Below, one piece after another: positions 1 through 64,000 of a stretch of DNA of 64,000 nucleotides; positions within the stretch are counted from its first letter, which is position 1; the number at the start of each line of letters is the position of its first letter. The stretch lies in contig CAXXHG010000043.1 of assembly GCA_963666315.2 (NCBI GenBank), forward strand, positions 64,001 through 128,000, given 5' to 3'. The notes beneath the pieces are model-generated. The model saw nothing but the letters and a program-made list of their open reading frames with translations, was not told the origin of the DNA and made no database searches. The DNA comes from Candidatus Binatia bacterium (GTDB lineage Bacteria > Desulfobacterota > Binatia > Bin18). The position numbers and the translations under genes are program-made.

Positions 1-458
1 TGCGGGATGCTCCCGCCGTGCTCCTGACCACGAACGACGATGCCATGAACATCTATCTCGCCGTTTATTGCCGCCGCCTCAATCCAGAGTTGCACATCGT
101 GAGCCGTATTACCCACGAAAGAAATCTCGAAGCCATCCACCGTGCCGGCGCAAACTTCGCCCTGAGCTATGCCTCGCTCGGTATTGAATACGTCTTCTCT
201 GTACTACAAAGTGGTGAGTTAGGAGTCCTCGGCGAGGGAGTTGAGTTATTCGTAGTGCCACTGCCGCAGATGTTGGTTGGATTAACCCTGTCTGAAAGTG
301 GTATCGGTACACGGACGGGGCTAAACGTCGTCGGCATTCAGCACAACGGGCGCACCGTAACGAACCCTCCTGCCTCTGCAACGCTTCTCAGGGGAAGCGA
401 ACTCATTATGCTGGGGAGTACACAGCAGCATCGCGCATTTATCGAAGCGTTTAGCTAA
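1..458 (+). CDS. TrkA-N/TrkA-C (RCK) domain potassium channel/transporter protein, C-terminal part (5' end outside window)
   Basis: TTNDDAMNIYLAVYCRRLNPELHIVSR (TrkA-N end) then L.GLTLSESGIGTRTGLNVVGI...LIMLG (TrkA-C); frame is open to the window edge. Confidence 0.85.
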   Translation, partial: RDAPAVLLTTNDDAMNIYLAVYCRRLNPELHIVSRITHERNLEAIHRAGANFALSYASLGIEYVFSVLQSGELGVLGEGVELFVVPLPQMLVGLTLSESGIGTRTGLNVVGIQHNGRTVTNPPASATLLRGSELIMLGSTQQHRAFIEAFS

Positions 459-480
459 ATGGAGAGAAGCTCGGTAAAGA

Positions 481-2664
481 TCAAAACCGGTACGTATAAC
501 GCACCTTGAACTGCGCTTCGCGAGCAATGGAGCGAAAGCCGCCTTCCTCTTCGTCCAGCCAGCGCTGGTTAAAGACCAAAAAGAGATCATTGCCCGGCTC
601 GATGATCCAGCGTATGCGCGTATTCAGACCGAGCACGTCAGACACGGTGTCGTATTGGACCAGGGTAAACCATGACAGATTGGGATTCAGCGCTAAATCC
701 AGGCGGACCCGGAAGAGGCGAACGATAAAATTCCCCTCAGGCAGCCGGACATCGTTCTGCCGGTATTCCGTACTCAAAAAGAATCGTGGCCCAGGTTGAA
801 AATTCAGCTGGGCATCCCAGCTATCGCGCTTGCCGCTATAAAAATCGCCCCAGACATAGGTCAGACGTGCAGACACCTTACGTTTATCCGCAGTTTCCGC
901 TTGGATAAGATAACGTCGAAAGGTGTAGCGATCAGACCCAAGCGTTACGCCGTCGCTGATCTCAAAATCGTCGGTTAAGCGCTCAAACTGCTCCCAGGTC
1001 CGAAACGCCAGTACGTCGCCGCTATCAAAGCGCCACTCGCAGGGAAAAACGATATTGCGCGTAAGGAGCTGATTCGTATCTTGGTCGGTAATATAATTAC
1101 CGTCAAAGGCACACGAGACTTGACGCGTTTTCCAGCGTTTCGGCCGCGGCGCCGCTCTTAAAAACCAGCCGAAACGCCGTATCCCTTTGCGCGGCACAAA
1201 ACCCATAGTGGCGTCAAAATCCCTTTGCACCTCACGATAGGTCCCGAATAGTGACCAGGTGTCATTGGGCAGACTAATTTGACTGCCCCAGGCCCAGTTC
1301 TTGTTCGTGCCGGGGATAAAGCTTTTTTCGAAAAACGAAGAAAAGGTCAAATTTTTATCGCCCAAAAGCTTTGTCGTCTTATACAGAAAGTCATTGCCGT
1401 ACAGGCCGGTCGCAGCTCCATTCTCCGGCGACCGCCGGGTGGCGATCATGCCGATGGACGCGCGCTCCCCAAGGTCACGCTTGACGCGAATGACACTAAA
1501 GTTCTCGCCAGGAATGGGATCGCGCTCTTGCACCTGGACACTGAGTATACCCAGGCGATACTTGCCTATGCGCCCGCTGAGTTTGCCACCGCCGATCAGA
1601 TCGACCGTTTTGCCGTCATCAGAAATGCCTATGCGCCGACTAAAAAAAGGAACGATCACTAACGGACCAGACGTTGGGGTGAGTCCATCAACAGAAAAAT
1701 TGGGCGCGTCCTCTAGAAAGAATTGCCGCTTCTCAGGAAAGAAGAGAGAAAACCGCGTCAAGTTGACCTGCGCATCGTCAATTTCCGTTTCAGAAAAGTC
1801 GGTATTCATGGTCAGACTCAGCGTGAGACCCGGCGTGAGCTTGTAGAACAAATCAAAGCCGGGCTTAAAAGACGCGGCATCACGTCGCACCTCGGTTGTT
1901 AAGAAAGGCGAAAAATCGAAGCCCAAGCCTTGGGAGATATCCTGTAGGCCGGTGAGTCGTCCGGCTACCGATACGCGATTAAAGTCGAGATTCTGGCGAT
2001 GGCCGGTCCACACTGTTTCTTCAGTATTGCGCTTAATAATACGCTGTATATTGAAACCCCAGGTTGATTGTCCAGGGGCAAAGCTCAACGTCTGAAATGG
2101 AATCTCGAATTCCGCCGTCCAGCCAGTTGGCATTAAGTTCGTCTTCACATTCCAGATGCCATTCCAGTCTCGGTTCCTACTTTCACCCTCGTCACCAATC
2201 AGCTCATCCACCCGCGTGCCGACCGAGTTGGTCTGAAATTTAAATGCGTTCCGATGGTCGAGGAAGGTGTCAAACAAGAGAGTCACCCGATCATCGGCAT
2301 CCAGATTGGAATCCCGGTTAAACCGGGTGACGACGATCGCACTCGGATCAGAGTCGTGGCAGGTGACGCCGATATAGAGCTGAAAGCGAGTATAGAGAAC
2401 GCGCACCTCGGTTGATTGAGAGGCGCGTTCACCTTCGTCCGGTTCGCGTTGACGGAAATCGCTGGCGACCTGTGCGGTCTGCCAGGCAGGTTCGTCCAAC
2501 CTGCCGTCAAGAATAATCGGTTCACTGGTAGAGACAGCCCGCAACTCTGGGGTCGCGGAGAAAACAGCCGGCACCACAGCAGGCAGGAAAAGGCATAGGG
2601 CAGTATTGAGGAGAAAGAAACATCCCACAGCAGCCGCGTTCATGACCCTCCACCAACCAAACAA
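481..2664 (-). CDS. Exported CBM9-like/DUF5916 domain protein (probable outer-membrane beta-barrel hydrolase-like)
   Basis: Signal peptide; I.LDGRLDEPAW..A CBM9-like start; NTDFSETEIDDAQVNLTRFSLFFPEKRQFFLE DUF5916 motif; C-terminal Y.Y.F. Confidence 0.8.
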   Translation of the reverse strand: MFGWWRVMNAAAVGCFFLLNTALCLFLPAVVPAVFSATPELRAVSTSEPIILDGRLDEPAWQTAQVASDFRQREPDEGERASQSTEVRVLYTRFQLYIGVTCHDSDPSAIVVTRFNRDSNLDADDRVTLLFDTFLDHRNAFKFQTNSVGTRVDELIGDEGESRNRDWNGIWNVKTNLMPTGWTAEFEIPFQTLSFAPGQSTWGFNIQRIIKRNTEETVWTGHRQNLDFNRVSVAGRLTGLQDISQGLGFDFSPFLTTEVRRDAASFKPGFDLFYKLTPGLTLSLTMNTDFSETEIDDAQVNLTRFSLFFPEKRQFFLEDAPNFSVDGLTPTSGPLVIVPFFSRRIGISDDGKTVDLIGGGKLSGRIGKYRLGILSVQVQERDPIPGENFSVIRVKRDLGERASIGMIATRRSPENGAATGLYGNDFLYKTTKLLGDKNLTFSSFFEKSFIPGTNKNWAWGSQISLPNDTWSLFGTYREVQRDFDATMGFVPRKGIRRFGWFLRAAPRPKRWKTRQVSCAFDGNYITDQDTNQLLTRNIVFPCEWRFDSGDVLAFRTWEQFERLTDDFEISDGVTLGSDRYTFRRYLIQAETADKRKVSARLTYVWGDFYSGKRDSWDAQLNFQPGPRFFLSTEYRQNDVRLPEGNFIVRLFRVRLDLALNPNLSWFTLVQYDTVSDVLGLNTRIRWIIEPGNDLFLVFNQRWLDEEEGGFRSIAREAQFKVRYTYRF

Positions 2665-2671
2665 TTATTCC

Positions 2672-2698
2672 TAAAGTATTCGAATAAGATGACGATAC
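2672..2698 (+). promoter_or_regulatory. Putative sigma28 (FliA-type) promoter
   Basis: TAAA-N15-GACGATAC versus consensus TAAA-N15-GCCGATAA, upstream of a flagellar rod-like gene. Confidence 0.5.
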
Positions 2699-2750
2699 TG
2701 TTACATGTACCATATACTCAACTGAGTTTCCGCCACAAAAGCAGGGTACG

Positions 2751-3149
2751 ATGCATATGCCACTTGGAGCTCGCCCCGCCACGTACTCGGATCTTTCCGT
2801 CTCTCAACGCAAAATCAAGATTACGGCCAACAACAGCGCGCGCGTCAATACTAACGGGTTCAAAAAAAGCCGGACTCTTTTCTCCACTGCTCAGCCCCAT
2901 GGTGTCAATGCCGAAGTCGAACAGGGCGAGAGAGCCGGGCCAAACGCGCTGGAGCAAACCACGCCAAGTGAGCAGTCTGTCGGACAATCGGACGTCGACG
3001 CACGCGTCGAAGCCGACGTTGACCTCGGTCAAGAAATGGTCAATCTTCTGTCTGGTCAGCGTGGGTATGAGGCAAGTTTACGCACGCTGAAGACCGCGGC
3101 TAAAATGGTCGGCAGCATGATTGATGTTGTCGCTGATGAGGAACAATAA
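2751..3149 (+). CDS. Short flagellar basal-body rod/hook family protein (FlgC-like N- and C-terminal motifs)
   Basis: ANNSARVNTNGFKKSR (variant of ANNxANxxTxGFK) and VDLGQEMVNL...YEASLRTLKT. Confidence 0.75.
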   Translation: MHMPLGARPATYSDLSVSQRKIKITANNSARVNTNGFKKSRTLFSTAQPHGVNAEVEQGERAGPNALEQTTPSEQSVGQSDVDARVEADVDLGQEMVNLLSGQRGYEASLRTLKTAAKMVGSMIDVVADEEQ

Positions 3150-3210
3150 GGGCACCCAGACACAGGCCCGCTCTCGGTCTAGTCTTCTGACTTCTTGTTA
3201 GCTCGATTTT

Positions 3211-4035
3211 TCAGTCGTCCTCTTTAAACAACGCGTCACGCCAATCCAGCGCGGCACGGAGTCCTTTTTCTTTCCGAATCTGGTTAAACGCTTCTTGCTC
3301 CTGCGTTCGGGTGGTATCGAACATCACCACTAGATCAAGATTCTGGTAGATGCTGTTGAGAAAGCCCATATTTTCATACGCCCGGTTAATGGCCGCTTTG
3401 TTAAACTTCAGCCCGACCCGGGAGATCTTGATGAGCTTCCGGGCCGTTTTCTCGCACTCTTGCATGAGCTGATCGTGGGCTACCACGCGGTTAATCATGC
3501 CCAGACGCTCAGCCTCCTTCGCCGAAATCATCTCTCCGGTCAGGAGCAGCTCCTTGGCCTTGGCGAAGCCGACACTAAATGGGGTGACCAATACCGGAGG
3601 GCCGGTCCCAAAACGGATCTCCGGCTCGCCTAAAACCGCCTGCTCGGAAGCAATCTTGATGTCGCACAGCTGAGCCAGCTCGCAGGCGCCCGCCAGCGCA
3701 TAGCCATTAATCGCGGCGATATACGGTTTGCCGGATTGCCAGACCTTGAGAAACGTTTCAATATTCTGCTTCAGCTCTGACCGCCAGCTATCGGCAGAGC
3801 GCTCATACAGCTCGGGCTCGCCTTCCACGGGCGCAATATTAAATCCGGCAGAAAACGCCCGTCCGGCTCCGGTCAGAATCACGACGCGGACTTCGTCATC
3901 CGCCTCAATCGCGTCAAATGCCTGGGCTAACTCGACCATGAGTTCCTTGCTGAGGGCATTCAGCTTGCTCGGTCGGTTGAGGGTGAGATAGCCGATCTGG
4001 TTCTTTTTCTCGAATATGAGGTTTTTATATGCCAT
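3211..4035 (-). CDS. Enoyl-CoA hydratase/isomerase family protein
   Basis: LNRPSKLNAL, GAGRAFSAG, AAINGYALAG, PEIRFG motifs; start moved to ATG 4035 behind a GGAGG RBS. Confidence 0.9.
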   Translation of the reverse strand: MAYKNLIFEKKNQIGYLTLNRPSKLNALSKELMVELAQAFDAIEADDEVRVVILTGAGRAFSAGFNIAPVEGEPELYERSADSWRSELKQNIETFLKVWQSGKPYIAAINGYALAGACELAQLCDIKIASEQAVLGEPEIRFGTGPPVLVTPFSVGFAKAKELLLTGEMISAKEAERLGMINRVVAHDQLMQECEKTARKLIKISRVGLKFNKAAINRAYENMGFLNSIYQNLDLVVMFDTTRTQEQEAFNQIRKEKGLRAALDWRDALFKEDD

Positions 4036-4206
4036 GGTCTCTCCACCTCCCTGACTCAATGGGCCGTGTCTAATTGGTTTAACCGGTCTAACCCAACAGT
4101 CGGAGAAGATCAACGCAGCGTTTTCAGCTGATGATTCCGTACTCCCGCTCTTGCCCTCCCTGCCGAAAATCTCCAGACTCGGGCGAAAGAAAGACGTTCA
4201 CCAGCC

Positions 4207-5433
4207 ATGCAGACCTCAGATCTTCTGCTCACTCGGACCGAAGGTCCGTATCTCTATCCGCGTGATATTAAGGTTGACGCTCCACGTTTTACAAAGATGG
4301 CCCAAGAACTCATCGCCATCTATGCCGACCATGAGGGCAAGACTCGGCGCGAGCTGACCACTACCCTCAATCAGTATGCAGAAGACCGAACCGATTTTCG
4401 GATTCAGCGCGGTCTGGCCAAACTCTTACGCGACCACCGGTGTGAGTTTGAGGAACACAGCATCGCCCCTTCGGCTGAAATCCGCCGACGTCTGTTTGCC
4501 TTAGCCCACGAAAACCATCCCGTGGTCTTGCAACCCGACCTCATACATCCCGTGACTAAGGACGAACTGTTGGCCGAAGTTGAGTATAAAGCCGAACCTG
4601 AGCAAATCGCCGGGGCGCTGTACGCCGACCTGGCTGAGAATCACATCCTGACCCGTTTTGATACACCCGACCCGCAGTGGCTACTCCTGCGCTATAACGT
4701 CGCGCTCGCTCAAGCCCTGCCGTATCGCTGCATTCGAATGAAACTGTCCGTCTTTCGCAATATTCCCGGCCGCTACAAGCAGCTTTTTAAGTTCATAAAG
4801 TTCTACCAACTCATGCATGCGATCGAGGGCGATCTCGACAGCGGCTACGAAACCCTCCTGGACGGGCCGGTCAGCATGTTTCGCTTGTCACAGAAATATG
4901 GGCTGAAACTTGCCGTTTTCCTGCCCGCCCTTTTACTGTGTACGCGCTGGAAGATGGAAGCCGAGATTATGACCTCGGACGGCGAGCGTCGCTATTTCCC
5001 GCTCGACGAGAGCGCCCACTTGGTCTCGCACTACCGTGAAAGCACGATGTATGACTCTCTGCTCGAAAAGACCTTTGCCGAGCGCTTTAACGCTATTGAT
5101 AGTGGCTGCCAGATTGAACGCGAGGTAGCCATTATCAACCTCAAGGAAACCGTCTTTATTCCGGACTTTGCCTTTCGGCATGCAGACGGACGGACGGCGC
5201 TGATGGAAATCGTGGGCTATTGGCGTCCAGAGTATCTCAAAAAAAAGATCATGAAGCTGCGCCGCTCGGGTCGAGACAACATGGTCGTTGCCGTGTCCGC
5301 CAATTTGAATGTGGGCGAAGAAGACTTCACCGATGTGCCCGGCAGTGTGTTCTTTTTTAAGAATCGGATTAACCCCCAAGAGGTCGTCGCCCGCCTGGAA
5401 CAGGACGGACGAGACGCGAGCCAAGAAACGTGA
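4207..5433 (+). CDS. DUF790 family predicted nuclease (PD-(D/E)xK fold)
   Basis: LYADLAEN, RYNVALAQ, LDGP.S.F...KYG, YDSLLE..FA, IPDF...MEIVGYWRPEYL.KK. Confidence 0.85.
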   Translation: MQTSDLLLTRTEGPYLYPRDIKVDAPRFTKMAQELIAIYADHEGKTRRELTTTLNQYAEDRTDFRIQRGLAKLLRDHRCEFEEHSIAPSAEIRRRLFALAHENHPVVLQPDLIHPVTKDELLAEVEYKAEPEQIAGALYADLAENHILTRFDTPDPQWLLLRYNVALAQALPYRCIRMKLSVFRNIPGRYKQLFKFIKFYQLMHAIEGDLDSGYETLLDGPVSMFRLSQKYGLKLAVFLPALLLCTRWKMEAEIMTSDGERRYFPLDESAHLVSHYRESTMYDSLLEKTFAERFNAIDSGCQIEREVAIINLKETVFIPDFAFRHADGRTALMEIVGYWRPEYLKKKIMKLRRSGRDNMVVAVSANLNVGEEDFTDVPGSVFFFKNRINPQEVVARLEQDGRDASQET

Positions 5434-5491
5434 ATCTTGAAACGTCACTCCGCTAACCCATTGTACAATCTAAGATTCATTCAGAAATAGC

Positions 5492-5561
5492 TTGACAAGA
5501 ATAATACGACTCATAAAATGAATCATAACAACTCATTATTGAGTCACTATCGAGTTACTCG
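5492..5561 (+). promoter_or_regulatory. sigma70 promoter of the TA operon overlapped by inverted-repeat operators
   Basis: TTGACA(5492)-N16-TAAAAT(5514); IRs GACTCAT-aaa-ATGAATC (5508-5524), ACTCA-ttat-TGAGT (5531-5544), CGAGT-t-ACTCG (5551-5561). Confidence 0.65.
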
Positions 5562-5572
5562 GAAGTGTTTAT

Positions 5573-5836
5573 ATGCGACAACTCACTATTCGCGGATTTG
5601 ATGAGCCTCTCCTCCAGCGCTTACAACAACTCGCCCGACAGGAAGGAATTTCCTTAAATAAAGCTGCTCTGCTGTTGCTCAAACGAGGAGCGGGGCTGGA
5701 CCCCTCTCCTCAGCAGGCTGAAGAGGTCGGCCATTCGTTAGATCACCTCATTGGCGCATGGTCGCCTGAGGAAGAGCAAGCTTTTCTAAAAGCAACACAG
5801 CGCTTCGATCAGATCGATGATGCTTTTTGGTCATGA
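5573..5836 (+). CDS. vapB: Antitoxin, FitA/VapB-like ribbon-helix-helix
   Basis: MRQLTIRGFD...ARQEGISLNKA RHH pattern; ATGA overlap with the downstream PIN toxin. Confidence 0.75.
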   Translation: MRQLTIRGFDEPLLQRLQQLARQEGISLNKAALLLLKRGAGLDPSPQQAEEVGHSLDHLIGAWSPEEEQAFLKATQRFDQIDDAFWS

Positions 5837-6231
5837 GGATCTTGCTTGATACAAATGCGTGTGCTGCCCTCTTACGGGGCAAGCCTCAAGTGACCAGTCT
5901 AGTCCATCATGCACGGCAGGTTCTCTTGTCCACAGTCGTGCTTGGCGAGCTGCTGTTTGGCTTTCGCAACGGTTCCCAGCATGAAAAGAATCGCCAAGAG
6001 TTAGATGAGTTTCTCGCTAACCTGTACGTGGATGTTATTCCGGTGACATTCACAACAGCGGACCGTTTCGGGCGGATCGCCACGGCTCTACGTCAGGCTG
6101 GTACACCAATCCCGACAAATGATATCTGGATTGCTGCTCACGCAATCGAGACTGGGGCGGATTTGTTGTCCTATGATAGACACTTTGAGACTGTAGCGGG
6201 CTTGGTCTGGATTCAACTCTTCGACTCGTGA
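5833..6231 (+). CDS. vapC: VapC family PIN-domain toxin
   Basis: ILLDTN, LGELLFG, IPTNDIWIAAHA, SYDRHF. Confidence 0.9.
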   Translation: MRILLDTNACAALLRGKPQVTSLVHHARQVLLSTVVLGELLFGFRNGSQHEKNRQELDEFLANLYVDVIPVTFTTADRFGRIATALRQAGTPIPTNDIWIAAHAIETGADLLSYDRHFETVAGLVWIQLFDS

Positions 6232-6477
6232 AGCTGTGTCAAAGTCCGCTGAGGCAGCGCCACGTCATGTGAAGGGTCTACGGCTGGACGCCCCTTCTCT
6301 CAGGCCCACGCCCGTTTGCAGAAAAACATAATCTTGAGTGGAAGAGGTACTGCCGAATTATCGAGACCCGCTCTCCGATAAGACGGCCCCCTCCAAACCA
6401 CGACTCTCGGGAGCGGGCCGTGTTTCACAGGGCTGAGACGCACGAATCCTTAGAACGGTTCAAAAGGAGGACACGGA

Positions 6478-6866
6478 ATGTCTACCCAACGCTATACACT
6501 CTCTGTCTTTGCGGCGCTGATCGCGGGCCTAGTGGGCGGGGGCACCGCCGGCCTACTCGTGTCCGGCTCGTTCCTGTATGCGTCCCCGCTACAGGAACGA
6601 GCCGGACACAGCGGATAGTCATCGTGGATGCGACCGGCCAGGAGCGCATGGGACTCGGGATAGTGGATGGAGTTCCTCGCCTGATGATGCTCGACCACGA
6701 TGGGCGAACACGGCTGGCGTTGGGACTGCTTGGCGATGGCGCGCCCCGCTTAAGTTTCCTCGACCCCCACGAGAAGATGCGACTGGAGGTAGGAGCCCCC
6801 GCCGATGGTTCGCCAGCCTTGGTGGTGTTAGATGCCCGGGAGCAAACGGTGTGGCAGGCGCCCTAG
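6478..6866 (+). pseudogene. Exported/membrane-anchored hypothetical protein with a frameshift near 6600
   Basis: AGGAGG RBS and ATG 6478 give hydrophobic MSTQRYTLSVFAALIAGLVGGG..., which stops at ~6618; the beta-repeat part (IVIVDATGQERMGL...VWQAP) is in another frame. Confidence 0.55.
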
Positions 6867-6956
6867 TCGCGAGTGGCAACGCTGCGTCGATCCGTCTCGG
6901 CCCCCGATCAACTCCTCCGGCCTTGTCAAGTTGATCGGTGATACTCCAGATGCGGC

Positions 6957-8216
6957 CTACAGCTTCCCCGCCTCGCGCAGCTCCTTCACCCGCTCTTCTT
7001 GGATAAGCACCCCCTCCGCATACAGCGTAGCGATCTGCTCGTCGGTATAGGATAGGTCTTCTTGAAGAACCTCTTCATTATGCTCACCAAGAAATGGAGC
7101 GCGGAACGGGATCTCGACGTCCGCATTCGAAAAATGAAACGGCGATTTGGCGACCGGTGTTGAGCCGAGCAGCGGATGCGGCAGGTCTTGGAACAACCCG
7201 CGCGCTTTCAGCTGGGGATGCGCCGCTGCTGCGGGGATATCCAGAATAGGCGCGGAGGGCACCCGTGCTTCAAGCAAAATTTTCAGCGGCGTTTCGTCAT
7301 CTTCAAATCTTTGCAGCCAGTCTTCGATATATTCGCGGACTTCAGCCCGGCGCTGTAAACGGTCGGCCATAGTGGCGTAGCGTTCGTCAGTCTCTAATTC
7401 GGGCTTGCCCATGGCCTTGGTTAAGGCCGGCCACTGGTGTTCGACGACGGCAAGAACGACATAACCCTTTTTGGCCTTGTACACACCGTACGGGCAGACG
7501 TTAAAAAAGTCTCCGCCAAAACGCTGCGGGACGATCTCGCCTTGGCTCATCATATACAGCGGGAAGTTAATATAATCCAAATAGACCAGGGATTCGAGCT
7601 GCGATATGTCGATAAATTGCCCCTCGCCAGTCATGGCACGACTAAACAACGCCGCGCAAATCGCCAGCGCGCCATGAATGCCGGCATTCGGGTCACCGAA
7701 ATAGTTGCCGACATAGGTTGGTGGGCCGTCCGGCTGACCGGTCATGGCCATCACCCCGCTCTGCGCCTGGGCGATAATGTCAAAGCTGGTATGCTTGGCG
7801 TACGGGCCATCCTGCCCGTAGCCCGACACCGAGCACATGATTAGTTTGGAGTTGAGTTCTTTGAGGGTGTCATAATCCAACCCATTCCGTGCCATGACCC
7901 CAGGACTATAATTCTCAACCACCACATCGGCCTGACGCACCAGCGCGTATACGATTTCTTTTCCCTTGGGATGTTTGATCTCAACACACACACTTTTCTT
8001 GCCCGCGCAGGCAGCGATAAAGAACGCGCTTTGGCCATGATCGACAAGATGGATTTTCCGACCCAGGTCACCGCTGGGTGTGCGTTCAATCTTGATGACA
8101 TCCGCACCCAGGTCGGCCAGAATCCGGGTGGCAGATGGACCGGCCAGATATTGGGTGAAGTCGAGCACTTTTATACCGGCGAGTAATTTCTTCGAGCCCT
8201 TTGTGTTCTGAGCCAT
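6957..8216 (-). CDS. CoA-transferase family III (CaiB/BaiF)
   Basis: L.GIKVLDFTQYLAGP, LADLGADVIKIE, ADVVVENYSPG, APFLGEHNEEVL. Confidence 0.93.
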   Translation of the reverse strand: MAQNTKGSKKLLAGIKVLDFTQYLAGPSATRILADLGADVIKIERTPSGDLGRKIHLVDHGQSAFFIAACAGKKSVCVEIKHPKGKEIVYALVRQADVVVENYSPGVMARNGLDYDTLKELNSKLIMCSVSGYGQDGPYAKHTSFDIIAQAQSGVMAMTGQPDGPPTYVGNYFGDPNAGIHGALAICAALFSRAMTGEGQFIDISQLESLVYLDYINFPLYMMSQGEIVPQRFGGDFFNVCPYGVYKAKKGYVVLAVVEHQWPALTKAMGKPELETDERYATMADRLQRRAEVREYIEDWLQRFEDDETPLKILLEARVPSAPILDIPAAAAHPQLKARGLFQDLPHPLLGSTPVAKSPFHFSNADVEIPFRAPFLGEHNEEVLQEDLSYTDEQIATLYAEGVLIQEERVKELREAGKL

Positions 8217-8396
8217 ATCCCCTCCTGTACGTATCTGCGTGAGGCGCGTGCATGAGAGATTGTGGCTGATTGGTGAATACTTGACAATGCTCTACGTAAC
8301 AGCGTGCAGGAAACTCTCTGCTCGCTTGACTCTATACGCCTGTGGCCTACGATGAGGCCCAGCACGCGCGAATGAGATATGTGAGTGTGTTCAAGT

Positions 8397-9068
8397 ATGC
8401 GTCTAACACTTCTGAGACCTGTGACATTCGGCTGCTTCGGCCTCGTGCTGATACTCTCCGCCTCTTTCTCTTCCGGCGTTTCGGCGACCGTCTACGAGTG
8501 GCGGAGTCCAAACGGCAGCCGTCATTTTAGTAATGATGTCGCGACTGTGCCAGAGGATAAACGAGATGCCGCACGGACGTTTATCTCAAGGTTCGCAGGT
8601 AAACAAACTGAAGCGTCTCCCTCGCCGCTGCCTGCCAATCGCGCCCAAGATTCAGCCGCTCTGCAAGCAGATATTGCGCGTATTGCCGCATACGAGCGCG
8701 GCCTTGAACGCGGTTTACAGACCGCAGAACGCCAGGTGCGGATGGCCGCAGAGCTAGCCCGGACGATATTAGCAGCCGTCCCGCGCCGTCCGCCTATCCA
8801 GATCATTATTCGCCAGTCCGCGCCACAGGTCCGCCATGTTTATTCTCATGACCCTGCCCCCTTCTACTGTTTTATCAGCCCGTATGGTCCCTACCACTCC
8901 AGTCACTTTCCGTACCGGAGCTATTCGTACGGCTTTCGGCAGGGACGTTTTATCTCGTATTCGCATCTGTCACCGTCTCGCCGCCGTAGACATCGTGGCA
9001 TCTTCTTTCCGCGCGGACATCAGTCAAGAGACGGCTTCCTGTTTGGACATGGCTTTGTTGTGCGTTAA
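8397..9068 (+). CDS. DUF4124-domain exported protein with a low-complexity Arg/His/aromatic tail
   Basis: Signal peptide, then VYEWRSPNGSRHFSND..TVP. Confidence 0.65.
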   Translation: MRLTLLRPVTFGCFGLVLILSASFSSGVSATVYEWRSPNGSRHFSNDVATVPEDKRDAARTFISRFAGKQTEASPSPLPANRAQDSAALQADIARIAAYERGLERGLQTAERQVRMAAELARTILAAVPRRPPIQIIIRQSAPQVRHVYSHDPAPFYCFISPYGPYHSSHFPYRSYSYGFRQGRFISYSHLSPSRRRRHRGIFFPRGHQSRDGFLFGHGFVVR

Positions 9069-9140
9069 AAGAACAGCCCACCGAAACGAACCTTTAGAAG
9101 CAAGCATCCAAGAGGGAAAAGAAAGCAGAAAGGATACGTC

Positions 9141-10115
9141 ATGTTGATTCGCACCCGGCACGGTTGGGAAATCCCTGAGCGCACGGCAACCCCGGAGGAC
9201 GTCTACCTCAACCGGCGTAAATTTCTACAGGCGCTGGGCATTGCCGGCATCAGTACGCTCGGCAGCCTCTCCGGCTGCGAAAGCTCAGGCGCGGACGAGC
9301 AAACCGCGATTCCAGGCATGCCTGAACCAAGCCCGACCGCCGACCTGTATCCGGCCAAGCGCAACGAGCGGTTTACCCTGGACCATCCCCTCACGACCGA
9401 AATAGACGCTGCGAATTACAATAACTTCTACGAATTCAGCTCGCGTAAAGAACTCGTCGCCCGTTTGGTTGAGCGGTTTCAGACCCGCCCGTGGCAGATC
9501 GAAGTGACCGGTCTCGTGCAGAAGCCCCAGACCTTTGATATCGACGACTTGGTTCGCAAAATGCCGCTCGAAGAGCGCCTCTACCGCCACCGTTGTGTCG
9601 AAGCGTGGTCAATGGCCGTGCCCTGGACGGGCTTTCCCATGAAAGCGCTTGTTGACCTCGTCCAACCCCTCTCGTCAGCCAAGCATCTGCGCATCCTCAC
9701 CTTCAACAACCCGGAACAGGCACCCGGCTTGCGCAATGACACCTACCCCTGGCCGTATTTTGAAGGTTTGACCATGGCCGAAGCCACAAACGATCTAGCA
9801 CTCTTTGTGACCGGCATCTACGGCCATGAGCTGACCAAACAGCATGGTGCCCCGATTCGGATCGTGCTGCCGTGGAAGTATGGTTATAAGAGCATCAAGT
9901 CGATCGTGCGTGTGGAGTTTGTCGAGCAACAACCCAAGACCTTCTGGAATACGCTGATTCCTTGGGAGTACAACTACGTTGCGAATGTGAATCCTGCTAT
10001 TCCGCATCCACGTTGGTCGCAGGCTAGTGAGCGCATCTTGGGGACGAGAGAAGTCCGAGCGACCCTGCCCTACAACGGCTATGGGGAGTTTGTCGCCCAA
10101 CTGTATAAGACGTAA
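9141..10115 (+). CDS. msrP: Protein-methionine-sulfoxide reductase catalytic subunit MsrP (YedY), Tat-exported molybdoenzyme
   Basis: TPE.VYLNRRKFL Tat signal, YNNFYEF, YRHRCVEAWSM, PWKYGYKSIKSIV, HPRWSQASE. Confidence 0.95.
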   Translation: MLIRTRHGWEIPERTATPEDVYLNRRKFLQALGIAGISTLGSLSGCESSGADEQTAIPGMPEPSPTADLYPAKRNERFTLDHPLTTEIDAANYNNFYEFSSRKELVARLVERFQTRPWQIEVTGLVQKPQTFDIDDLVRKMPLEERLYRHRCVEAWSMAVPWTGFPMKALVDLVQPLSSAKHLRILTFNNPEQAPGLRNDTYPWPYFEGLTMAEATNDLALFVTGIYGHELTKQHGAPIRIVLPWKYGYKSIKSIVRVEFVEQQPKTFWNTLIPWEYNYVANVNPAIPHPRWSQASERILGTREVRATLPYNGYGEFVAQLYKT

Positions 10116-10116
10116 G

Positions 10117-11184
10117 ATGGGGACGAGGCGGAAGGGACTAGGGATTGGTTTTTACTTCTGCCTGATCGCTTTTTCAGCGCTTGCCTCGTGTTCGGTTCCG
10201 GCTGATCGTACGCCGGAGATGAATCCCGACCCATCGCTGTTATACGCCGCCCACGGCCAACCCGGTGCGTGGTTTAATCCGTGGCGCGCGTGGAATAAGA
10301 GCTATACCGACCTGTTCCGCTGGACCGTGTCGCGCAGCGCCTATACCGGCCAGCGGCGTGATCCGCCCGAAGTGCCTCGGGTAGAAAATGACGGCAGCTC
10401 GTTTGCCACACAAGAAAACTCGGCTGCCGTCACCTGGGTGGGCCATTCGACCTTTGCCGTTCATGACGGACCAGACGTATTTCTGACGGATCCGCACTTT
10501 GGCAAACGCGCCCTCCTGCCCGCACGCCACCATCCGCCCGGGGTCCCTATCTCAGCAATTCCGGACAACGCCTTCGCCGTGGTGTCCCACAACCACTACG
10601 ACCATCTGGATGCGTATACAGTCGAGAACCTGCCCCAGTCGGTCACTTGGTTTGTACCTCTGGGATTAGATAAATGGATCGAAAAAAAAGGGCGGAAAGC
10701 CGTCGAATTGGACTGGTGGCAAACGGCGCAGCACGGCCGCTGGAAAGTGACCTGTGTGCCCGTTCAGCACTGGTCACAGCGTATCGACCAGTGGCAGAAT
10801 TCAACCCTGTGGTGCGGCTGGGTCATTGCTAATGACGAACGGACCTATTTCTTCGCCGGCGATACCGGCTATTTTCACGGCTTTACCGAGATCGCCAAAA
10901 AGTTCGGCCCGATCGACGTGGCCATGCTGCCCATCGGGGCGTATGAACCGCGCTGGATCATGCATTACTCTCATTTGAACCCGACGGAGGCGTATCAGGC
11001 CTTTCACGACCTCAAGGCGCGTTGGATGCTGCCCGGTCACTGGGGTACCTTCCCACTCACGGATGAACCGATAGACGAACCACCACGCGAACTCCGGCGG
11101 GTTATTGAGCAAGCCGGCGGGACACTCGAGCCGATTAAGATTTTCGCGATCGGCGAGCGGTGGAAGATTCCGGAAGGGCGGTAG
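10117..11184 (+). CDS. MBL-fold metallo-hydrolase (NAPE-PLD/RomA-like), probable lipoprotein
   Basis: LAS-C lipobox; TWVGHST, SHNHYDHLD, FAGDTGY, LPIGAYEP, HWGTF. Confidence 0.9.
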   Translation: MGTRRKGLGIGFYFCLIAFSALASCSVPADRTPEMNPDPSLLYAAHGQPGAWFNPWRAWNKSYTDLFRWTVSRSAYTGQRRDPPEVPRVENDGSSFATQENSAAVTWVGHSTFAVHDGPDVFLTDPHFGKRALLPARHHPPGVPISAIPDNAFAVVSHNHYDHLDAYTVENLPQSVTWFVPLGLDKWIEKKGRKAVELDWWQTAQHGRWKVTCVPVQHWSQRIDQWQNSTLWCGWVIANDERTYFFAGDTGYFHGFTEIAKKFGPIDVAMLPIGAYEPRWIMHYSHLNPTEAYQAFHDLKARWMLPGHWGTFPLTDEPIDEPPRELRRVIEQAGGTLEPIKIFAIGERWKIPEGR

Positions 11185-11348
11185 GGGCGCAGCAGGCTGC
11201 ATCAGTCACAACTTAAGCCTTAGTCGGGTTGCTCGGCGTTCTACCCCCTCCTTGGAGGGGAGAAGCTCGCTGACGCTGCCACTCCGTTCCTTCGCTGACA
11301 GCTCATTCTACTTAAATTGGGACAAGTGAGCATGCTACGCCGGTCCAA

Positions 11349-12293
11349 TTACTGGGCAAACGTCTCAATCGCCTTTTGCACCGCTTGGGCGTAGGTCTGG
11401 TCTGCCACCGGCACAGGGTTGAGAATCGGCATCTGGATGCCGGCTTCGCGAAGGGCAGCTAGTTGTTCCCGGCAGCGGACAGGCGGACCGATCACTGACA
11501 GTTCATCCGCCATTTTATTCGTAGCCCCCTGCCTTCCACCGCCTACGAGTTTCGCCGCTTCGGCCTCAAATCCACTATCGTGAAAAAGCTTATTATAAAA
11601 CGGCAGGCCGCCATAAAAGCCCAGATTGGCTTTTGCCGTTTCCATGGCGGCATCCATATCGTCGTGTATGCAGGACGGAATGCCGGTGGTGATATCGATG
11701 TCTGAAACCGGGCGGCCGGCTTTGGCAGCCCCTTTCTCGACCGCGGCCAAGGCGGTGGGAATGCGACTCTTGGGACACAGATACAGCATGACGCCATCGG
11801 CAAGCTCACCACTCAAGGCAACCGTGCCCAAAGCCAGCGCCCCAATATAGATCGGAATGTGATTCACCGCCGCACGCGGTTGCATGGCCATGCCGGGCAG
11901 CTCTTTGCCCGCCGCCATATCACGGATCGCGCCGATATACTGGCGCATAAAGTTGCGCGGCTTTTCCATTTTTTCTTGGTACAGCCCTTCAACAATGGGT
12001 CGGTGACTCACCCCAAGGCCCAAAATCAGCCGGCCGTGCGAGGTGTCATCAATGGCGATGGCCGTTTGCGCACACAACGCCGCGTGACGCAGATAGATGT
12101 TCGCAATCCAGGTGCCGACCTTAATCCGCGAGGTGGCCTGGGCCATAATCTGGCAGTTGATCAAAGAATCGTTCATAAATTCCGGCGAAAAAATAGCCTC
12201 AAATCCGGCCGACTCAGCACTCTTGGCCAAGTCTTGTAACTCCGGAAACGTGAGTCCGGACATATTGGCGGCAACCACTCCGATACGGGCCAT
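11349..12293 (-). CDS. LLM class flavin/F420-dependent oxidoreductase
   Basis: ATSRIKVGT.I, GRLILGLG, PIYIGA.G...GELADG. Confidence 0.88.
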   Translation of the reverse strand: MARIGVVAANMSGLTFPELQDLAKSAESAGFEAIFSPEFMNDSLINCQIMAQATSRIKVGTWIANIYLRHAALCAQTAIAIDDTSHGRLILGLGVSHRPIVEGLYQEKMEKPRNFMRQYIGAIRDMAAGKELPGMAMQPRAAVNHIPIYIGALALGTVALSGELADGVMLYLCPKSRIPTALAAVEKGAAKAGRPVSDIDITTGIPSCIHDDMDAAMETAKANLGFYGGLPFYNKLFHDSGFEAEAAKLVGGGRQGATNKMADELSVIGPPVRCREQLAALREAGIQMPILNPVPVADQTYAQAVQKAIETFAQ

Positions 12294-12390
12294 AACACTC
12301 TCCTTTTGCTTGTGATGGAAACACCTTAGTGCGAGGCGTACTATATCATCTCACTCGTCAAAGACAAAGACAGTAGGGAGGCTCGAAACA

Positions 12391-12730
12391 ATGGCACAGA
12401 CTGCAACCGTTACCGTTATTCGTGCGAACGCTATCTGGACCGGCGGCACTGACCCAAAGATGCACTAGCGCCGCGACCTCGTCATCGAAGACGGCATCAA
12501 GGACGAGTACAAGGGCCACGTTGACATCGAAATCGACGCGACCGGCTGCCTTGTGGTGCCGGGACTCGTCAACTGCCACACCCACGCCGGGTGCACGCCG
12601 CACGCGCGCGGGCTCTCTGAAGATCTCGATATCCCCGACGCCGGTGCGTTTTACCACAGCCTCATTCCCGTCCTCGGCCTGTACTATACCGAGCTCAGCC
12701 ACGAGGAGTTCGCCGCCATCATGGAGTGGG
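12391..12730 (+). pseudogene. Amidohydrolase family N-terminal fragment with in-frame TAG (12466), truncated at ~12730
   Basis: RBS plus MAQTATVTVIRANAIWTG...KMH*RRDLVIEDG...IDATGCLVVPGLVNCHTH metal-binding motif. Confidence 0.75.
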
Positions 12731-13157
12731 CGGTGGCTCGGTGCCTAAGCCAGGCGAAGTGTCGTTAACGCATCATGGCGACCTCTTTCTCGATGAGCTA
12801 TCGGAATTTCGAAAGAATGTGCTCGAAGTCCTGCGCCAACCGCGCGAAGACGCCCACGTGACGATCTCGCGTACAGTCGGATCCATTACCTATCCAGCCG
12901 ACATTATGTTGGTGACTGCCATGAATCCGTGCCAATGCGGATTTTTCGGTGACCCGCAGCACGACTGCACTTGCTCACCGCAACAGGTCCAGCGCTACCG
13001 GGCCAAGATCTCCGGCCCGCTCTTGGATCGTATCGATATTCAAGTCGAAGTCCCTGCTGTGAAGTATAAAGAGCTCAGTTATAAAACTACGGGTGAGGAT
13101 TCCGCGACAATTCGCACCAGTTGGAGCCAACGTCATCGGGTAACTTCGGAAGTCTGA
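12726..13157 (+). pseudogene. comM: Internal fragment of YifB/ComM Mg-chelatase-like AAA+ ATPase
   Basis: [41 protein letters not shown]; N- and C-termini missing, conserved positions substituted. Confidence 0.8.
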
Positions 13158-13180
13158 AGGATTTAATCGGTGGATTGAGC

Positions 13181-13210
13181 AAAGAAAAAGAGGGGCTCAG
13201 GATGAGCCCC
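13181..13210 (-). terminator. Rho-independent terminator of hsp20
   Basis: GGGGCTCA-gga-TGAGCCCC hairpin followed by a U-rich tract on the minus strand. Confidence 0.7.
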
Positions 13211-13244
13211 ATGTATGTTGGAGAGAGAAGGAGAACAGCAGTCC

Positions 13245-13730
13245 TTAGGCAGTAGCAGTCGCGTCCCCGGTTTTCACATCAACCACAATCCGTTTTGGTG
13301 TCGCGGATTCCGGCAGCGGGACAACCACCTCAAGCGTTCCATTCTTAGAGATCGCCGCTATCTTCTCAGCATCCACGCCTCTGGGCAGGACAAACGACCG
13401 TTCGAACGAACCGTACGAAATCTCTCTATGGAAATAGCCGCCTTTCTCCTCTTGGCTGTCTGCCTTGCGCTCAGCTTTGAGCGTCAGCCGGTTTCCTTCA
13501 AGCGAGACCTCAACATCTTTGGGATCAATACCTGGCAAATCCGCTTTGATGTGGATCTCATTGCCCTCGACGTAGCTGTCGATCTTGGGGGCTGATCCCG
13601 CACTCACTGGCATCCCGACCGTCGGCCAAGCACGATCGTTGTAGAGATGATTAAAGATACCCCGCGGGTCGTGTCGCCATGGATTTACGGTCACAAAAGG
13701 GCCGCGCCATACACTGAGTTCTTGTCTCAT
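13245..13730 (-). CDS. Hsp20/alpha-crystallin small heat-shock protein
   Basis: ADLPGID..DVEV, EISYGSFERSFVLP, NGTLEV..P; ATG 13730 behind GGAGG. Confidence 0.93.
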   Translation of the reverse strand: MRQELSVWRGPFVTVNPWRHDPRGIFNHLYNDRAWPTVGMPVSAGSAPKIDSYVEGNEIHIKADLPGIDPKDVEVSLEGNRLTLKAERKADSQEEKGGYFHREISYGSFERSFVLPRGVDAEKIAAISKNGTLEVVVPLPESATPKRIVVDVKTGDATATA

Positions 13731-13871
13731 TTTTTCTACCTCCTGTCTGTTTAGTCTGTGTCTGACAAACAAAAGATAAGTACGTTGAGAGAAGAGTCAA
13801 GGGGTCATAAGAAAAATTTTGACTCGTTAAGAAAACCAATAGATCCTCGGCTCTAGAGAGCCAGCATCTTA

Positions 13872-14014
13872 GAAGTTGTTGAAAACCTGCCGCGAGCGCC
13901 GGGAAACCAAGACGCGAGGGGGTAAGAAACCGGAGTGTACGGACGAGTACATGAGGATTCTGAGGCGCCGAGCAACGCCGGTATCCTAAGCGCAGTAGGT
14001 TTTTCAACGGCTTC
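13872..14014. mobile_element. MITE-like non-autonomous element (~143 bp)
   Basis: Terminal IRs GAAGTTGTTGAAAACCT / AGGTTTTTCAACGGCTTC, TTA direct repeat on both flanks, internal GTAC-N6-GTAC hairpin. Confidence 0.6.
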
Positions 14015-14800
14015 TTAGCTGTACTCCGGCTTCTTTGTCACACGCACGACCGTTCCAGAGATCCGAGTGTGTTGAATGCGTATCGTAATGGGTTTGCGCC
14101 TAGGCGAAGATCCTGAGGATACTTTGGTATACACAACTGTTGAGTGGATAGATTTATGCCCGAGATGATCCTGCACGTCTTCAAGCGTATGTCCGGCGTC
14201 CAGGAGATGAGCCGCAATCGAGTGGCGAAGACAGTGGCTGTGGCGCTTATGGAGTGAAATGTTTGCCTGCTCGGCATACATACGAAAAAGCCGATCGATG
14301 CGCTGGCGGCTCACCGGCCGCGCGTTGCGCGAAGGAAAAAGATAGGGCAGGCTATCGCGCCGATTTCCGACATAATCGCGCAGCAGCCGCAGATACTCAG
14401 TGGTCATGACTTTCTCCCCAGCCACGCCACTCTTCAATCGGGGAATGTGAATCTGGCGCGTTGTGAAGTTGACGTGCTCGCGCCGTAAGAGTCCGACCTC
14501 CGAGGCTCGCAGTCCGAAATAATACATCGCCGCAAACAGCACCCGATCACGCTCGTCGGTCATCTGGGCAAACAGCCGCGCAACCTCTCCACGTGTGAGG
14601 GTGACATATTTCTCACGTGCCTTTTGGTGCGCGGGTGCAGTGTCTCGTGCCGCGTCTTTCTCTTGGCGCTCTTTGCGCTCTTGACGAGCGAACGCGGCCT
14701 GCAGCTCTCGCAAATATCGAGTAACGCTTTTCCCTTGTTGCGCAGCTTGACGTGCAGCCAGCTGTAAGAGCTTTTCCTGCGGGGTCTGATAGTCTTTCAC
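14015..14800 (-). CDS. Tyrosine recombinase, FimB/FimE-like, with a ~60 aa N-terminal extension
   Basis: Catalytic residues GLRASE, RLKSG, HCLRHS, LGHKSI, VVYT. Confidence 0.88.
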   Translation of the reverse strand: MKDYQTPQEKLLQLAARQAAQQGKSVTRYLRELQAAFARQERKERQEKDAARDTAPAHQKAREKYVTLTRGEVARLFAQMTDERDRVLFAAMYYFGLRASEVGLLRREHVNFTTRQIHIPRLKSGVAGEKVMTTEYLRLLRDYVGNRRDSLPYLFPSRNARPVSRQRIDRLFRMYAEQANISLHKRHSHCLRHSIAAHLLDAGHTLEDVQDHLGHKSIHSTVVYTKVSSGSSPRRKPITIRIQHTRISGTVVRVTKKPEYS

Positions 14801-14839
14801 TATGGGGTCCTCAGACGGCGGCTTGCATGAGATTTTTAC

Positions 14840-15481
14840 TCACGGAATTCCTAGCAGTTTATGCGTTTGCAGACACAGCCGCCAACGCGGATGTTCGAGG
14901 CAATAGCGGAGCGCCGCTTGCGTGTTGTATGCGCGGTCCTGACCATCCATAGGCTGGAGGAAGAAGTGTTGGAACTTTAGGTGCACAAACTGTTCCGGCT
15001 CTGCTCCCGGTTGCGGAAAGATAAGCTTGAGTTCGCCGCCGTTCTTGAGCACGAGTTCCGCTCCGGCCTTGGGGCTGACGCAGATCCAATCAATGCCGGG
15101 TGGAGGAGAGATGGTACCGTTTGTTTCAATCGCGACCGCAAATCCTTGGGCATGCAATGCTACAATAAGATTTTCATCAAGCTGAAGCAGTGGCTCGCCG
15201 CCCGTACACACCACAAACGGAGACGCCGCGACCGCGTGTTGTGCCGGCCATTTGGCAGAAACGGCACCCGCCAACTCCTGAGCAGAGACGAAGCGCCCGC
15301 CCCCAGGACCATCCACACCCACAAAATCAGTATCGCAAAACTGACACACGGCTGAGGCCCGGTCCTGTTCGAGACCGGACCAGAGGTTACACCCGGCAAA
15401 ACGACAGAACACCGCCGGTCGGCCGGTATGAGCCCCTTCGCCCTGCAGGGTATAAAAAATTTCTTTTACCGCGTAACCCAT
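14840..15481 (-). CDS. queE: 7-carboxy-7-deazaguanine synthase (radical SAM, Cx14Cx2C type)
   Basis: KEIFYTLQGEG, CNLWSG...VCQFCDTDF, TGGEPLLQ, IETNGT, QTHK. Confidence 0.95.
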   Translation of the reverse strand: MGYAVKEIFYTLQGEGAHTGRPAVFCRFAGCNLWSGLEQDRASAVCQFCDTDFVGVDGPGGGRFVSAQELAGAVSAKWPAQHAVAASPFVVCTGGEPLLQLDENLIVALHAQGFAVAIETNGTISPPPGIDWICVSPKAGAELVLKNGGELKLIFPQPGAEPEQFVHLKFQHFFLQPMDGQDRAYNTQAALRYCLEHPRWRLCLQTHKLLGIP

Positions 15482-15507
15482 GCGCCAACACTGTGCCTTT
15501 CACGGAC

Positions 15508-15538
15508 AAGAAAGAAGGGGCGTCGTATGACGCCCCTT
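15508..15538 (-). terminator. Rho-independent terminator downstream of HU gene
   Basis: AAGGGGCGTC-gtat-GACGCCCCTT hairpin with a U tract on the minus strand. Confidence 0.7.
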
Positions 15539-15609
15539 GTCAGATCTAGAAGAGGGTAGAGAAAGAGATGGGGGTACCCATCCACCAGATATATAAATCT
15601 CCGAGCGCG

Positions 15610-15903
15610 CTATTTCTTCTTTTTCACTCCGAGAATTGATTCTTTAAAAACTTTTGCCGCAGTAAAGGCCACTTTTTTACGAGCCGGAATTTTGAGCGGC
15701 TCCCCGGTTTGCGGGTTTCGTCCGATTCTCGCTTTTAACTGGCGCAACCGAAAGGTACCCAAATTCGGGATTTTGAGCTCTTTGTCTTTCTTCACCGTCT
15801 TGGTAACAAACGCGACAAAGGCATCCAGGTTCTCGGCTGCCTGGCGGTTCGGGATATCTCCCCACGTCTCGGCGAGCTTTTTGACCATCTCTGATTTTGT
15901 CAT
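15610..15903 (-). CDS. hup: HU family DNA-binding protein
   Basis: MTKSEMV, LGTF...KARIGRNPQTGEPLKIPA. Confidence 0.93.
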   Translation of the reverse strand: MTKSEMVKKLAETWGDIPNRQAAENLDAFVAFVTKTVKKDKELKIPNLGTFRLRQLKARIGRNPQTGEPLKIPARKKVAFTAAKVFKESILGVKKKK

Positions 15904-16285
15904 GATACCAACCTCCTTACCTCATAGGGTTCTGTATTGCGTCCCACATCAAGGAGTCGAGGGATCTGGCGACCAGAAGCCCCACGACTCGCCACCGGCC
16001 TACTCCTCTAGGTCACTTCTCTTCTTGACAGCCTCCTCTCGTTACCTCCACATGAACAACCTATGACAGCATATTCCTAACACCAGAAATAGCGGAGAGC
16101 AGCAGGGGTATATCAGGATAGGACCAATATCAGACCAGGCGCTCTTCTCGACTGTGTCGCATCAGGTCACGTTAGGGACATTGAAGGCTTCGACTTCGTG
16201 CCATAGCTGCCTGAGGCTAGACGCGAAGCGCAGCCGCTACCATCCCGGGCCTGAGCCGTACGGACCCCCACTCTCCACCATCCAA

Positions 16286-16314
16286 CTTTTACCTGTCACA
16301 CCCCAAACTGTCAA
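16286..16314 (-). promoter_or_regulatory. Putative sigma70 promoter ~380 nt upstream of hup
   Basis: TTGACA-N17-TAAAAG on the minus strand with an AT-rich upstream element. Confidence 0.45.
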
Positions 16315-16348
16315 TAAAATCAAGCAAAAATAGTAAAAATCAAAAAGT

Positions 16349-18799
16349 CTAATGGTACATCTCGACCAGTTCGATCATACCAAGTTGTTTGAGCGCTGAG
16401 AAAAGCCGCCCTTTGACTTCGCGCACAGTGCCCAACAGTAGGATTTCTTGGGTTACGGCCTGGGCTTCAGCATAGGACACCGAACGGATGACACGCTTAA
16501 TAACAGGTACAAAGAAAGCTTCCATGCTGAGTTCATCTAGCCCCATCCCCAGTAAAAGCAAGGTACACAGCGGGTCAGCCGCCATCTCCCCACACAGGCT
16601 CACCCGTTTGCCGGCGCGCTTGGCGGCCTGAACTGTGGTAGCAATCGCCTTCAACACGGCAGGGTGGAGAGGCTCATACAGAGAGGCTACTTTACGGTTA
16701 TTGCGATCAACCGCCAGCAGATATTGAATCAGATCATTCGTACCAATACTAAAGAAGTCCACCTCTTGGGCCAGACGATCCGCTAACCAGACGGCTGCGG
16801 GTACCTCGACCATCATGCCGATCGGCATATAGGGATCAAACGCCTTGCCTTCCTGACGTAACTCATCCTTGGCTTGTTCCAAGAGTTCCTTGACTTGGAG
16901 CAATTCTTCGACTCTGGATATCATGGGGAATAAAATGTGGACCGGCCCATGCACCCCCGCGCGGAGGATAGCCCGCAGTTGGACTTTAAAGAGATCCGCC
17001 ATCTCTAAAGAGATGCGAATGGAGCGCCAGCCTAAGAACGGATTATCTTCTTGGGGAAGCTTCATATAGGAGGGATATTTGTCCGGCCCGAGATCTAAGG
17101 TCCGGATCGTGACCGGTTTCCCCCTCATCCCAGTCAAAACCCGTTGATACAGTGCCAACTGGGCCTCTTCGCTGGGGAAATCGCTATAGGTGAGAAATGG
17201 GACTTCAGTCCGATACAGCCCGATGCCTTCCGCTCCATGACGATGGGCAAAGTCGATGTCGCTCAGCAACCCGACATTGGCCCCCAGAGTGATGCGCACC
17301 TCGTCCAGCGTTTCAGCAGGCAGGTCATGAATCTCTTCGAGATGACGATTAAACGCACGGTACTCACGATCAAAACGACTGTATTCACGCACGACCTCGG
17401 CGCCGGGATTCACGTAGGCTACGCCGGCGCTTCCATCCACGATCACCGCGTCACCTTGTTGAATCAATGCCGCGTGTTCGACGCCAACGACGGTTGGGAT
17501 TTCAAATGATTTCGCAAGAATGGATGTATGCGAGGTAGCCCCTCCGCTGGCCAGCACCACCCCTTTGAGCTGACTGTGATCTACGCGGCACAGGTCAGAC
17601 AGGGACAGTTCGTCAGCAACAAGAATCAGGTTCTCGCCTTTTGGTCCGATTTTCTCCTCAAGGCCGAGCAGATGGCGCAGCACCCGTTGGCCGATATCAC
17701 GCACATCCGTCCCTCGGTCGCGCAGGTGCTCGCTGCCTGCACGCTCCAGCCTTTCGACATAGTCTTCGATCACCTTCTTAAGCGCGGTGTCCGCCGCATA
17801 GTGCTGTCGGATCAGAGCCTCTATTTTTCCGATAAACTGCGGGTCTTCCAGCATCATACGATGGACGTCGAAAATCGCCCGATCAATTTCAGGCAAGCGT
17901 TCCTGCACCCGCTCTTTCAGGGCATCAATCTCTGCGACCGACTGCTCGATAGCCACAGACAGATGTCGGAGTTCTGCATCAGGATCGTCCTGATGGCGCT
18001 CTTCGAGTGCGTCAAGACGCACAGGCGGATGCACCAGATGTGCCTGGCCAGATCCGACTCCGGGCGAAGCACCCACCCCCGTGAGACGCAGACGACTCGT
18101 GCGCCCTTTTGCCTGCGCCTGTTGCTCACGTTTGCGCTCGTACGCGCTGGGCCGCATGATGTCTTCCAGCATACGCGCCTGATAGTCTTGGCGTTCACGT
18201 TCTTTAGCTTCGAGCTTTTCCGGCAGTCGGGCTTGAACAATCACCCCGGCGACCTGGGTCGCAATCGTTTTGAGTAAACGAATCTCCGTGCGGGAAAAAC
18301 GTCGGCGGCTCCGACTCTGGACGACGAGTACGCCGAGTACGTTGCGTTTTTCGATCACGGGCAGACCGAGAAATGAATGGAAGCGTTCCTCCCCGGTCTC
18401 CGGAAAATATTTATTCCGCGCATGCGTCATTGCATCCAGAACTGCAACGTGCTCGCCCAGCTCGACCACGAGCCCAGCCAGGCCCTCATGTTTAGGCATG
18501 CTCACCTTACCGACCGCGGTCTGGTCCAGACCCATCGTCGCCCATAAGGTCAGCCGTTCACCTGTTGTATCTAAGAGGTAGAGAGAACAGACATCCGCGC
18601 CTATCCGCTGCGCAATAATTTTTGTGATGTCCTGGAGCGTGTCTTGCAGATCGTGGGATCGGGACAGCAAAGCAGCTATGTCTGCCAGCAGACGCAGGCC
18701 AACCTGTTGTTCGGAACGGGGTTCCGGCCGTGCGGCGGCTTTCGTCCGCTTTTTCTCAGGGCGCCGCTGCGCCGGAGATGTTTTGGGAGCTCCATCCAT
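16349..18799 (-). CDS. ptsP: GAF-domain phosphoenolpyruvate-protein phosphotransferase (Enzyme I-Ntr)
   Basis: N-terminal GAF (YFPETGEERFHSFLGLP), GGATSH phospho-His, GIGLYRTE, NPFLGWR.IR, SIGTNDL.QY. Confidence 0.93.
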   Translation of the reverse strand: MDGAPKTSPAQRRPEKKRTKAAARPEPRSEQQVGLRLLADIAALLSRSHDLQDTLQDITKIIAQRIGADVCSLYLLDTTGERLTLWATMGLDQTAVGKVSMPKHEGLAGLVVELGEHVAVLDAMTHARNKYFPETGEERFHSFLGLPVIEKRNVLGVLVVQSRSRRRFSRTEIRLLKTIATQVAGVIVQARLPEKLEAKERERQDYQARMLEDIMRPSAYERKREQQAQAKGRTSRLRLTGVGASPGVGSGQAHLVHPPVRLDALEERHQDDPDAELRHLSVAIEQSVAEIDALKERVQERLPEIDRAIFDVHRMMLEDPQFIGKIEALIRQHYAADTALKKVIEDYVERLERAGSEHLRDRGTDVRDIGQRVLRHLLGLEEKIGPKGENLILVADELSLSDLCRVDHSQLKGVVLASGGATSHTSILAKSFEIPTVVGVEHAALIQQGDAVIVDGSAGVAYVNPGAEVVREYSRFDREYRAFNRHLEEIHDLPAETLDEVRITLGANVGLLSDIDFAHRHGAEGIGLYRTEVPFLTYSDFPSEEAQLALYQRVLTGMRGKPVTIRTLDLGPDKYPSYMKLPQEDNPFLGWRSIRISLEMADLFKVQLRAILRAGVHGPVHILFPMISRVEELLQVKELLEQAKDELRQEGKAFDPYMPIGMMVEVPAAVWLADRLAQEVDFFSIGTNDLIQYLLAVDRNNRKVASLYEPLHPAVLKAIATTVQAAKRAGKRVSLCGEMAADPLCTLLLLGMGLDELSMEAFFVPVIKRVIRSVSYAEAQAVTQEILLLGTVREVKGRLFSALKQLGMIELVEMYH

Positions 18800-18930
18800 A
18801 GAATATGCCGCGCGTATTGTATCTGAGGCCCCGGCAGGCCACAAGGCGCGAATATGAGGCGCAAGGCAGGAATGATCACCTTATTGTGCTAAATCAAGCC
18901 AAATCAACCAGAACCACTAGATTGGGCAAA

Positions 18931-19740
18931 TCACAAATCAACTTGATGATTGAGCGGAGCATGCCCCTGCCCGATTCGAAACCCGGCGGTAATCGCGCGG
19001 GTCACAAAATCCTTTGCTTGAGCGACGGCGTCCTCCACCGCTGCTCCTTTGGCGAGCTCGGCCGTAATCGCTGCGGAGAAAGTACACCCAGCACCGTGGG
19101 TACATACCGTTTCTATTTTCCGGCACGAATACGTGCGAAAGACCGTCCCATCAAAAAGCAGGTCACAGGCCTCTTCTTCGAGATGACCGCCCTTGATGAC
19201 GACATACGCAGGGCCTAAGGCTTTAATCCGACGAGCCGCCTCTTCCATACTCGGACGATCATGGACATCCATTTCAGCAAGCAGTCCCGCTTCAAACAGG
19301 TTTGGTGTCACAATAAGCGCGAGAGGGAGTAATTTCTCGGTCAGCGCTTGCCGAGCCTCTTCGCGCAGCAAGGCCTGGCCCCCTTTTGCAACCATGACGG
19401 GATCGACGACGAGCTGACGGACGGCATACTCCTGGACCTTCCGACTCACTATGTCCACAAGCGGAATTGAGGCCAGCATGCCGGTCTTCGCCGCATGAGT
19501 TTGGATATCGCTGAGGACACTGTCAAACTCTTGGCCGACAAAGTCAGGCGCGAGTTCTACGACAGACTGGACTCCGAGCGTATTTTGGGCCGTGACTGCG
19601 GTCAGCACACTCATCCCGTAGACCCCACGAGCCATAAAAGTCTTGAGGTCGGCTTGGATGCCGGCCCCCCCGCCACTATCGGATCCCGCAATGGTTAAGG
19701 CTTTTGGTGGTATCGGCATCGTCGTGTCTCCGAGTTTCAT
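18931..19740 (-). CDS. thiD: Hydroxymethylpyrimidine/phosphomethylpyrimidine kinase
   Basis: [42 protein letters not shown]. Confidence 0.95.
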
Positions 19741-19744
19741 GGTC

Positions 19745-20422
19745 TTATGGAAACAGCTGCATCTGACCGGTGTTCAGGCCCTGACCCGTCTGATAGTGCC
19801 CGGCCTTTAATTCGTCGATCAGCTCACGCGTCGTCGCAATGGACCGTTCAAAGACGGTCACTGCACAACCAATCGAGGCGGCCGAGTGGCTATCACTCCC
19901 CCCAACCCGTTTGCATCCGACAAGCTCGGCAACCGCTTGGGCGTAGCGGTTTTCCTCTTCTGAGCAGCCTCCGTTGACGACTTCGATGGCGTCAACATAC
20001 TCCAACACCTCAAGCGCCCTACTGCCCGATTGCGGATCGTCTAGGTCTATGGGCGGAGTTTTGTGGATGAACTGAAACCGCGGATCAAGCTTGTAGCGAA
20101 ACGGATGATTGGCAATCAAAAAGCCATCGACGTCGTCGATGATGCGACGCAGTTCTTTGACCTTATACATACCACCAATATAGCGATCGAGGCCAAAGGT
20201 CCCCACATGGCCCCATTCCGTCGTAACTTCAATGCCGAGAAACAAAGTGACCCCACGTTCACGCGCATAATCCTCGATTTCCGCATCCATCCAGGCGTTA
20301 TCGTGTTCTGTGATGCAAATGCCCTCCAGGCCGACTTTCTGAGCCTGATCAATCATGGCAAAGGGATCCAGGTTACTGTCAGAGCTGCCGCGGGTGGTGT
20401 GAACGTGGAAATCAATACGCAT
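19745..20422 (-). CDS. PHP domain metal-dependent phosphoesterase
   Basis: DFHVHT, ITEHD, NHPFR, GGSDSH. Confidence 0.9.
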
Positions 20423-20604
20423 GGTTGTATATGCTCCCGTGTTTCGTAAACCGCTTCTCTATACCGCCTTCTGTATGACTGGGCAAGAGTGAATGGAGTG
20501 AACGTTCGTTCAGAATGCCTGCTCGCACCAATGCACTTCCTTTGTTCTGAGCCCGGCCTGTGTTACAATCCGCTCACCTCAGGCATTCCGTAGGTGGGGA
20601 AGCT

Positions 20605-21822
20605 ATGAATAGACCATTAGACGGAGTCCGCATCATAGACTGGACAATTTGGCAGCAGGGGCCCGTATCAACCATGATGTTGGCTGACTTGGGCGCCGAA
20701 GTCATCAAGATCGAAGAGCGCGTTGGAGGCGACCCAGGCCGCGGGGTCCTCAGCATTGCTGGGGCATTGGTGGGAGCGACGAGCGGCCCCAATTTTTATT
20801 TCGAGGCCAACAATCGGCATAAGAAAAGTCTGACCCTTGATCTCAAAAAATCTGAGGCAAAAGAAATTATCTACAAATTGATCGAAAAATCGGATGTCTT
20901 TGTCCAGAATTTTCGCAAGGGCGTAGGGGCAAGACTCGGCCTCGATTATCAGACTTTTACCAAATACAACCCCAGAATAATCTACGCCAGTGCGAGTGGC
21001 TACGGCCCGTTTGGGCCAGATTCTGGCGAGCCATCGTTTGACTATCTGGGTTTGGCCCGCTCGGGCATCATGACCGCAGTTGGTGAGCCCGATATGGAAC
21101 CACTCAGCATTGCTGGCGGCATCGCCGATCAGATGGGCGCTATCATGCTGGCCTATGGTATCCTGGCAGCCCTCCTCGCCCGCGACAAATACGGCGTGGG
21201 CCAAGAAGTCGATACCTCCCATCTTGGCAGCATGACCGCGCTGCAGGGACTCAACGTGGCGTGTAAAACAATCTTAGGCAAAGAGTTTAAACGCATGCCA
21301 CGTGCAGCCGCACCCAGCCCACTATGGAACCATTACAAATGCGGGGATGGCAAGTGGATCTGTCTGGCCATGCCTCAACAGGATCGCTACTGGTCGGATT
21401 TCTGCAAAGTCCTGGGTGTTGAGCACGTCCTAGACGACGCACGCTTTGCGACCATGGACAGTCGGGCTGAGAACGCAAGAGACCTGATTCTTATTCTGGA
21501 CGCGGCATTTGCCTCCCAGCCTCGGGATACATGGATGAAAGCGCTCAAGGAGGGCGGAGATTTCATCTACACTATCGTGAACACTATCGCTGACCTGCTC
21601 AATGATGAACAGATGGCCGCCAACGAGTATATCGTCGATTACGACCATCCACGCCTCGGGAAGACCCAGGTTGTGGGCGTGCCCGTGCGCTTGAGTAAAA
21701 CGCCAGGCGACCCTAAAGGGGCGGCCCCGGAATTTGGCGAACACACGGAACTCGTGCTCACTGAACTGCTCGATTATTCGTGGGAAGACGTAGCCAAGCT
21801 CAGAGAAGGGGAAGTGATTTAA
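20605..21822 (+). CDS. CoA-transferase family III (CaiB/BaiF)
   Basis: PLDGVRIID, LADLGAEVIKIE, NRHKKSLTLDLK, APEFGEHTE. Confidence 0.93.
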   Translation: MNRPLDGVRIIDWTIWQQGPVSTMMLADLGAEVIKIEERVGGDPGRGVLSIAGALVGATSGPNFYFEANNRHKKSLTLDLKKSEAKEIIYKLIEKSDVFVQNFRKGVGARLGLDYQTFTKYNPRIIYASASGYGPFGPDSGEPSFDYLGLARSGIMTAVGEPDMEPLSIAGGIADQMGAIMLAYGILAALLARDKYGVGQEVDTSHLGSMTALQGLNVACKTILGKEFKRMPRAAAPSPLWNHYKCGDGKWICLAMPQQDRYWSDFCKVLGVEHVLDDARFATMDSRAENARDLILILDAAFASQPRDTWMKALKEGGDFIYTIVNTIADLLNDEQMAANEYIVDYDHPRLGKTQVVGVPVRLSKTPGDPKGAAPEFGEHTELVLTELLDYSWEDVAKLREGEVI

Positions 21823-21833
21823 TACGGGAATTG

Positions 21834-21915
21834 GGGGATAGGGATTAGGGGTTCGGAGTAAGAAGGCAAATTCTTCTTACCTTTCCACAGACCCCAACCC
21901 CTACTCCCTATCCCC
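21834..21915. repeat. Long interrupted intergenic inverted repeat (REP-like hairpin)
   Basis: Nested arms GGGGATAGGGA/TCCCTATCCCC, TAGGGGTT/AACCCCTA, GTAAGAAG/CTTCTTAC. Confidence 0.7.
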
Positions 21916-21929
21916 TAGCGTGCAGCGCT

Positions 21930-22847
21930 ATGGTTCATTCCTTCACCATCAGCCCCCAAGCGCCCTATTCTTTTGATCTGACTGTCGCCCGTTTCCTACG
22001 ATTTGACACCGAACTCATCGATCTCGTTGACGGCAATCGCTATCGGCGTTTGTTAGCAATAGGCAGACAATTAGCCCTGGCGACGGTCACGAATACAGGC
22101 ACGGTTGCAAAACCACAGCTTCACGTCGCACTGACGGGGCCACCACAGACCGATCTCAAACGGCCGGAGTTTGCAGTCCAACTCCGCCACATTCTGTGTA
22201 CCGATTTCGATCTCAAGCCGTTCTATCGGCTGGCCCGTAAAGACGATCTTCTGGCGCAGTGTGCTGCACGATTTCGAGGACTGCGTATCACATCTAGTCC
22301 GACTCTGTTTGAAGCGTTAGTGGTGGCCGTCCTGGCACAGCAGGTGAATCTCACTTTTGCCTATTCGATCAAAAAGGAACTGGTTGAAACCTTGGGCCGA
22401 AAGTGGCGCTATCAAGGACAGACGTTTTGCGCTTTTCCGGAGCCTCGACGTTTTGCCCAAGAGACCCAAGACAGCCTGCGTCGGTTTCGTTTGAGCGGAG
22501 CAAAGGCCGGAACCCTCGTCCGCCTCGGTCTAGCGTTTGCTTCCGGAGCGTTGAAGCAGAGCGACATTGCTCAACTGCCGGATGAAGCGGCCATTGAACA
22601 ACTCACTCAAATAAAGGGCATAGGCCGTTGGTCAGCAGAGACCGCGCTCATGCGCGGCCTGGCCCGGACTGATGCTTTTCCGGGTGGCGATCTCGGTGTG
22701 GTCAAATATCTGGCTCAAGGCATGCTGGGCAAAAAGGAAAAAGCTACCGAATCCGAGATGCGCAACTTTGCCGAGCGCTGGCGTCCTTACCGCGGGCTGG
22801 CGTTGGTCTACTGTTATGCAGAGCTGAGCCGACGACAGGCCAAGTAA
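21930..22847 (+). CDS. alkA: DNA-3-methyladenine glycosylase II (AlkA family)
   Basis: FEALV..VLAQQV, HhH L..IKGIGRWSA, DAFP.GDLG, WRPYRG. Confidence 0.88.
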   Translation: MVHSFTISPQAPYSFDLTVARFLRFDTELIDLVDGNRYRRLLAIGRQLALATVTNTGTVAKPQLHVALTGPPQTDLKRPEFAVQLRHILCTDFDLKPFYRLARKDDLLAQCAARFRGLRITSSPTLFEALVVAVLAQQVNLTFAYSIKKELVETLGRKWRYQGQTFCAFPEPRRFAQETQDSLRRFRLSGAKAGTLVRLGLAFASGALKQSDIAQLPDEAAIEQLTQIKGIGRWSAETALMRGLARTDAFPGGDLGVVKYLAQGMLGKKEKATESEMRNFAERWRPYRGLALVYCYAELSRRQAK

Positions 22848-22902
22848 TGACAGTGTGTAGTGCCGCGTCTACGCTGAAGTTGTGCATGCCGGTGCGTTTA
22901 TG

Positions 22903-22999
22903 CTTCGACGGGGCTCAGCATGAACGGGCCTTATCTGCCACCTCTTTTTCCGTTTGCTCTGAGCTTGTCGAACCCTGTCCTGAGCAAGGCCGAAAGGGG
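22903..22999. repeat. REP-like palindromic element (CTTCGAC..GCTCAG..GAACGG / CCGTT..CTGAGCTTGTCGAA family) between convergent genes
   Basis: Imperfect IR CTTCGACGGGGCTCAGCATGAACGG ... CCGTTTGCTCTGAGCTTGTCGAA plus a partial third unit CCTGAGCAAGGCCGAA. Confidence 0.6.
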
Positions 23000-23055
23000 G
23001 AGACGACGACAACACAACTCACAGTTTCGACTCGGATACGGCAATAGACTACGCT

Positions 23056-23382
23056 TTACTCGTTGCCCGGCGTAAACCGCAAGATATCGAACCCATCGAC
23101 CACACAAGGTTGACCGTATAACTCGGCTGCTGGAGCAATCTCGGCTAAGGACAAGGTCAGATAAAATAAGCGCTCGGTCTGTGGGGGGACAGTGTCCAGC
23201 GAGAACTGTTCCAAATAGGGTAGGATCGCTTCCATCCGAGCCAGCATGGCGTCATAAAACGCCTTGATCTCTGCCATCGTACTGGACTGCCGTTTAGCGC
23301 TGCGTTCACCTTCGGTTGCCAACGACCAAACCAGCCAAGGCTCAAGGTCTCGAAAGGCTGCAGGCAGATGCGGTTCCGGCAT
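23056..23382 (-). CDS. Conserved small hypothetical protein accompanying Rieske oxygenases
   Basis: LP..F.DLEPW..W.L.TE.ER..KR..S.M.EI.AFYDA pattern; directly follows the Rieske alpha gene. Confidence 0.6.
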   Translation of the reverse strand: MPEPHLPAAFRDLEPWLVWSLATEGERSAKRQSSTMAEIKAFYDAMLARMEAILPYLEQFSLDTVPPQTERLFYLTLSLAEIAPAAELYGQPCVVDGFDILRFTPGNE

Positions 23383-23386
23383 AGAC

Positions 23387-24637
23387 TTAACCCGCTCTTC
23401 CAATGGTTTTGCCGTCGCTGCCTGTAATCATATTGAGGACCACGTTATGGCTATGCCGCACGAGGAGTTCGTAATCTTGGAGGAGAAACTCTTTCTTGGC
23501 ACCGGAGGACAGGACTGACTGGGTTTCCTCTACCGTTCTGGCGTCCTCTAGAAAGATATCGCGAAAAATAACCCTGCTGTATTCTTGGCTAAAGCGCTGC
23601 GCAAGATTCTTTCCTTTGGGGAAATAGGTAGTCGATTCCCAAATCGTGCGGTCAACAGCCAAGGGCCAAAACTGATGGGTAAAATACGTGCCTTCCGAGA
23701 CAACGACAAAGAAGGCCGGAAAGATGACATGCAGTTCGAATGACCAGTCTGTGCTCCGCGTAGGATTGACCCCGACGGGCAGCGTATTTTCGGAAAAACC
23801 GCTCCGAACGAGGATAGAACCATGCTTATAGGACAACGCCTGGACTGGACTCGGCTGGTGGGCCGCGTTGCCGAACAAAGACGCCCGACCATGGCGGGGG
23901 AAGAGTTTCATATCCAGCATATGGGTATACGGGTTGTCGCTACTGACAAACGCATCGGGCAACGACCGCTTGTGCAGACAACCTACATGGTAGACTTCCT
24001 GAAACGAATCCTTGACGATTTTCCAGTTGGCCTGGACTTCGGCCCGCCACGAGAAGGCCGTAGCCGAACTCTCAGCAAAGGGATAGCCGGCTAGATCGGT
24101 TGCCAACTCGCCCAAATATTCTTGGAGTGTTTCTTGTGGGTTGGGATCGACATTGACAAAAACAAATCCTGCCCAGACATCCACATGGACTGGGGTGAGG
24201 CCCAAGCAGTCCTTTTTCAGATCAAAAAAGCTTGCTTCGTCCGGCACAAACTTCAGCCCGCCGTCCAAGCCATACATCCAGCCGTGAAACTTGCAGGTGA
24301 AGGCTGAAGCACTGCCGTGCTGGTTCCAGACCACTTTATTACCCCGATGGGAACATATGTTATGGAAGGCTCGAATCTGGCCATCTTTGCCACGAACGAC
24401 AATTACAGAGGTGTTACAAACGCCGATGTCTTTGACGAAATAATCGCCTGGCTTGGAAAGCTGCTCGACGCGACAGACGTTCAGCCAGACCTTACGAAAA
24501 ATATGTTCCCGCTCCAGTGCGAACTGCTCCGCTGAGGTAAAGACCTCAAGCGGGAGCGGGCCCGTCCCCAGCTCAGGATAGTGGTCATGCCATTTTCTCC
24601 CATTAGTCCTTGGGGCGGCAGTTTCGACACCAGCCAT
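23387..24637 (-). CDS. Rieske non-heme iron oxygenase alpha subunit
   Basis: NICSHRG...CKFHGW Rieske motif; NWK...DSFQEVYHV..LH iron site; ATG 24637 with GGAGG RBS. Confidence 0.92.
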   Translation of the reverse strand: MAGVETAAPRTNGRKWHDHYPELGTGPLPLEVFTSAEQFALEREHIFRKVWLNVCRVEQLSKPGDYFVKDIGVCNTSVIVVRGKDGQIRAFHNICSHRGNKVVWNQHGSASAFTCKFHGWMYGLDGGLKFVPDEASFFDLKKDCLGLTPVHVDVWAGFVFVNVDPNPQETLQEYLGELATDLAGYPFAESSATAFSWRAEVQANWKIVKDSFQEVYHVGCLHKRSLPDAFVSSDNPYTHMLDMKLFPRHGRASLFGNAAHQPSPVQALSYKHGSILVRSGFSENTLPVGVNPTRSTDWSFELHVIFPAFFVVVSEGTYFTHQFWPLAVDRTIWESTTYFPKGKNLAQRFSQEYSRVIFRDIFLEDARTVEETQSVLSSGAKKEFLLQDYELLVRHSHNVVLNMITGSDGKTIGRAG

Positions 24638-24924
24638 CAAATCCCCTCCAGTATCAGCAGTCTGGACAAAAACCTTACCCGTGTCAACATAGCAGTATCT
24701 GAACAAAACTGACTAGTGTGAGACGAACTCCGGCATGACTTCCTTGACTGAGGATAGTGGTCATGCCATTTTCTCCCATTAGTCCTTGGGGCGGCAGTTT
24801 CGACACCAGCCATCAAATCCCCTCCAGTATCAGCAGTCTGGACAAAAACCTTACCCGTGTCAACATAGCAGTATCTGAACAAAACTGACTAGTGTGAGAC
24901 GAACTCCGGCATGACTTCCTTGAC
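24575..24924. repeat. Exact 174-bp tandem duplication (24575-24748 and 24751-24924)
   Basis: Identical copies of the LLM 3' end, intergenic region and Rieske 5' end, separated by TG. Confidence 0.95.
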
Positions 24925-25872
24925 GAACAGATCCTGGGATTCTACTGACATTGGAATGACAATATGGTAGGTGATGCCCGTGTCTTCTATGCGCGCGCTA
25001 AGATCACGCTTGACCTCGTCCGGCGTGCCCATCAAAAGCAACGGCGAGCGGCGCGCGGTCTCCAGATCAGGGAAGGCCAAGCTGGACGCCGTCTGGCCCA
25101 GCGCGGGGTCTTTGGGATCGCGCGACAAACTCAGTAGTGTCATCCCACCAAGCTCGATCTGGTGCGGATCGCGTCCCGCGTCCCGCGCGTATCCGTGCAA
25201 CATGCCAATACGCCGTTTGAGCTGTGCCATGTCGAATTTCACGGCCATGACCGGGTCGTTCACAAAGTCCTTCCCATTAAAGATAGGCGGGATGATATTC
25301 AGGATGTCGGCTTCCCTTGCCGCGATTTTGAGCAGCCCGCTGCCAGAGCCACCCAGCATGAGGGGCGGGTAGGGCTGCTGCACTGGCCGCGGATGATTAT
25401 AGGCCTTATCGATCGAGAAATACTGGCCGTGAAACGTCGGCTCCTCCTGCGTCCACATGGCTTTGAGTACCTGGATAACCTCGGCCAGTTGCGCCAGGCG
25501 TTCCGCGTTAGAGGGATAAGGATAGCCGTGCGCCTCGTATTCCGCCTGTTGCCAGCCTGCTCCCAGGCCAAGGACTAGCCGCCCACTACTGACGTGATCG
25601 AGCGTGGAAGTGATTTTGGCGAGCAAGGGCGGCGGACGAAACGAGACAGCCGTAACCGAGGGAGTCAGGCGGATCCGGCTCGTCACAGCGGCAATCGCGG
25701 TCAGAGTCGTAAAGCACTCCAATTGAGGCGTTTGCGGCGGGCCCATCGGCGTATAGAAGTGATCGTTAATCGATACTGAGTAAAAGCCCTCGCTTTCGGC
25801 GCGCAGCGCGGCGCACTTTGCGGCTGCAAAATCGCCAGTGGGCAAGAATAAACCAAACTTAACGTCGTACAT
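24889..25872 (-). CDS. LLM class F420-dependent oxidoreductase
   Basis: SINDHF, LECFTTL.AIAAVTSRIRL, LDHVSSGRLVLGLGAGW, F.GQYF, P.P.Q.P.PP. Confidence 0.9.
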   Translation of the reverse strand: MYDVKFGLFLPTGDFAAAKCAALRAESEGFYSVSINDHFYTPMGPPQTPQLECFTTLTAIAAVTSRIRLTPSVTAVSFRPPPLLAKITSTLDHVSSGRLVLGLGAGWQQAEYEAHGYPYPSNAERLAQLAEVIQVLKAMWTQEEPTFHGQYFSIDKAYNHPRPVQQPYPPLMLGGSGSGLLKIAAREADILNIIPPIFNGKDFVNDPVMAVKFDMAQLKRRIGMLHGYARDAGRDPHQIELGGMTLLSLSRDPKDPALGQTASSLAFPDLETARRSPLLLMGTPDEVKRDLSARIEDTGITYHIVIPMSVESQDLFVKEVMPEFVSH

Positions 25873-25894
25873 CGACTGCTCCTCCTCGTTCCTC

Positions 25895-27568
25895 TTAAAA
25901 CATACCCGAAATCTTGCCGTCCTCATCCATCCGCATATTGGCTGCCGCTGGTTTCGCACCGAGACCAGGCATGGTCAGCATGTCGCCCGTCAACGGGATG
26001 CAAAAGCCGGCTCCGGCAGACAGCCGAATTTCACGTACGCTCAACACAAAGTCACGCGGCCGGCCGTAGCGCTTGGGGTCGTCTGAGAGTGACATTTGGG
26101 TCTTGGCCATACAGATAGGCAGCTTGCTATAGCCGAGGTCGTTGATCCGCTTGAGGTCGTTTCGCGCCCGAGACAGCAACGTAATATCCGCCGCGCCGTA
26201 GATCTTTTGGGCAATCGTCCGGATCTTATCCTCAATCGGCATGTCCAACGGGTAGAGCGGCTGCGCTGGCGGCACAGGACCTTCACAGGCATGGGCCACG
26301 GCTTCAGCTAACGGCAGTCCGCCTTCTCCGCCGCGGTCAAAGACATCAATAACGATCGCTTCCACACCCAGCGCTCGACTCTCTTCTACAACCACATTGA
26401 GCTCGTCTTGTGTGTCTGTCGCAAAGCGGTTCAGTGCAACAATCGGTTGTAAACCAAACACCCGCACACTCTCGACATGCTTGGCCAGATTCTGCATGCC
26501 TTGTTTGAGCGTCTTCAAGTCCGGCGCGTTGACATCTGGCATGGGTGTCCCGCCATGCATTTTGAGCGCTTTGAGTGTTGCCACCAGCACCACGACTGAC
26601 GGCCACAAGCCGGACTCACGACATTTGATATTGAAGAATTTCTCGCCACCCAGATCAAAACCAAACCCGGCTTCCGTCACCACATAGTCGGCATACTGAA
26701 GCGCCAGCCGTGTGGCCAGGATACTACTGCACCCATGCGCGATATTGCCGAAGGGGCCGCCGTGAACACACGCGGGAACGCCCTCCACCGTCTGTACCAA
26801 GTTGGGCTTAAGTGCATCTTTTAAGATAATAGCCATCGCGTGTGGGGCCTGGACCTGATCCGCCGTGACTGCTTCGCCGTGAGATGAGTATCCAATCATA
26901 ATTCGTGACAAACGCTGGATAAGATCTTTTGGCCCGCTAGTCAGGGCAAGAATAGCCATGACCTCGGACGCAGCCGTGATATCAAAGCCCTCTTCTCGGG
27001 GAATACCCATCAGCCGCCCACCCAGGCCCATCACAATTTGGCGCAGCGCGCGGTCGTTCATATCCATGACACGTCGCCAGCGAATCTGGCGTACATCCAG
27101 GTCAACAGTCCGGTGAAACAGCGCCGCGTCCATCATGGCAGACAGCAGATTATGGGCGGAACTCACCGCATGAATATCTCCGGTAAAGTGCAGATTGATA
27201 TCCTCCATGGGCAAAACCTGTGAGCGACCGCCCCCACAGCCACCGCCTTTGACACCAAACACCGGGCCCATCGAGGGTTCACGAATGGCAACCGCCGCGT
27301 TCTTCCCGAGTCGAGTAAGCGCTTGCCCCAATCCAATAGTCGTCGTTGTCTTGCCCTCGCCGGCCGGAGTGGGATTAATCGCCGATACCAGAATGAGCTT
27401 TCCCTGCTGTTGAGCAGGGGCTGAAGATAACGCAGCAAGCGCAATTTTTGCCTTGACCCGCCCGTACGACTCAAGATGTTCTGACGGCAGCCCTAAACGC
27501 GCGGCAATCTCTTCGATCGGTTTCAGCGTCACCGACTGGGCAACGGCAAGGTTTTGTTCTCGGCTCAT
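25895..27568 (-). CDS. fhs: Formate--tetrahydrofolate ligase
   Basis: PTPAGEGKTT, GVKGG..GGG, INLHFTGDIHA, HGGPFGNIAHG, TEAGFG.DLG.EKF, MPGL. Confidence 0.97.
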   Translation of the reverse strand: MSREQNLAVAQSVTLKPIEEIAARLGLPSEHLESYGRVKAKIALAALSSAPAQQQGKLILVSAINPTPAGEGKTTTTIGLGQALTRLGKNAAVAIREPSMGPVFGVKGGGCGGGRSQVLPMEDINLHFTGDIHAVSSAHNLLSAMMDAALFHRTVDLDVRQIRWRRVMDMNDRALRQIVMGLGGRLMGIPREEGFDITAASEVMAILALTSGPKDLIQRLSRIMIGYSSHGEAVTADQVQAPHAMAIILKDALKPNLVQTVEGVPACVHGGPFGNIAHGCSSILATRLALQYADYVVTEAGFGFDLGGEKFFNIKCRESGLWPSVVVLVATLKALKMHGGTPMPDVNAPDLKTLKQGMQNLAKHVESVRVFGLQPIVALNRFATDTQDELNVVVEESRALGVEAIVIDVFDRGGEGGLPLAEAVAHACEGPVPPAQPLYPLDMPIEDKIRTIAQKIYGAADITLLSRARNDLKRINDLGYSKLPICMAKTQMSLSDDPKRYGRPRDFVLSVREIRLSAGAGFCIPLTGDMLTMPGLGAKPAAANMRMDEDGKISGMF

Positions 27569-27785
27569 TCCTAGGTTTCCTTTCGCCAAACGCACTCTCC
27601 ATCCGCCTCTTCCCCAAGGCAATAGAGTGTACGGAGAGTGCGATCTTATACAAAATCAATGCGTTCGACTATCACAAGCCCAGAGGACTCTTTATCCTAC
27701 CGTAGCAGAAGATACCAAATCTTATGAGACAGGTCCTGACCATACAGGCGAAGCATGGTATTCATGCAGTAGCGAGGGAGTTGGT

Positions 27786-28832
27786 ATGGCAGAAGATACA
27801 TCCAAGACTCGCCGTTTGCTTCATATCGCGCTCAGCTTAGTGGTGAGCGGAGTTTTTCTCTATCTCGCTTTTCGCAACGTTCAGCTCGACGAGCTCGGGG
27901 CAGCGCTGCGGCGCATCGACGCCACCTGGCTGCTTGTCGCCATTGGTCTCAGCCTACTCATCATGCTCTTTCGCGCCTGGCGCTGGCAGCTAGAGCTCCG
28001 TCCACTCGAACACATTCCCGTTGGCCGGCTGTGGGTCGTCACGGCGGTGGCGTATATGGCCATCAATCTTTTACCCGTCCGTATAGGCGAGGTCGTCCGT
28101 CCGTGGCTCCTGTCGCGCCGCTCGAGTGTGTCCTTCTCGAATGTGGTAGGCAATATTGTTGTCGAGAAAACAATGGATTCGGTTGCCATCGTTTTCTATC
28201 TCCTGGTGGGGCTATTGACGATAGACAGCCTACCACTCTGGGTGCGTCAGCTCGCCATCTTTCCCGCCATGATCGCAACTATTTTAGTGACGCTAGTCCT
28301 GCTTTTTTGGTGGCGGGGTGAGGCATTTGTCGAACGCTGGTTGTTGCGAATTCTGCCGCAGCGTTTTGGCAGCCGCCTCAAAGGCGTCTTGGCCGCAGTT
28401 GCAGACGGCATGCGAGTGATTCCAAACCCCGGTTTGCTCTTGGCCGTTTTTCTGGTCTCGCTCGCCATGTGGTTCCTGCCTATTCTCTCAAGCTATATCA
28501 TGATCCGGGCCTTTGACCTGCAGGTCCCGTTTAGCGCGGCGCTGGTGATTTTTGTCTTTATCAGCTTTGGGACGGCGCTGCCTAATCTGCCGGGCATGAT
28601 CGGGCCGTATCAATACGCCTGTCAATTGGCCCTGGGCATCTATGGGGTCAGCGAGGTCGACGGCTTGGCGTATGGCTTGGTTCTCAACGCGGTGCAATTT
28701 CTCACTCTTGTTGCCCAAGGGTTGTTTGCCCTGCCAATTGCCGGGGTCAGTTTTGCAGATATTCGCCGTGCGGGCGACGCGGCGCCACACCAGGCCGAGG
28801 TCTCCGCTTCGGACACCTCACCTTCTGAGTAG
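27786..28832 (+). CDS. Lysylphosphatidylglycerol synthase TM-region / flippase-like membrane protein
   Basis: RAWRW, N.LP.R.GEVVR, P..PG..G.Y motifs; multiple TM helices. Confidence 0.85.
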   Translation: MAEDTSKTRRLLHIALSLVVSGVFLYLAFRNVQLDELGAALRRIDATWLLVAIGLSLLIMLFRAWRWQLELRPLEHIPVGRLWVVTAVAYMAINLLPVRIGEVVRPWLLSRRSSVSFSNVVGNIVVEKTMDSVAIVFYLLVGLLTIDSLPLWVRQLAIFPAMIATILVTLVLLFWWRGEAFVERWLLRILPQRFGSRLKGVLAAVADGMRVIPNPGLLLAVFLVSLAMWFLPILSSYIMIRAFDLQVPFSAALVIFVFISFGTALPNLPGMIGPYQYACQLALGIYGVSEVDGLAYGLVLNAVQFLTLVAQGLFALPIAGVSFADIRRAGDAAPHQAEVSASDTSPSE

Positions 28833-28865
28833 CACCCTGGGCGAGATGACCGCACCCCTACAAGA

Positions 28866-29462
28866 CTATTGTCCAATAGCCCGACGCGCTTGCAAGAAGA
28901 ATCGTAGGCGTACACCCATTGCCAGGATCAGATAGCCACCCCACAAGATGAGCAGCCCTTGATCAACTGGGAAGGGGAGGAGTTGCTGTTCAAGCGCAGC
29001 GTGCAGCGCCATCACCCCAGTACCGATATAGTTCAGTACCCCGGCCCAGTGACCAATGGGATTCGACACCAGGGTCACCTGCGTCTCTCGACCAGACAGC
29101 CACCACGAGTCCAGGGCGTATTGCCCAAACGCGCAGCCAACCGCACAAGGAATCCACCAGGGTACGATCCCGCTATAGGTCAGATAGGTCAAGGTTACGA
29201 GAAGAAAAGTAATGTCCGCTAAATTATCGAGAATTTTTCCCCAGTCGGAACTGAGGCTGAGGGCACGGGCGATTGGTCCATCATAATAGTCACTGGCACA
29301 GATGATGAGAAAAAGCGCAGCGACATACCCGACACGCGTTAGGCTCGGCTGGCGCATACTGCATTCAATCACCAGCAGAAACACAGGTGTCAGAATAAGC
29401 CGAACACTGGTGAGGACATGCGCGAAATTAAACGTCCGACGACCTTCTACAAAAGTGGCCAC
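28866..29462 (-). CDS. CDP-alcohol phosphatidyltransferase family protein
   Basis: LT..R, D..DG..AR.......G..LD..AD motif. Confidence 0.88.
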   Translation of the reverse strand: MATFVEGRRTFNFAHVLTSVRLILTPVFLLVIECSMRQPSLTRVGYVAALFLIICASDYYDGPIARALSLSSDWGKILDNLADITFLLVTLTYLTYSGIVPWWIPCAVGCAFGQYALDSWWLSGRETQVTLVSNPIGHWAGVLNYIGTGVMALHAALEQQLLPFPVDQGLLILWGGYLILAMGVRLRFFLQARRAIGQ

Positions 29463-29512
29463 CGGTTCTCTCCATATAGAGCATGTAGGGTATAGAGAGA
29501 TTGAGAAAGAGA

Positions 29513-30070
29513 CTATTTCTTAGACTTCGTCCCTGGCGTAGCATCAGGCAACTGGGTCTTTTGCGGTGCCCCGGTCTCAACCTTTAATATCTTCACATCG
29601 AAGAGCAATTTTTTTCCTGCCAAGGGATGGTTCGTATCAACAATAATGGTTTTGTCTTTGACCTCTTTCACCCAAGCAACTAGAGTTTGCCCGTCTGAGC
29701 TATGTCCTTGCAATATTTTCCCGACTTCACGAGATGACTCAGGGATCTGTTCTTTGGGCAATTCTCTGATCCGCTGCGGGTCTACCGGACCATACCCTTC
29801 TTCGGGCAGCAGTTCGATCTTTTTCGTATCACCGGCCTTTAATCCCGTGAGCTGCTTCTCCAAGCCAGGAGGGATCTGTTCGGCGCCATGTGTATACACA
29901 ATTGTCTCAAAGACCGTTTTATCTTCAAGTGTAAGCGTGTATTCAAGCGACACGCGGTTTCCTTCGCCGATTGTGTTTTGCGCATAGCTTGGGGCCACAC
30001 ACATGAGCCCGAAGCTCAACACTACAACAAAAATTCCTCGCTTCGTCCGTCCATCCAGTATAGTTTTCAT
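29513..30070 (-). CDS. FKBP-type PPIase (SlyD-like) with N-terminal signal peptide
   Basis: VSLEYTL, PGLEK.L.G, PEEGYG, VDTNHPLAGK.L.FDVKIL. Confidence 0.88.
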   Translation of the reverse strand: MKTILDGRTKRGIFVVVLSFGLMCVAPSYAQNTIGEGNRVSLEYTLTLEDKTVFETIVYTHGAEQIPPGLEKQLTGLKAGDTKKIELLPEEGYGPVDPQRIRELPKEQIPESSREVGKILQGHSSDGQTLVAWVKEVKDKTIIVDTNHPLAGKKLLFDVKILKVETGAPQKTQLPDATPGTKSKK

Positions 30071-30133
30071 AATAATTGGCCCTCCTTCAAAAGTCGGCAT
30101 TACACTCATTGTAGTGTCGAAGAGCCCTCAATT

Positions 30134-30661
30134 TTATTTTGGCACCTTCTCAACTTTTAAAATCTTCACATCGAAGAATAATGTTTCTCCTGCCAAGGGA
30201 TGATTGGTATCGATCACAATTGTCTTCTCCTTCACCTCCAGAACTTTCATAAAGAGCGGCTTCCCCTCCGGACTTCTTCGCTCAAGTTCCTCGCCAACGT
30301 TCCTTTTATCTTCAGGAAGAGTGTCTATGGGAACTTCAAAAATCCGCTTAGGATAGTCTGGGCCGTAGACGTCTTCGGGTGACATCTCAAATTTCTTAGT
30401 CTCATCGGCCTTGAGGCCCACCAGGTGCTTTGCGAACAATGGCACTTTCTCGTCAGACCCGTGGACATACACCATGGGTTCCTTGCCAACATTCGCATCG
30501 AGAATGCTCTTATCTTCAAGCGTCACCGTATACTCAAGAGAAACTTTTCTTCCCTGAGCAACCTCGAGTTCCTCGGCATTGGCGATTGTTGCGGCCGTGA
30601 GACACAAGCCAGACACGATGAGCGTCAGCATGCTTCGTCTGGGACTGAGAAAGATTCGCAT
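30134..30661 (-). CDS. FKBP-type PPIase (SlyD-like) paralog with N-terminal signal peptide
   Basis: ANA-E cleavage site, VSLEYTV, PEDVYG, IDTNHPLAGETLFFDVKIL. Confidence 0.88.
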   Translation of the reverse strand: MRIFLSPRRSMLTLIVSGLCLTAATIANAEELEVAQGRKVSLEYTVTLEDKSILDANVGKEPMVYVHGSDEKVPLFAKHLVGLKADETKKFEMSPEDVYGPDYPKRIFEVPIDTLPEDKRNVGEELERRSPEGKPLFMKVLEVKEKTIVIDTNHPLAGETLFFDVKILKVEKVPK

Positions 30662-30837
30662 TTTTCTCGCTCCTAGTAACAAAACGGCACGAGGATAGGA
30701 AGTTTTGATCCTCGTGCCGTTTAGAAAGTGCCGTTCCACAAACGCCGCTACGGCGGCTATCTCAGGATATTCCCCGGAATAGTCTCCAGGACGATTTTCA
30801 GCATAGCATATTACCCTAGGGAGTCGAGTCTCGGGTG

Positions 30838-31734
30838 TTATACCATACGAGGCGGTTTGAGGTTTGAGCCTAGCGTCCCCTTGAAGACCTTAAATAAATG
30901 GTCAAGGTCCCAGGGCCCCTGACTGTAAATCGTCTTTTCGGGGACAAGGTGAGTGTATAATGAGATACGATACCCACTCGCCCCAAAGGCTTGCCCATTC
31001 ACCTCCTGGGCTTCGTCGCTGGCCAGAAAAATAACAATCGGTGCGACATTGGCGGGATCGAGCGGGCTGCCCTGCGCGGAGTCCCCACTTTCCGACAAGC
31101 CCATGCCCTGAGCGAAATTGGCTGGAATGGTGTCGGTCATCCGCGTCGCAGCACCAGGCAGGATCGCGTTACAGGTAATATTATACTTTGCCAAGGCGTT
31201 GGCGCTGCTATACGTCAGTCCGAGGATACCCGCCTTTGCCGCGGCGTAGTTGGGCTGACCTGGCGCGCCGAGTGCCGACCCGGAGGAGAAGTTAATAATC
31301 CGGCCGCTCTTTTGACGCCGCATGACTGCAGAAGCTGGCCGGATCGTACAGTAATGGCCCTTCAAATGAACCGCGATCACTGCGTCCCATTCTTCTTCGG
31401 TCATGTTGAAGATCATGCGATCGCGTAGGATCCCGGCACAGTTCACCAAAATGTCGAGTTTGCCAAACGAATCGACCGCAGTCTGAATCAGCTTTTCTCC
31501 GCCGTGGACGGTCGCAATATTGTCCGTGCTGGCAACGGCCTCACCACCCGCAGTCTGAATTTCTTCGACCACTTGCTGTGCTGGGGTTTTGTCTCCACCT
31601 TCGCCGTCCACACTCCCGCCCAGGTCATTCACCACCACCTTCGCGCCTTCTTTGACCATAAGCCGGACTATCCCTCGGCCTATCCCTCGGCCCGACCCGG
31701 TGACCACCGCTACTTTTCCGTCAAGTTTGCCCAT
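30838..31734 (-). CDS. SDR family oxidoreductase (MFE-2 hydroxyacyl-CoA dehydrogenase-like)
   Basis: TGSGRGIG, VVVNDLG, NCAGILRD, YAAAK. Confidence 0.92.
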   Translation of the reverse strand: MGKLDGKVAVVTGSGRGIGRGIVRLMVKEGAKVVVNDLGGSVDGEGGDKTPAQQVVEEIQTAGGEAVASTDNIATVHGGEKLIQTAVDSFGKLDILVNCAGILRDRMIFNMTEEEWDAVIAVHLKGHYCTIRPASAVMRRQKSGRIINFSSGSALGAPGQPNYAAAKAGILGLTYSSANALAKYNITCNAILPGAATRMTDTIPANFAQGMGLSESGDSAQGSPLDPANVAPIVIFLASDEAQEVNGQAFGASGYRISLYTHLVPEKTIYSQGPWDLDHLFKVFKGTLGSNLKPPRMV

Positions 31735-31787
31735 TGTGATGCCTCCTTATGTGATGGGGGCACGGCAGGCCGTGCCCGTATTCAGCC

Positions 31788-32972
31788 CTATCCTTTTGGA
31801 AGTCCAAGCACTCGATCTCCCAAAATATTCTTCTGGATTTCCGATGTCCCCCCGCCGATCGTCAGTAAGCGATACCACAGAGCAGCACGTGGCCAGCGGC
31901 CGTTATCAATAGTATGCGGGGAGCCTTGGGTGAGTTGCGCGTATGGACCCAGCAGTTCGGTTGCAAACATGGCCAGGCGCATATTCAACTCAGAGCCTAA
32001 TAGCTTATTGACCGACCCCTCTGGTCCGGGCGGATTGCCTTTGAGCCGCTTACTAAAACTGCGGAACATATTGTACGTGATAGCATTACATTCAATAGAA
32101 AACTGGGCCAGTTTCTGACGTACGGCAGGATCTTCGCTGGCCGGCCTGCCATGAATTTCAACCGTCTTACACACCTTGAGCAGCTCAGCAAGCTGCCGAT
32201 GTACCGGCAGCTCAGACCCAATCCCGGCCCGTTCGTGCATCAACGTGGTCACTAATACTTTCCAGCCCTCGTTCTTGGGCCCAATCAGATTGGTTTTCGG
32301 TACGCGGACATCCTCAAAAAAAATCTCGTTAAACTCGGAATCGCCCGTAATCTGTACCAGCGGTTGAACCGTGATGCCGGGAGTTTTCATATCCACAGCC
32401 AGACAACTAATCCCCCGATGTTTGGGGGCATCCGGATCGGTGCGGACAAAGAGCTGGATAAAGTCCGCGCGGTGGGCAAAACTGGTCCAGACTTTCTGGC
32501 CGTTCAGCACAAAATAGTCACCCTCTTCCACCGCCCGCATTTGCATCGAGGCCAAGTCGGAACCGGCACCGGGCTCGGATAAGCCTTCACACCAAATTTC
32601 GCTGCCAGAAAGAATCTGGGGCAGATGGCGTTGCTTTTGCTCCTCAGTTGCCCAATGAATCAGGGTCGGACCTGACATCAGGAGCCCCAGGGTGTTGGCA
32701 AAACGTGGCGCGTGGGCCTTGTGCATCTCCTGATTGAAGATGAACATTTCCATCAGGCTGGCGCCGCGTCCACCGTATTCCTCAGGCCAGTGTATGCCCA
32801 CCCAACGGTCTTTGCAGGCCGTCTGCTGCCAGGTGCGTTGGTACTCAAAGCGCGCGTCCGCGTCGATATCGTCAAAATGCTTCGGATCATAGCTTGCGGG
32901 CAGGTTATCTTGTAACCAGGAGTGTAGCTCCTGACGAAAGGCTTCTTCTTCCGGGGTAAAGTTAAAATCCAT
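31788..32972 (-). CDS. Acyl-CoA dehydrogenase family protein
   Basis: WP.EYGG, SEPGAGSDLA, NGQKVWTS, FNEIFF, TIGGGTSEIQKN. Confidence 0.93.
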   Translation of the reverse strand: MDFNFTPEEEAFRQELHSWLQDNLPASYDPKHFDDIDADARFEYQRTWQQTACKDRWVGIHWPEEYGGRGASLMEMFIFNQEMHKAHAPRFANTLGLLMSGPTLIHWATEEQKQRHLPQILSGSEIWCEGLSEPGAGSDLASMQMRAVEEGDYFVLNGQKVWTSFAHRADFIQLFVRTDPDAPKHRGISCLAVDMKTPGITVQPLVQITGDSEFNEIFFEDVRVPKTNLIGPKNEGWKVLVTTLMHERAGIGSELPVHRQLAELLKVCKTVEIHGRPASEDPAVRQKLAQFSIECNAITYNMFRSFSKRLKGNPPGPEGSVNKLLGSELNMRLAMFATELLGPYAQLTQGSPHTIDNGRWPRAALWYRLLTIGGGTSEIQKNILGDRVLGLPKG

Positions 32973-33114
32973 TCCGCTCTCCTCTGCGGCCCTAGCTTAA
33001 CCGCTTCAAATCTAAGGGTAAAGAGTGACACCCAAACAACGTGCGGCCTGGCAGTTCCAGCCGCTTGGCGTCATAAACAACGCATAAGAGTACAGGTCCA
33101 CAGGAGGGACGACC

Positions 33115-33621
33115 ATGGCAACAACGCCTTTTGCTTATATCGCAGCCGGGCATCATCAGATTGCCTTTGTGGTGAAAGATCTCAAAGCAGCAGAGAAATT
33201 TTTCTCTGGAAAAATGGGAGCTCCTCGTTTCTTTCGCCTCAATGATGTCGAGGTCTATGAGTCATTCTACCGGGGTGGACCGGGCGATTTTCACATGGAC
33301 ATCTCAATCGGCTATGCGGGAGATTCTCAGATCGAGCTCATTCAGCATCTCTCGGGCAGCAGTATTTATAAAGAATTTCTTGATAAACGCGATGAAGGGC
33401 TGCATCATCTGGGATTCATTGTTCCGGACCACGACCAAGTAGTGGCCGACTTTGAGGCCAATGGCTTTCCACGAATCCAAAGTGGCCGGATCGGAGACGA
33501 CCCGGGCGTTCAGTTTGCCTATTTTGATACTGAGGCGACCATAGGCGCGATCATGGAAAGTATTGTTCTTGATGACAATACTAGGAATTTATTCGATCGG
33601 ATCAAACGGGGCGATTTCTAA
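33115..33621 (+). CDS. VOC family protein (methylmalonyl-CoA epimerase/glyoxalase-like)
   Basis: HQIAFVV.DL, QIELIQ, EGLHHLGF, FAYFDT. Confidence 0.85.
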   Translation: MATTPFAYIAAGHHQIAFVVKDLKAAEKFFSGKMGAPRFFRLNDVEVYESFYRGGPGDFHMDISIGYAGDSQIELIQHLSGSSIYKEFLDKRDEGLHHLGFIVPDHDQVVADFEANGFPRIQSGRIGDDPGVQFAYFDTEATIGAIMESIVLDDNTRNLFDRIKRGDF

Positions 33622-33681
33622 GACTCAGGACGATTGCTGAGACTGTTCAGTTGATTTGATGCAGGAGAGGAAATCTCGTTG

Positions 33682-33972
33682 TTATTCCCCTCCTGGATAT
33701 ATTTTTTCCAACCGAGAAAGTAAGTCTTCTTGGCTGCCAGGCTGCTGCACGTCTTTTGAAGGAATCGTTTCTTTGTTTCCAGCCGTCTCCGCTACATCCT
33801 GAGTATTCTGAGCATTCTGAACAGCCTGAACATCTTGAGACTGCTCTTCCAAAAGCTGCTGCTTCAGCCGAGCGATTTCCTGATCGCGTTCTTCCAATTG
33901 CTGTCGGAGCTGATAGACGAACGCCACCAGCTCGCCGTACGACAATGCTGTTATATCCGGGCCAGATTCCAT
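33682..33972 (-). CDS. Hypothetical coiled-coil protein with a short Gln-rich repeat
   Basis: Clean ORF; heptad pattern LRQQLEERDQEIARLKQQL; QDVQAVQNAQNTQDV. Confidence 0.55.
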   Translation of the reverse strand: MESGPDITALSYGELVAFVYQLRQQLEERDQEIARLKQQLLEEQSQDVQAVQNAQNTQDVAETAGNKETIPSKDVQQPGSQEDLLSRLEKIYPGGE

Positions 33973-34086
33973 TTTTTCTTCTCATCTTCCCATCATGAGC
34001 GTGTAGGCTTTGCAACACTCCTGTCCGGTTTGGCCAAATTTTGACCAACTTTGACAAGCACAGGCTCGATTGCTACGTCGTCAGGT

Positions 34087-35172
34087 ATGGATACAAAACT
34101 GCGCCGAGCGCTGGATTCAGCCGTTGCTGAGAAGTGGGGGAAAGGGACTCTGATTGCCCGCATCGATCCCTTAGCCGGGGATGCTTCGAGCCGGAGCTAT
34201 GTTCGTTTGCACTTCAGTGGCGATAGTCCACATTCAGCCAGTTCAGCCGTGGTCATGGTTCTTGCCGGCAGTGGGTTGGCGTTGTCTTCTGACGAACTTG
34301 CCGTTTTTAACAAACCGCTGAGAGAGCTGCCTTATCTCAACCTGCATTATTTTCTTGAACCGCTCGGCGTCCGCGTTCCGCAGCTCTACGTGGATGGCCA
34401 ACAGGAGGGGTTTCTCCTGCTCGAAGATATTGGCGATCTGTCTCTGCGCGAAGCAGTCCAAGGCTTACCAGAAGCCGAGGTCGGACAATGGTACCAACGC
34501 GCTATCGATCAATTGCTCCTCATCCAAATAGCGGGCACACGGCACAAAAACGATAGCTGTATCGCCTTTCAGCAACGCTTTGATAAGCGTCTGTTCTTAT
34601 GGGAGTTTGAACATTTTGTTGAATGGGGTTTAGACAAACGTGGCGGAAAAGCGCTCTCAACCTCAGAAACGCGCACGCTCCAAGGAATCTTTGAGCACAT
34701 TTCTATTCGCCTTGATCAGGCAAATTTTTTCCTCAATCATCGCGACTACCACAGTTGGAACTTATTCGTGCAACAGGCTGGCATTCGCGTCATTGACTTC
34801 CAGGATGCCCTGCTCGCCCCGGCACCATATGATCTGGCCACATTGCTCAATGACCGCGATACACCTGAAGTGATCAGCCCTGTATTGGAAGAAGCCTTGG
34901 TCAACTACTACCACGATACCTGGAATCAGAGCGACGGCCCTTCTCTGTCTTCCGAACTGGTTTGGGAAGAATACAATCTGTGCCTGCTGCAAAAAGCGTG
35001 TAAAGTTGTCGGACGCTTCTATTATCTGGAGCTGGAAAAGGGCAAGACCGGCTATCTGCGCTATATTCCGCCCACGCTGGCAACTATTCGACGTGTTTTG
35101 GCGCGGCTGCCGCAATACACCCACCTGCAGGACATCCTTGTAGACCACTTTCCCGAACATTTCTCAGTATAA
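34087..35172 (+). CDS. amgK: Anomeric MurNAc/GlcNAc kinase-like phosphotransferase (APH family)
   Basis: LAGDASSRSY.R, LLEDIGD, HRDYHSWNL, IDFQDA, YDLA.LL; paired with a nucleotidyltransferase. Confidence 0.8.
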   Translation: MDTKLRRALDSAVAEKWGKGTLIARIDPLAGDASSRSYVRLHFSGDSPHSASSAVVMVLAGSGLALSSDELAVFNKPLRELPYLNLHYFLEPLGVRVPQLYVDGQQEGFLLLEDIGDLSLREAVQGLPEAEVGQWYQRAIDQLLLIQIAGTRHKNDSCIAFQQRFDKRLFLWEFEHFVEWGLDKRGGKALSTSETRTLQGIFEHISIRLDQANFFLNHRDYHSWNLFVQQAGIRVIDFQDALLAPAPYDLATLLNDRDTPEVISPVLEEALVNYYHDTWNQSDGPSLSSELVWEEYNLCLLQKACKVVGRFYYLELEKGKTGYLRYIPPTLATIRRVLARLPQYTHLQDILVDHFPEHFSV

Positions 35173-35186
35173 CTCCTAGTATAACT

Positions 35187-35930
35187 ATGCGCGCCATGAT
35201 TCTCGCCGCAGGTCTGGGCACCCGGATGCGACCGTTGACCAATTCGATTCCCAAAGCGCTTGTCCCAATCGCCGGCCGGCCTTTGATTGAATACGCCTTA
35301 CTGTTTGTGAAGGCCCAAGGCATCCAAGAGGTCGTCATTAACCTGCATCATCATGGCCAGAAGCTCAGAGAGACCTTGGGAAACGGCAGCGCTTATCGTT
35401 TGCAGATCACCTACTCTCCAGAAGATCCGATCCTGGACACAGGCGGAGGGATTAAGAAGGCCCAGCCGTTTCTCGACGGCGAACCCTTTCTGGTTCTCAA
35501 TTCAGACACCATTCTCGATTTTGATCTAACAGCATTCCTCGCCGTACACCATCAAACTCAAGCCATTGGGACGCTACTGCTCAGACCCAACCCTGACCCA
35601 GAGCAGTACGGCCTGATTGAAACTGACCAGCAAGGAGCTATTCGTCGCATTCGGGGAGAACCGGGCGAGATTATAGTCAACGCGCCCCTTGCTACTTTTA
35701 TGTTTACGGGCTGCCAAGTCCTAGAGCCGCGTATTTTTGACTACATGCCGGAAGGACAGGCCTTTAGCACTACCCACGAACTCTACCCTCAACTCATACG
35801 AAGAGGAGAAACACTCCAGAGTTTTCTTCACGCTGGAGCATGGCTAGGGGTCGATGACACAGACGGAATCGCCCGAGCCACACAAGCGATAGTCTCTGGT
35901 CAGTTGCGCTTATCCTACCTGCGCCCGTAA
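35187..35930 (+). CDS. murU: MurNAc-alpha-1-phosphate uridylyltransferase-like nucleotidyltransferase
   Basis: AMILAAGLGTRMRPLT...PK.L, VINLHH, LDTGGG; follows amgK. Confidence 0.8.
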   Translation: MRAMILAAGLGTRMRPLTNSIPKALVPIAGRPLIEYALLFVKAQGIQEVVINLHHHGQKLRETLGNGSAYRLQITYSPEDPILDTGGGIKKAQPFLDGEPFLVLNSDTILDFDLTAFLAVHHQTQAIGTLLLRPNPDPEQYGLIETDQQGAIRRIRGEPGEIIVNAPLATFMFTGCQVLEPRIFDYMPEGQAFSTTHELYPQLIRRGETLQSFLHAGAWLGVDDTDGIARATQAIVSGQLRLSYLRP

Positions 35931-36674
35931 CCGCTCCATGACAATCGAAGCAAAGTTATTGAGGCAGCGCTGTGCTGCTGGCGTGCTCCGAACAGTTTTG
36001 CGAAGCCAGTCCTGGAGGGGCCCCTCGTCAGATGGCCAACGCGGGAATGATTCTAGAGGCAACGCAGCTGTGTGCAAGGCAATCAACACCTGCATAAGTG
36101 CAGGCGTATATTCCGGATGGAATTGAGTGCCCCAGATGCGATCATCGAGAGAAAATGCCTGATATGCGCAGTTGTCATTGTGGACTAAAGCACGCGCACC
36201 GGGCGGCAGTTCAGTCACGATTTCTCCATGACTCTCTTGAGCCAAAAAAGACTCGGGCACTGACGCGAAGAGAACATTCCGTTGTCCTTCTTGTGTCAAA
36301 GAGACCGTTGCCGTACCAAGCTCCCAGCCGCGAGGATTTTTTTCAACACGGCCGCCAAACGTGCGAGCAACGTGCTGATGACCGAAACAGATGCCATAGA
36401 TTGGAACTGACTGATCAGCGGCCCGTTTCAGAAAATCCTCGCTCTTCGCAATCCATGGGTCGGTATCATTGGCCGAAGCAACCGAGCCGGTCACAACGAT
36501 GCCCGCAATATTGCGCGCCCAACCGACCTCAGGCAGGGTTTCCTTACGCGCGTCAACCACGGCACATTGCTCTTCTCCCAGCAGGTCCAAAAACGCCTGC
36601 TCGGAGCGGCCGAATTGCGCAATCATGCGGCGGGATAGTTCTCCGGTTTTCAGAATAAGAATAGGTTTTATCAT
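35910..36674 (-). CDS. Class I glutamine amidotransferase (TdnT/AtdA2-like by context)
   Basis: GIVVTGS, GICFGHQ (Cys), QFHPE (His-Glu) triad. Confidence 0.88.
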   Translation of the reverse strand: MIKPILILKTGELSRRMIAQFGRSEQAFLDLLGEEQCAVVDARKETLPEVGWARNIAGIVVTGSVASANDTDPWIAKSEDFLKRAADQSVPIYGICFGHQHVARTFGGRVEKNPRGWELGTATVSLTQEGQRNVLFASVPESFLAQESHGEIVTELPPGARALVHNDNCAYQAFSLDDRIWGTQFHPEYTPALMQVLIALHTAALPLESFPRWPSDEGPLQDWLRKTVRSTPAAQRCLNNFASIVMERLRAQVG

Positions 36675-36685
36675 ATTTTCATTTC

Positions 36686-37294
36686 TTACAGGAAGAACGA
36701 AATATTGCCCTGAGCCTGATCTGCGTCGATGAGGTTGATCTGCTTTAGCTCGATGAGCCAGTCGTCCTCAGCTTGCCGTTGTAGTACATAGCCACCCATG
36801 CACGGTAGCGTCTGTTGTTTTCCTTTGCGATAAGTATGAATAGTCAGATTGGTGCGCACTCGCAGTTCGTCAGCACCAACCGCCCAAATCTCAATATTGC
36901 TCAAACAGTGTCGGGTCCGAGTTGGCGGAATTTGTGAGAACGCGTGACCAGTGCGTATCCGGGCAACACGGTCTTCCAAGCGCCGCCGGTCTTGCAATTC
37001 CCAGGTGATTTCGCGACGTGGGTCCTGCGGCACCACATCGCTGGGTATCCAATAGATGCAGTGCTCGACAAAGAGATTGAGCCACTCCTCGAATCGTCCA
37101 CCGTCGAGCAAGCGACACTCTTGATTGAGCAAGGCAGTAACTGTAGCGGCCTGTGAGGCAGGAACCGCTAGACCTGCCTCTGACCATTGCGCGGAAATCT
37201 TTAGCAGTCGGTCGTACAGCGCGTCATCAACATACGTCGATGGACCTGGGTGTTCTCCCAGCAGGTGGCGTTTTTTACTGGCAGAGGCGCTCAT
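36686..37294 (-). CDS. Aromatic ring-hydroxylating dioxygenase beta subunit (TdnA2/AtdA4-like)
   Basis: E.RLLD...FEEWL.L, YWIP, LEDRV.R, SQ.P..RT.H; 4-bp overlap with alpha. Confidence 0.9.
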   Translation of the reverse strand: MSASASKKRHLLGEHPGPSTYVDDALYDRLLKISAQWSEAGLAVPASQAATVTALLNQECRLLDGGRFEEWLNLFVEHCIYWIPSDVVPQDPRREITWELQDRRRLEDRVARIRTGHAFSQIPPTRTRHCLSNIEIWAVGADELRVRTNLTIHTYRKGKQQTLPCMGGYVLQRQAEDDWLIELKQINLIDADQAQGNISFFL

Positions 37295-38640
37295 CCGTTC
37301 TTTCCCTGACGCTGGTTACTCAAGTCGATACGCACCTCGCTACGCATAAGGCGTTGCCACTCGCGGTAAAAGGTCCGCATGGTCAGGTCACTGGTGACGA
37401 GCGCACGTATCCCGTCCTGTTCTTGGACTTCTGTCGGACTGTTCAAATGCCGGCTGCAATCAACCCACTCGTCTTCCTTTATGCCTAACCCCTCTTGGCA
37501 CGCCTCAAAGTTTTCCACATCATCGACTTCCCCAAACATTGGAAAATCTTCCTGGGTTCGCATGCGGAGCGTGTTAATCTCGTCAGGGAGGTCCGCCACG
37601 CTGGTGGCAAACCACCACACGTCGGTCTTGTCGACTGCAATAGGGTCAACCAATTGGATCTGATTACCAATGAGCAAGAGATTGGGAAAGATGTTCAGGT
37701 TCATTCCCGCGCCAACGGCAAGTTCGAGCAGGCGTTTTGCCTCCTGCTCGCCGTAACGGCTCTGCAGTTCGGCTTCGTAGTGCTCACGGCCTGGTTGCGG
37801 GCGTTGTGCGGCCCAGGCGGAGTCGGCAAACATTTCCGGGCGTTGGTCCACATAAAAATGGCCGTTATCAAAGCATTTGACGAACATCCTGGATTCGTCA
37901 ACGTTCCCACCAAAATAAGACATGTCCCGGTCGGCACCATAACGCTGACTTGTCATCGACAGCAGCGAGAGGTGGGAGTACGCGGGATGGTAGCCATCTC
38001 CTTGGTTATCGGTGACAAATTTCCAGTTTGCAGCGATCCGATAACGCGGTGTTCCCGTTACCACAATGGCGCCACCATCATAGCGATCAATCCAATCATC
38101 AAAGGGGCTACGCACGCCAGCCAGATATGCTTCGATTTCTGGTGCTTCTGAATTGAGCGTCCCAAAAATAAAGCCGCGATACGATGTCACGCGTGGCACT
38201 TGAAGCAAATTATATCTGCGGCTGCTTCGATGGTGTCTGTAGGCATCCCTCAGCGGTACCGATACGGAACGACCGCTGAGATTATACGACCACGCATGGT
38301 AGGGGCACACGAACATCTTGGTCGAACCTCTATCCGCCCGACACACTTTTGCCCCTTTATGCGCGCAGCGGTTGAACAACACGTGAATCTCACCAGTGCT
38401 GTCCCGGGTGAGGATGACGGGGCGTCCACCAAAGCGCCGGGTGATAAAGTCATTGGCGTTCGGAATCTCGCTTTCATGGCCCACGAAGACCCAGGCGCTG
38501 CCAAAGATATTGACCATTTCACGCTTGAAAATATCACCATCAGTATAGACCGATCGATGGATCCGACTCGGGTGGACGACAAAGCCCCACTTATCGGCAA
38601 TATCGTTGCGTTTGTGTTCAGCTAGTGTGGTGACACTCAT
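37291..38640 (-). CDS. Rieske dioxygenase alpha subunit, aniline-dioxygenase-like (TdnA1/AtdA3-like)
   Basis: NRCAHKG...CPYHAW; DGYHPAYSH; C-terminal RMRTQEDFP..GEVDDV.NFE.CQEGL as I recall from aniline dioxygenase alpha subunits. Confidence 0.85.
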   Translation of the reverse strand: MSVTTLAEHKRNDIADKWGFVVHPSRIHRSVYTDGDIFKREMVNIFGSAWVFVGHESEIPNANDFITRRFGGRPVILTRDSTGEIHVLFNRCAHKGAKVCRADRGSTKMFVCPYHAWSYNLSGRSVSVPLRDAYRHHRSSRRYNLLQVPRVTSYRGFIFGTLNSEAPEIEAYLAGVRSPFDDWIDRYDGGAIVVTGTPRYRIAANWKFVTDNQGDGYHPAYSHLSLLSMTSQRYGADRDMSYFGGNVDESRMFVKCFDNGHFYVDQRPEMFADSAWAAQRPQPGREHYEAELQSRYGEQEAKRLLELAVGAGMNLNIFPNLLLIGNQIQLVDPIAVDKTDVWWFATSVADLPDEINTLRMRTQEDFPMFGEVDDVENFEACQEGLGIKEDEWVDCSRHLNSPTEVQEQDGIRALVTSDLTMRTFYREWQRLMRSEVRIDLSNQRQGKNG

Positions 38641-38675
38641 CGGTCTTCTCCATCTTGCGTCGATGAAAGGAGCCC

Positions 38676-40155
38676 TTAATACAGCTCAAAATACTCTTTG
38701 TGTTCCCAGTCGGTCACATAGGCGAGGAAGCGGGCAATTTCGAATCGTGTGAGTTTCAGAAAATAGTCTACGAATTGATCGCCAAACCCGGCTCGCAACG
38801 CAGCAGAGTGATCAAGCGCATCGACAGCCTGCATCAGGCTATTTGGTAGGGGTGGTTTATCGATTTGTGCGTAGGGATCATCTTGGATCGGATCGCCCGG
38901 GTCGGAGTTATTACCTATACCATCAAGACCAGCATGGATCTGCGAGGCCATGTATAGATAGGGATTGGCGCTCGGGTCACCGCTTCGATTCTCAATATGC
39001 GTGTCCGACGCTCCGTATCCGCCGACCAGGCGCAGCATGGCGCCACGATTGTCGTGTGACCAGATGATTCGGTTCGGAGCCAATAGGTTAGCGTTGAGGC
39101 GTTTATACCCATTGATGGTCGGGTTGGAAAAGGCCGTCGCAGCAGCAGCATGTGTCAGCAAACCGCCAATATAATACCTGCCAACATCGCTCACCAAAGT
39201 GTGCGCATCGCTGGCGGCGAACGCATTGCTAGCCGAGTCCTTATCCCGCAAAGACTGATGCAAATGCCAGCCGCTAGAATACACGTTTGGCAGCGCTGGC
39301 TTGGCCATGAAAGTGGCGAGGCGGCCTTGCCTACGCATCAGGTGCTTGGTCGCCGTGCGAAACATTAAGAGGGTATCAGCCGCGTCGAGACCGGTTAAGG
39401 GATTAAAAGTGACTTCGAATTGTCCCGGTCCCCATTCAACCTCAATGGTCCGTAACGGCAATCCAAGCGCAGCCATGGCATCACGCAGCTGATCCGCCAG
39501 CGACTCAAGAGCGTCGATTTGACCACTCCCGTGCAGCTGGTAGCCGTGATTAAGGGCGCGTACCGTTGGCGGCTCGGCCGGCTGCCCGGAATCGGTCAGT
39601 GAAAGACACGGATCATCAATATCAAAAATGTAGAACTCGAGTTCAAGTCCGGCGACAAAGTGATAGCCTTGCGCTTGTAACGCGTTGAGGGCGTTGCGCA
39701 GGACATAGCGGCAATCGAAAGGACAGCGGCTGCCGTCTTTTAGGTATAGGTCAGAGAGTATCCAGGCTGTCTGCGGTGCCCACGGCAAGACCTTCAGCGT
39801 ACAGGGGTCAGGCACCAGTACCATGTCACCCCCACCGCCCATTTGCTCCATACCAAAACCGCCGTCACGATCGAATAGAGGGAAGGCAATCATGTTGGCG
39901 GTATCCATACCGAGCGTCGCCACCGTCTCTGCAACACCATTGCGTAACGCCAATAGAAAGTTTTGCGCGGTTAGGCTTTTACCCCGCATCAAGCCGTGCG
40001 GATCGCAAGTACGCCACACGAACCGTCTTGATACCGTGCTCGTCAAGTAGCGCAGGAAGACGCTGCGCTGCATCGGATTGCACCTCGCTCCAGGCGTCTG
40101 CTTCAGCAATGAAATCTTTGCGGCCTATCGTCAATTCACCCGCATCATCAACCAT
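38676..40155 (-). CDS. Glutamine synthetase-like gamma-glutamyl-amine ligase (TdnQ/AtdA1-like); +1 frameshift at ~40007
   Basis: ATG 40155 gives FIAEADAWSEVQ...VRVAY; removing one base joins CDPHGLMRGK; GLELEFY, EWGPGQFE, SGWHLHQSL, ENR.GDP.ANPY. Confidence 0.85.
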
Positions 40156-40160
40156 TGGGA

Positions 40161-41264
40161 CTACCTTTCCCTATGATCCCGTTCTTGGCCCGGCTCTTTG
40201 GGATGTGCGTACGGGTGAGGCCGATCCATCTGAACGTCAAAAGGAATCTGTGCTAGACGCTGCATACTGTCTTTATACGCGGCAACGAGGCGGTCTTCAG
40301 CCTCATAGTTGAAAGGGTCTTGGAGGCGTTTTTCAATTTCTCCACCGCGCTCTGGCTGATTTTCCAAATACCACTGCACCGTCTTCTGTATAGCATCTTC
40401 AACCGGGTAGAGGTCAGTATAGCCGAGTTGGGTTTTGATTTTTGTCAGATCAACAACGCGGTGATGCGCTGTCTCTTGCATGGTGTAAGGTCGCGCCGGA
40501 CGGGCCAGATCGTTGGGCATACTCACCACTTCCAACTCGTAGCTCATCACCTTGGCGATGACTTCAATGACCTGATGTATCGTGAGCTGCGTTTCATCAC
40601 CGCAGTTATACAATTGCCCGGCTGATGCCTTGGGCTTATCGATCGCAAGCAGAACCGCATAGGCCAAATTGGCCGCATAGCCATGCGTGAAAAGCGTCAG
40701 ACCACCGTCGGCAACAATCATATATGGGCGTTTATCCAGAATACGACGCATCACGCTCCACTCTCGCGGGACGAGTTGGTAGGGGCCGTACACATACGGA
40801 TAGCGGAAGTAGGCGGCTGTGGGGTGATATTCCAACACGGCTTGTTCGGTTTGGGCGATCAGATAGGCAAAACGCAGCTCTTCTTCACTCTCGACAACGG
40901 GCGCATCCTCGGAAACCGCTAACTTGAGCCCGACCGGAAATAGAACGTGCGGGTTCATATAGCCCCGATAGCTGGCGACTCCACCCACGCCAACAAAGCG
41001 GCCGATTTTCCCAACCAACGCTTCGGCCACAAAACGAATACGACCATAGGTCACGACCGCAAGATCAAACGTCCGTCCGGACAGCGCCGCGTCTATGGTT
41101 TCTCGAAAATGCGGATCGCCGTGAATATGCTCCACTTCAGGTGGGATCTCAGGAATCTCGTGCGTTCCGCGGTGAAAGATGGTGACGTTGTAACCACGCT
41201 CAATCAACCCATTCACAATAAACGGCCCGGTCGGCCCGGTTCCCCCAACGACAAGTGCCTGCAT
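40161..41264 (-). CDS. NAD-dependent epimerase/dehydratase family protein
   Basis: LVVGGTGPTG Rossmann motif, R.PYVYGP. Confidence 0.82.
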   Translation of the reverse strand: MQALVVGGTGPTGPFIVNGLIERGYNVTIFHRGTHEIPEIPPEVEHIHGDPHFRETIDAALSGRTFDLAVVTYGRIRFVAEALVGKIGRFVGVGGVASYRGYMNPHVLFPVGLKLAVSEDAPVVESEEELRFAYLIAQTEQAVLEYHPTAAYFRYPYVYGPYQLVPREWSVMRRILDKRPYMIVADGGLTLFTHGYAANLAYAVLLAIDKPKASAGQLYNCGDETQLTIHQVIEVIAKVMSYELEVVSMPNDLARPARPYTMQETAHHRVVDLTKIKTQLGYTDLYPVEDAIQKTVQWYLENQPERGGEIEKRLQDPFNYEAEDRLVAAYKDSMQRLAQIPFDVQMDRPHPYAHPKEPGQERDHRER

Positions 41265-41284
41265 GCTTCTCCTTTGTGTTTTCT

Positions 41285-43038
41285 CTAGCTTGGAATCACT
41301 GGAAGTGTGATATGCGATGGATAGTCGTTATCATGAAAAATCGTCTGCTGCGCAGTGCGCAGCTCGCTGTCCACACCAAAGTCATGGCCGGTGTTCGGGT
41401 TGCGATCATAACGCGGGAAGTTGCTGGACGAGACCTCCAGGCGCAGCTTATGACCGGTTTTGAACACGTGGCTCGTAGCCCACAGGTCGATCCTGTAGCC
41501 ATGCACTTCCCCAGGGGTAATGAGAGTCGGATTTGACAGCGACTCCCGAAAGCGAGCACGGATCACACCTTCTGCAATATTCTGCGCGTACCCATCTGGA
41601 CGAACGTCAACAAGCTTGGCGGTGAAGTCTGTATCCGGGGCTGAGGACGCAGCATACAGCCTCAGTGAGATCGGCCCGGTGACTTCCATGTCTGCACTCA
41701 GCAGGTCGCCGGTGTACACGAGCACATCTTCTCTGACTTCGACCTTATTTTGGTCGAGCACGCCCATGGCCATGCCCAGCGTTGTCCCGCCACGGGTCGG
41801 CACGGGATCTTTGGGATCGTAGACATAGCTGTCCTGCTGCTCTTCGGCATTCGGTGCGATCAACGACAGCGAGCCATCGCCGTTCAGACTATTCGCCTTA
41901 CCGCCACTGTGCAGATAAACGTCCGTGTACTGCGTCCGCGCCAGCGGCCATTCGTTCTCATCACGCCAGCGGTTGTCACCCATGACAAACAGCCGGATGG
42001 GTGGTTCATCAAGGACGCCAGTGTCTTGGCCTTTCAGAAAATAGTCGAACCAGCGTAGTTGGATATCGTGCCAGTTCAATCATTGCTTCAGGACCAAAAT
42101 CGATATCGCCGGTTCCCCCTGAGGTCGGTATGGAATACGGCAGGAGATGCCCCCACGGCCCCATGAGCAGCTTCTGACCTTGGCGTGCGTGTGCCGTCAT
42201 CGCCCGTTCACGTAGGCCGCTGAAGAGCGTCAGCGTGTCGTACTGAAATACGTCATACCACGAGCCCACGTGGAGCATGGGCACGTTGATATTACTCAGC
42301 TGACGGCGCAGATCTGTAGCCTGCCAGTACGGACCATCGGTCGGATGTTTCAAGAAATCGGCAAAATAGGGTGCTGCCTCTTTAAGCCGATCTCCCCAGT
42401 CGGAGAGAGGCAGATGTCGGTAGACCTCTTTTTTAAGCGGTGAGAGGGGGAGTTCCGGATGCGACAGATAGCTATCAAGAATTTCCTGCTGTTGTTCGAG
42501 ACCTTTTCGGTCGAGCGTATTGCGAGCCATGAAAGTAAAATACGCCAGCATCCAGCCCAGCTCGAACACGCCACGCCGATAGGTACAATTCTCAAAATAG
42601 GTCACCGGACCGGACACCGGGCTCATCGCGCGCAGATGAGGCGGGCGTTTCTTGAGCGGCAAGGTACTGAACCAGGCCGAGATAGGATTGGCCCACCGTT
42701 GCCACGTTGCCATCAGACCAGGGCAGGCCGGCGGCCCATTCAATGCTGTCATAACCATCTCGGGCCTCATAGATAAACGGATAGAACTCTCCCTCTGAGC
42801 GAAACCGGCCACGCGTGTCTTGCACCACAACGACATAGCCGTGCTGCGGGAAATAGTCCTTCTCGGTGAGCGCCATGTCGCCACTTTTGTCATACGGCGT
42901 ACGCACGACGAGCACGGGAAAGCGGCCGTCAGCGTCAGGCCGGTATACATCGGCGTATAATGTCACGCCGTCACGCGTCGACATTGGGACATCCTTTTCG
43001 ACCACTACGGTATGACTGCCGGCATTCCCCTGATCCAT
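41285..43038 (-). pseudogene. CocE/NonD family alpha/beta hydrolase split by two +1 frameshifts (~42649, ~42071)
   Basis: RDGVTLYADVYRP, RTPY, QDTRGR..SEG, GQSYLG nucleophile, GSWYD, GPWGH, SSSNFPRYDRNPNTG across three frames. Confidence 0.85.
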
Positions 43039-43215
43039 GTTTCAGCCCTCTTGAAGATTCCGCCAAGAACAGAGCATCATTCGTATTCATCTGAGCGTTT
43101 TAGCGCAGACCCAGCTTCTTCTGCTCGCTCGTATTCCTAGTTGATACGCTCTCAGTGCTGCGGGTGGACATCCGGCCCTAGGGGCCGCTCTTCACCCTGA
43201 AACCACCCTTTCACG

Positions 43216-43452
43216 CTACGGGTCATTTTGGAGTACAACGATTCTTGCCGGCTTTTCTTCTTTTTTTTTTGTTTTACGAGCCGGTTGCCAGCCAAACTCG
43301 CGTTTCACCTCGTCCCACACACCTTCATCCTGTTGCACCAGATGCGGACGATACACCAGACGTTCGGTTTGCGAGACACACCCGCTTTCAATCAGACCGC
43401 AGAGGCCGATACTCAGCAACAAAAAAAATAGAGACGCTTTCCACGTTTTCAT
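43216..43452 (-). CDS. Small hypothetical lipoprotein (3' end possibly frameshifted near an A10 run)
   Basis: MKTWK, hydrophobic stretch, SG-C lipobox-like site. Confidence 0.45.
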   Translation of the reverse strand: MKTWKASLFFLLLSIGLCGLIESGCVSQTERLVYRPHLVQQDEGVWDEVKREFGWQPARKTKKKEEKPARIVVLQNDP

Positions 43453-43755
43453 TGTCCAAGACTAAAACTCAACAGCATTCGGGCGACTACCCTACCACAT
43501 GCAGTACTATTGGAAAAAGTCTCAGCAATATCAATCTGCTCAATCTGCCTCGTAAATCGGGCAGCAGCGCCACCTGCAGGACGCACTTACCTGGCCCGAA
43601 TCTCAACCCCGTCGCCAAACACCTCATACTGCTGTATTACTTTAAGACATGCCACAGCCATGACTATGTTACTTTTTATGGCATTTTAAGCTTTCGGTCT
43701 GCCTCAGACTTCTCTATCCGCTGGAAAATATTCGCATTTCTGCCCGATCCGCTAG

Positions 43756-43771
43756 TGGCACACTTTCTGCT
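43756..43771 (+). promoter_or_regulatory. sigma54 (-24/-12) promoter
   Basis: TGGCACACTTTCTGCT = GG-N10-GC, ~70 nt upstream of ATG 43843, preceded by ~300 bp of non-coding DNA. Confidence 0.7.
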
Positions 43772-43842
43772 CTTAGTGGGGGCTCTAGGAAGGCTAAGAA
43801 GACAAGACCATTGTCCTCCTTAATAGTATAGAAGGGAAAAAC

Positions 43843-44280
43843 ATGGCCACAGAAGACCAATTTGCCTCAGCACTTCAAGCAGACATCATGGTGCCCTCGC
43901 AGTATTTTGATCGGGTTCGGTCTGAAGACTCATCCCAACCCGAAAAGCGCCTCATGCTCGCGGTCATGGAAAACGCGATTGGTACCTTCCAGAAGTCGAT
44001 TTACTCCGGAACTCGTCGCCAACGACGCTTACTCAAAGAGACTGAGGAGTGGATCCATTCCCTCGATACAAGCTGGCCATTCTCGTTTGAGAATATCTGT
44101 GATTCGCTCGGTATTGAAGCAGCGTATTTGAGAAATGGGCTGACGCAGTGGAAAGGCACTCAGCTTGAACACTATGCGGTTCAAGGCGAACCTGTCCCTC
44201 GTTCACCACTGCGGCGCATGAGTAGCCGCCGGCATACCCTGTCAAACTATTCCTCAGCCCCACGCGCAAAGGCTGCCTAG
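43843..44280 (+). CDS. Conserved hypothetical protein (PEKRLMLAV...EEWI...WPFSFENIC..LG family)
   Basis: RBS GAAGGG; motif pattern recalled from uncharacterised deltaproteobacteria-like proteins. Confidence 0.7.
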   Translation: MATEDQFASALQADIMVPSQYFDRVRSEDSSQPEKRLMLAVMENAIGTFQKSIYSGTRRQRRLLKETEEWIHSLDTSWPFSFENICDSLGIEAAYLRNGLTQWKGTQLEHYAVQGEPVPRSPLRRMSSRRHTLSNYSSAPRAKAA

Positions 44281-44295
44281 AGACCGGCTTCACCG

Positions 44296-45057
44296 TTACG
44301 CCGCAGGCGCCAGTTCCTGTCGGAATGACGCAGACTGTTCGATGGCGTAATCGTACTGCTCGTGCGTCAACCGGCCACGCAGTAATTCCACCCGCAGAAA
44401 AAGGAAATAGGTTTGGATGACATCATTGCGGCAATAGCGATGAATGTCGTTCAAACGTCCGTCTTGCCACAACTCCTGGACCATGGAGCCGTCAATGTCG
44501 GTTTTCCCCGGCAGACCGATCATCTTGGCCAACACGTTGAATCCACCCCGCAGCCGGTGCACGCCGTAGTTCGTCAAAAAATCGTACAGATCGTAGTGGC
44601 CTTCATCAGAAAAGCGATAACGCGATTTCCCACTAAAATAGCGTGGCAGACGGCATCCGTACTTGAGTGCATGGAGTTCAAGAACAGGCAGATCAAAGCC
44701 TCGCCCATTAAAACTGACTAAGGTACCGGGAAATTTTTCGAGCCGTTGCCAGAAGGTTCGAATTAAAGCTTCTTCGGCTTCCTCTTCGTTCTGGTTTGAT
44801 ACACTCGCCTCACCAGCATTGACCGTCTCCACCCCGGCCAGCACGTGCTCATCGTTGACCTGACCGACAGCGATAGAAATGGGGACGTGAAAAGAGAGCG
44901 GGAAAAAATCGTTCCCCTGCTCTTCGCGAAGACGCTGCTGTATCTGGCTATAGGCATCCTCGTCCGAGATTTCGTCTTTTTCCGCATGTGGGAAATAGAC
45001 AGCCCGAACGAGGCTTTTCTCTATGCGTGTTTCAATGTCGAAGATGGTGTAGCGCAT
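44296..45057 (-). CDS. 3'-5' exonuclease, PolB-exonuclease-like (DEDDy)
   Basis: FDIET, SFNGRGFDLPVL, H.DL.D, YC.NDV. Confidence 0.88.
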   Translation of the reverse strand: MRYTIFDIETRIEKSLVRAVYFPHAEKDEISDEDAYSQIQQRLREEQGNDFFPLSFHVPISIAVGQVNDEHVLAGVETVNAGEASVSNQNEEEAEEALIRTFWQRLEKFPGTLVSFNGRGFDLPVLELHALKYGCRLPRYFSGKSRYRFSDEGHYDLYDFLTNYGVHRLRGGFNVLAKMIGLPGKTDIDGSMVQELWQDGRLNDIHRYCRNDVIQTYFLFLRVELLRGRLTHEQYDYAIEQSASFRQELAPAA

Positions 45058-45132
45058 ACAATCAGAAAGAGTTGAAGCCGAAACGCGGCACAGAGCATAT
45101 CTCTTGCCACCATCTATCGTCCAATATTTGTC

Positions 45133-45477
45133 CTAGACCACAAATCGAATCGTGCCGTCGTCTTCGAGGCGCCGTACCTCGCCGTTATACATGAACAGGT
45201 GTAAATGCGCGAAGGTCTCAAACGTTGCCGCAAAAATATGAAAAATCGGCAGCTCTGACTTCAGATCGAAGACCTGAGAAGCAACTTCATAGGCGGACTG
45301 CGCTTTGGCGTGCACAATGTCGCGCATCTCTTCCAGGCGATACTTGTGATGCTGGATGATCTGCTTAGCCCGGTAACGGTGATCTTTAAACACGCCGCCA
45401 TGCGCCACGGCAAGAGAAACCGCCTCTTCTATACTTGTTGAAGACAAACCGGTGAGTTCTATCGTTTTTTCGACCAT
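45133..45477 (-). pseudogene. In-frame chimera of a dodecin N-terminus and an MBL-hydrolase C-terminal domain
   Basis: AGGAGG plus MVEKTIELTGLSSTSIEEAVSLAVA (dodecin-like) joined to HGGVF.DH..R..QI..HH..RL...AYEVA...ETFAHL. Confidence 0.6.
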
Positions 45478-45508
45478 ACGGCCTCCTGCTGTTGCTCTGG
45501 CGGAGGCA

Positions 45509-45962
45509 CTAGCGCTCGGCTGAAGAGTGTGACGAGCGGGCACCACCGCACGCGGGTGCGTGAACCGACGCGGAATATGGACCCGGTGCAATGAAGGTAT
45601 GTTTTAGGTCGTACATCCGCAAGTCCTGCTCTACAAAATCACACGACGTGATGAGGGTGAGACTCCAAATCCCAAATTGGAACAGTAGAAAAAGAGACGA
45701 CACCGAGACCAGAAGCAAACTGGACATGTACCGGCGTTATAAAATTGTAAAACACAAAAAATAGAAGGGCCCGAATCCCAGCACGGAAGTCAGCGACGAC
45801 CTCACCCAAACATACGCCACCCGGCTGATGCCGATCCGGGTCATGTCCCCGCTGCTTACACAGTACGCGCGCGACTTTCTGGACCAGCTCATCTCTTAGC
45901 GCGGGCAGTGCATCGACCGCTGTTCGCACCTGCCCGCACCCATTCGTCAGGTCATCCATCAT
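45509..45962 (-). CDS. Hypothetical protein, possibly frameshifted (ORFs 45639-45962 and 45509-45727)
   Basis: AGGAG RBS before ATG 45962; no recognisable domain. Confidence 0.3.
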
Positions 45963-46046
45963 GAGTAGCTCCTAAAGCTTTGTAGCCGCGTGATAACATG
46001 AGAAAAACAAAAAACGATCCCAACGGAGAAATCCACCATCGCCGTC

Positions 46047-46991
46047 TCACTGCTGTGGCAGATGCTCGAACAGCTTCCCGAGGTCGTCCGGGAGGCGATG
46101 GGTGAAGCGGCAATGGAGATGGACCTTTCCGTCAAAACGGCGGGACACTATCAGGGCCGATAATATGTTGAGGCAGGTGGTCTGCCGGAACGTTTCCGCC
46201 GGAGGCAAATCCAACTTAATGTGGAGAAGCCGCTTGTCACTTGAATCGGGCAGAGGCTCATCCAGGATGAGTTGTGTGCCGCCTAGCGAAAGGTCATGCA
46301 CGATAGCCGGTGTCGCGGTTTCAGCCTGCACATACTCGGAAGGGCGATAGAGACTATCTCCTTGCGGGTCAGATAGCACATCTTCAATCCGAGTGATTTG
46401 GTTGTATCCGTTGCTAGAGGTAAGGGATGTGATCTCTCGTACCGGTTTGAGTTCTTCCGCAAGCAGCTCGAGGTTTCTTGTGGGAGAGAGTGTATGGACG
46501 ATTCCGGGCTCAGCGAGTTTCACTACGGAGCGGAAATCGTGGCGAGGGCTTCCGTACCTGATATGGACGCCGCGGGCATCTACCTTCAAGACCCTTCCCT
46601 GGAGGGTATATTTTCGGTCATCATCTCCCATAAATACAGCGATAGTGGACTGATCGCGCTTCCGGTCGAGCCTTATCGTACCTGCTGTATACTTCATTCG
46701 TACAACAAGATGCGCTTCGGTGAAGGATAACAGAGTAGCCGGATACACGTGCTTGTCCTGAGTGAGAAGCATAAGCTCCCGTGTACCGGCGCTATAGGAG
46801 TTGAGGAGGGCATCAGGAAGGCGCCGCGGGTTGTCTATCTCAACCGTATTCGAATCGAAGAGACATTCGAGACTCGCCGCCAGCGCGACATTCTCCGGAA
46901 GAGTTTCGGATTGGTCCGACTGTTTCTTTGGTATGTTCCCGTCACTGGCCACGAGAAACGCGTTCCCCAGCGTTGAGGTATCGAGTGCCAT
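46047..46991 (-). CDS. PilZ-domain (YcgR/flagellar-brake-like) protein
   Basis: RHDFR (RxxxR) and DLSLGG (DxSxxG) c-di-GMP motifs, separated by a long insertion. Confidence 0.55.
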   Translation of the reverse strand: MALDTSTLGNAFLVASDGNIPKKQSDQSETLPENVALAASLECLFDSNTVEIDNPRRLPDALLNSYSAGTRELMLLTQDKHVYPATLLSFTEAHLVVRMKYTAGTIRLDRKRDQSTIAVFMGDDDRKYTLQGRVLKVDARGVHIRYGSPRHDFRSVVKLAEPGIVHTLSPTRNLELLAEELKPVREITSLTSSNGYNQITRIEDVLSDPQGDSLYRPSEYVQAETATPAIVHDLSLGGTQLILDEPLPDSSDKRLLHIKLDLPPAETFRQTTCLNILSALIVSRRFDGKVHLHCRFTHRLPDDLGKLFEHLPQQ

Positions 46992-47058
46992 AGTGTCTCC
47001 CAGTCACCGAGCTCGGCAGTACAACATCACCTAGTTGAAGCTCCGCTTGGCAAACTAG

Positions 47059-47319
47059 TCACAGCCGTTTCGACACGAGCTGCCCCGTAACGTATTGGTT
47101 GTCGTAGAGAAAATATTCCACCTCCGCCATAGGGACACAGCGGATAAGCACGCCAGTCTCACGCTCCGGGACCCTGATCACGATCTCGCCCGACTTCTCA
47201 TCAAGCGCGAACCGAAGTGACTGTCCTATCGGGGACCGCTGCACCGGGTCTTTCGGGTTCGCCTGGAGCGGTGTTGCGGCTGGTGTATAAGTGAGGTTGA
47301 GAGCCCGGATAATTGCCAT
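47059..47319 (-). CDS. flaG: FlaG family flagellar protein
   Basis: LRF..DE.SG..VI.V...ETG..IR..P. Confidence 0.7.
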   Translation of the reverse strand: MAIIRALNLTYTPAATPLQANPKDPVQRSPIGQSLRFALDEKSGEIVIRVPERETGVLIRCVPMAEVEYFLYDNQYVTGQLVSKRL

Positions 47320-47464
47320 AGTGGCTAACTAATCGGGCGCTCGACTACGGACGTGTAGGTTGCAAAATTTCTTACTCACTCCCAGTTGTCGGCTGATGCG
47401 CTGCGACAGGCCATCGAGTTGACTATGACTGCGCGCCAATGCTCCCTGCAAACTTATACACAAA

Positions 47465-47917
47465 TTGTTCAACCGTCATACCAATCGTTCTCTTTCATTT
47501 ATACTCTTATCTAGCCATTTTATACTACAATTTCAATTAGACGTGGCCATTCCAGGTCTAGCCGATTTGCTAGTGCAGCAGTTCCTGGTCACTGGCGTGC
47601 GCGAGATGCAAAGGCTGGAAGCAACCTTTCAGCGTATGAGCCGCGTCCTAGAAGGCCAGCGCTTTTCGCCCGTGCCGGTGGTATTCACCGATGGCCGGAG
47701 TGAGCAAACTGAGCAGACTGAGTACGACCTCAGTCACAGAGAATCACAGGTCTTGGTCGGGCTGCTCGCCGGCCAACGTGTGGCGAACATTGCCGCCGTC
47801 ATGGAGATCAGCCCCAACACGGTGCGTAATCATTTGAAAGCAATCTTTGTGAAGGTCGGCGTCCATTCTCAAATTGAGCTGCTCCAACGCGTCCGGTCCT
47901 GGGCTTGGGTGGAGTAG
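47465..47917 (+). CDS. LuxR-type HTH transcriptional regulator (start uncertain, possibly 47606)
   Basis: LSHRESQVL..L..G...ANIA....ISPNTVRNHLKAIF.K.GV.SQ.EL. Confidence 0.8.
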   Translation: MFNRHTNRSLSFILLSSHFILQFQLDVAIPGLADLLVQQFLVTGVREMQRLEATFQRMSRVLEGQRFSPVPVVFTDGRSEQTEQTEYDLSHRESQVLVGLLAGQRVANIAAVMEISPNTVRNHLKAIFVKVGVHSQIELLQRVRSWAWVE

Positions 47918-48103
47918 GTATGCTGACACGTGACCGCTTCAGGGCATGTCCTAGCTGATTTCGGCCAAACTGCGTTGGCGGTTCGCCGATATGAATTTCA
48001 GATGGCGGTAGAGCATACCATCGCTCCTATCCTCTTTCTCAGACACGTCGGACAAGTTTCAGCAGTCCCCCTAAGCGTCCGGGAAACCACCGATAATACG
48101 TCA

Positions 48104-48730
48104 CTAGTGGGATGATAAAGCGGAATGTGAGTGAGGGTACTGGGCGGCAGGACCCGGTCTATACAGCCGAACCTGCAATGTTTCTTTGAACCGGACCAGT
48201 AAGTCCCGAGCGTTTATTTTACTCCGCTGATCAACAAGCCGTTGGATCAGCAAGCCATTCAGGGTTGCCATAATCAAGGCCGCATCCTCAGCAGGCTGGA
48301 TAGACGGATCAAAAAGTCCGGCTTTTAGACCCTGATCAAGAATAGAGGCCAGGAGTTGTTGATAGACCTGGTAGAGGGCGCTGACATGATCAACCACTTC
48401 TTTGGCATTCTCTTCCTCTCGGACGACTTGTCCAAGAACAAACTTCACGGAAGACAGGTGCTGTGCGATGAACTCGTAATAATCGTCAATCAGCTTCTCA
48501 AACTGTTCGCGTTCATTGAGTCCCTGCAATCTTGTAGCGTCAATGGAATACGGTGAGAGGAAGTTTTGTAGAGCGGTCCGAAAAAGATCATCTTTTGTAC
48601 CAAAATGCCACAGGATGAGTGCTTTACTGACCTCTGCCGCCTGTGCAACCTGGGCTAAGGAGGTATCCGTATACCCGTATGTCGCGAACAGTTTCCCAGC
48701 AACGTCGAGAATTTTTTCACGCGTGGTCAC
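48104..48730 (-). CDS. TetR/AcrR family transcriptional regulator
   Basis: TREKILDVA..LF...GY..TSL..VA..A.VSK..I..HF..KDDL. Confidence 0.9.
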   Translation of the reverse strand: MTTREKILDVAGKLFATYGYTDTSLAQVAQAAEVSKALILWHFGTKDDLFRTALQNFLSPYSIDATRLQGLNEREQFEKLIDDYYEFIAQHLSSVKFVLGQVVREEENAKEVVDHVSALYQVYQQLLASILDQGLKAGLFDPSIQPAEDAALIMATLNGLLIQRLVDQRSKINARDLLVRFKETLQVRLYRPGPAAQYPHSHSALSSH

Positions 48731-48813
48731 ACGTGCACGGTAAGTAAAAAATCACTAGCTGTCAACGCAACAGCCGATGAATACAAACAGGCACGACCAT
48801 GTGACATGCAGGA

Positions 48814-49731
48814 TCATGTGACATGTTTATTAAAGCGTTCATTCACCTCTCGATGAATAGAGAAAATCGCTCTTCCGACCTGATCGGCCGTCCACGTAAT
48901 ACGCGGGAAGTCCGGATAGGTTATATACCCTCCCGAGAAGACCTCATTCCGGTTACCGTTAGGCCCCAGGAAATAAATCGTCGTACCACGTGTGATGCCG
49001 TGCCGCGCCGGACCAAAATCGATCTGCACATTATTGCGACCCAGGATATCACCCGCCCGCAGGATATCGTTCCAACTGTCCAGCCAGAAAGCAAAATGAT
49101 GCAGCTTGCCGTTCGGTCCTTTGACAAAGGCAATATCGTGCGCCTTGTTGGAACAAAAGAGAAACGCAGCCAAGAGTTCCTCATTATCGAGAGCGGGGAT
49201 AATGCGCTCGCTCATCCGAAAGCCTAGGACGCGGGTGAAAAAATCCACATTGGTCTGCACATCCTCAGCCGTCACTAAGAGATGATCAAGCCGGTCCGGA
49301 CCGATCCCACCGGACGGACGGTCGCTCGGCCATGGATCGGGATTCAGTACCCCAACTTGTGTTCCGCTCTGCTCCGCCTCAGCGTACAATTCCAATACAT
49401 GTTCAGACGGCAGCGTGCAGCGGATGGCCTGCCCAATGCCCAGATTCTCGCCCGCTGAGACTCGGGTTACGGGCAGTCCAAAGTTCTCAATAGCTTTTTC
49501 TATGTGGGCCAGTTCGTCCTGGCTTGCGACCTTATAGCCCATCTTCACCAGACCCAGTCCGCCATTTTCGACCACAAGACTATGATGGTCATACTCATCC
49601 CAGCATTTGAAGTAGTATTTGCCATCTTGGTGAGCCACCTCCTCGAGTCCGAGCACATTGGTGTAGTAGTCAATTGCCTTATCCAGATCCGACTCGCGGG
49701 TGTGTACATAACCAAGCCGCATTACACTCAT
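48814..49731 (-). CDS. Catechol 2,3-dioxygenase (XylE-type extradiol dioxygenase)
   Basis: Y.KCWDEYDHHSL, RLDHLL, KAHDIAF, KLHHFAF, GPARHGITRGTTIYF..P.GNRNEVF; ATG 49731 with GGAGG. Confidence 0.93.
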   Translation of the reverse strand: MSVMRLGYVHTRESDLDKAIDYYTNVLGLEEVAHQDGKYYFKCWDEYDHHSLVVENGGLGLVKMGYKVASQDELAHIEKAIENFGLPVTRVSAGENLGIGQAIRCTLPSEHVLELYAEAEQSGTQVGVLNPDPWPSDRPSGGIGPDRLDHLLVTAEDVQTNVDFFTRVLGFRMSERIIPALDNEELLAAFLFCSNKAHDIAFVKGPNGKLHHFAFWLDSWNDILRAGDILGRNNVQIDFGPARHGITRGTTIYFLGPNGNRNEVFSGGYITYPDFPRITWTADQVGRAIFSIHREVNERFNKHVT

Positions 49732-49744
49732 GGTCGTTCCTCCA

Positions 49745-49792
49745 ATCTTGCGATCTTGTGATTTTGTGATCTTGTGATTTTGTGATCTTGTG
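49745..49792. repeat. Six tandem 8-mers (ATCTTGTG/ATTTTGTG)
   Basis: ATCTTGCG ATCTTGTG ATTTTGTG ATCTTGTG ATTTTGTG ATCTTGTG, immediately upstream of the dioxygenase RBS. Confidence 0.9.
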
Positions 49793-49892
49793 TTTGTTTC
49801 AGCTTTATATCCCTCGTTCAGTACTGTCCAGCTCGCAATGCAGTTATTACGGCCCGGTTGTTGCCCGACAGGCGAACCGCTAGGCTGGTCGT

Positions 49893-50231
49893 GTGAAGTG
49901 CTCGTACTGCCGGAAACGCGCCGGTTGGTTACGCAAGACGTGTGTAGACTGTCGCTCATTACTCGATATTTATAACCAGCATCGAGGCCAACTCGCATTG
50001 CTCCAGTTTCTTGATTTGTTTGTTGAAAAAGGCCTGTCCCGCGAGAAGATCGAGGCATTCATGAACGCCGACCCGCATGGCGATGGGAGCATAAAAGATC
50101 AGATTACTGCCGATATGAGCAGTGAACTCCTCGCTGCAATGGGCATCCACGTGAAGCAAACAGCCCAGGATGTGAAGCAACTGCGCAAAAAGGACAACTG
50201 GCAACGGATGGGCGAGCGGACAGAGGAATAG
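49893..50231 (+). CDS. Hypothetical protein with N-terminal CxxC-x10-CxxC zinc finger
   Basis: CSYCRKRAGWLRKTCVDC. Confidence 0.6.
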   Translation: MKCSYCRKRAGWLRKTCVDCRSLLDIYNQHRGQLALLQFLDLFVEKGLSREKIEAFMNADPHGDGSIKDQITADMSSELLAAMGIHVKQTAQDVKQLRKKDNWQRMGERTEE

Positions 50232-50276
50232 GGGTAAAGCAGGCCCTACCAGCAAAAAACGAGAGTAGTAAGCAGC

Positions 50277-50390
50277 CCCCCTACACGGTTTGTGGCCCGT
50301 GCGCTACGGAGGGGTGGCAGGCGAGGGAAACCCACCCCGGCGCTACGCGCCACCCCTCCCAAGAGAGGATTTTCAACGATATAGGGGTAG
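50277..50390. repeat. REP-like palindromic cluster between convergent genes
   Basis: GGAGGGGTGGC...GCCACCCCTCC IR; CCCCTAC/GTAGGG ends; CCCTCCCAAGAGAGG resembles the hairpin at ~11245. Confidence 0.5.
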
Positions 50391-50432
50391 GGCTTGCTAC
50401 TCAAAGGCGGACGCAGCAAACAGAAAAATTTG

Positions 50433-50810
50433 TTACCGATGCAAAAACTGCTGTACCAGCTTGCGTGCATATGTCCGCGTCGCGTGTAAGGAAAACGACC
50501 GGCGCTTGAGAAGATCGAGTCGAAGGATCTTCCACCCAATTTGCTTGGCAATCGCCTTACGCTCGCTCTCGTTCTCAATGTAAACGAGCAGGTCTTTCAG
50601 GCTCCGAATCTCGCTGCGCAGTTCGACCTCGGGCGGCATGACGTGCGCATTCTTTAATACATGGTAAGCCAGCCGGAGGTCGGCAGGTATAAGGCTGAGG
50701 TCCTTGAACGCCAACGGCTTGCCTTTTCCCGATAGATTCTCAAACGCTCCATTTTGTTGCGCCTCACGGATACGGTCTTCAGCCATGCGGGAAAAATGAG
50801 AAAAAGCCAC
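50433..50810 (-). CDS. DUF1992 (DnaJ-related) domain protein
   Basis: AEDRIREA...G.FENL.GKGKPL, LR..Y.VLKNA...PPEV; GTG start with AGGAGG. Confidence 0.85.
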   Translation of the reverse strand: MAFSHFSRMAEDRIREAQQNGAFENLSGKGKPLAFKDLSLIPADLRLAYHVLKNAHVMPPEVELRSEIRSLKDLLVYIENESERKAIAKQIGWKILRLDLLKRRSFSLHATRTYARKLVQQFLHR

Positions 50811-50944
50811 TCGACATCCTCCTGCGGTTGCCATACGGATAGGCCGCGCCGAGTGTCAACGCGACTTGAATTTGCTTTGGCCTTGGCTTGATTCGGTGTC
50901 CCATGCAACGATATGAGAGGAACATCACTTAGGCAGGAGGAAGC

Positions 50945-51856
50945 ATGGCAAAAATAGAATTTGGTACGGCGTTGCCGAGCATGGACAATATTGCGCAATT
51001 TGCGCAGCGAGTAGAAAACTTAGGTTTTGACTATCTCGGCTGTGGGGAGCATGTCATGTTCCACGGGCCGGTGGGCAATACCTTTATCTCGCTGTCGGTC
51101 GCAGCCGGAGCAACGCAGAAAATCAAACTGCTCAGCTCTATCGTGCTGCTGCTGTATCCGGCCGCACTCGTGGCCAAGATGGGCGCAGCGCTCGATGTGG
51201 CTTCAAACGGACGCTATAATTTTGGGGTCGGTATCGGGGGAGAGTTTCCAAAAGAGTTCGAGGCCTGCGGGGTGCCGCTGAAGCAACGTGGCTCCCGGAC
51301 CAATGAAGCCCTTGAAGTCATTAATAGATTGTGGACGGAACAAAAAGTCTCTTTTGAGGGCAAATACACCACGCTGAACGAAGTCAGCATTGAGCCGGCA
51401 CCCATCCAAAAACCGCGTCCGCCGATTTGGGTCGCGGGCCGCAAGGAACCGGCCATGAAACGCACGGCCAAATACGCGGACGGCTGGCTGCCGTATATGT
51501 ACACGCCGGAACAACTGCACAAGAGTATTGAGAAAATTAAAAGTCAGCGCAAAGAGTACGGCCGGGATGCGGAATCTTTCATCCCGGGGATATTTATATT
51601 CACCGCAACACACGCCAATGGGGACACAGGCCGTGAGATGGCGGCAACTCGGCTCAGCAAGCAGTATGCCCAGGACTTTTCTAAGTTGATAGGGAAGTAT
51701 GCCTTAGCCGGCACCCCGGAAGAGTGCCGTAAGCGGATACAGCAATATATTGATGCTGGAGCGCAGACGGTGATCCTGCCCTCCGCCTGCCCAACGAACT
51801 ATATCGACGAGAATACGCGTCTTATCGGGGAAGAGATCATGCCGGCATTTCGGTAA
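50945..51856 (+). CDS. LLM class flavin/F420-dependent oxidoreductase
   Basis: GEH, LDVASNGR..FGVG.GG, P.P.Q.P.PPIWVAG, ADGW.P. Confidence 0.9.
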   Translation: MAKIEFGTALPSMDNIAQFAQRVENLGFDYLGCGEHVMFHGPVGNTFISLSVAAGATQKIKLLSSIVLLLYPAALVAKMGAALDVASNGRYNFGVGIGGEFPKEFEACGVPLKQRGSRTNEALEVINRLWTEQKVSFEGKYTTLNEVSIEPAPIQKPRPPIWVAGRKEPAMKRTAKYADGWLPYMYTPEQLHKSIEKIKSQRKEYGRDAESFIPGIFIFTATHANGDTGREMAATRLSKQYAQDFSKLIGKYALAGTPEECRKRIQQYIDAGAQTVILPSACPTNYIDENTRLIGEEIMPAFR

Positions 51857-51865
51857 GCAGCGCCG

Positions 51866-52114
51866 TCACGCAGCCTTATACTCGTCGCGGCAGGCGGGGC
51901 TGCAAAAATACAGATCCTGCCCCCGGCGCGAGAGACGAAGCGCTTCGTGCTGGGGGATAAATCGGCCGCATTGGGGATCTTGCACCAGGGCGACGCTCAC
52001 CTGTCCCGGCTGGCCCGCCCGCTCACTATTCGGGAGAGAGGACGGCAGGAAGAAGCGGCGGATACCAGACGCGATCAGGTATCCCAGCCCAATGAAGAGC
52101 AGTAGGCGAAACAG
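51866..52114 (-). CDS. Small membrane protein with YHS/TRASH metal-binding domain (CTG start; absent from ORF track)
   Basis: GGAGG-6nt-CTG; (M)FRLLLFIGLGYL...LVQDPQCGRFIP...LYFCSPACRDEY*; 82 aa. Confidence 0.7.
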   Translation of the reverse strand: MFRLLLFIGLGYLIASGIRRFFLPSSLPNSERAGQPGQVSVALVQDPQCGRFIPQHEALRLSRRGQDLYFCSPACRDEYKAA

Positions 52115-52126
52115 TCGGGTCCTCCG

Positions 52127-52996
52127 TTATTCGCTCATCCCTCGTGGAGTGCCCGGACTTTGCAAATAGCTCAGCAGCGCTGAGTCCGAACCGAGGACTA
52201 AGGTCGTATCCTGACTCAGGATTTTTTCATACGCCTGGAGTCGGCGGGTAAAGGCGTAGAATTCAGCATCCTTGCCGAAAGCGTTGGCATAAATACTGGT
52301 CGCCTTAGCGTCGCCCTCACCTTTGAGCTTTTCACCCGTCTCGTACGCGGTGGCCAGAATCACTTCACGTTCCCGGTTAGCTCCCGCTCGCAGCTCTTGC
52401 GCCTGCTCTTCCCCTTCCGCCCGGTAGCGCTTGGCAATACGTTCCCGCTCAGCCCGCATCCGGGCGAACACGCTGGACTGCACTTCGTCGGGCAGGTCGA
52501 GTCGTTTGATGCGGACATCGGTGACCATAATCCCAAAGTCCTTGGCCGTCGTACGCGTATCCTTGGTTACAATCGCCATGATCTCTTCACGATTCTCGCG
52601 GATCAGATCGAGGAAATTGTGCGTCGCAATCTCTTGTCGTAACCGGGCGGAAATAATGTCATCCAAGCGCGCCATTGCTCGTATTCGATCTCGCACGCTG
52701 CGGTAAAATTGGAGCGGATCTTCAATACGCCAGCGTGAGACATGGTCGACCAAGACGCGTTTCTTATCCAGCGTAATATATTCGGCCTCGCGCGCATCGG
52801 TGGTGAGTATGCGCTTCTCAAAACGCACCAGATTTTGGACACCGGGTAGCTTAAAATAGAGTCCGGGCTCTTGGATAATACGTTTGGGATCCCCAAACTG
52901 AACAACCATGCCTTGCTCCCACTCACCTATGGTGAAGGACGCCTGCGCAGCAACAAAGACGAGGATTAACCCCAGTCCAACCAGTAATCGTACCAT
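52127..52996 (-). CDS. hflC: FtsH protease modulator HflC
   Basis: QFGDP, EPGLYFKLP, DVRIKRLDLP, RMRAERERIA..YRAEG. Confidence 0.95.
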   Translation of the reverse strand: MVRLLVGLGLILVFVAAQASFTIGEWEQGMVVQFGDPKRIIQEPGLYFKLPGVQNLVRFEKRILTTDAREAEYITLDKKRVLVDHVSRWRIEDPLQFYRSVRDRIRAMARLDDIISARLRQEIATHNFLDLIRENREEIMAIVTKDTRTTAKDFGIMVTDVRIKRLDLPDEVQSSVFARMRAERERIAKRYRAEGEEQAQELRAGANREREVILATAYETGEKLKGEGDAKATSIYANAFGKDAEFYAFTRRLQAYEKILSQDTTLVLGSDSALLSYLQSPGTPRGMSE

Positions 52997-52999
52997 CGC

Positions 53000-54064
53000 C
53001 TATCTCCCTTCCTGACCGACCACAGCCCCAGCTGCCGTCTCTCCCGCGCCCATGTCTCTGAGTGGCAGCAACGGCACCACCCCTCCAGCGTTTCGCGAGT
53101 CGAGAATAAATTTTTCCATATCAGGCATAATTCGCTCGATGCTCTCCAAATAGAGTCGATCCCGGGTAACGACCTTTGCCTTCTCATATTCAGCTAGAAC
53201 ATACAGAAATCGCTCCGCATCACCATTGGCCCGAATCACACGCTGGGCCTTATATGCCTCGGCTTCCTGAATCATTTGCGCGGCCTGACCCCGCGCCTTG
53301 GGCACTACGTCTTCCTGATAGCCTTGGGCCTCCTGTTTGAGCCGATCCCGGTCCTCTAAGGCGCGCACCACATCGTTGAAGGAGTCGCGCACAGCGGTGG
53401 GCGGATCAACCGCGAGCAAGCGCGCCTCGGTCACAATCAATCCTGTATCATAGGCAGTAAGCAAACTCTGGAGCGCTGCCTTGGCCTGCTCTTGGACATC
53501 CAGTCGGCCGGCCGTCATGGTGTAATCGATCGTGTTCCCGCCGACCGAACTGCGCAGCGCGACCTCTGCCGAAGAGTGCAATATTTTTTCCGGCTCATAC
53601 GCGCCAAACAGAAATTCGACCGGGTTTCCAACCCGATACTGGACGACAAGATTGACCTCGACAATGTTTTCGTCGCCGGTCAGCATCAGGGCTTCTTGCG
53701 GAATGGTGCGTGTGTTGCCCCGACCAGTCCGTCCGGTGGTTCCGGATGTACGGTAGCCGACTTGGACGCTGCGCACGCGCGCAATATCCACCGTAACATG
53801 CTTCTCAATCGGCCAGGGGAAATGAAAGCGCAGTCCAGGGCCCGTTTCCGCTACAACGGCTCCAAAACGCAGGACGATGCCACGCTCGCTAGGGCCAACA
53901 ACGTATATGCCGGAGCCGAGCCACAGCAGGGCTACCGCGCCAATGATCAGCCATACGCCCGCGCCTTTGGTAAAACGCTGCAGCGTCCGTTTCAGGTCCT
54001 CAAGGCCCTGGAGGAGTTCGTCACCCGGCGAGCCTCCGCCTTGATTTTGCCATCTGTCTGCCAT
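53000..54064 (-). CDS. hflK: FtsH protease modulator HflK
   Basis: GIVLRFG, PWPIE, MLTGDENIV, PP..V..SFNDV, VTRDRLYLE. Confidence 0.95.
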   Translation of the reverse strand: MADRWQNQGGGSPGDELLQGLEDLKRTLQRFTKGAGVWLIIGAVALLWLGSGIYVVGPSERGIVLRFGAVVAETGPGLRFHFPWPIEKHVTVDIARVRSVQVGYRTSGTTGRTGRGNTRTIPQEALMLTGDENIVEVNLVVQYRVGNPVEFLFGAYEPEKILHSSAEVALRSSVGGNTIDYTMTAGRLDVQEQAKAALQSLLTAYDTGLIVTEARLLAVDPPTAVRDSFNDVVRALEDRDRLKQEAQGYQEDVVPKARGQAAQMIQEAEAYKAQRVIRANGDAERFLYVLAEYEKAKVVTRDRLYLESIERIMPDMEKFILDSRNAGGVVPLLPLRDMGAGETAAGAVVGQEGR

Positions 54065-54298
54065 GCTTGCCCTCCGTATCTCCTGCTGATGAGGTCGTGT
54101 GTCTAGGGCAGGAGGTAGTGTGAGATGTCTGAGAGAATATACACGCTAAGTCAAGACAAATCCCGAGAATCTGTTTCGTCTGGCGCCATCTTATACTGGA
54201 TGGGGGAGCAACACCAGAGACTCGGCGCGTAGACAAAGACCGGCTGAGAACGGTATGCTCGGCGTAGTTTGAGTGTACCCCGATAAAGGAGCTGCGTT

Positions 54299-55087
54299 AT
54301 GTCTGACACATTACTCCTGCACAAAGAGCCGCCTTTGGCCTGGATCGTCTTTAATAAGCCCGAGCGCCGCAATGCGGTTGATCTCGATATGTGGCTAACG
54401 CTCCCGAAGCTCGTTGCAGAGGTCGCCGAAGATGACACCTTGCGTGTTCTGCTACTTCGGGGAGCGGGTGAAGAAGCCTTCATCTCAGGTGCCGACATTT
54501 CACAGTTCGGGAAGATTCGCTCCGGACCAGACACCGCGCACGAATATGATCGGGCCGTAGACGGTGCACTGAAATCGCTCTCCACTCTCGAGAAACCGGT
54601 CGTCAGCATGATCCATGGCTTCTGCATGGGAGGTGGGTGCTCGGTCGCCGTCATGTGCGACCTGCGGCTGTGTGCGGATGACGCGCGTTTCAGTATCCCA
54701 GCCGCCCGTCTTGGTATTGCCTACCCACTTGAACGCGGAGTCGAGCGTCTGGTGCATATCGTCGGGGTCTCCAACGCGACCGAGATTCTCTTGACCGCCC
54801 GGGTGTACAAAGCGGAAGAGGCGGCGCATATGGGACTCGTCAATCGCGTCTTACCCAAAGCCGAGTTGGACTCGTATACCCGTGAGTATGCAATAAAATT
54901 GGCTGATAATGCCCCTCTCAGCGTGGCGGCGCATAAATTTTCCGTCCGGGAGAGTGCCAAAGCCGCAACGCTGCGCGATCTGGACAAGGTCAAAGCCTGG
55001 TCCACCCGCTGCTTTGGAAGTGCCGACTACCAGGAAGGCGTCAAGGCCTTTATGGAAAAACGTCGGCCTCGGTTTCAAGGCAAATAG
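54299..55087 (+). CDS. Enoyl-CoA hydratase/isomerase family protein
   Basis: AFISGADISQF, GFCMGGG, PAARLG, DYQEG..AF.EKR.P.F.G. Confidence 0.92.
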   Translation: MSDTLLLHKEPPLAWIVFNKPERRNAVDLDMWLTLPKLVAEVAEDDTLRVLLLRGAGEEAFISGADISQFGKIRSGPDTAHEYDRAVDGALKSLSTLEKPVVSMIHGFCMGGGCSVAVMCDLRLCADDARFSIPAARLGIAYPLERGVERLVHIVGVSNATEILLTARVYKAEEAAHMGLVNRVLPKAELDSYTREYAIKLADNAPLSVAAHKFSVRESAKAATLRDLDKVKAWSTRCFGSADYQEGVKAFMEKRRPRFQGK

Positions 55088-55106
55088 CGACAGTAGAGAG
55101 CACGCT

Positions 55107-55132
55107 TAAATTCTGTGCGCGCCAGCCGATGA
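55107..55132 (+). promoter_or_regulatory. Putative sigma28-type promoter of the PilZ gene
   Basis: TAAA-N14-GCCGATGA ending 7 nt before ATG 55140. Confidence 0.55.
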
Positions 55133-55139
55133 AACAGGC

Positions 55140-55712
55140 ATGGCGCAGCGTATATTAGAAAAAGCCGGGCAAACAGGGCGTTCTCGTCTAGCTTCTTCGG
55201 TCGCGGTCAAGACGGTCGCAGCGAATAAGCGCGAGTTCTTACGGACAGCGACGGCCATTACAGCAGAACTCCAGCCTGAGCAAGGAAACCCGTTGAGCGG
55301 CCAGGTGACAGACCTGAGCATGAAGGGGCTCCACTTTGCCTGCAACAAAAAAATACCGCTTGGATCCAGATGTCAGATTGACATTCTGCTGACTGGCTCA
55401 AAAACCCCTTCGCCTCTTTTGCCGATTTCACCCCAGGTTAAGATCAATGCTCAGATCACGCGCCAGACGGCTACCGGGATGGGGCTTGAGTTCACTGCCA
55501 TTGTCGGACAACAGAGTTTTGTCTTCCTGCAGCAGTTGTTACGGCATCTGTCACCCGACCGCGAGCGCATTAAAGCGGAAATTCAAGCCTCTTCGTGGGC
55601 GCATACAAAAGAGGACCAGCACTTCGAGTCCGCATTCTCTTCTTTTTCGACCACACAAACCGTCATCAAACGCCGTCGAGGGCGTCACCTGCCAGCCACA
55701 CATCAGCGCTGA
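55140..55712 (+). CDS. PilZ domain protein
   Basis: KREFLR (RxxxR) and DLSMKG (DxSxxG), GMGLEF. Confidence 0.75.
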   Translation: MAQRILEKAGQTGRSRLASSVAVKTVAANKREFLRTATAITAELQPEQGNPLSGQVTDLSMKGLHFACNKKIPLGSRCQIDILLTGSKTPSPLLPISPQVKINAQITRQTATGMGLEFTAIVGQQSFVFLQQLLRHLSPDRERIKAEIQASSWAHTKEDQHFESAFSSFSTTQTVIKRRRGRHLPATHQR

Positions 55713-55749
55713 TCTTGCGCGCGCACGCCCTTTCTTCGCTGGGACGCCC

Positions 55750-55793
55750 GTCTGAATCCTGTCCGAGTCCTGTCTAAATCCTGTCTGAAGTCC
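55750..55793. repeat. Four imperfect tandem 11-mers (GTCTGAATCCT-like)
   Basis: GTCTGAATCCT GTCCGAGTCCT GTCTAAATCCT GTCTGAAGTCC. Confidence 0.8.
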
Positions 55794-55798
55794 GGCCA

Positions 55799-55824
55799 TA
55801 AGAAATTATCGTATCCGCCGATAC
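55799..55824 (+). promoter_or_regulatory. Putative sigma28-type promoter of the PilB/GspE-like gene
   Basis: TAAG-N14-GCCGATAC. Confidence 0.55.
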
Positions 55825-55878
55825 TCTCCCCGAGACCACTGTGTCTCGGCAAACAGGCACAGACGCCGGAGGAGAACT

Positions 55879-57813
55879 ATGCAAACACGCCGAAAAAGAT
55901 CAAAATCGGTGAGATCCTCGTCCAAGAGGGCTTGCTCACCCAAGAGCAGGTCGCCTTTGTTCTTGACCAACAAAAATATACCAAGAAAAAGCTCGGCGCG
56001 CTCTTAGTCGAACAGGAGGTTTTGACTGAAACCTCGCTCGTCAAAGCCCTCTACCAACAGGCCCAATCAACGAAACGAACAGCCAGTCGCTTGGACGAAC
56101 TCGTTACTACACAGCGCGTCAATCAAGAGGATCTCGATGCCGCCACCCTGGAGGCCAGAAAAACGCACCGGTCTGTCGAGTCTGTGCTTATTGAACACTA
56201 CGACGTCAGCAAGAAGGATATTGGAAAAGTGCTGAGCACCTTCCACAAGCTGCCTTTTTCTGGATTATAACGAACAAACGAAAATCGACCCCGCCCTTGT
56301 CGGTAAAGTCAACCTGAGTTACCTCATGGCGAATCATTGGATTCCCCTCACCGCCACCGCAGAGAGCGTCGATGTGTTAATCGACGATCCGCACTACTTC
56401 CAAAAATTGCAGGACATTCGGCACCTTTTCCCAGGCAAAGAGGTCCACTGCTTCGTTGGACTCCAGGAGGACATTCTCCGTTACATCAACGATTCCAAAC
56501 CCGGTGGCAACTCAGGTGACGCAGCAGCATCTCTTTCAAATATTCTGGGACAGTTAGAAGAAGAGGAAGGGCATCCTGTCGAAGAAGCGCTGGGGACCGT
56601 TGTCGATGAGAATGACAGCGCTATCGTGCGTCTCGTCAACCAGATCATCGCGGATGCATACGAAAAGGGCGCCTCGGACATTCATATCGAGCCCTACGGC
56701 GAGCAAAGAGACACGGTTGTCCGCTTCCGTATTGATGGCATCTGTCACCAATATCTCAAGGTCCCAGCCATCTACCGCCGTGCCCTGGTCTCTCGTATCA
56801 AGATTATGGCCCAGTTGGACATTGCCGAACGCCGTAAACCCCGAGACGGCAAAATGCGCTTTCGGGTGCGAAATCAGGATATTGAGCTGCGGGTTGTCAC
56901 TATGCCGACCGCAGGGACGGCCAATGAAGACATCGTCATGCGTATCCTGTCGGCCAGTAAACCCATGCCGCTCGAACAGCTCAAAATGTCGAAACGCAAT
57001 CTGCGCGAGTTTCAAAACGTACTGATAAAACCGTATCGGATGATTCTGTGTGTCGGCCCCACAGGCTCGGGCAAAACCACGACTCTGCACTCTGCTTTGG
57101 GACAGATTAATACGCCGGAGCGCAAGATCTGGACGGCAGAAGATCCGGTTGAAATTACTCAGTATGGCCTGCGCCAGGTCCAAGTCCGGCCTAAAATCGG
57201 CTTCGATTTCTCTGCCGCCATGCGGTCGTTCTTACGGGCGGACCCGGATGTCATCATGGTGGGTGAAATCCGCGATCAGGAAACAGCCGAGATTGCTATT
57301 GAGGCTTCACTCACCGGCCATTTAGTCTTGAGCACGCTACATACAAACAGCGCGGTTGAAACGGTCGTGCGCTTACTGGATATGGGCATGAATCCGTTCA
57401 ATTTTGCTGATGCGCTGCTCGGTATTCTGGCCCAACGCTTGGCACGCACGCTGTGCCAACAGTGTAAAGAATCATACCAGCCGACTCGGGAACAATTTGA
57501 GGCGTTAGCGCATGGCTACGGCGAAGCAGCCTTTGCCCAGCTCGGCATCTAGTATGACGAAAATTTCCGGCTGCAGCGCGGCACAGGCTGTGAACAGTGT
57601 TCCAACACCGGCTATCGTGGCCGTCTTGCTCTACATGAGTTCCTGGTTGCAACAGACACCATAAAATCCCTTATCCATGCCCAGGCCACCGTCAGGGAGA
57701 TGTTCCAGGCCGCCATCGAACAAGGGATGACAACGCTACTCCAGGACGGCATACACAAAATCCTGGAGGGTTGGACCGATTTCAAGCAAGTCCGCGCCGT
57801 CGCACTGAAATAA
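55879..57813 (+). pseudogene. GspE/PilB family ATPase with MshEN-like N-terminal repeats; frameshifts at ~55881 and ~56257, in-frame TAG at 57550
   Basis: KIGEILVQEGLLT...; ASDIHIEP, LDIAERR, GPTGSGKTTT, EDPVE, DPDVIMVGEIRD, GHLVLSTLHTN, CQQC...CEQC, GY.GR. Confidence 0.85.
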
Positions 57814-57835
57814 CACCGGCAAAATACGATCAATA

Positions 57836-57861
57836 CAAGATTTTTCTCCTGGGCCCGATAA
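57836..57861 (+). promoter_or_regulatory. Putative sigma28-type promoter of the HDOD gene
   Basis: CAAG-N14-CCCGATAA. Confidence 0.45.
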
Positions 57862-57898
57862 TAGCGGGTAGGACACATTGTTTGGGTGAGGATGCATT

Positions 57899-58732
57899 AT
57901 GCTGTCAGCAAATCTGGTCACGATCAGTGTGCTAACCCTGACTGGAGTCGGCGTCATATTCTTGGCTCGCCTGGCCATCCAATCGCGCTCCCAAACCGCT
58001 CAGCGCCGCCCACGTTCACACTCGGCGGCAAGCCGTTCAGCAGCTTCGCGGCCGTCTCAACGCCGAGCAACATCCTCGCCCGATACTGATACGACCGTCC
58101 TGCGCCGCACTGTTCAAGAAGACGAGCGGCGGGCGCAGACAACGGAGGAGCAATCAGCCCAAGCCGACGCACGGAAAAACGCGTCGCAAGAGCAAATTGC
58201 CCGCTACTTCCGGGAAGTTTCCGAACAATACAAGCTGCCGCCTCTCCCCAGCGTTGTCACCCAGGCGCTGGGAATGCTGCGTGACCTCAATGTCGATATC
58301 GTCAAGCTGTGCCGCGTCTTAGCAAACGACGCCGCCATGGTAGGACGGGTTCTCAGCCTCTCACACTCCGCCATCTATGGCTTACGGAATACTCCCAAGA
58401 CCATCAAAGAAGCCGTCCCCATCCTTGGTCAGAAGGCACTCCAACGCATCCTGTTGACTGCGGGCACCCAAACGTTATGCATCGGCCATACGGGCGCCTC
58501 GGCTGCATTATGGGATCATGCCATGGCCACCTCTCTGGCCGCTGAAGGGTTCGCGCGCAAGGTTCGCTTTCCTGACCCGGATCTCGCTTTTCTGGCGGGT
58601 CTCATGCACGACATCGGGCAAATGGTACTCCTCCTGAGTGACGCTGAGCGGTTTGGACGACTCCGAGACCAAGCCCGGCTTTATCCTCACGAAGGCATGG
58701 TCACAAGCTGGGATTTTATTGATTTTCTTTAA
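57899..58732 (+). CDS. HDOD domain protein with N-terminal TM helix, apparently C-terminally truncated
   Basis: LPPLP, D......VL....S..YG, LW.H, AFLAGLMHDIG; ends before the usual H..VG..L...W.LP segment. Confidence 0.75.
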   Translation: MLSANLVTISVLTLTGVGVIFLARLAIQSRSQTAQRRPRSHSAASRSAASRPSQRRATSSPDTDTTVLRRTVQEDERRAQTTEEQSAQADARKNASQEQIARYFREVSEQYKLPPLPSVVTQALGMLRDLNVDIVKLCRVLANDAAMVGRVLSLSHSAIYGLRNTPKTIKEAVPILGQKALQRILLTAGTQTLCIGHTGASAALWDHAMATSLAAEGFARKVRFPDPDLAFLAGLMHDIGQMVLLLSDAERFGRLRDQARLYPHEGMVTSWDFIDFL

Positions 58733-58759
58733 AATGACTATATAGTCAGTCATATGACT
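58719..58759 (+). promoter_or_regulatory. sigma70 promoter with two palindromic TetR-type operators; probably leaderless transcript
   Basis: TTGATT-N16-TATAGT; perfect palindromes TGACTATATAGTCA (58735-58748) and AGTCATATGACT (58748-58759) covering the -10 box and ATG; no RBS. Confidence 0.7.
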
Positions 58760-59398
58760 AAAGATTCAGCCACTAGAAAGGAGGACGTGCTGCGCGAGTT
58801 CCGAGTGCGCGAAATTTTGGATGCCACGTGCCGGGTAGTCGCACAGCACGGATTTCAGGGAGCCACAGTCGAACGCGTCGCTGAAGAAGCGGAAATCGCC
58901 AAAGGCACCGTTTATCTGTACTTCCAGAATAAAGAGAGTCTCTTCACGGCTGCGGTCGAACAAGGGATTCAGAACTTTACCAGCCAGGTTCGCAGCCAAG
59001 TTGCCGAGGCACTCACTCCGCTTGAAAAAATCCAACGCCTGATTGAGACGAGTCTTGAGTTGAGCGATATTCATCGCGACTTTTTCAAAACCCTCCTGCT
59101 TGAGCGCAACTTCCTGGCTGCTTCTCCGCACCACCCGGAGGCCGCGCATATGCTCGACCTGTATCTTGCCCATATCCACTTCGTTGAAGAACTGATTCAA
59201 GACGGCGTCCGCGCCGGCGTCTTTCGTGCCCACAACGTGGAAGCCTCTGCTTTTGCTCTGAACGAGGCGATTCGTGGCTGTTTTCAACAACGGGCGCTGG
59301 GTCTGACTGCGCGTCCGGCGACTGAAGATGCCGGCATTTTGCTCGATATATTCTTTAACGGGGTGCTGAATCAAAACTATAAGGAGCCTGTGTCGTGA
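58754..59398 (+). CDS. TetR/AcrR family transcriptional regulator
   Basis: EILDA...V....GF..ATVE.VAE.A.IAKGTVYLYFQNKESLF. Confidence 0.92.
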   Translation: MTKDSATRKEDVLREFRVREILDATCRVVAQHGFQGATVERVAEEAEIAKGTVYLYFQNKESLFTAAVEQGIQNFTSQVRSQVAEALTPLEKIQRLIETSLELSDIHRDFFKTLLLERNFLAASPHHPEAAHMLDLYLAHIHFVEELIQDGVRAGVFRAHNVEASAFALNEAIRGCFQQRALGLTARPATEDAGILLDIFFNGVLNQNYKEPVS

Positions 59399-59720
59399 AA
59401 CGGTATGCATGTGTTATAAACCAAATCTTCATTCTCCTGGGCTTCTTCGTCATTTACCGGCTGTAATTGGTCCAGCTCGGAAGCCGCAGGCTCCACACAG
59501 ACTGAACTTGCTCCCCCAGCACTCTCTATCCAGATCGCAAAGCCGGTCTGGCGGACCATCCAGCGCACCGGCAGGGGTCAAGGCGCGCTCTTTGCCAAGG
59601 AGAGCGTGATTCTATCGAATAAGCAGGACGGGTATGTCAGCACGGTGCACGTCGACTTTGGCGACAAGGTCAAAAAAGGCCAACTCCTGGCTGAAATGGA
59701 ACGTGAGGAACTGGCTGCGG
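59395..59720 (+). pseudogene. RND efflux membrane-fusion (periplasmic adaptor) protein, N-terminal fragment with frameshift at ~59454
   Basis: GTGA overlap with tetR stop; lipobox ITG-C after the frameshift; GYVSTVHVDFGDKVKKGQLLAEM lipoyl half-motif, then abrupt end. Confidence 0.75.
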
Positions 59721-59742
59721 AACCGCTCATTCCTCAACGTCG

Positions 59743-60138
59743 TTACGCGTCTTGCTCGTTGGGAGACGGTTCCTTTGGATAGACACGCAGACTTTTCCAG
59801 TGGCGCAATAAGACTTTGCCCGGAGGGAAACCACGCGGTTTTGTCACATCTGAGACGCGACAGATATGGACTTCAGCCTTGCCCCGGCTACCGCGGGCCT
59901 TGGAGTACGAGGCAGCCAGCTGGGCAGCATGGCCCCGAACAATAGGCGGCAGGTCAGCGAGCTGATCGGGATTACGCACGACAACATGGCTGCCGGCAAA
60001 ATTGACAACGTGCAGCCAGAAATCTTGAGGGTCAGCAATAGAAAAAGTAAGCGTGTCATTTTCCGCGTCCCCCTTGCCAACCAAGATTTCAAACCCTTCA
60101 AAAGAGAGGATGCGGAATGCCAGGCCTTTGCTTGCCAT
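59743..60138 (-). CDS. Stand-alone NFACT RNA-binding (DUF814) domain protein
   Basis: ILVGK...END.LT....P.DFWLHV....GSHVVV, AA.LAA.YSKA, K......PG.V. Confidence 0.85.
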   Translation of the reverse strand: MASKGLAFRILSFEGFEILVGKGDAENDTLTFSIADPQDFWLHVVNFAGSHVVVRNPDQLADLPPIVRGHAAQLAASYSKARGSRGKAEVHICRVSDVTKPRGFPPGKVLLRHWKSLRVYPKEPSPNEQDA

Positions 60139-60282
60139 GTTTTAGGATTGCGTCTTTTGCATAGTGATATGGTACACAACTTAGACAACGTATGACTGAT
60201 TTACAGTAGTACTGGTTTGGGGCTGACCCGAACAGGGCCATGATGAATAATTGCGGACACACAAAAGAAGGAGGGGCCTTCT

Positions 60283-61125
60283 ATGGCAGCAACACAGACG
60301 TCGGCCGCGGTTGAAATTCAGGTAAAAGAAACCAAGCAAGAGCAAACGGGGTATGGCGAAATGCCGTTCATGCGCTTCATGGTTATAGGCTCAAGCCTTG
60401 GACTGCTTTCTTTACTTCTCATTAGACTGTGGCAAGGCGAGTGGTGGTTCCCGGTTGGCCTTGACGCCACAACACCCGAATTTGCCACCTATTGGCTAGG
60501 CCTGCTGTATATTGAGTGGGTCGTCCTTATCGCTGTCGGCGTGATGGGCTACCTGGCATACCGTAAACCATGCGCGATCTGCGCAGCCCATAAAATAGAG
60601 CTGGGCCGGATTGACCCCGAGCACGAACTCAACCACATTGGCAAGCTGTGGGCCACTGTTGCGGTGGCAGCCATCTTCGGCTTTGGCGTCAGCTATTTTG
60701 CTGAGCAGGACGCCTCCTGGCATCAAATCGTGGTACGAGACACAGCCTTTACCCCCAGCCATATTCCGCTCTTCTTTTATGCCTTTCCGATGTTGCTTGT
60801 CATGACCGCGATCAGCTCCTGGTACGCCTATAACCGCCTGCACCACCTGTATGTGGGTGAGGATGGTAAGGGCATCCCGCTCTCCTACCTGCTGTTTCCA
60901 GCTGGTGGCTGGCTCTTGTTCGCCAATGTTGCTTTTAATGAACTCGGACATTCGAGCTGGATCACTGAGGAACTCTTCGTCCAGCCCTTCCACTTCCCGT
61001 TTGCTTGGGCGACCTATTTCTTTTTCGCCGGATTTGCCCTGCTCTTTAAGACCGTCCCGCATATCTTTGAAAACCTGAAAGCGATGACACAGCAAGAGAC
61101 TCCAACTTCTGTGCATGCCTCGTAA
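60283..61125 (+). CDS. xmoC: Copper membrane monooxygenase subunit C (PmoC/AmoC family)
   Basis: GLD...PEF..YW; EQDASWHQ..VRDT.FTPSH (D143/H147/H160); NELGH..W..EELF..P.H (N219/H223/H237). Confidence 0.93.
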   Translation: MAATQTSAAVEIQVKETKQEQTGYGEMPFMRFMVIGSSLGLLSLLLIRLWQGEWWFPVGLDATTPEFATYWLGLLYIEWVVLIAVGVMGYLAYRKPCAICAAHKIELGRIDPEHELNHIGKLWATVAVAAIFGFGVSYFAEQDASWHQIVVRDTAFTPSHIPLFFYAFPMLLVMTAISSWYAYNRLHHLYVGEDGKGIPLSYLLFPAGGWLLFANVAFNELGHSSWITEELFVQPFHFPFAWATYFFFAGFALLFKTVPHIFENLKAMTQQETPTSVHAS

Positions 61126-61196
61126 AAAGCCTCGCAGCAAGTCTCAATTCGTGTTACCCGCGTTGTCGAAACTCGTCATATAAAGACAGTAGCAGT

Positions 61197-61940
61197 ATGA
61201 AGGCCGAGGAACTCACCGCACTCGGACAGCATCGCTTGGCTAAGGCTTTTGACGTGATACTGCTCCTCGCCCTTATTGGCTTTTTCACCGTCATCCCACA
61301 TGTCAGTCGGATGCTGTATATGGGCGACTGGGATTTTTGGGTCGACTGGAAAGACAAACTGTGGTGGCCGATCGTCGGACCTGCTTCTGCGCTTTTAGTC
61401 ACTACCGTAGGCCATTATCTGGCTTGGTATTATCTGCGTCTCCCTCTTGGCGCGACCTTTGCCGCGGTCTGTGTTTTGATCGGGGCATGGATCAGTCGGA
61501 TCTTCAGCTTCTATGGGCTGGAGTATTATCCGCTGAATTTTGTCTGGCCTGCGACGACTATCCCTATGGCGCTGGCGCTTGATCTTATCCTTTTTTGGTC
61601 ACGCAGTTATTTGGTCACGAGCTTCGTCGGCGGATTTTTGTGGGGCTTCATCTTTTATCCCATCAACTGGCTCATGCTCATGCCTTTTCTCCAGCCCATT
61701 ACACTCTTTGGTAAGACGTTTACGATTGCCGATTTAATGGGCTATTACTTCGTACGCCCGCAAACGCCGGAGTATTTACGGCGGATTGATGAAGGCACCT
61801 TGCAAGCCTTCCTTGGCCAGCGGATATGGATCAGCGTCTTAACGGCTGGTGTGGCTTGCACCATTGTGTACTGGGTCGGTATCGGGATAGGCAAAGCGCT
61901 CGGGGTCATGCCCCTGAATAAAGTGATCCGGCAAACGTAA
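61197..61940 (+). CDS. xmoA: Copper membrane monooxygenase subunit A (PmoA/AmoA family)
   Basis: GDWDFWVDWKD..WW, RLPLGAT, YP.NFV.PA, FYP.NW, R..TPEY.R.I..GTL. Confidence 0.95.
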   Translation: MKAEELTALGQHRLAKAFDVILLLALIGFFTVIPHVSRMLYMGDWDFWVDWKDKLWWPIVGPASALLVTTVGHYLAWYYLRLPLGATFAAVCVLIGAWISRIFSFYGLEYYPLNFVWPATTIPMALALDLILFWSRSYLVTSFVGGFLWGFIFYPINWLMLMPFLQPITLFGKTFTIADLMGYYFVRPQTPEYLRRIDEGTLQAFLGQRIWISVLTAGVACTIVYWVGIGIGKALGVMPLNKVIRQT

Positions 61941-61979
61941 CCTCCTCGCGTCAGACGAATAGCCTTACAGGGAATTTTC

Positions 61980-63324
61980 ATGTCTCGTTGCGGAAAACTG
62001 TGCGCCACGCTCACCCTTGCTCTCTGCCTGTGCACGACGGGGGTTTCACCCCCTGGGGTTTCACGCGTCCAAGCCCATGGCGAGCACAACTTGGAGCCTT
62101 TTATTCGTATGCGTGGGGTGACGTTTTTCAACGTGCAGTTCACCCACGACCAGCTCAAAGTCAATGAGACCATGACCGTGACTGGTAAGTTCCGGCTAAT
62201 GCACGCCTGGCCACGTATGCTCACAACGCCCGAGCTGTCTTGGATCGGTATTCTGGTACCCGGCCCGAAGCTTGCCGTGCGGGAACGCTGGATCAATGGC
62301 CGCTTTATCCAAAACTCATTTCATACCGAGCTGGGAGAAATATACGATTTCAAAATGGTTCTCCAGGCTCGGCAGCCCGGCCGCTATCACATCCATCCGC
62401 TCGTCAACCTGTCTGGTACCGGAGGACTGGTGGGCCCTGCCAAATGGATCACCGTTGTCCCTGGAGACGCCCCACCTTCCTATACCGTAGAGGTTGCGGC
62501 AACGGGCGAGATCATAGACCTAGAACACTTCGGATTCGCTCGACATAGACCTAGAACACTTCGGATTCGCTCGAATAGTTAGCTGGCATCTTGTTTTTGG
62601 TATTCTTGGAATTGCCTGGCTCGGGTATTGGGCGAGAAGACCCATAATCGTACGCTACGCTCTCTTATTAGAAGGCGTTGACGAAGAACAGATCACAGAC
62701 AAGGACCGTCGGGTTTCTTACATTTTCGGCGTAGTCTTGGTCGCTGTGGTTGTTGGCGGGTTGTGGGTAACAAATTCTGGCAGTCCGCCAACCATTCCGC
62801 ACCAAACGGGCGGTATATGGGATCTGTCCGGTCTGCCGCATCCCAATGCTGTGCAGACCAAGGTCAAGGAGTTCCGTTACAGCCCGACTCAGCGCGCCCT
62901 GAGCATACAAGTTGAAGTGACAAACAATTCAGACCAATCCGTATTATTACGAAAATTCAGTACGAGCTATCTGACTTTCATCAACCAGGACAGCCAAGCG
63001 CTGTACCCTGACGCCCAGAATGAGGTTCCTGTTATGAAAGTGGAACCTGAGGGACTCATCCAGCCTGGCGAAACCAAAGCCTTGACGCTGACTATGCAGG
63101 ATGCGGTGTGGGAAACGGATCGGTTCATCGAGTTCGATCAGCCCCAGATCAGCGCCGCCGGCGTACTTGTTTTTACCGACGCCCAGCCTCTTCCAGCAGA
63201 AGAACTTGAGCCCATGATGATGGGCAACAGCCGAGAAGGCTTAGGTGTTCCGTGGGAACATATCTCGAGCGTGAATGAGGTCTATTCCAATCTTCTGGTC
63301 GATTTTGGGCAAGTAGGGCAGTAG
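61980..63324 (+). CDS. xmoB: Copper membrane monooxygenase subunit B (PmoB/AmoB family), frameshifted by a 31-bp tandem duplication; 437 aa when restored
   Basis: Signal peptide, AHGE, EPF.RMR, PGP, GRYHIHP (H33/H137/H139), GP.KWIT, DLE...WH...AW.GYW..RP, second cupredoxin domain VTN..D..V.L.KF.T, I.PGETK. Confidence 0.9.
62513..62574. repeat. Exact 31-bp tandem duplication inside xmoB
   Basis: CATAGACCTAGAACACTTCGGATTCGCTCGA x2 (62513-62543, 62544-62574). Confidence 0.95.
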
Positions 63325-63500
63325 CGACTTTTGCCATCGAGCGCGACCAAAAGAGCACGAGCCGTTTGCTCCTGCGTGCGTGCTCTTGATCTTGAAGCGA
63401 GACCGCTGCCCGGGCAATTCATAATTGCCCCTACACACTGCTCTCACAGCTCCATGGCAACCCTGCCAAAGAATTGGCGATCTTCGAGCGAGCGGTATGC

Positions 63501-64000
63501 TTACACGGGCTCAGCGTCGATGAGGATGCCGGCCAAAAGTGCCGGCTCATCGCTTCGGTTGACCCACGCGTGATTTGTGCCACGCTGCACAACCACGTCA
63601 AAGGGTTCCAGGTCGACCTAACCCTCGTCAAGTAGGAGGGTCACCTTGCCCGACAGCAGAATGATGTAACCAACCGTGTGGGTAGTATGCATGCCTGGAT
63701 GACGGGTCATACCGACGAGCGCGCTCTCAGCGCCAATACTAGCAAACATTTCTCGCGTCCGAGTGGCAAGCGTCTGCGCATCCAGGTCAGCGGTTGCAGA
63801 ATCAGGTGCAAGTTCAAAATACCGAAACAACGATCCGAGCGGCGGGGGTTGGAGCTACACCGGCCGGTCGGCGGCATCGGCATTGCCTTGATTACTCGCC
63901 GGGATCTCTTCCGTGGCCCAAATCTCGGTCACCGGATCGAAAGCCTGGGGTGCATCATCGAACAACACAACCGATTTGCCCTGGGCGTTATGTCCCGTCA
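63501..64000 (-). pseudogene. Cupin domain protein with two in-frame TAG stops (63855, 63618); 5' end outside window
   Basis: VTGHNAQGKSVV, MHTTHTV.Y...LSG...L.LD, DVVVQRGTNHAW.N in one frame. Confidence 0.8.

Follow-up and report, generated by a model that had tools for sequence, protein, structure and literature searches.

The window analysed here, a 64,000-nucleotide stretch of a Candidatus Binatia contig, contains six minus-strand genes adjoined by two plus-strand genes (Table 1), of which the MurU-like gene is convergent with the GATase gene and overlaps it by 21 nt. The six genes lie where the initial annotation had placed them, and profile matches agreed with all of its family assignments. 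The spacing it gave, with gaps of 20, 5, 35, -4 and 11 nt from the hydrolase gene to the GATase gene, was reproduced, but only when the GS-like gene is started at an ATG at 40155 that is out of frame with the remainder of this gene, whose open frame covers 38676-40109. Its statement that the cluster lacks a reductase was borne out, with none found in the window cluster or in the related clusters of two other genomes of the genus, G024 and G004.

Table 1 Genes of the cluster and its flank, with positions in the window.
Feature	Position	Strand	Match or remark
CocE/NonD-family serine hydrolase gene	41285..43038	-	TIGR00976; three frames in the deposited sequence
Epimerase-like gene, extended-SDR 'NAD-dependent epimerase/dehydratase-like', 367 aa	40161..41264	-	PF01370, weak
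GS-like (GoaS-type) gamma-glutamyl-amide synthetase gene	38676..40155	-	Gln-synt_C, 298 bits; +1 frameshift
Rieske oxygenase alpha subunit, 449 aa	37291..38640	-	PF00355 and PF00848; intact
Rieske oxygenase beta subunit, 202 aa	36686..37294	-	PF00866, 94 bits; 4-nt overlap with alpha
Class I GATase-like protein, probable gamma-glutamyl hydrolase	35910..36674	-	PF00117
AmgK-like kinase (flank)	34051-35172	+	Family match
MurU-like uridylyltransferase (flank)	35187-35930	+	Family match

Frame breaks in the deposited sequence

Compared with the intact orthologous cluster of G024, the deposited sequence contains three single-base insertions. Two of them, at ~42648 and ~42071, split the CocE gene into three frames, whose products match positions 1-119, 115-271 and 291-549 of the TIGR00976 profile. 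The G024 orthologue is an intact protein of 584 aa that matches the Rhodococcus cocaine esterase (1JU3 and others) over its full length (E 1e-113), and the nucleophile, acid and base motifs of the two (GxSYxG, WYD and GPWxH) align, reading GQSYLG, WYD and GPWAH in the orthologue; we take the catalytic residues of cocaine esterase to be S117, D259 and H287. The window copy differs from the Rhodococcus enzyme in its two frame breaks, both of them doubtful. The third insertion, an extra T at ~40007, is a +1 frameshift that leaves the first ~51 codons of the GS-like gene out of frame, and alignment shows that the conserved N-terminal strand of the protein is thereby lost in frame.

The reality of these breaks was examined by aligning contigs of public runs to positions 39800-42800, a stretch over which depth is low (2-4). 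Contig pieces of X20, X22 and X23, runs of three studies that may sample one population, span 40007 without gaps and reproduce the GS-like frameshift, at a site that is not a long homopolymer (T to TT). A 2082-nt contig of X20, with no other differing letter, lacks both extra CocE bases, as do contigs of a near relative from the marine metagenome X1 (15 other letters differ in a 686-nt piece), and contigs of X22 stop exactly at both sites; both CocE breaks are thus probably assembly errors or minor variants. All three frameshifts were at first taken for signs of a decaying operon, because among 71 stop-free frames mapped to this genome from the 75.6-kb G024 contig only these genes and one further frame, an antisense one across an intergenic 4-nt indel, were split; this reading was overturned at both CocE sites by the run contigs. 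With a frameshift near codon 51 of the GS-like gene, the pathway in this genome is probably inactive or decaying.

Relatives of the oxygenase and the GS-like protein

The alpha subunit is 44.6-50.3% identical to plasmid-borne DcaA1/AdoA1/NpaA3-type proteins (49-50% for the DcaA1 type), as against ≤35% to other Rieske oxygenases, and its cluster and iron ligands C92, H94, C112, H115, D215, H218, H223 and D374 do not vary across 29 homologues. The alpha tree places the window protein in a 37-row clade (SH-aLRT 100) that also holds the protein of Gordonia alkanivorans NBRC 16433 (L084), an aniline degrader according to the available text of 10.1101/2024.12.29.630347. This clade is sister to, and outside, the characterised proteobacterial clade. 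By identity, alpha groups with the aniline dioxygenases, as the initial annotation had anticipated. Both trees were built by a 'quick' method with outgroups on very long branches; for alpha these were a paralogue on contig C8 of the window genome and a Cupriavidus alpha, and as one of them fell within the ingroup, the rooting was not used.

The GS-like protein shares 46% identity with the DcaQ type, and its best solved relative is NpaA1 (8WWU, E 7e-115), which is essential for conversion according to the available text of PMC11335346. Among the NpaA1 pocket positions given there, E232, E234, W235 and F86 are conserved, F75 is replaced by Met, and V201 is replaced by Leu where most relatives have Tyr. 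Judged by sequence, alpha and the GS-like protein both belong to the aniline/arylamine-dioxygenase superfamily (Atd/Tdn/Dca/Npa/Skt type). The expected grouping of the GS-like protein held at this level but not below it, its 12-row clade being separate from the 30-row clade in which all the characterised enzymes lie, so that its presumed arylamine specificity is an extrapolation. We also considered a chimeric cassette, in which alpha and beta would stem from a different lineage than GS, but this found no support, as the same proteobacterial group neighbours the window in both trees.

By homology with these systems, the GS-like enzyme would join glutamate to an aromatic amine using ATP, the alpha-beta oxygenase would dioxygenate the gamma-glutamyl-arylamide to a catechol, and the GATase would hydrolyse surplus gamma-glutamyl-arylamide, with electrons coming from a ferredoxin and reductase encoded elsewhere. 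The only match to a DcaB-type reductase in the window genome, 28% over 151 aa, lies at a ferredoxin and FNR-like pair on contig C25; the assembly is 92% complete, so the genome may yet encode such a reductase.

The DcaQTA1A2B-R system of Delftia acidovorans plasmid pNB8c (Tdn/Atd type) shares the GS-like ligase, the class I GATase and both Rieske subunits with the window, at 49% identity for alpha and 46% for GS, but only 31% for the GATase. Its order is Q-T-A1-A2-B-R, including a ferredoxin-NADP reductase and a LysR regulator, whereas the window has GS-alpha-beta-GATase without reductase or regulator, and its alpha and GS fall into other clades. With the 1-naphthylamine system NpaA1-A5 of Pseudomonas sp. 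JS3066 (8WWU/8WWV/8X6Z) the window shares the four conserved pocket residues; it differs in the separate GS clade, the two substitutions and the frameshift. SktABCDEF (Rhodococcus ruber R1; Gordonia alkanivorans NBRC 16433) is linked to the window by the Gordonia alpha, but brings a ferredoxin and a reductase of its own and is ordered alpha-beta-...-GS, unlike the window arrangement, and the window GS lies outside the GS clade holding L084. Other gene orders of aniline dioxygenase clusters, as well as clusters without nearby electron-transfer genes in Bacillota and Cyanobacteriota, are already described in the available text of 10.1101/2024.12.29.630347.

A probable mosaic locus

The epimerase-like protein matches PF01370 at 32.7 bits (cut-off 20.9) over the C-terminal part of the profile only; its solved relatives are weak (E 1e-7), its nearest Atlas clusters are all PF01370, and homologues at ~70% identity are labelled Candidatus Binatia. 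Orthologues at 82-97% identity are present in 27/27 other genomes of the genus and in 51/54 of the family, whereas alpha orthologues (87-95%) occur in 2/27, namely G024 and G004, the next best alpha match anywhere among the 61 genomes searched being 39% identical. Beta is 85-94% identical in the same two genomes, and the GS-like gene is intact and adjacent in both. On sequence comparison, the epimerase-like gene belongs to the resident core rather than to the insert.

In 20 of 26 other loci of the genus, a divergent intradiol dioxygenase gene comes next after the epimerase-like gene, and in four a GATase gene does so directly; a GATase was seen in 18 of the loci and a GS in that of G024 only, the G004 GS lying beyond the compared locus and being found separately. 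G012 has the order MurU, GATase, intradiol dioxygenase, epimerase-like, and shares the AmgK/MurU flank with the window and with locus L035. Among solved structures, the GATase comes closest to gamma-glutamyl peptidase 1 (E 5e-19). It shares 72-77% identity with resident GATases in genomes of the genus that have no dioxygenase, and 29-33% with DcaT/NpaA2/AdoT. By these identities it is of the resident type, which stands beside the epimerase-like gene in genomes without GS, alpha and beta. The GATase is indeed the last gene, as the initial annotation had pointed out, but the rearrangement assumed there is not needed, because GS-alpha-beta would have been inserted upstream of a pre-existing GATase.

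The window genome has six further CocE/NonD paralogues (29-61% identity), and CocE-epimerase pairs stand apart from any dioxygenase on its contig C46, where a 49% paralogue of the epimerase-like gene adjoins a CocE paralogue and an MFS gene, as well as in G020 and G028. The G020 CocE lacks residues 106-144 and changes frame. Of the three genomes that carry the cassette, G004 has GS-alpha-beta-GATase without CocE. A module boundary between the epimerase-like and GS-like genes is suggested by insertions at their junction, of 202 nt in G024 and 3.2 kb in G004.

These comparisons argue for a mosaic, in which CocE and the epimerase-like gene would be a resident pair, the class I GATase would likewise be resident, and an accessory insert between them would comprise the GS-like ligase with the Rieske alpha and beta subunits. 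Window and G004 are 86% identical in the GATase and 79% in the MurU flank, as against 74% and 89% for G004 and G012; similarly, in G009 and G020 the epimerase-like protein is 96-97% and MurU 92% identical, yet the GATase only 73-74%. Such values are consistent with an exchange of the insert and the flanking GATase allele as a block among a few species of the genus. We consider it probable, with some reservation, that the locus is a mosaic with an arylamine-dioxygenase-type insert exchanged within the genus, its GS-like gene broken here and intact in G024; the data are compatible with insertion or with ancestral presence and repeated loss. The claim of one rearranged Tdn/Atd operon led by a hydrolase did not survive the contrast between the core epimerase-like gene and the rare alpha, nor the resident type of the GATase, and the 'two extra enzymes in front' proved to be a pair that recurs without the dioxygenase and can be missing its CocE where the cassette is present.

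Alternative readings and their bearing on function

The six genes could instead be a single operon acting on an aromatic amine bound through an ester, amide or carbamate link, in which CocE would free the amine, the SDR-like protein would modify the other moiety, and the GS-like, alpha-beta and GATase proteins would lead to a catechol. All six genes stand tightly spaced on one strand (gaps of 20 and 5 nt), and G024 has an intact, tightly spaced six-gene version, which speaks against the mosaic in that co-transcription or a shared function is possible; the CocE orthologue keeps the aligned motifs of cocaine esterase, and the CocE frameshifts are probably not real. Moreover, locus L035, with a Glyoxalase-AmgK-MurU flank as in the window, has a second, different GS-alpha-beta set beside CocE-epimerase-GATase (alpha 56% and GS 49% identical to the window), which could mean functional attraction rather than chance. 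However, its GS and beta genes are themselves frameshifted, the G020 CocE has a deletion and a change of frame, CocE-epimerase pairs lie on C46 and in G020 and G028 without GS, alpha and beta, the G004 cassette has no CocE, and the epimerase-like gene is present in 27/27 genomes against 2/27 for alpha. A single operon of this kind is in our view unlikely; the hydrolase may release the amine, though the genome comparisons give this role no preference, and a literature search over titles and abstract openings found no published link between a CocE/NonD hydrolase and a GS-like/Rieske aromatic-amine pathway.

Two GS-alpha-beta lineages, the window type and the L035 type, are seen beside a resident locus, and in most members of the genus an intradiol (catechol-type) dioxygenase lies between the epimerase-like gene and the GATase. 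It is conceivable, if quite improbable, that CocE, epimerase-like gene and GATase constitute a conserved pathway, acting on a natural aromatic compound with an ester or gamma-glutamyl linkage, into which GS-like/Rieske modules were repeatedly recruited. In that case the GATase would serve as an inherent gamma-glutamyl-arylamide hydrolase, and the locus would be a modular hub through which this uncultured marine lineage turns over natural arylamines.

Alternatively, alpha-beta might act on a substrate that is not gamma-glutamylated and possibly not an amine, with the GS-like gene dispensable and hence broken here. The closest alpha relatives (67-69%, 12 loci, L018-L029) have no GS-like gene within ≤9 kb on each side, or less in shorter loci, and the neighbours in three of them include a Pyr_redox_2 protein, GFA, a tautomerase and a P450; in the window genome, no second GoaS-type gene was found, other GS matches being ≤30% identical. 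Two genomes with such a GS-less locus nevertheless also carry an alpha-beta-GS locus (OZ220696.1 with L025 and L042; OZ242265.1 with L022 and L043), so GS could act in trans, and both the intact, adjacent GS-like gene of G024 and G004 and the agreement of the two trees on the group of loci beside the window make this reading very unlikely. A fully functional cluster in the window, with all three frame breaks put down to sequence error, is extremely doubtful: the run contigs and the low depth favour error at the CocE sites, but the extra T at 40007 recurs in three studies outside a long homopolymer, and just one other of the 71 mapped frames is split.

Returning to the mosaic, two cautions follow from it and from the frame-break check. 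Tight spacing does not equal a shared pathway, as core neighbours account for two of the six genes, and frameshifts in low-depth assemblies should not be taken at face value, two of three not having been reproduced. The intact G024 version, rather than the window, is the form worth testing. The cluster is an ordinary relative of known systems, reductase-less clusters being already in print. It extends the gamma-glutamylation-dependent arylamine dioxygenases to an uncultured marine lineage and to a GS-like clade that is uncharacterised, and the mosaic would show how such a system is assembled by a GS-alpha-beta unit dropped next to a pre-existing GATase, which would explain its odd gene order.

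Gene layout and reading frames of the cluster

ORF listing and profile scans confirmed six minus-strand genes within 35910-43038, as the initial annotation had claimed, and the cluster is real. The tight gaps it listed (20, 5, 35, -4 and 11 nt) require the GS-like gene to begin at the ATG at 40155, which is out of frame with the remainder of that gene. The GATase gene and a convergent MurU-like gene share 21 nt at their 3' ends (35910-35930).

Genes of the cluster and its flanks
Feature	Coordinates	Strand	Basis
Class I GATase	35910-36674	-	ORF + profile scan
Rieske beta	36686-37294	-	ORF + profile scan
Rieske alpha	37291-38640	-	ORF + profile scan
GS-like (as open frame)	38676-40109	-	ORF + profile scan
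Epimerase/dehydratase-like extended SDR	40161-41264	-	ORF + profile scan
CocE/NonD hydrolase (three pieces)	41285-42079, 42009-42950, 42592-43038	-	ORF + profile scan
Flank, one side: AmgK/MurU-like genes			
Flank, other side: two unassigned ORFs, PolB-exonuclease-like gene			

In G024, a congeneric species, all six genes are intact; relative to it the window carries three single-base insertions, two in the CocE gene (~42648 and ~42071) and one in the GS-like gene (~40007). When stop-free frames of 150 aa or more on the 75.6-kb G024 contig (frames rather than curated genes) were mapped onto the window genome, 71 of 93 found a counterpart (at least 80% identity, >60% coverage). Three of the 71 were divided between frames, namely those of GS and CocE and an antisense frame spanning an intergenic 4-nt indel. 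We then compared contigs from four public sequencing runs with 39800-42800. Position 40007 is crossed by pieces from three runs belonging to three studies (X20, X22 and X23), with no other letters and no gaps. The extra base is absent at both 42071 and 42648 from a 2082-nt X20 contig that has no other letters, and from contigs of a near relative in a marine metagenome (X1), while X22 contigs stop exactly at these two positions. We conclude from these contigs that the population sampled does carry the GS-like frameshift, and that assembly errors or minor variants probably account for the CocE breaks. The GS-like frameshift is an extra T (T to TT) within a conserved VAYCD stretch, leaving the first ~51 codons out of frame, and with them the conserved strand that opens the N-terminal domain. 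The key ligase gene is broken in the window genome; its homologue NpaA1 from Pseudomonas sp. JS3066 is described in PMC11335346 as essential for conversion.

Family placement and electron supply

The alpha subunit is 44.6-50.3% identical to plasmid aniline/chloroaniline-type alphas (among them Delftia pNB8c, Variovorax, Sphingobium YBL2 and Pseudomonas JS3066), compared with at most 35% for other Rieske oxygenases, and an alignment of 29 homologues shows no variation in the Rieske and iron ligands. The GS-like protein shows 46% identity to DcaQ-type ligases and matches NpaA1 (8WWU) with an E-value of 7e-115, retaining positions E232, E234, W235 and F86, with F75 replaced by Met and V201 by Leu.

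Trees of both proteins were built by a quick method with SH-aLRT support only. The window alpha shares an 8-row clade with G024, another cassette-bearing genome (G004) and a set of uncultured Gammaproteobacteria, nested in a 37-row clade (support 100) that includes Gordonia alkanivorans NBRC 16433, described as an aniline degrader in a preprint (10.1101/2024.12.29.630347), and excludes the Dca/Ado and Npa clades. The GS-like protein belongs to a clade of 12 rows (support 99), drawn from proteobacterial alpha-beta-GS clusters; NpaA1, DcaQ, AdoQ and the Gordonia protein are in a 30-row clade (support 98) that does not include it. Both proteins thus share the superfamily of the aniline dioxygenase systems but not the characterised clades, so the grouping by which the initial annotation proposed to judge its reading gave a mixed result; the family call is correct at superfamily level.

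The closest alpha relatives, at 67-69% identity, are in 12 loci (L018-L029) where alpha and beta are present and no GS-like gene was seen in the flanking DNA covered, which reaches at most 9 kb per side (less in shorter loci). Two of these genomes, OZ220696.1 (L025, L042) and OZ242265.1 (L022, L043), also hold a separate alpha-beta-GS locus, so that this type could draw on a GS in trans or could have a GS-independent role.

Related architectures were seen elsewhere. In a 'delta proteobacterium' MAG (L030:12961-16087), alpha-beta-GS precedes genes for the alpha subunit of a quinohemoprotein amine dehydrogenase and for its radical-SAM partner, another tie of this cluster type to amine metabolism. 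In Nostoc punctiforme NIES-2108 (L066:12559-14603), beta-alpha-GS adjoins two MvdD-type ATP-grasp genes of microviridin type. Cupriavidus pinatubonensis plasmid p2 (L131) encodes the closest plasmid-borne relative of the window GS-like protein (50% identity); its gene has a beta-less Rieske alpha gene on one side and a ferredoxin and FAD-reductase pair on the other, a different GS-plus-oxygenase architecture. The window genome itself has a second Rieske alpha-beta pair on contig C8, its alpha 36% identical to the window alpha; beside it (L132:9465-10673), a 177-aa ORF matching only the first 190 of 445 amidase profile positions is followed by a 217-aa ORF without a family match, and this amidase gene may be split.

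ORF and profile scans found no reductase, ferredoxin or regulator within the window cluster, and none of the three cassette-bearing genomes has a reductase in the cluster. The sole NAD_binding_1 match in the window genome lies on contig C25, adjoining a [2Fe-2S] ferredoxin gene with which it makes up a ferredoxin and FNR-like pair, and the best match to the reductase DcaB is 28% identical over 151 aa, in an assembly that is 92% complete. Clusters without a reductase, as well as other gene orders, are already reported from Bacillota, Cyanobacteriota and Actinomycetota in the same preprint (10.1101/2024.12.29.630347); orders among the 80 loci surveyed here include alpha-beta-GS, beta-alpha-GS and Q-T-A1-A2-B-R.

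Probable mosaic structure of the cluster

Among the 27 other genomes of the genus, two have an orthologue-level match to the alpha (95% and 87%); the best match after these, across the 61 genomes searched, is at 39%. The epimerase-like gene is present in all 27 (82-97% identity), and 51 of the 54 family genomes also have it; a class-level count of this gene also took in two unpublished genomes, on which nothing stated here depends. Around it, in 26 other genus loci, a divergent intradiol dioxygenase adjoins the gene in 20, and a GATase is visible in 18, directly following it in four; in G012 the complete series runs MurU, GATase, intradiol dioxygenase, epimerase-like. Of these loci only G024 shows a GS, that of G004 lying past the locus end, and only G024 and G020 show a CocE.

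The window GATase is 72-77% identical to resident genus GATases and 58-59% to those of sister genera, but only 29-33% to DcaT, NpaA2 and AdoT. GATase identity is 86% between the window and G004 and 74% between G004 and G012, against 79% and 89%, respectively, for MurU; in G009 and G020 the epimerase-like protein (96-97%) and MurU (92%) are close to those of the window, yet the GATase is only 73-74% identical. These identities suggest that the GATase travels with GS-alpha-beta and is exchanged as a block.

The epimerase/GS junction is a module boundary, carrying insertions of 202 nt in G024 and 3.2 kb in G004. The latter (L015:8888-11911) places a divergent catechol-type intradiol dioxygenase, an SsuA-family binding-protein-like gene and an SfnG/SsuD-like FMNH2 monooxygenase ahead of the cassette, the last ending 9 nt before the GS-like start; these genes hint that the substrate in the G004 species is a sulfonated aromatic amine.

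The window genome has a paralogous operon on contig C46 (L133:6393-10793), encoding a CocE/NonD hydrolase (606 aa; 50% identity), an epimerase-like protein (364 aa; 49%) and an MFS transporter, with an HpaB-like hydroxylase and a luciferase-like monooxygenase nearby. In G020, whose CocE lacks residues 106-144 and has a frame change, and in G028, no GS lies beside the CocE-epimerase pair in the DNA seen, and G004 carries the cassette without CocE. The pair therefore looks like a separate unit. The related contig L035 argues against chance proximity alone. Its flank is likewise Glyoxalase-AmgK-MurU, and it encodes CocE (80%), an epimerase-like protein (75%) and a GATase (51%); adjoining these in the opposite direction is a GS-alpha-beta set belonging to a different lineage (GS 49%, alpha 56%). 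Its GS (7417-8953) and beta (10387-10936) genes are each split over two frames, by either gene decay or assembly errors.

The comparative evidence does not support the initial proposal of a single operon in which the hydrolase acts first, and a listing-level literature search found, among the papers it covered, none that connects a CocE/NonD hydrolase with a pathway of this kind. The window genome holds six further CocE/NonD paralogues, and its luciferase-like monooxygenase family is unusually large, since one member used as a tblastn query gave >80 matches across contigs. The interest of the cluster lies mainly in how it was assembled and in the uncharacterised clade to which its GS-like protein belongs.

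Follow-up and report, generated by a model that had tools for sequence, protein, structure and literature searches.

Murphy et al. (2021, mBio; PMC8262859) described copper membrane monooxygenases (CuMMOs) of the Binatota (order Bin18, Binatales). They found the gene orders CAB and CAxB, some genomes with two copies, and conserved H33/H137/H139, and they left undecided whether methane or short alkanes are the substrate. Transcription of pmoA by a sponge Bin18 lineage was reported by Ramirez et al. (2023, Microbiome; PMC9999580), and this lineage is termed methanotrophic in the sponge literature (PMC9999580). Here and below, statements about these papers refer to the excerpts of them used in this work. 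We analysed a 64,000-nucleotide stretch of DNA from a Candidatus Binatia genome (the window), which carries an xmoCAB operon. All defining features of a Binatota CuMMO were found: a Binatia genome, CAB or CAxB gene order, and the histidine ligands of subunit B. With the systems described in the excerpts, the locus shares phylum or class (judged by record titles), two copies per genome, H33/H137/H139, and marine or host-associated occurrence; the CAB order corresponds to the operon in the window (copy 1) and the CAxB order to a second cluster in the same genome (copy 2). It differs in that xmoB of the window contains a frameshifting 31-bp duplication. Moreover, the excerpts treat these enzymes as one 'Actinobacteria/SAR324' cluster, whereas copy 1 stood apart from the copy-2 clade in our trees. 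The novelty implied for the operon by the first-pass annotation of the window is not supported, since Binatota CuMMOs had, on the evidence of the excerpts, already been published in 2021 and 2023, and 24 close loci come nearly all from Binatia.

The xmoCAB operon and its interrupted xmoB

The operon xmoC-xmoA-xmoB was located at positions 60283-63324, in C-A-B order, from the open reading frame list and a Pfam scan. On the forward strand, xmoC (60283..61125, 280 aa; PF04896, E 7.5e-44, 150 bits) and xmoA (61197..61940, 247 aa; PF02461, E 5.8e-62, 210 bits) are intact, and PF04744 matched the two pieces of xmoB with 172 and 85 bits. The scores of all three families, which together define the three-subunit CuMMO, exceeded their cut-offs. 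A related locus, L004, is 92% identical in XmoC and 94% in XmoA. Copper ligands and the three-subunit architecture are shared with the pMMO of Methylococcus capsulatus and Methylotuvimicrobium (3rgb, 7s4l, 6cxh). XmoB H33/H137/H139 (CuB) match H33/H137/H139 of 3rgb_A (6cxh_A was also aligned), and XmoC D143/H147/H160 (CuC) and N219/H223/H237 (CuD) lie within motifs conserved in 7s4l_C and 6cxh_C. All nine copper ligands named in the first-pass annotation were thus borne out by comparison with solved pMMO chains, and the motif departures it had noted (SHIPLFF, NELGHSSW and HGEHNLEPF) were seen in the same alignments. By these comparisons XmoC, XmoA and XmoB are genuine subunits of a CuMMO, and none of the canonical copper ligands is missing. 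Scans for promoter-like sites (one, at 60223-60251, versus 2.4 expected by chance) and terminator-like sites (seven versus 3.6) were uninformative.

The 5' part of xmoB (61980..62582, forward strand, 200 codons) covers PF04744 profile positions 1-153 of 380 (E 3.8e-50) and encodes a signal peptide and the N-terminal cupredoxin domain with H33/H137/H139. The 3' part (62545..63324, forward strand) lies in a shifted frame that is open from 62524, covers profile positions 211-364 (E 9.3e-24) and, in translation, comprises the C-terminal domain together with two transmembrane helices. At the lesion a 31-bp unit occurs twice in perfect tandem (62513..62574), which adds 31 nt (+1 frame); TRF reported 62513-62578 with period 31, 2.2 copies and a score of 125. 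As a result of this duplication, xmoB is frameshifted after residue 188: the in-frame reading stops at 62543, and beyond it the translation runs through 12 out-of-frame codons to a TAG. The earliest possible start in the 3' frame is a TTG at 62737, within the second helix. The broken xmoB can yield only a secreted N-terminal cupredoxin domain; the remainder, both membrane helices with the C-terminal domain, has no usable start codon. All three subunits are encoded by full-length, translatable genes in 24/24 relatives but not in the window, where xmoB is the exception. In every one of these relatives xmoB is single-copy at the 31-bp unit and in frame, and the duplication occurred in none (0/24). 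The first-pass description of a complete C-A-B operon is therefore right as to gene order and coordinates, but completeness does not stand, xmoB being split. Several other genes of the assembly are also split. Around the 31-bp unit, our reading of the sequence revealed neither flanking microhomology nor a repeat-prone context.

Upstream of the operon and divergently oriented lies an NFACT-R domain gene (59743..60138, reverse strand; PF05670, E 2.7e-12), as first annotated; it is conserved at this place, with a tblastn match in 20/24 relatives' loci. The neighbour first called a cupin is in pieces, neither fragment matched any Pfam family, and it is absent from 24/24 relatives; it was rejected as part of the system. 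At positions 63325..64000 begins a strain-specific insert of ~3.96 kb, made up of gene fragments (open reading frames of L084) and outside the CuMMO system, which separates xmoB from a conserved MDR oxidoreductase gene beyond the window end. Its open reading frames occur in 0/24 relatives, where the corresponding gap measures 61-4347 nt. Pfam scans of the neighbours agreed with the first-pass annotation that no pmoD, copCD, hao or methanol dehydrogenase gene is adjacent, support its view that dedicated downstream enzymes are lacking beside the operon, and found no alcohol or aldehyde dehydrogenase within it. The conserved genes nearby (an MDR/PIG3-like oxidoreductase, a GltD-like flavoprotein and F420-type LLMs) are convergent or more distant and none reaches a specific NCBIfam cut-off; we did not accept them as a downstream pathway.

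Family placement and distribution of copy 1

XmoA scored 227 bits against its best NCBIfam model, NF041557 'bacterial AmoA' (cut-off 290), and 209 bits against the pMMO equivalog TIGR03080 (cut-off 318). It falls below both cut-offs, and the first-pass view of a divergent CuMMO outside the curated pMMO and AMO equivalog families is upheld. The copy-1 clade was recovered with SH-aLRT 100 both in an XmoA tree (28/116 rows, stem 0.56) and in a tree of concatenated C+A+B sequences (12/38 rows, stem 1.24). The latter is the kind of phylogeny that the first-pass annotation had proposed as a check. Neither tree puts the operon in any of the characterised clades; both are unrooted and were constructed without AOB AMO and canonical Methylococcus-type PmoA, with archaeal AMO, Thermoplasmata CuMMO, Verrucomicrobia, NC10, Nocardioides CF8 pBMO and SAR324 absent by name. 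The copy-1 clade contains no characterised member among the tree rows, and in both trees copy 1 lies outside USC-alpha and the other proteobacterial clades. The copy-2 clade groups with sequences from Actinomycetota, Chloroflexota and Dormibacterota, apart from copy 1. Of nine sister-group sequences whose clusters were looked up, one (P0016) had Chloroflexota fragments in its cluster, and the other eight (P0005, P0006, P0008, P0009, P0014, P0015, P0017 and P0087) yielded no organism names. Relative to pMMO and pXMO, copy 1 is a separate deep clade below the NCBIfam equivalog cut-offs, and its identity to one ABC-order locus of the methanotroph pXMO type is 35-38%.

HmoCAB of Mycolicibacterium chubuense NBB4 (pMYCCH.01, L085) shares with copy 1 the C-A-B order and the three Pfam families, and the main split of the unrooted XmoA tree does not separate the two. 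However, they are only 37/43/31% identical in C/A/B, and in the concatenated tree, likewise unrooted, three deep branches are seen, with NBB4 pairing with the copy-2 clade rather than with copy 1. 'HMO-like' is accordingly a label of convenience, the placement relative to HMO being unrooted and effectively split three ways. NBB4 also has a gene for an NDMA-dependent methanol dehydrogenase close by, whereas the operon in the window does not.

The 24 close loci, at 79-94% XmoA identity, come nearly all from Candidatus Binatia metagenome-assembled genomes, and all have CAB order (24/24). Among 200 other genomes sampled from the class, XmoA of the copy-1 type (at least 79% identity) was found in 17; these were 17/24 genomes of the window's own family, against 0/176 outside it. 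Judged from these sequences, copy 1 forms a deep clade restricted to a single Binatia family. We regard as doubtful, but worth stating, a wider reading of this distribution: copy 1 could be a third deep CuMMO lineage, about equidistant from the proteobacterial pMMO/pXMO and the HMO types and confined to one marine Binatia family, which is always accompanied by an HMO-type paralog since the two differ in their small substrates. That of copy 1 would then be neither methane nor a C2-C4 alkane but, say, an alkene, a ketone or a methylated compound from sponges or seawater. If this were true, the loss of copy 1 in the host-labelled but not in a ~99% identical seawater population would reflect a substrate missing inside the host.

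The second CuMMO cluster and the predicted substrate

The same genome carries a second, intact CuMMO cluster, ordered xmoC-A-x-B, with multicopper oxidases and an adjoining PQQ alcohol dehydrogenase; its subunit A is only 37% identical to that of copy 1. The first-pass reading of a heterotroph context had overlooked this cluster and the PQQ alcohol dehydrogenase linked to it. Two CuMMO loci were present in 5/5 of the relatives' chromosomes checked; two paralogs are the rule among them. The genome encodes two full-length dehydrogenases of the PQQ methanol/ethanol family, of which the one by copy 2 scored 427 bits against solved quinoprotein ethanol dehydrogenases versus 350 bits against XoxF. 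Fae (PF08714) was not found in the genome, which is 92% complete, and the NDMA-dependent methanol dehydrogenase model TIGR04266 gave only weak matches far below its cut-off. A search with PF13447 (HAO) returned no match in the genome and none in any control genome either, and was therefore uninformative.

The most probable account, in our view, is that the operon in the window is copy 1 of two CuMMO operons in a marine host-associated member of the Binatia (Binatota / Desulfobacterota_B), that it is now a pseudogene, and that copy 2 carries the remaining activity. By analogy with other CuMMOs, XmoCAB of the intact relatives would form a membrane complex supplied with electrons from the quinol pool; O2 would be activated at the XmoC copper site, the CuB site of XmoB being conserved, and a small hydrophobic substrate would be hydroxylated. 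The alcohol product may then pass to periplasmic PQQ alcohol dehydrogenases whose genes lie elsewhere. The intact copy-2 cluster of this genome would carry whatever CuMMO activity remains. A short-chain hydrocarbon (C1-C4 alkane or alkene) is the likeliest candidate for the substrate.

A rival assignment, in which the enzyme where intact is a genuine pMMO and these Binatia are methanotrophs, appears to us unlikely. It follows the excerpts of Murphy et al. (2021; PMC8262859) and Ramirez et al. (2023; PMC9999580), which read Bin18 pmoA as methanotrophic, and it would be compatible with the two full-length PQQ dehydrogenases and with the occurrence of the operon in seawater, vent and host-labelled sequencing runs. 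However, neither tree places copy 1 in a pMMO clade (canonical Methylococcus-type PmoA was absent from both), XmoA is below the TIGR03080 cut-off, Fae was not found in the 92% complete genome, and the PQQ dehydrogenase of copy 2 is nearer to the ethanol type than to XoxF. The excerpt of Murphy et al. (2021; PMC8262859) itself leaves methane versus short alkanes undecided for this cluster.

Read support, age and consequences of the duplication

Two runs with different sample codes, both host-labelled, are the likely source of the assembly (X1 and X2), and a seawater run of another study (X3) served for comparison. The unitig spanning the copy-to-copy junction (62514-62573) was present in X1 and X2 at depths of 3 and 2, while k-mers of the unit had depths of 6 and 4 and the flanks 2-2.9. 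With the unit k-mer at twice the junction depth, these values fit two copies in each molecule sampled. Apparent fixation of the allele rests on ~five molecules (depth 2-3 per run), from runs that are probably the assembly's own data; in addition, no 31-mer is peculiar to the single-copy allele, and a minority of intact alleles would be invisible in contigs. An intact single-copy allele was found on an X3 seawater contig of ~99% identity, whose joint 62512->62544 skips the 31 nt. RNA contigs of a 93-99% identical operon were found in a marine metatranscriptome (X17), which indicates a similar operon in an RNA library and does not imply transcription of this genome's own copy. The first-pass annotation had named an operon fixed as broken in xmoB and untranscribed as evidence against its reading; the former was seen, in all X1 and X2 molecules sampled, and a near-identical operon does have RNA contigs in the marine metatranscriptome.

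It is very unlikely that xmoB is intact in the organism and that the duplication arose only in assembly or sequencing. The low depth, the other split genes, which could mean a noisy assembly, and the intact xmoB of 24/24 relatives would be in keeping with such an error. Against it, the junction was recovered as an independent unitig in two runs with two sample codes, the unit k-mer was at twice the junction depth in both, and a perfect 31-bp duplication is atypical of homopolymer-type errors.

All sequence pairs compared gave omega (dN/dS) of 0.04-0.25, with xmoC at 0.08-0.13 and xmoA at 0.04-0.09. Omega of the window's xmoB (0.15-0.22) was not above that of intact pairs (0.09-0.25), and no relaxed selection was detected in the broken gene, either in these pairs or in the 26 differences from X3 that were listed (21 more were left out). 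On these ratios, the copy-1 lineage is under strong purifying selection. The break in xmoB would then be recent, and we infer that the copy-1 operon here is a very recent pseudogene.

Perfect tandem duplications are prone to collapse, and such collapse could in principle toggle copy 1 on and off, making the duplication a reversible off-switch. The perfection of the two copies, the undamaged remainder of the operon with no sign of relaxed selection, and the circulation of a single-copy allele at ~99% identity in seawater are in keeping with this idea. We nevertheless hold it to be highly improbable: the duplication occurs in 0/24 other genomes, no flanking microhomology or repeat-prone context was found, and a single observation is insufficient for switching. 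The enzyme can hardly be an ammonia monooxygenase: NF041557 is the best NCBIfam model for XmoA, but at 227 bits the score falls short of the cut-off of 290. The lack of a PF13447 match for an HAO-type multihaem cytochrome is weak evidence, control genomes having no match either, and the trees were built without AOB sequences.

The view of sponge-associated Binatota as a marine methane sink is based on 'pmoA' genes of this lineage. The divergence of the paralogs, the uncharacterised copy-1 clade, the ethanol-like dehydrogenase and the failure to find Fae together suggest that a direct test of the methane label is called for, and that the two paralogs should be kept apart in transcript and amplicon studies. 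The 31-bp duplication amounts to a natural and clean knockout of one of them; should it be confirmed, comparison with the intact seawater population could reveal the role of copy 1.

Copy-1 genes and the xmoB lesion

The copper membrane monooxygenase (CuMMO) operon of the window, here copy 1, had been annotated in a first pass as complete; its gene order is indeed C-A-B, but the operon is not complete, the Monooxygenase_B match being split over two ORFs. In the ORF list and Pfam scan, xmoC (60283–61125, 280 aa; AmoC family, E = 7.5e-44) and xmoA (61197–61940, 247 aa; AMO family, E = 5.8e-62) are followed by a 5′ xmoB ORF (61980–62582) matching Monooxygenase_B profile positions 1–153 of 380, and a 3′ xmoB ORF (62737–63324) matching positions 211–364 of 380. 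In the raw sequence a 31-bp unit occurs twice at 62513–62574, head to tail and without a mismatch between the copies (Tandem Repeats Finder: period 31, 2.2 copies, score 125), and the peptide IDLEHFGFAR is encoded once in each of the two xmoB frames. Past the repeat, translation of the first frame gave 12 foreign codons and then a stop; the second frame encodes a pair of hydrophobic helices together with the C-terminal domain. Since the earliest ATG, GTG or TTG of the second frame, at 62737, lies within the second helix, the 3′ part of xmoB lacks a plausible independent start.

The copper ligands named in the first-pass annotation were checked by alignment to solved pMMO chains and were all found in place. 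XmoB H33, H137 and H139 aligned to the same-numbered histidines of 3rgb_A; for XmoC, the counterpart motifs in 7s4l_C and 6cxh_C matched D143/H147/H160 (in 'eqDaswHq...tpsH') and N219/H223/H237 (in 'NelgHs...pfH'). We take these positions to be the CuB, CuC and CuD sites of the pMMO structural literature, which also supplies the M. capsulatus numbering for PmoC.

The operon in relatives, reads and an RNA library

The N- and C-terminal pieces of XmoB, which as queries had 30 nt in common by design, matched in the same frame in all 24 close relatives' loci with a copy-1-type operon, and the two matches overlapped by exactly 30 nt in every one (24/24). Each relative therefore has the unit only once, and its xmoB is intact. 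One of these loci (L013) has a further short XmoB match at 8834–9010, ~700 nt downstream of its intact xmoB, with 56% identity to residues 201–259 of the C-terminal query piece (window 62545–63321); it may be the remnant of a partial duplication.

In a public run search, 97–98% of sampled words were present in two host-labelled runs, X1 and X2, which are probably the source runs. At least half of the words were found in five further runs, labelled as seawater, marine or vent or with a different host; in total, 20 rows from 14 studies contained some part of them. Four runs (X1, X2, the seawater run X3 from another study, and the marine RNA library X17) were compared with the operon at contig or unitig level. 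X1 and X2 contigs end at the repeat. The junction between the two repeat copies is bridged by a 60-nt unitig (62514–62573) at a depth of 3 in X1 and 2 in X2, and the 31-nt unit forms its own unitig at depths of 6 and 4, respectively, with flanks at 2–2.9. With d two-copy and s one-copy molecules, junction depth is d and unit depth 2d + s, which gave s = 0 in both runs. The duplication is therefore present in the reads, under two sample codes, and is carried by every molecule sampled, these being only ~5 molecules from runs not independent of the assembly. The X3 contig (1777 nt, depth 14.6, 19 differences) skips exactly 31 nt (62512→62544) and is an intact xmoB allele. A 33-nt stretch of xmoA (61323–61355, the conserved DWDFWVDW region) has second contig matches in X1, X2 and X3, with 3 mismatches and both ends loose, most likely from the paralogous xmoA2.

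Pairwise Nei–Gojobori omega was 0.04–0.25 for all genes and pairs. For xmoB, the window gave 0.15–0.22 against its two closest relatives, and intact–intact pairs 0.09–0.25; among the coding differences listed between the window and X3, 15 of 24 were synonymous. The window xmoB was therefore constrained until very recently.

Six X17 contigs of 151–238 nt, with 1–11 differences each, lie across xmoC, xmoA and xmoB; the presence of a near-identical operon in a marine metatranscriptome is suggestive, not proof, of expression. One X17 RNA contig (depth 2.5) has an additional T behind window position 61590, in xmoA; seen only once and at low depth, it could easily be an error.

Phylogeny, distribution and neighbourhood of copy 1

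We built an XmoA tree of 116 rows (IQ-TREE quick, LG+G4) from 186 collected; fragments were removed, and so were rows with >82% identity to a retained row outside the focal set. The window XmoA falls in a 28-row clade (SH-aLRT 100, stem 0.56) made up solely of Binatia loci and of unnamed proteins from metagenomes. The main split (support 99) places this clade on one side with the characterised HMO of Mycolicibacterium chubuense NBB4 and the clade of copy 2, the second CuMMO cluster of this genome; pXMO-order loci, USC-alpha-type pMMO, a Haliea ETY-M protein and betaproteobacterial types are on the other. The concatenated XmoCAB phylogeny, a check named in advance, comprised 38 rows chosen from 74 three-gene loci, with 13 Binatia loci (of 24) and, as redundant, 24 methanotroph loci omitted (PMSF mixture model, quick), with the window xmoB read through and X at the break. 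Its three deep groups set the window clade (100, stem 1.24) apart from NBB4 plus the copy-2 clade (98) and from a proteobacterial group (99). Both trees are unrooted, carry long-branch warnings, and were built from sets without named AOB AMO, Methylococcus-type PmoA, Nocardioides CF8 or SAR324; we read from them that copy 1 is a separate deep lineage, and do not read a sister relation from them. Its C/A/B identities are 37/43/31% to the NBB4 HMO and 35/38/36% to an ABC-order locus; to copy 2 they are 33% for C, 37% for XmoA1 against XmoA2, and 31% for B. XmoA of both copies scores under the NCBIfam equivalog cut-offs.

A scan with one genome per species yielded 24 loci at 79–94% XmoA identity, the next matches being at most 43%. 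Their titles are nearly all Candidatus Binatia or Binatota, a few (Enterobacteriaceae, Thermodesulfobacteriota) being evidently wrong. Six MAG records with a Binatia-type operon or other CuMMOs (L004, L005, L023, L027, L010 and L078) are titled 'uncultured Enterobacteriaceae', 'Thermodesulfobacteriota' or 'Klebsiella pneumoniae', evidently taxonomic mislabels. Copy-1-type XmoA (at least 79% identity) was present in 17 of 200 other genomes sampled from the window's class, all within the window's own family (17/24 members sampled; 14/15 in its genus, 3/5 in a second genus), and in none of the 176 sampled outside it. In the protein database, clusters of 211 and 51 members around the two best matches indicate a well-populated clade.

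Around the operon, the upstream NFACT-R gene is kept in 20 of the 24 relatives' loci, and downstream an MDR/PIG3-like oxidoreductase in 22, a GltD-like flavoprotein in 19 and an F420-type LLM oxidoreductase in 15, the last count limited by locus ends. The upstream TetR, HDOD and T2SS ATPase genes are not conserved in these loci, and HDOD (profile 1–150 of 196) and the T2SS ATPase (3–293 of 370) are both truncated. No CuMMO accessory gene adjoins the operon, as first annotated; the cupin listed as a neighbour dissolved into two pieces without a Pfam match, absent from all 24 relatives, in the gap between xmoB and the MDR gene. This gap (63325–64000 in the window and L084 1326–5283, reaching beyond the window end) holds ~3.96 kb of gene fragments, including a TPR fragment and an MFS transporter broken into two pieces, with none of the fragments found in the 24 relatives. 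Their gaps measure 61–4347 nt and contain unrelated small ORFs, presumably PIN/VapC-like, AbrB-like and TIR-like (names by eye). The space is a hot spot of variable insertion, the window's insert consisting of gene fragments only. Split or truncated genes are many in the assembly (window 55932–58732; L084 2933–4278; contigs C3, C40 and C46), examples being the MFS transporter as two overlapping ORFs and the partial profile matches of T2SS ATPase and HDOD; four PQQ-dehydrogenase loci are split or have internal stops. This pattern suggests a host-restricted population whose genes are decaying in general, or else an assembly of low coverage.

Copy 2, downstream metabolism and earlier work

The second AMO-family locus of the genome lies on contig C24 (L003, its positions 30000–44000, at 5515–12156; L087 1393–3105) and encodes, in order, xmoC2 (282 aa), xmoA2 (267 aa), an ORF of 111 aa with no Pfam family, and xmoB2 (415 aa), which is intact and matches its profile over the full length. 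A 193-aa ORF without a Pfam or NCBIfam match and two multicopper-oxidase genes lie 3′ of xmoB2. Because a phage-type integrase lies upstream (L003 630–1868), the cluster may be part of an island. The clade to which copy 2 belongs is large, with 60–89% identity to sequences under labels that include Acidobacteria, Dormibacterota, Caldinitratiruptor and Carbonactinospora, and two AMO-family loci were present in five of five complete relative chromosomes checked. The cluster also includes a full-length PQQ methanol/ethanol-family dehydrogenase (C24 42399–43928; 609 bits, cut-off 480), which among solved proteins scored higher against quinoprotein ethanol dehydrogenases (427 bits) than against XoxF (350 bits). 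In this 92% complete genome two such dehydrogenases are intact and several more are split or have stops; Fae was not found, no NDMA-type methanol dehydrogenase passed the cut-off, and no HAO-type cytochrome was found in a search run without a positive control.

The reading of copy 1 as a divergent CuMMO is right, but not new. Murphy et al. 2021 (PMC8262859) describe CuMMOs in Bin18 (2/2 genomes) and Binatales (9/48), in gene orders CAB and CAxB/CAxxB; two genomes have the CuMMO twice, H33/H137/H139 are conserved, and pmoA falls into two clusters, TUSC and Actinobacteria/SAR324. They also report an XoxF-type dehydrogenase in Bin18, associate Bin18 with sponges, and leave methane versus short alkanes as substrate open. 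Ramirez et al. 2023 (PMC9999580) report pmoA transcription by the Bin18 symbiont of A. aerophoba and cite it likewise for P. ficiformis. Binatota are counted among HMO-bearing phyla in a 2025 Nature Communications paper, and a 2026 deep-sea sponge paper mentions the phylum only in a MAG list. In the body text of the literature on Binatota monooxygenases, figures and supplements aside, we found no phylogenetic separation of the two Bin18 paralogs, which may already be published.

The window contributes a natural copy-1 knockout and a clear statement that copy 1, as read from these trees, is a deep lineage which is restricted to one family and differs from the HMO-type copy 2. The ethanol-type PQQ dehydrogenase and the failure to find Fae are hints that the methanotroph label merits testing.
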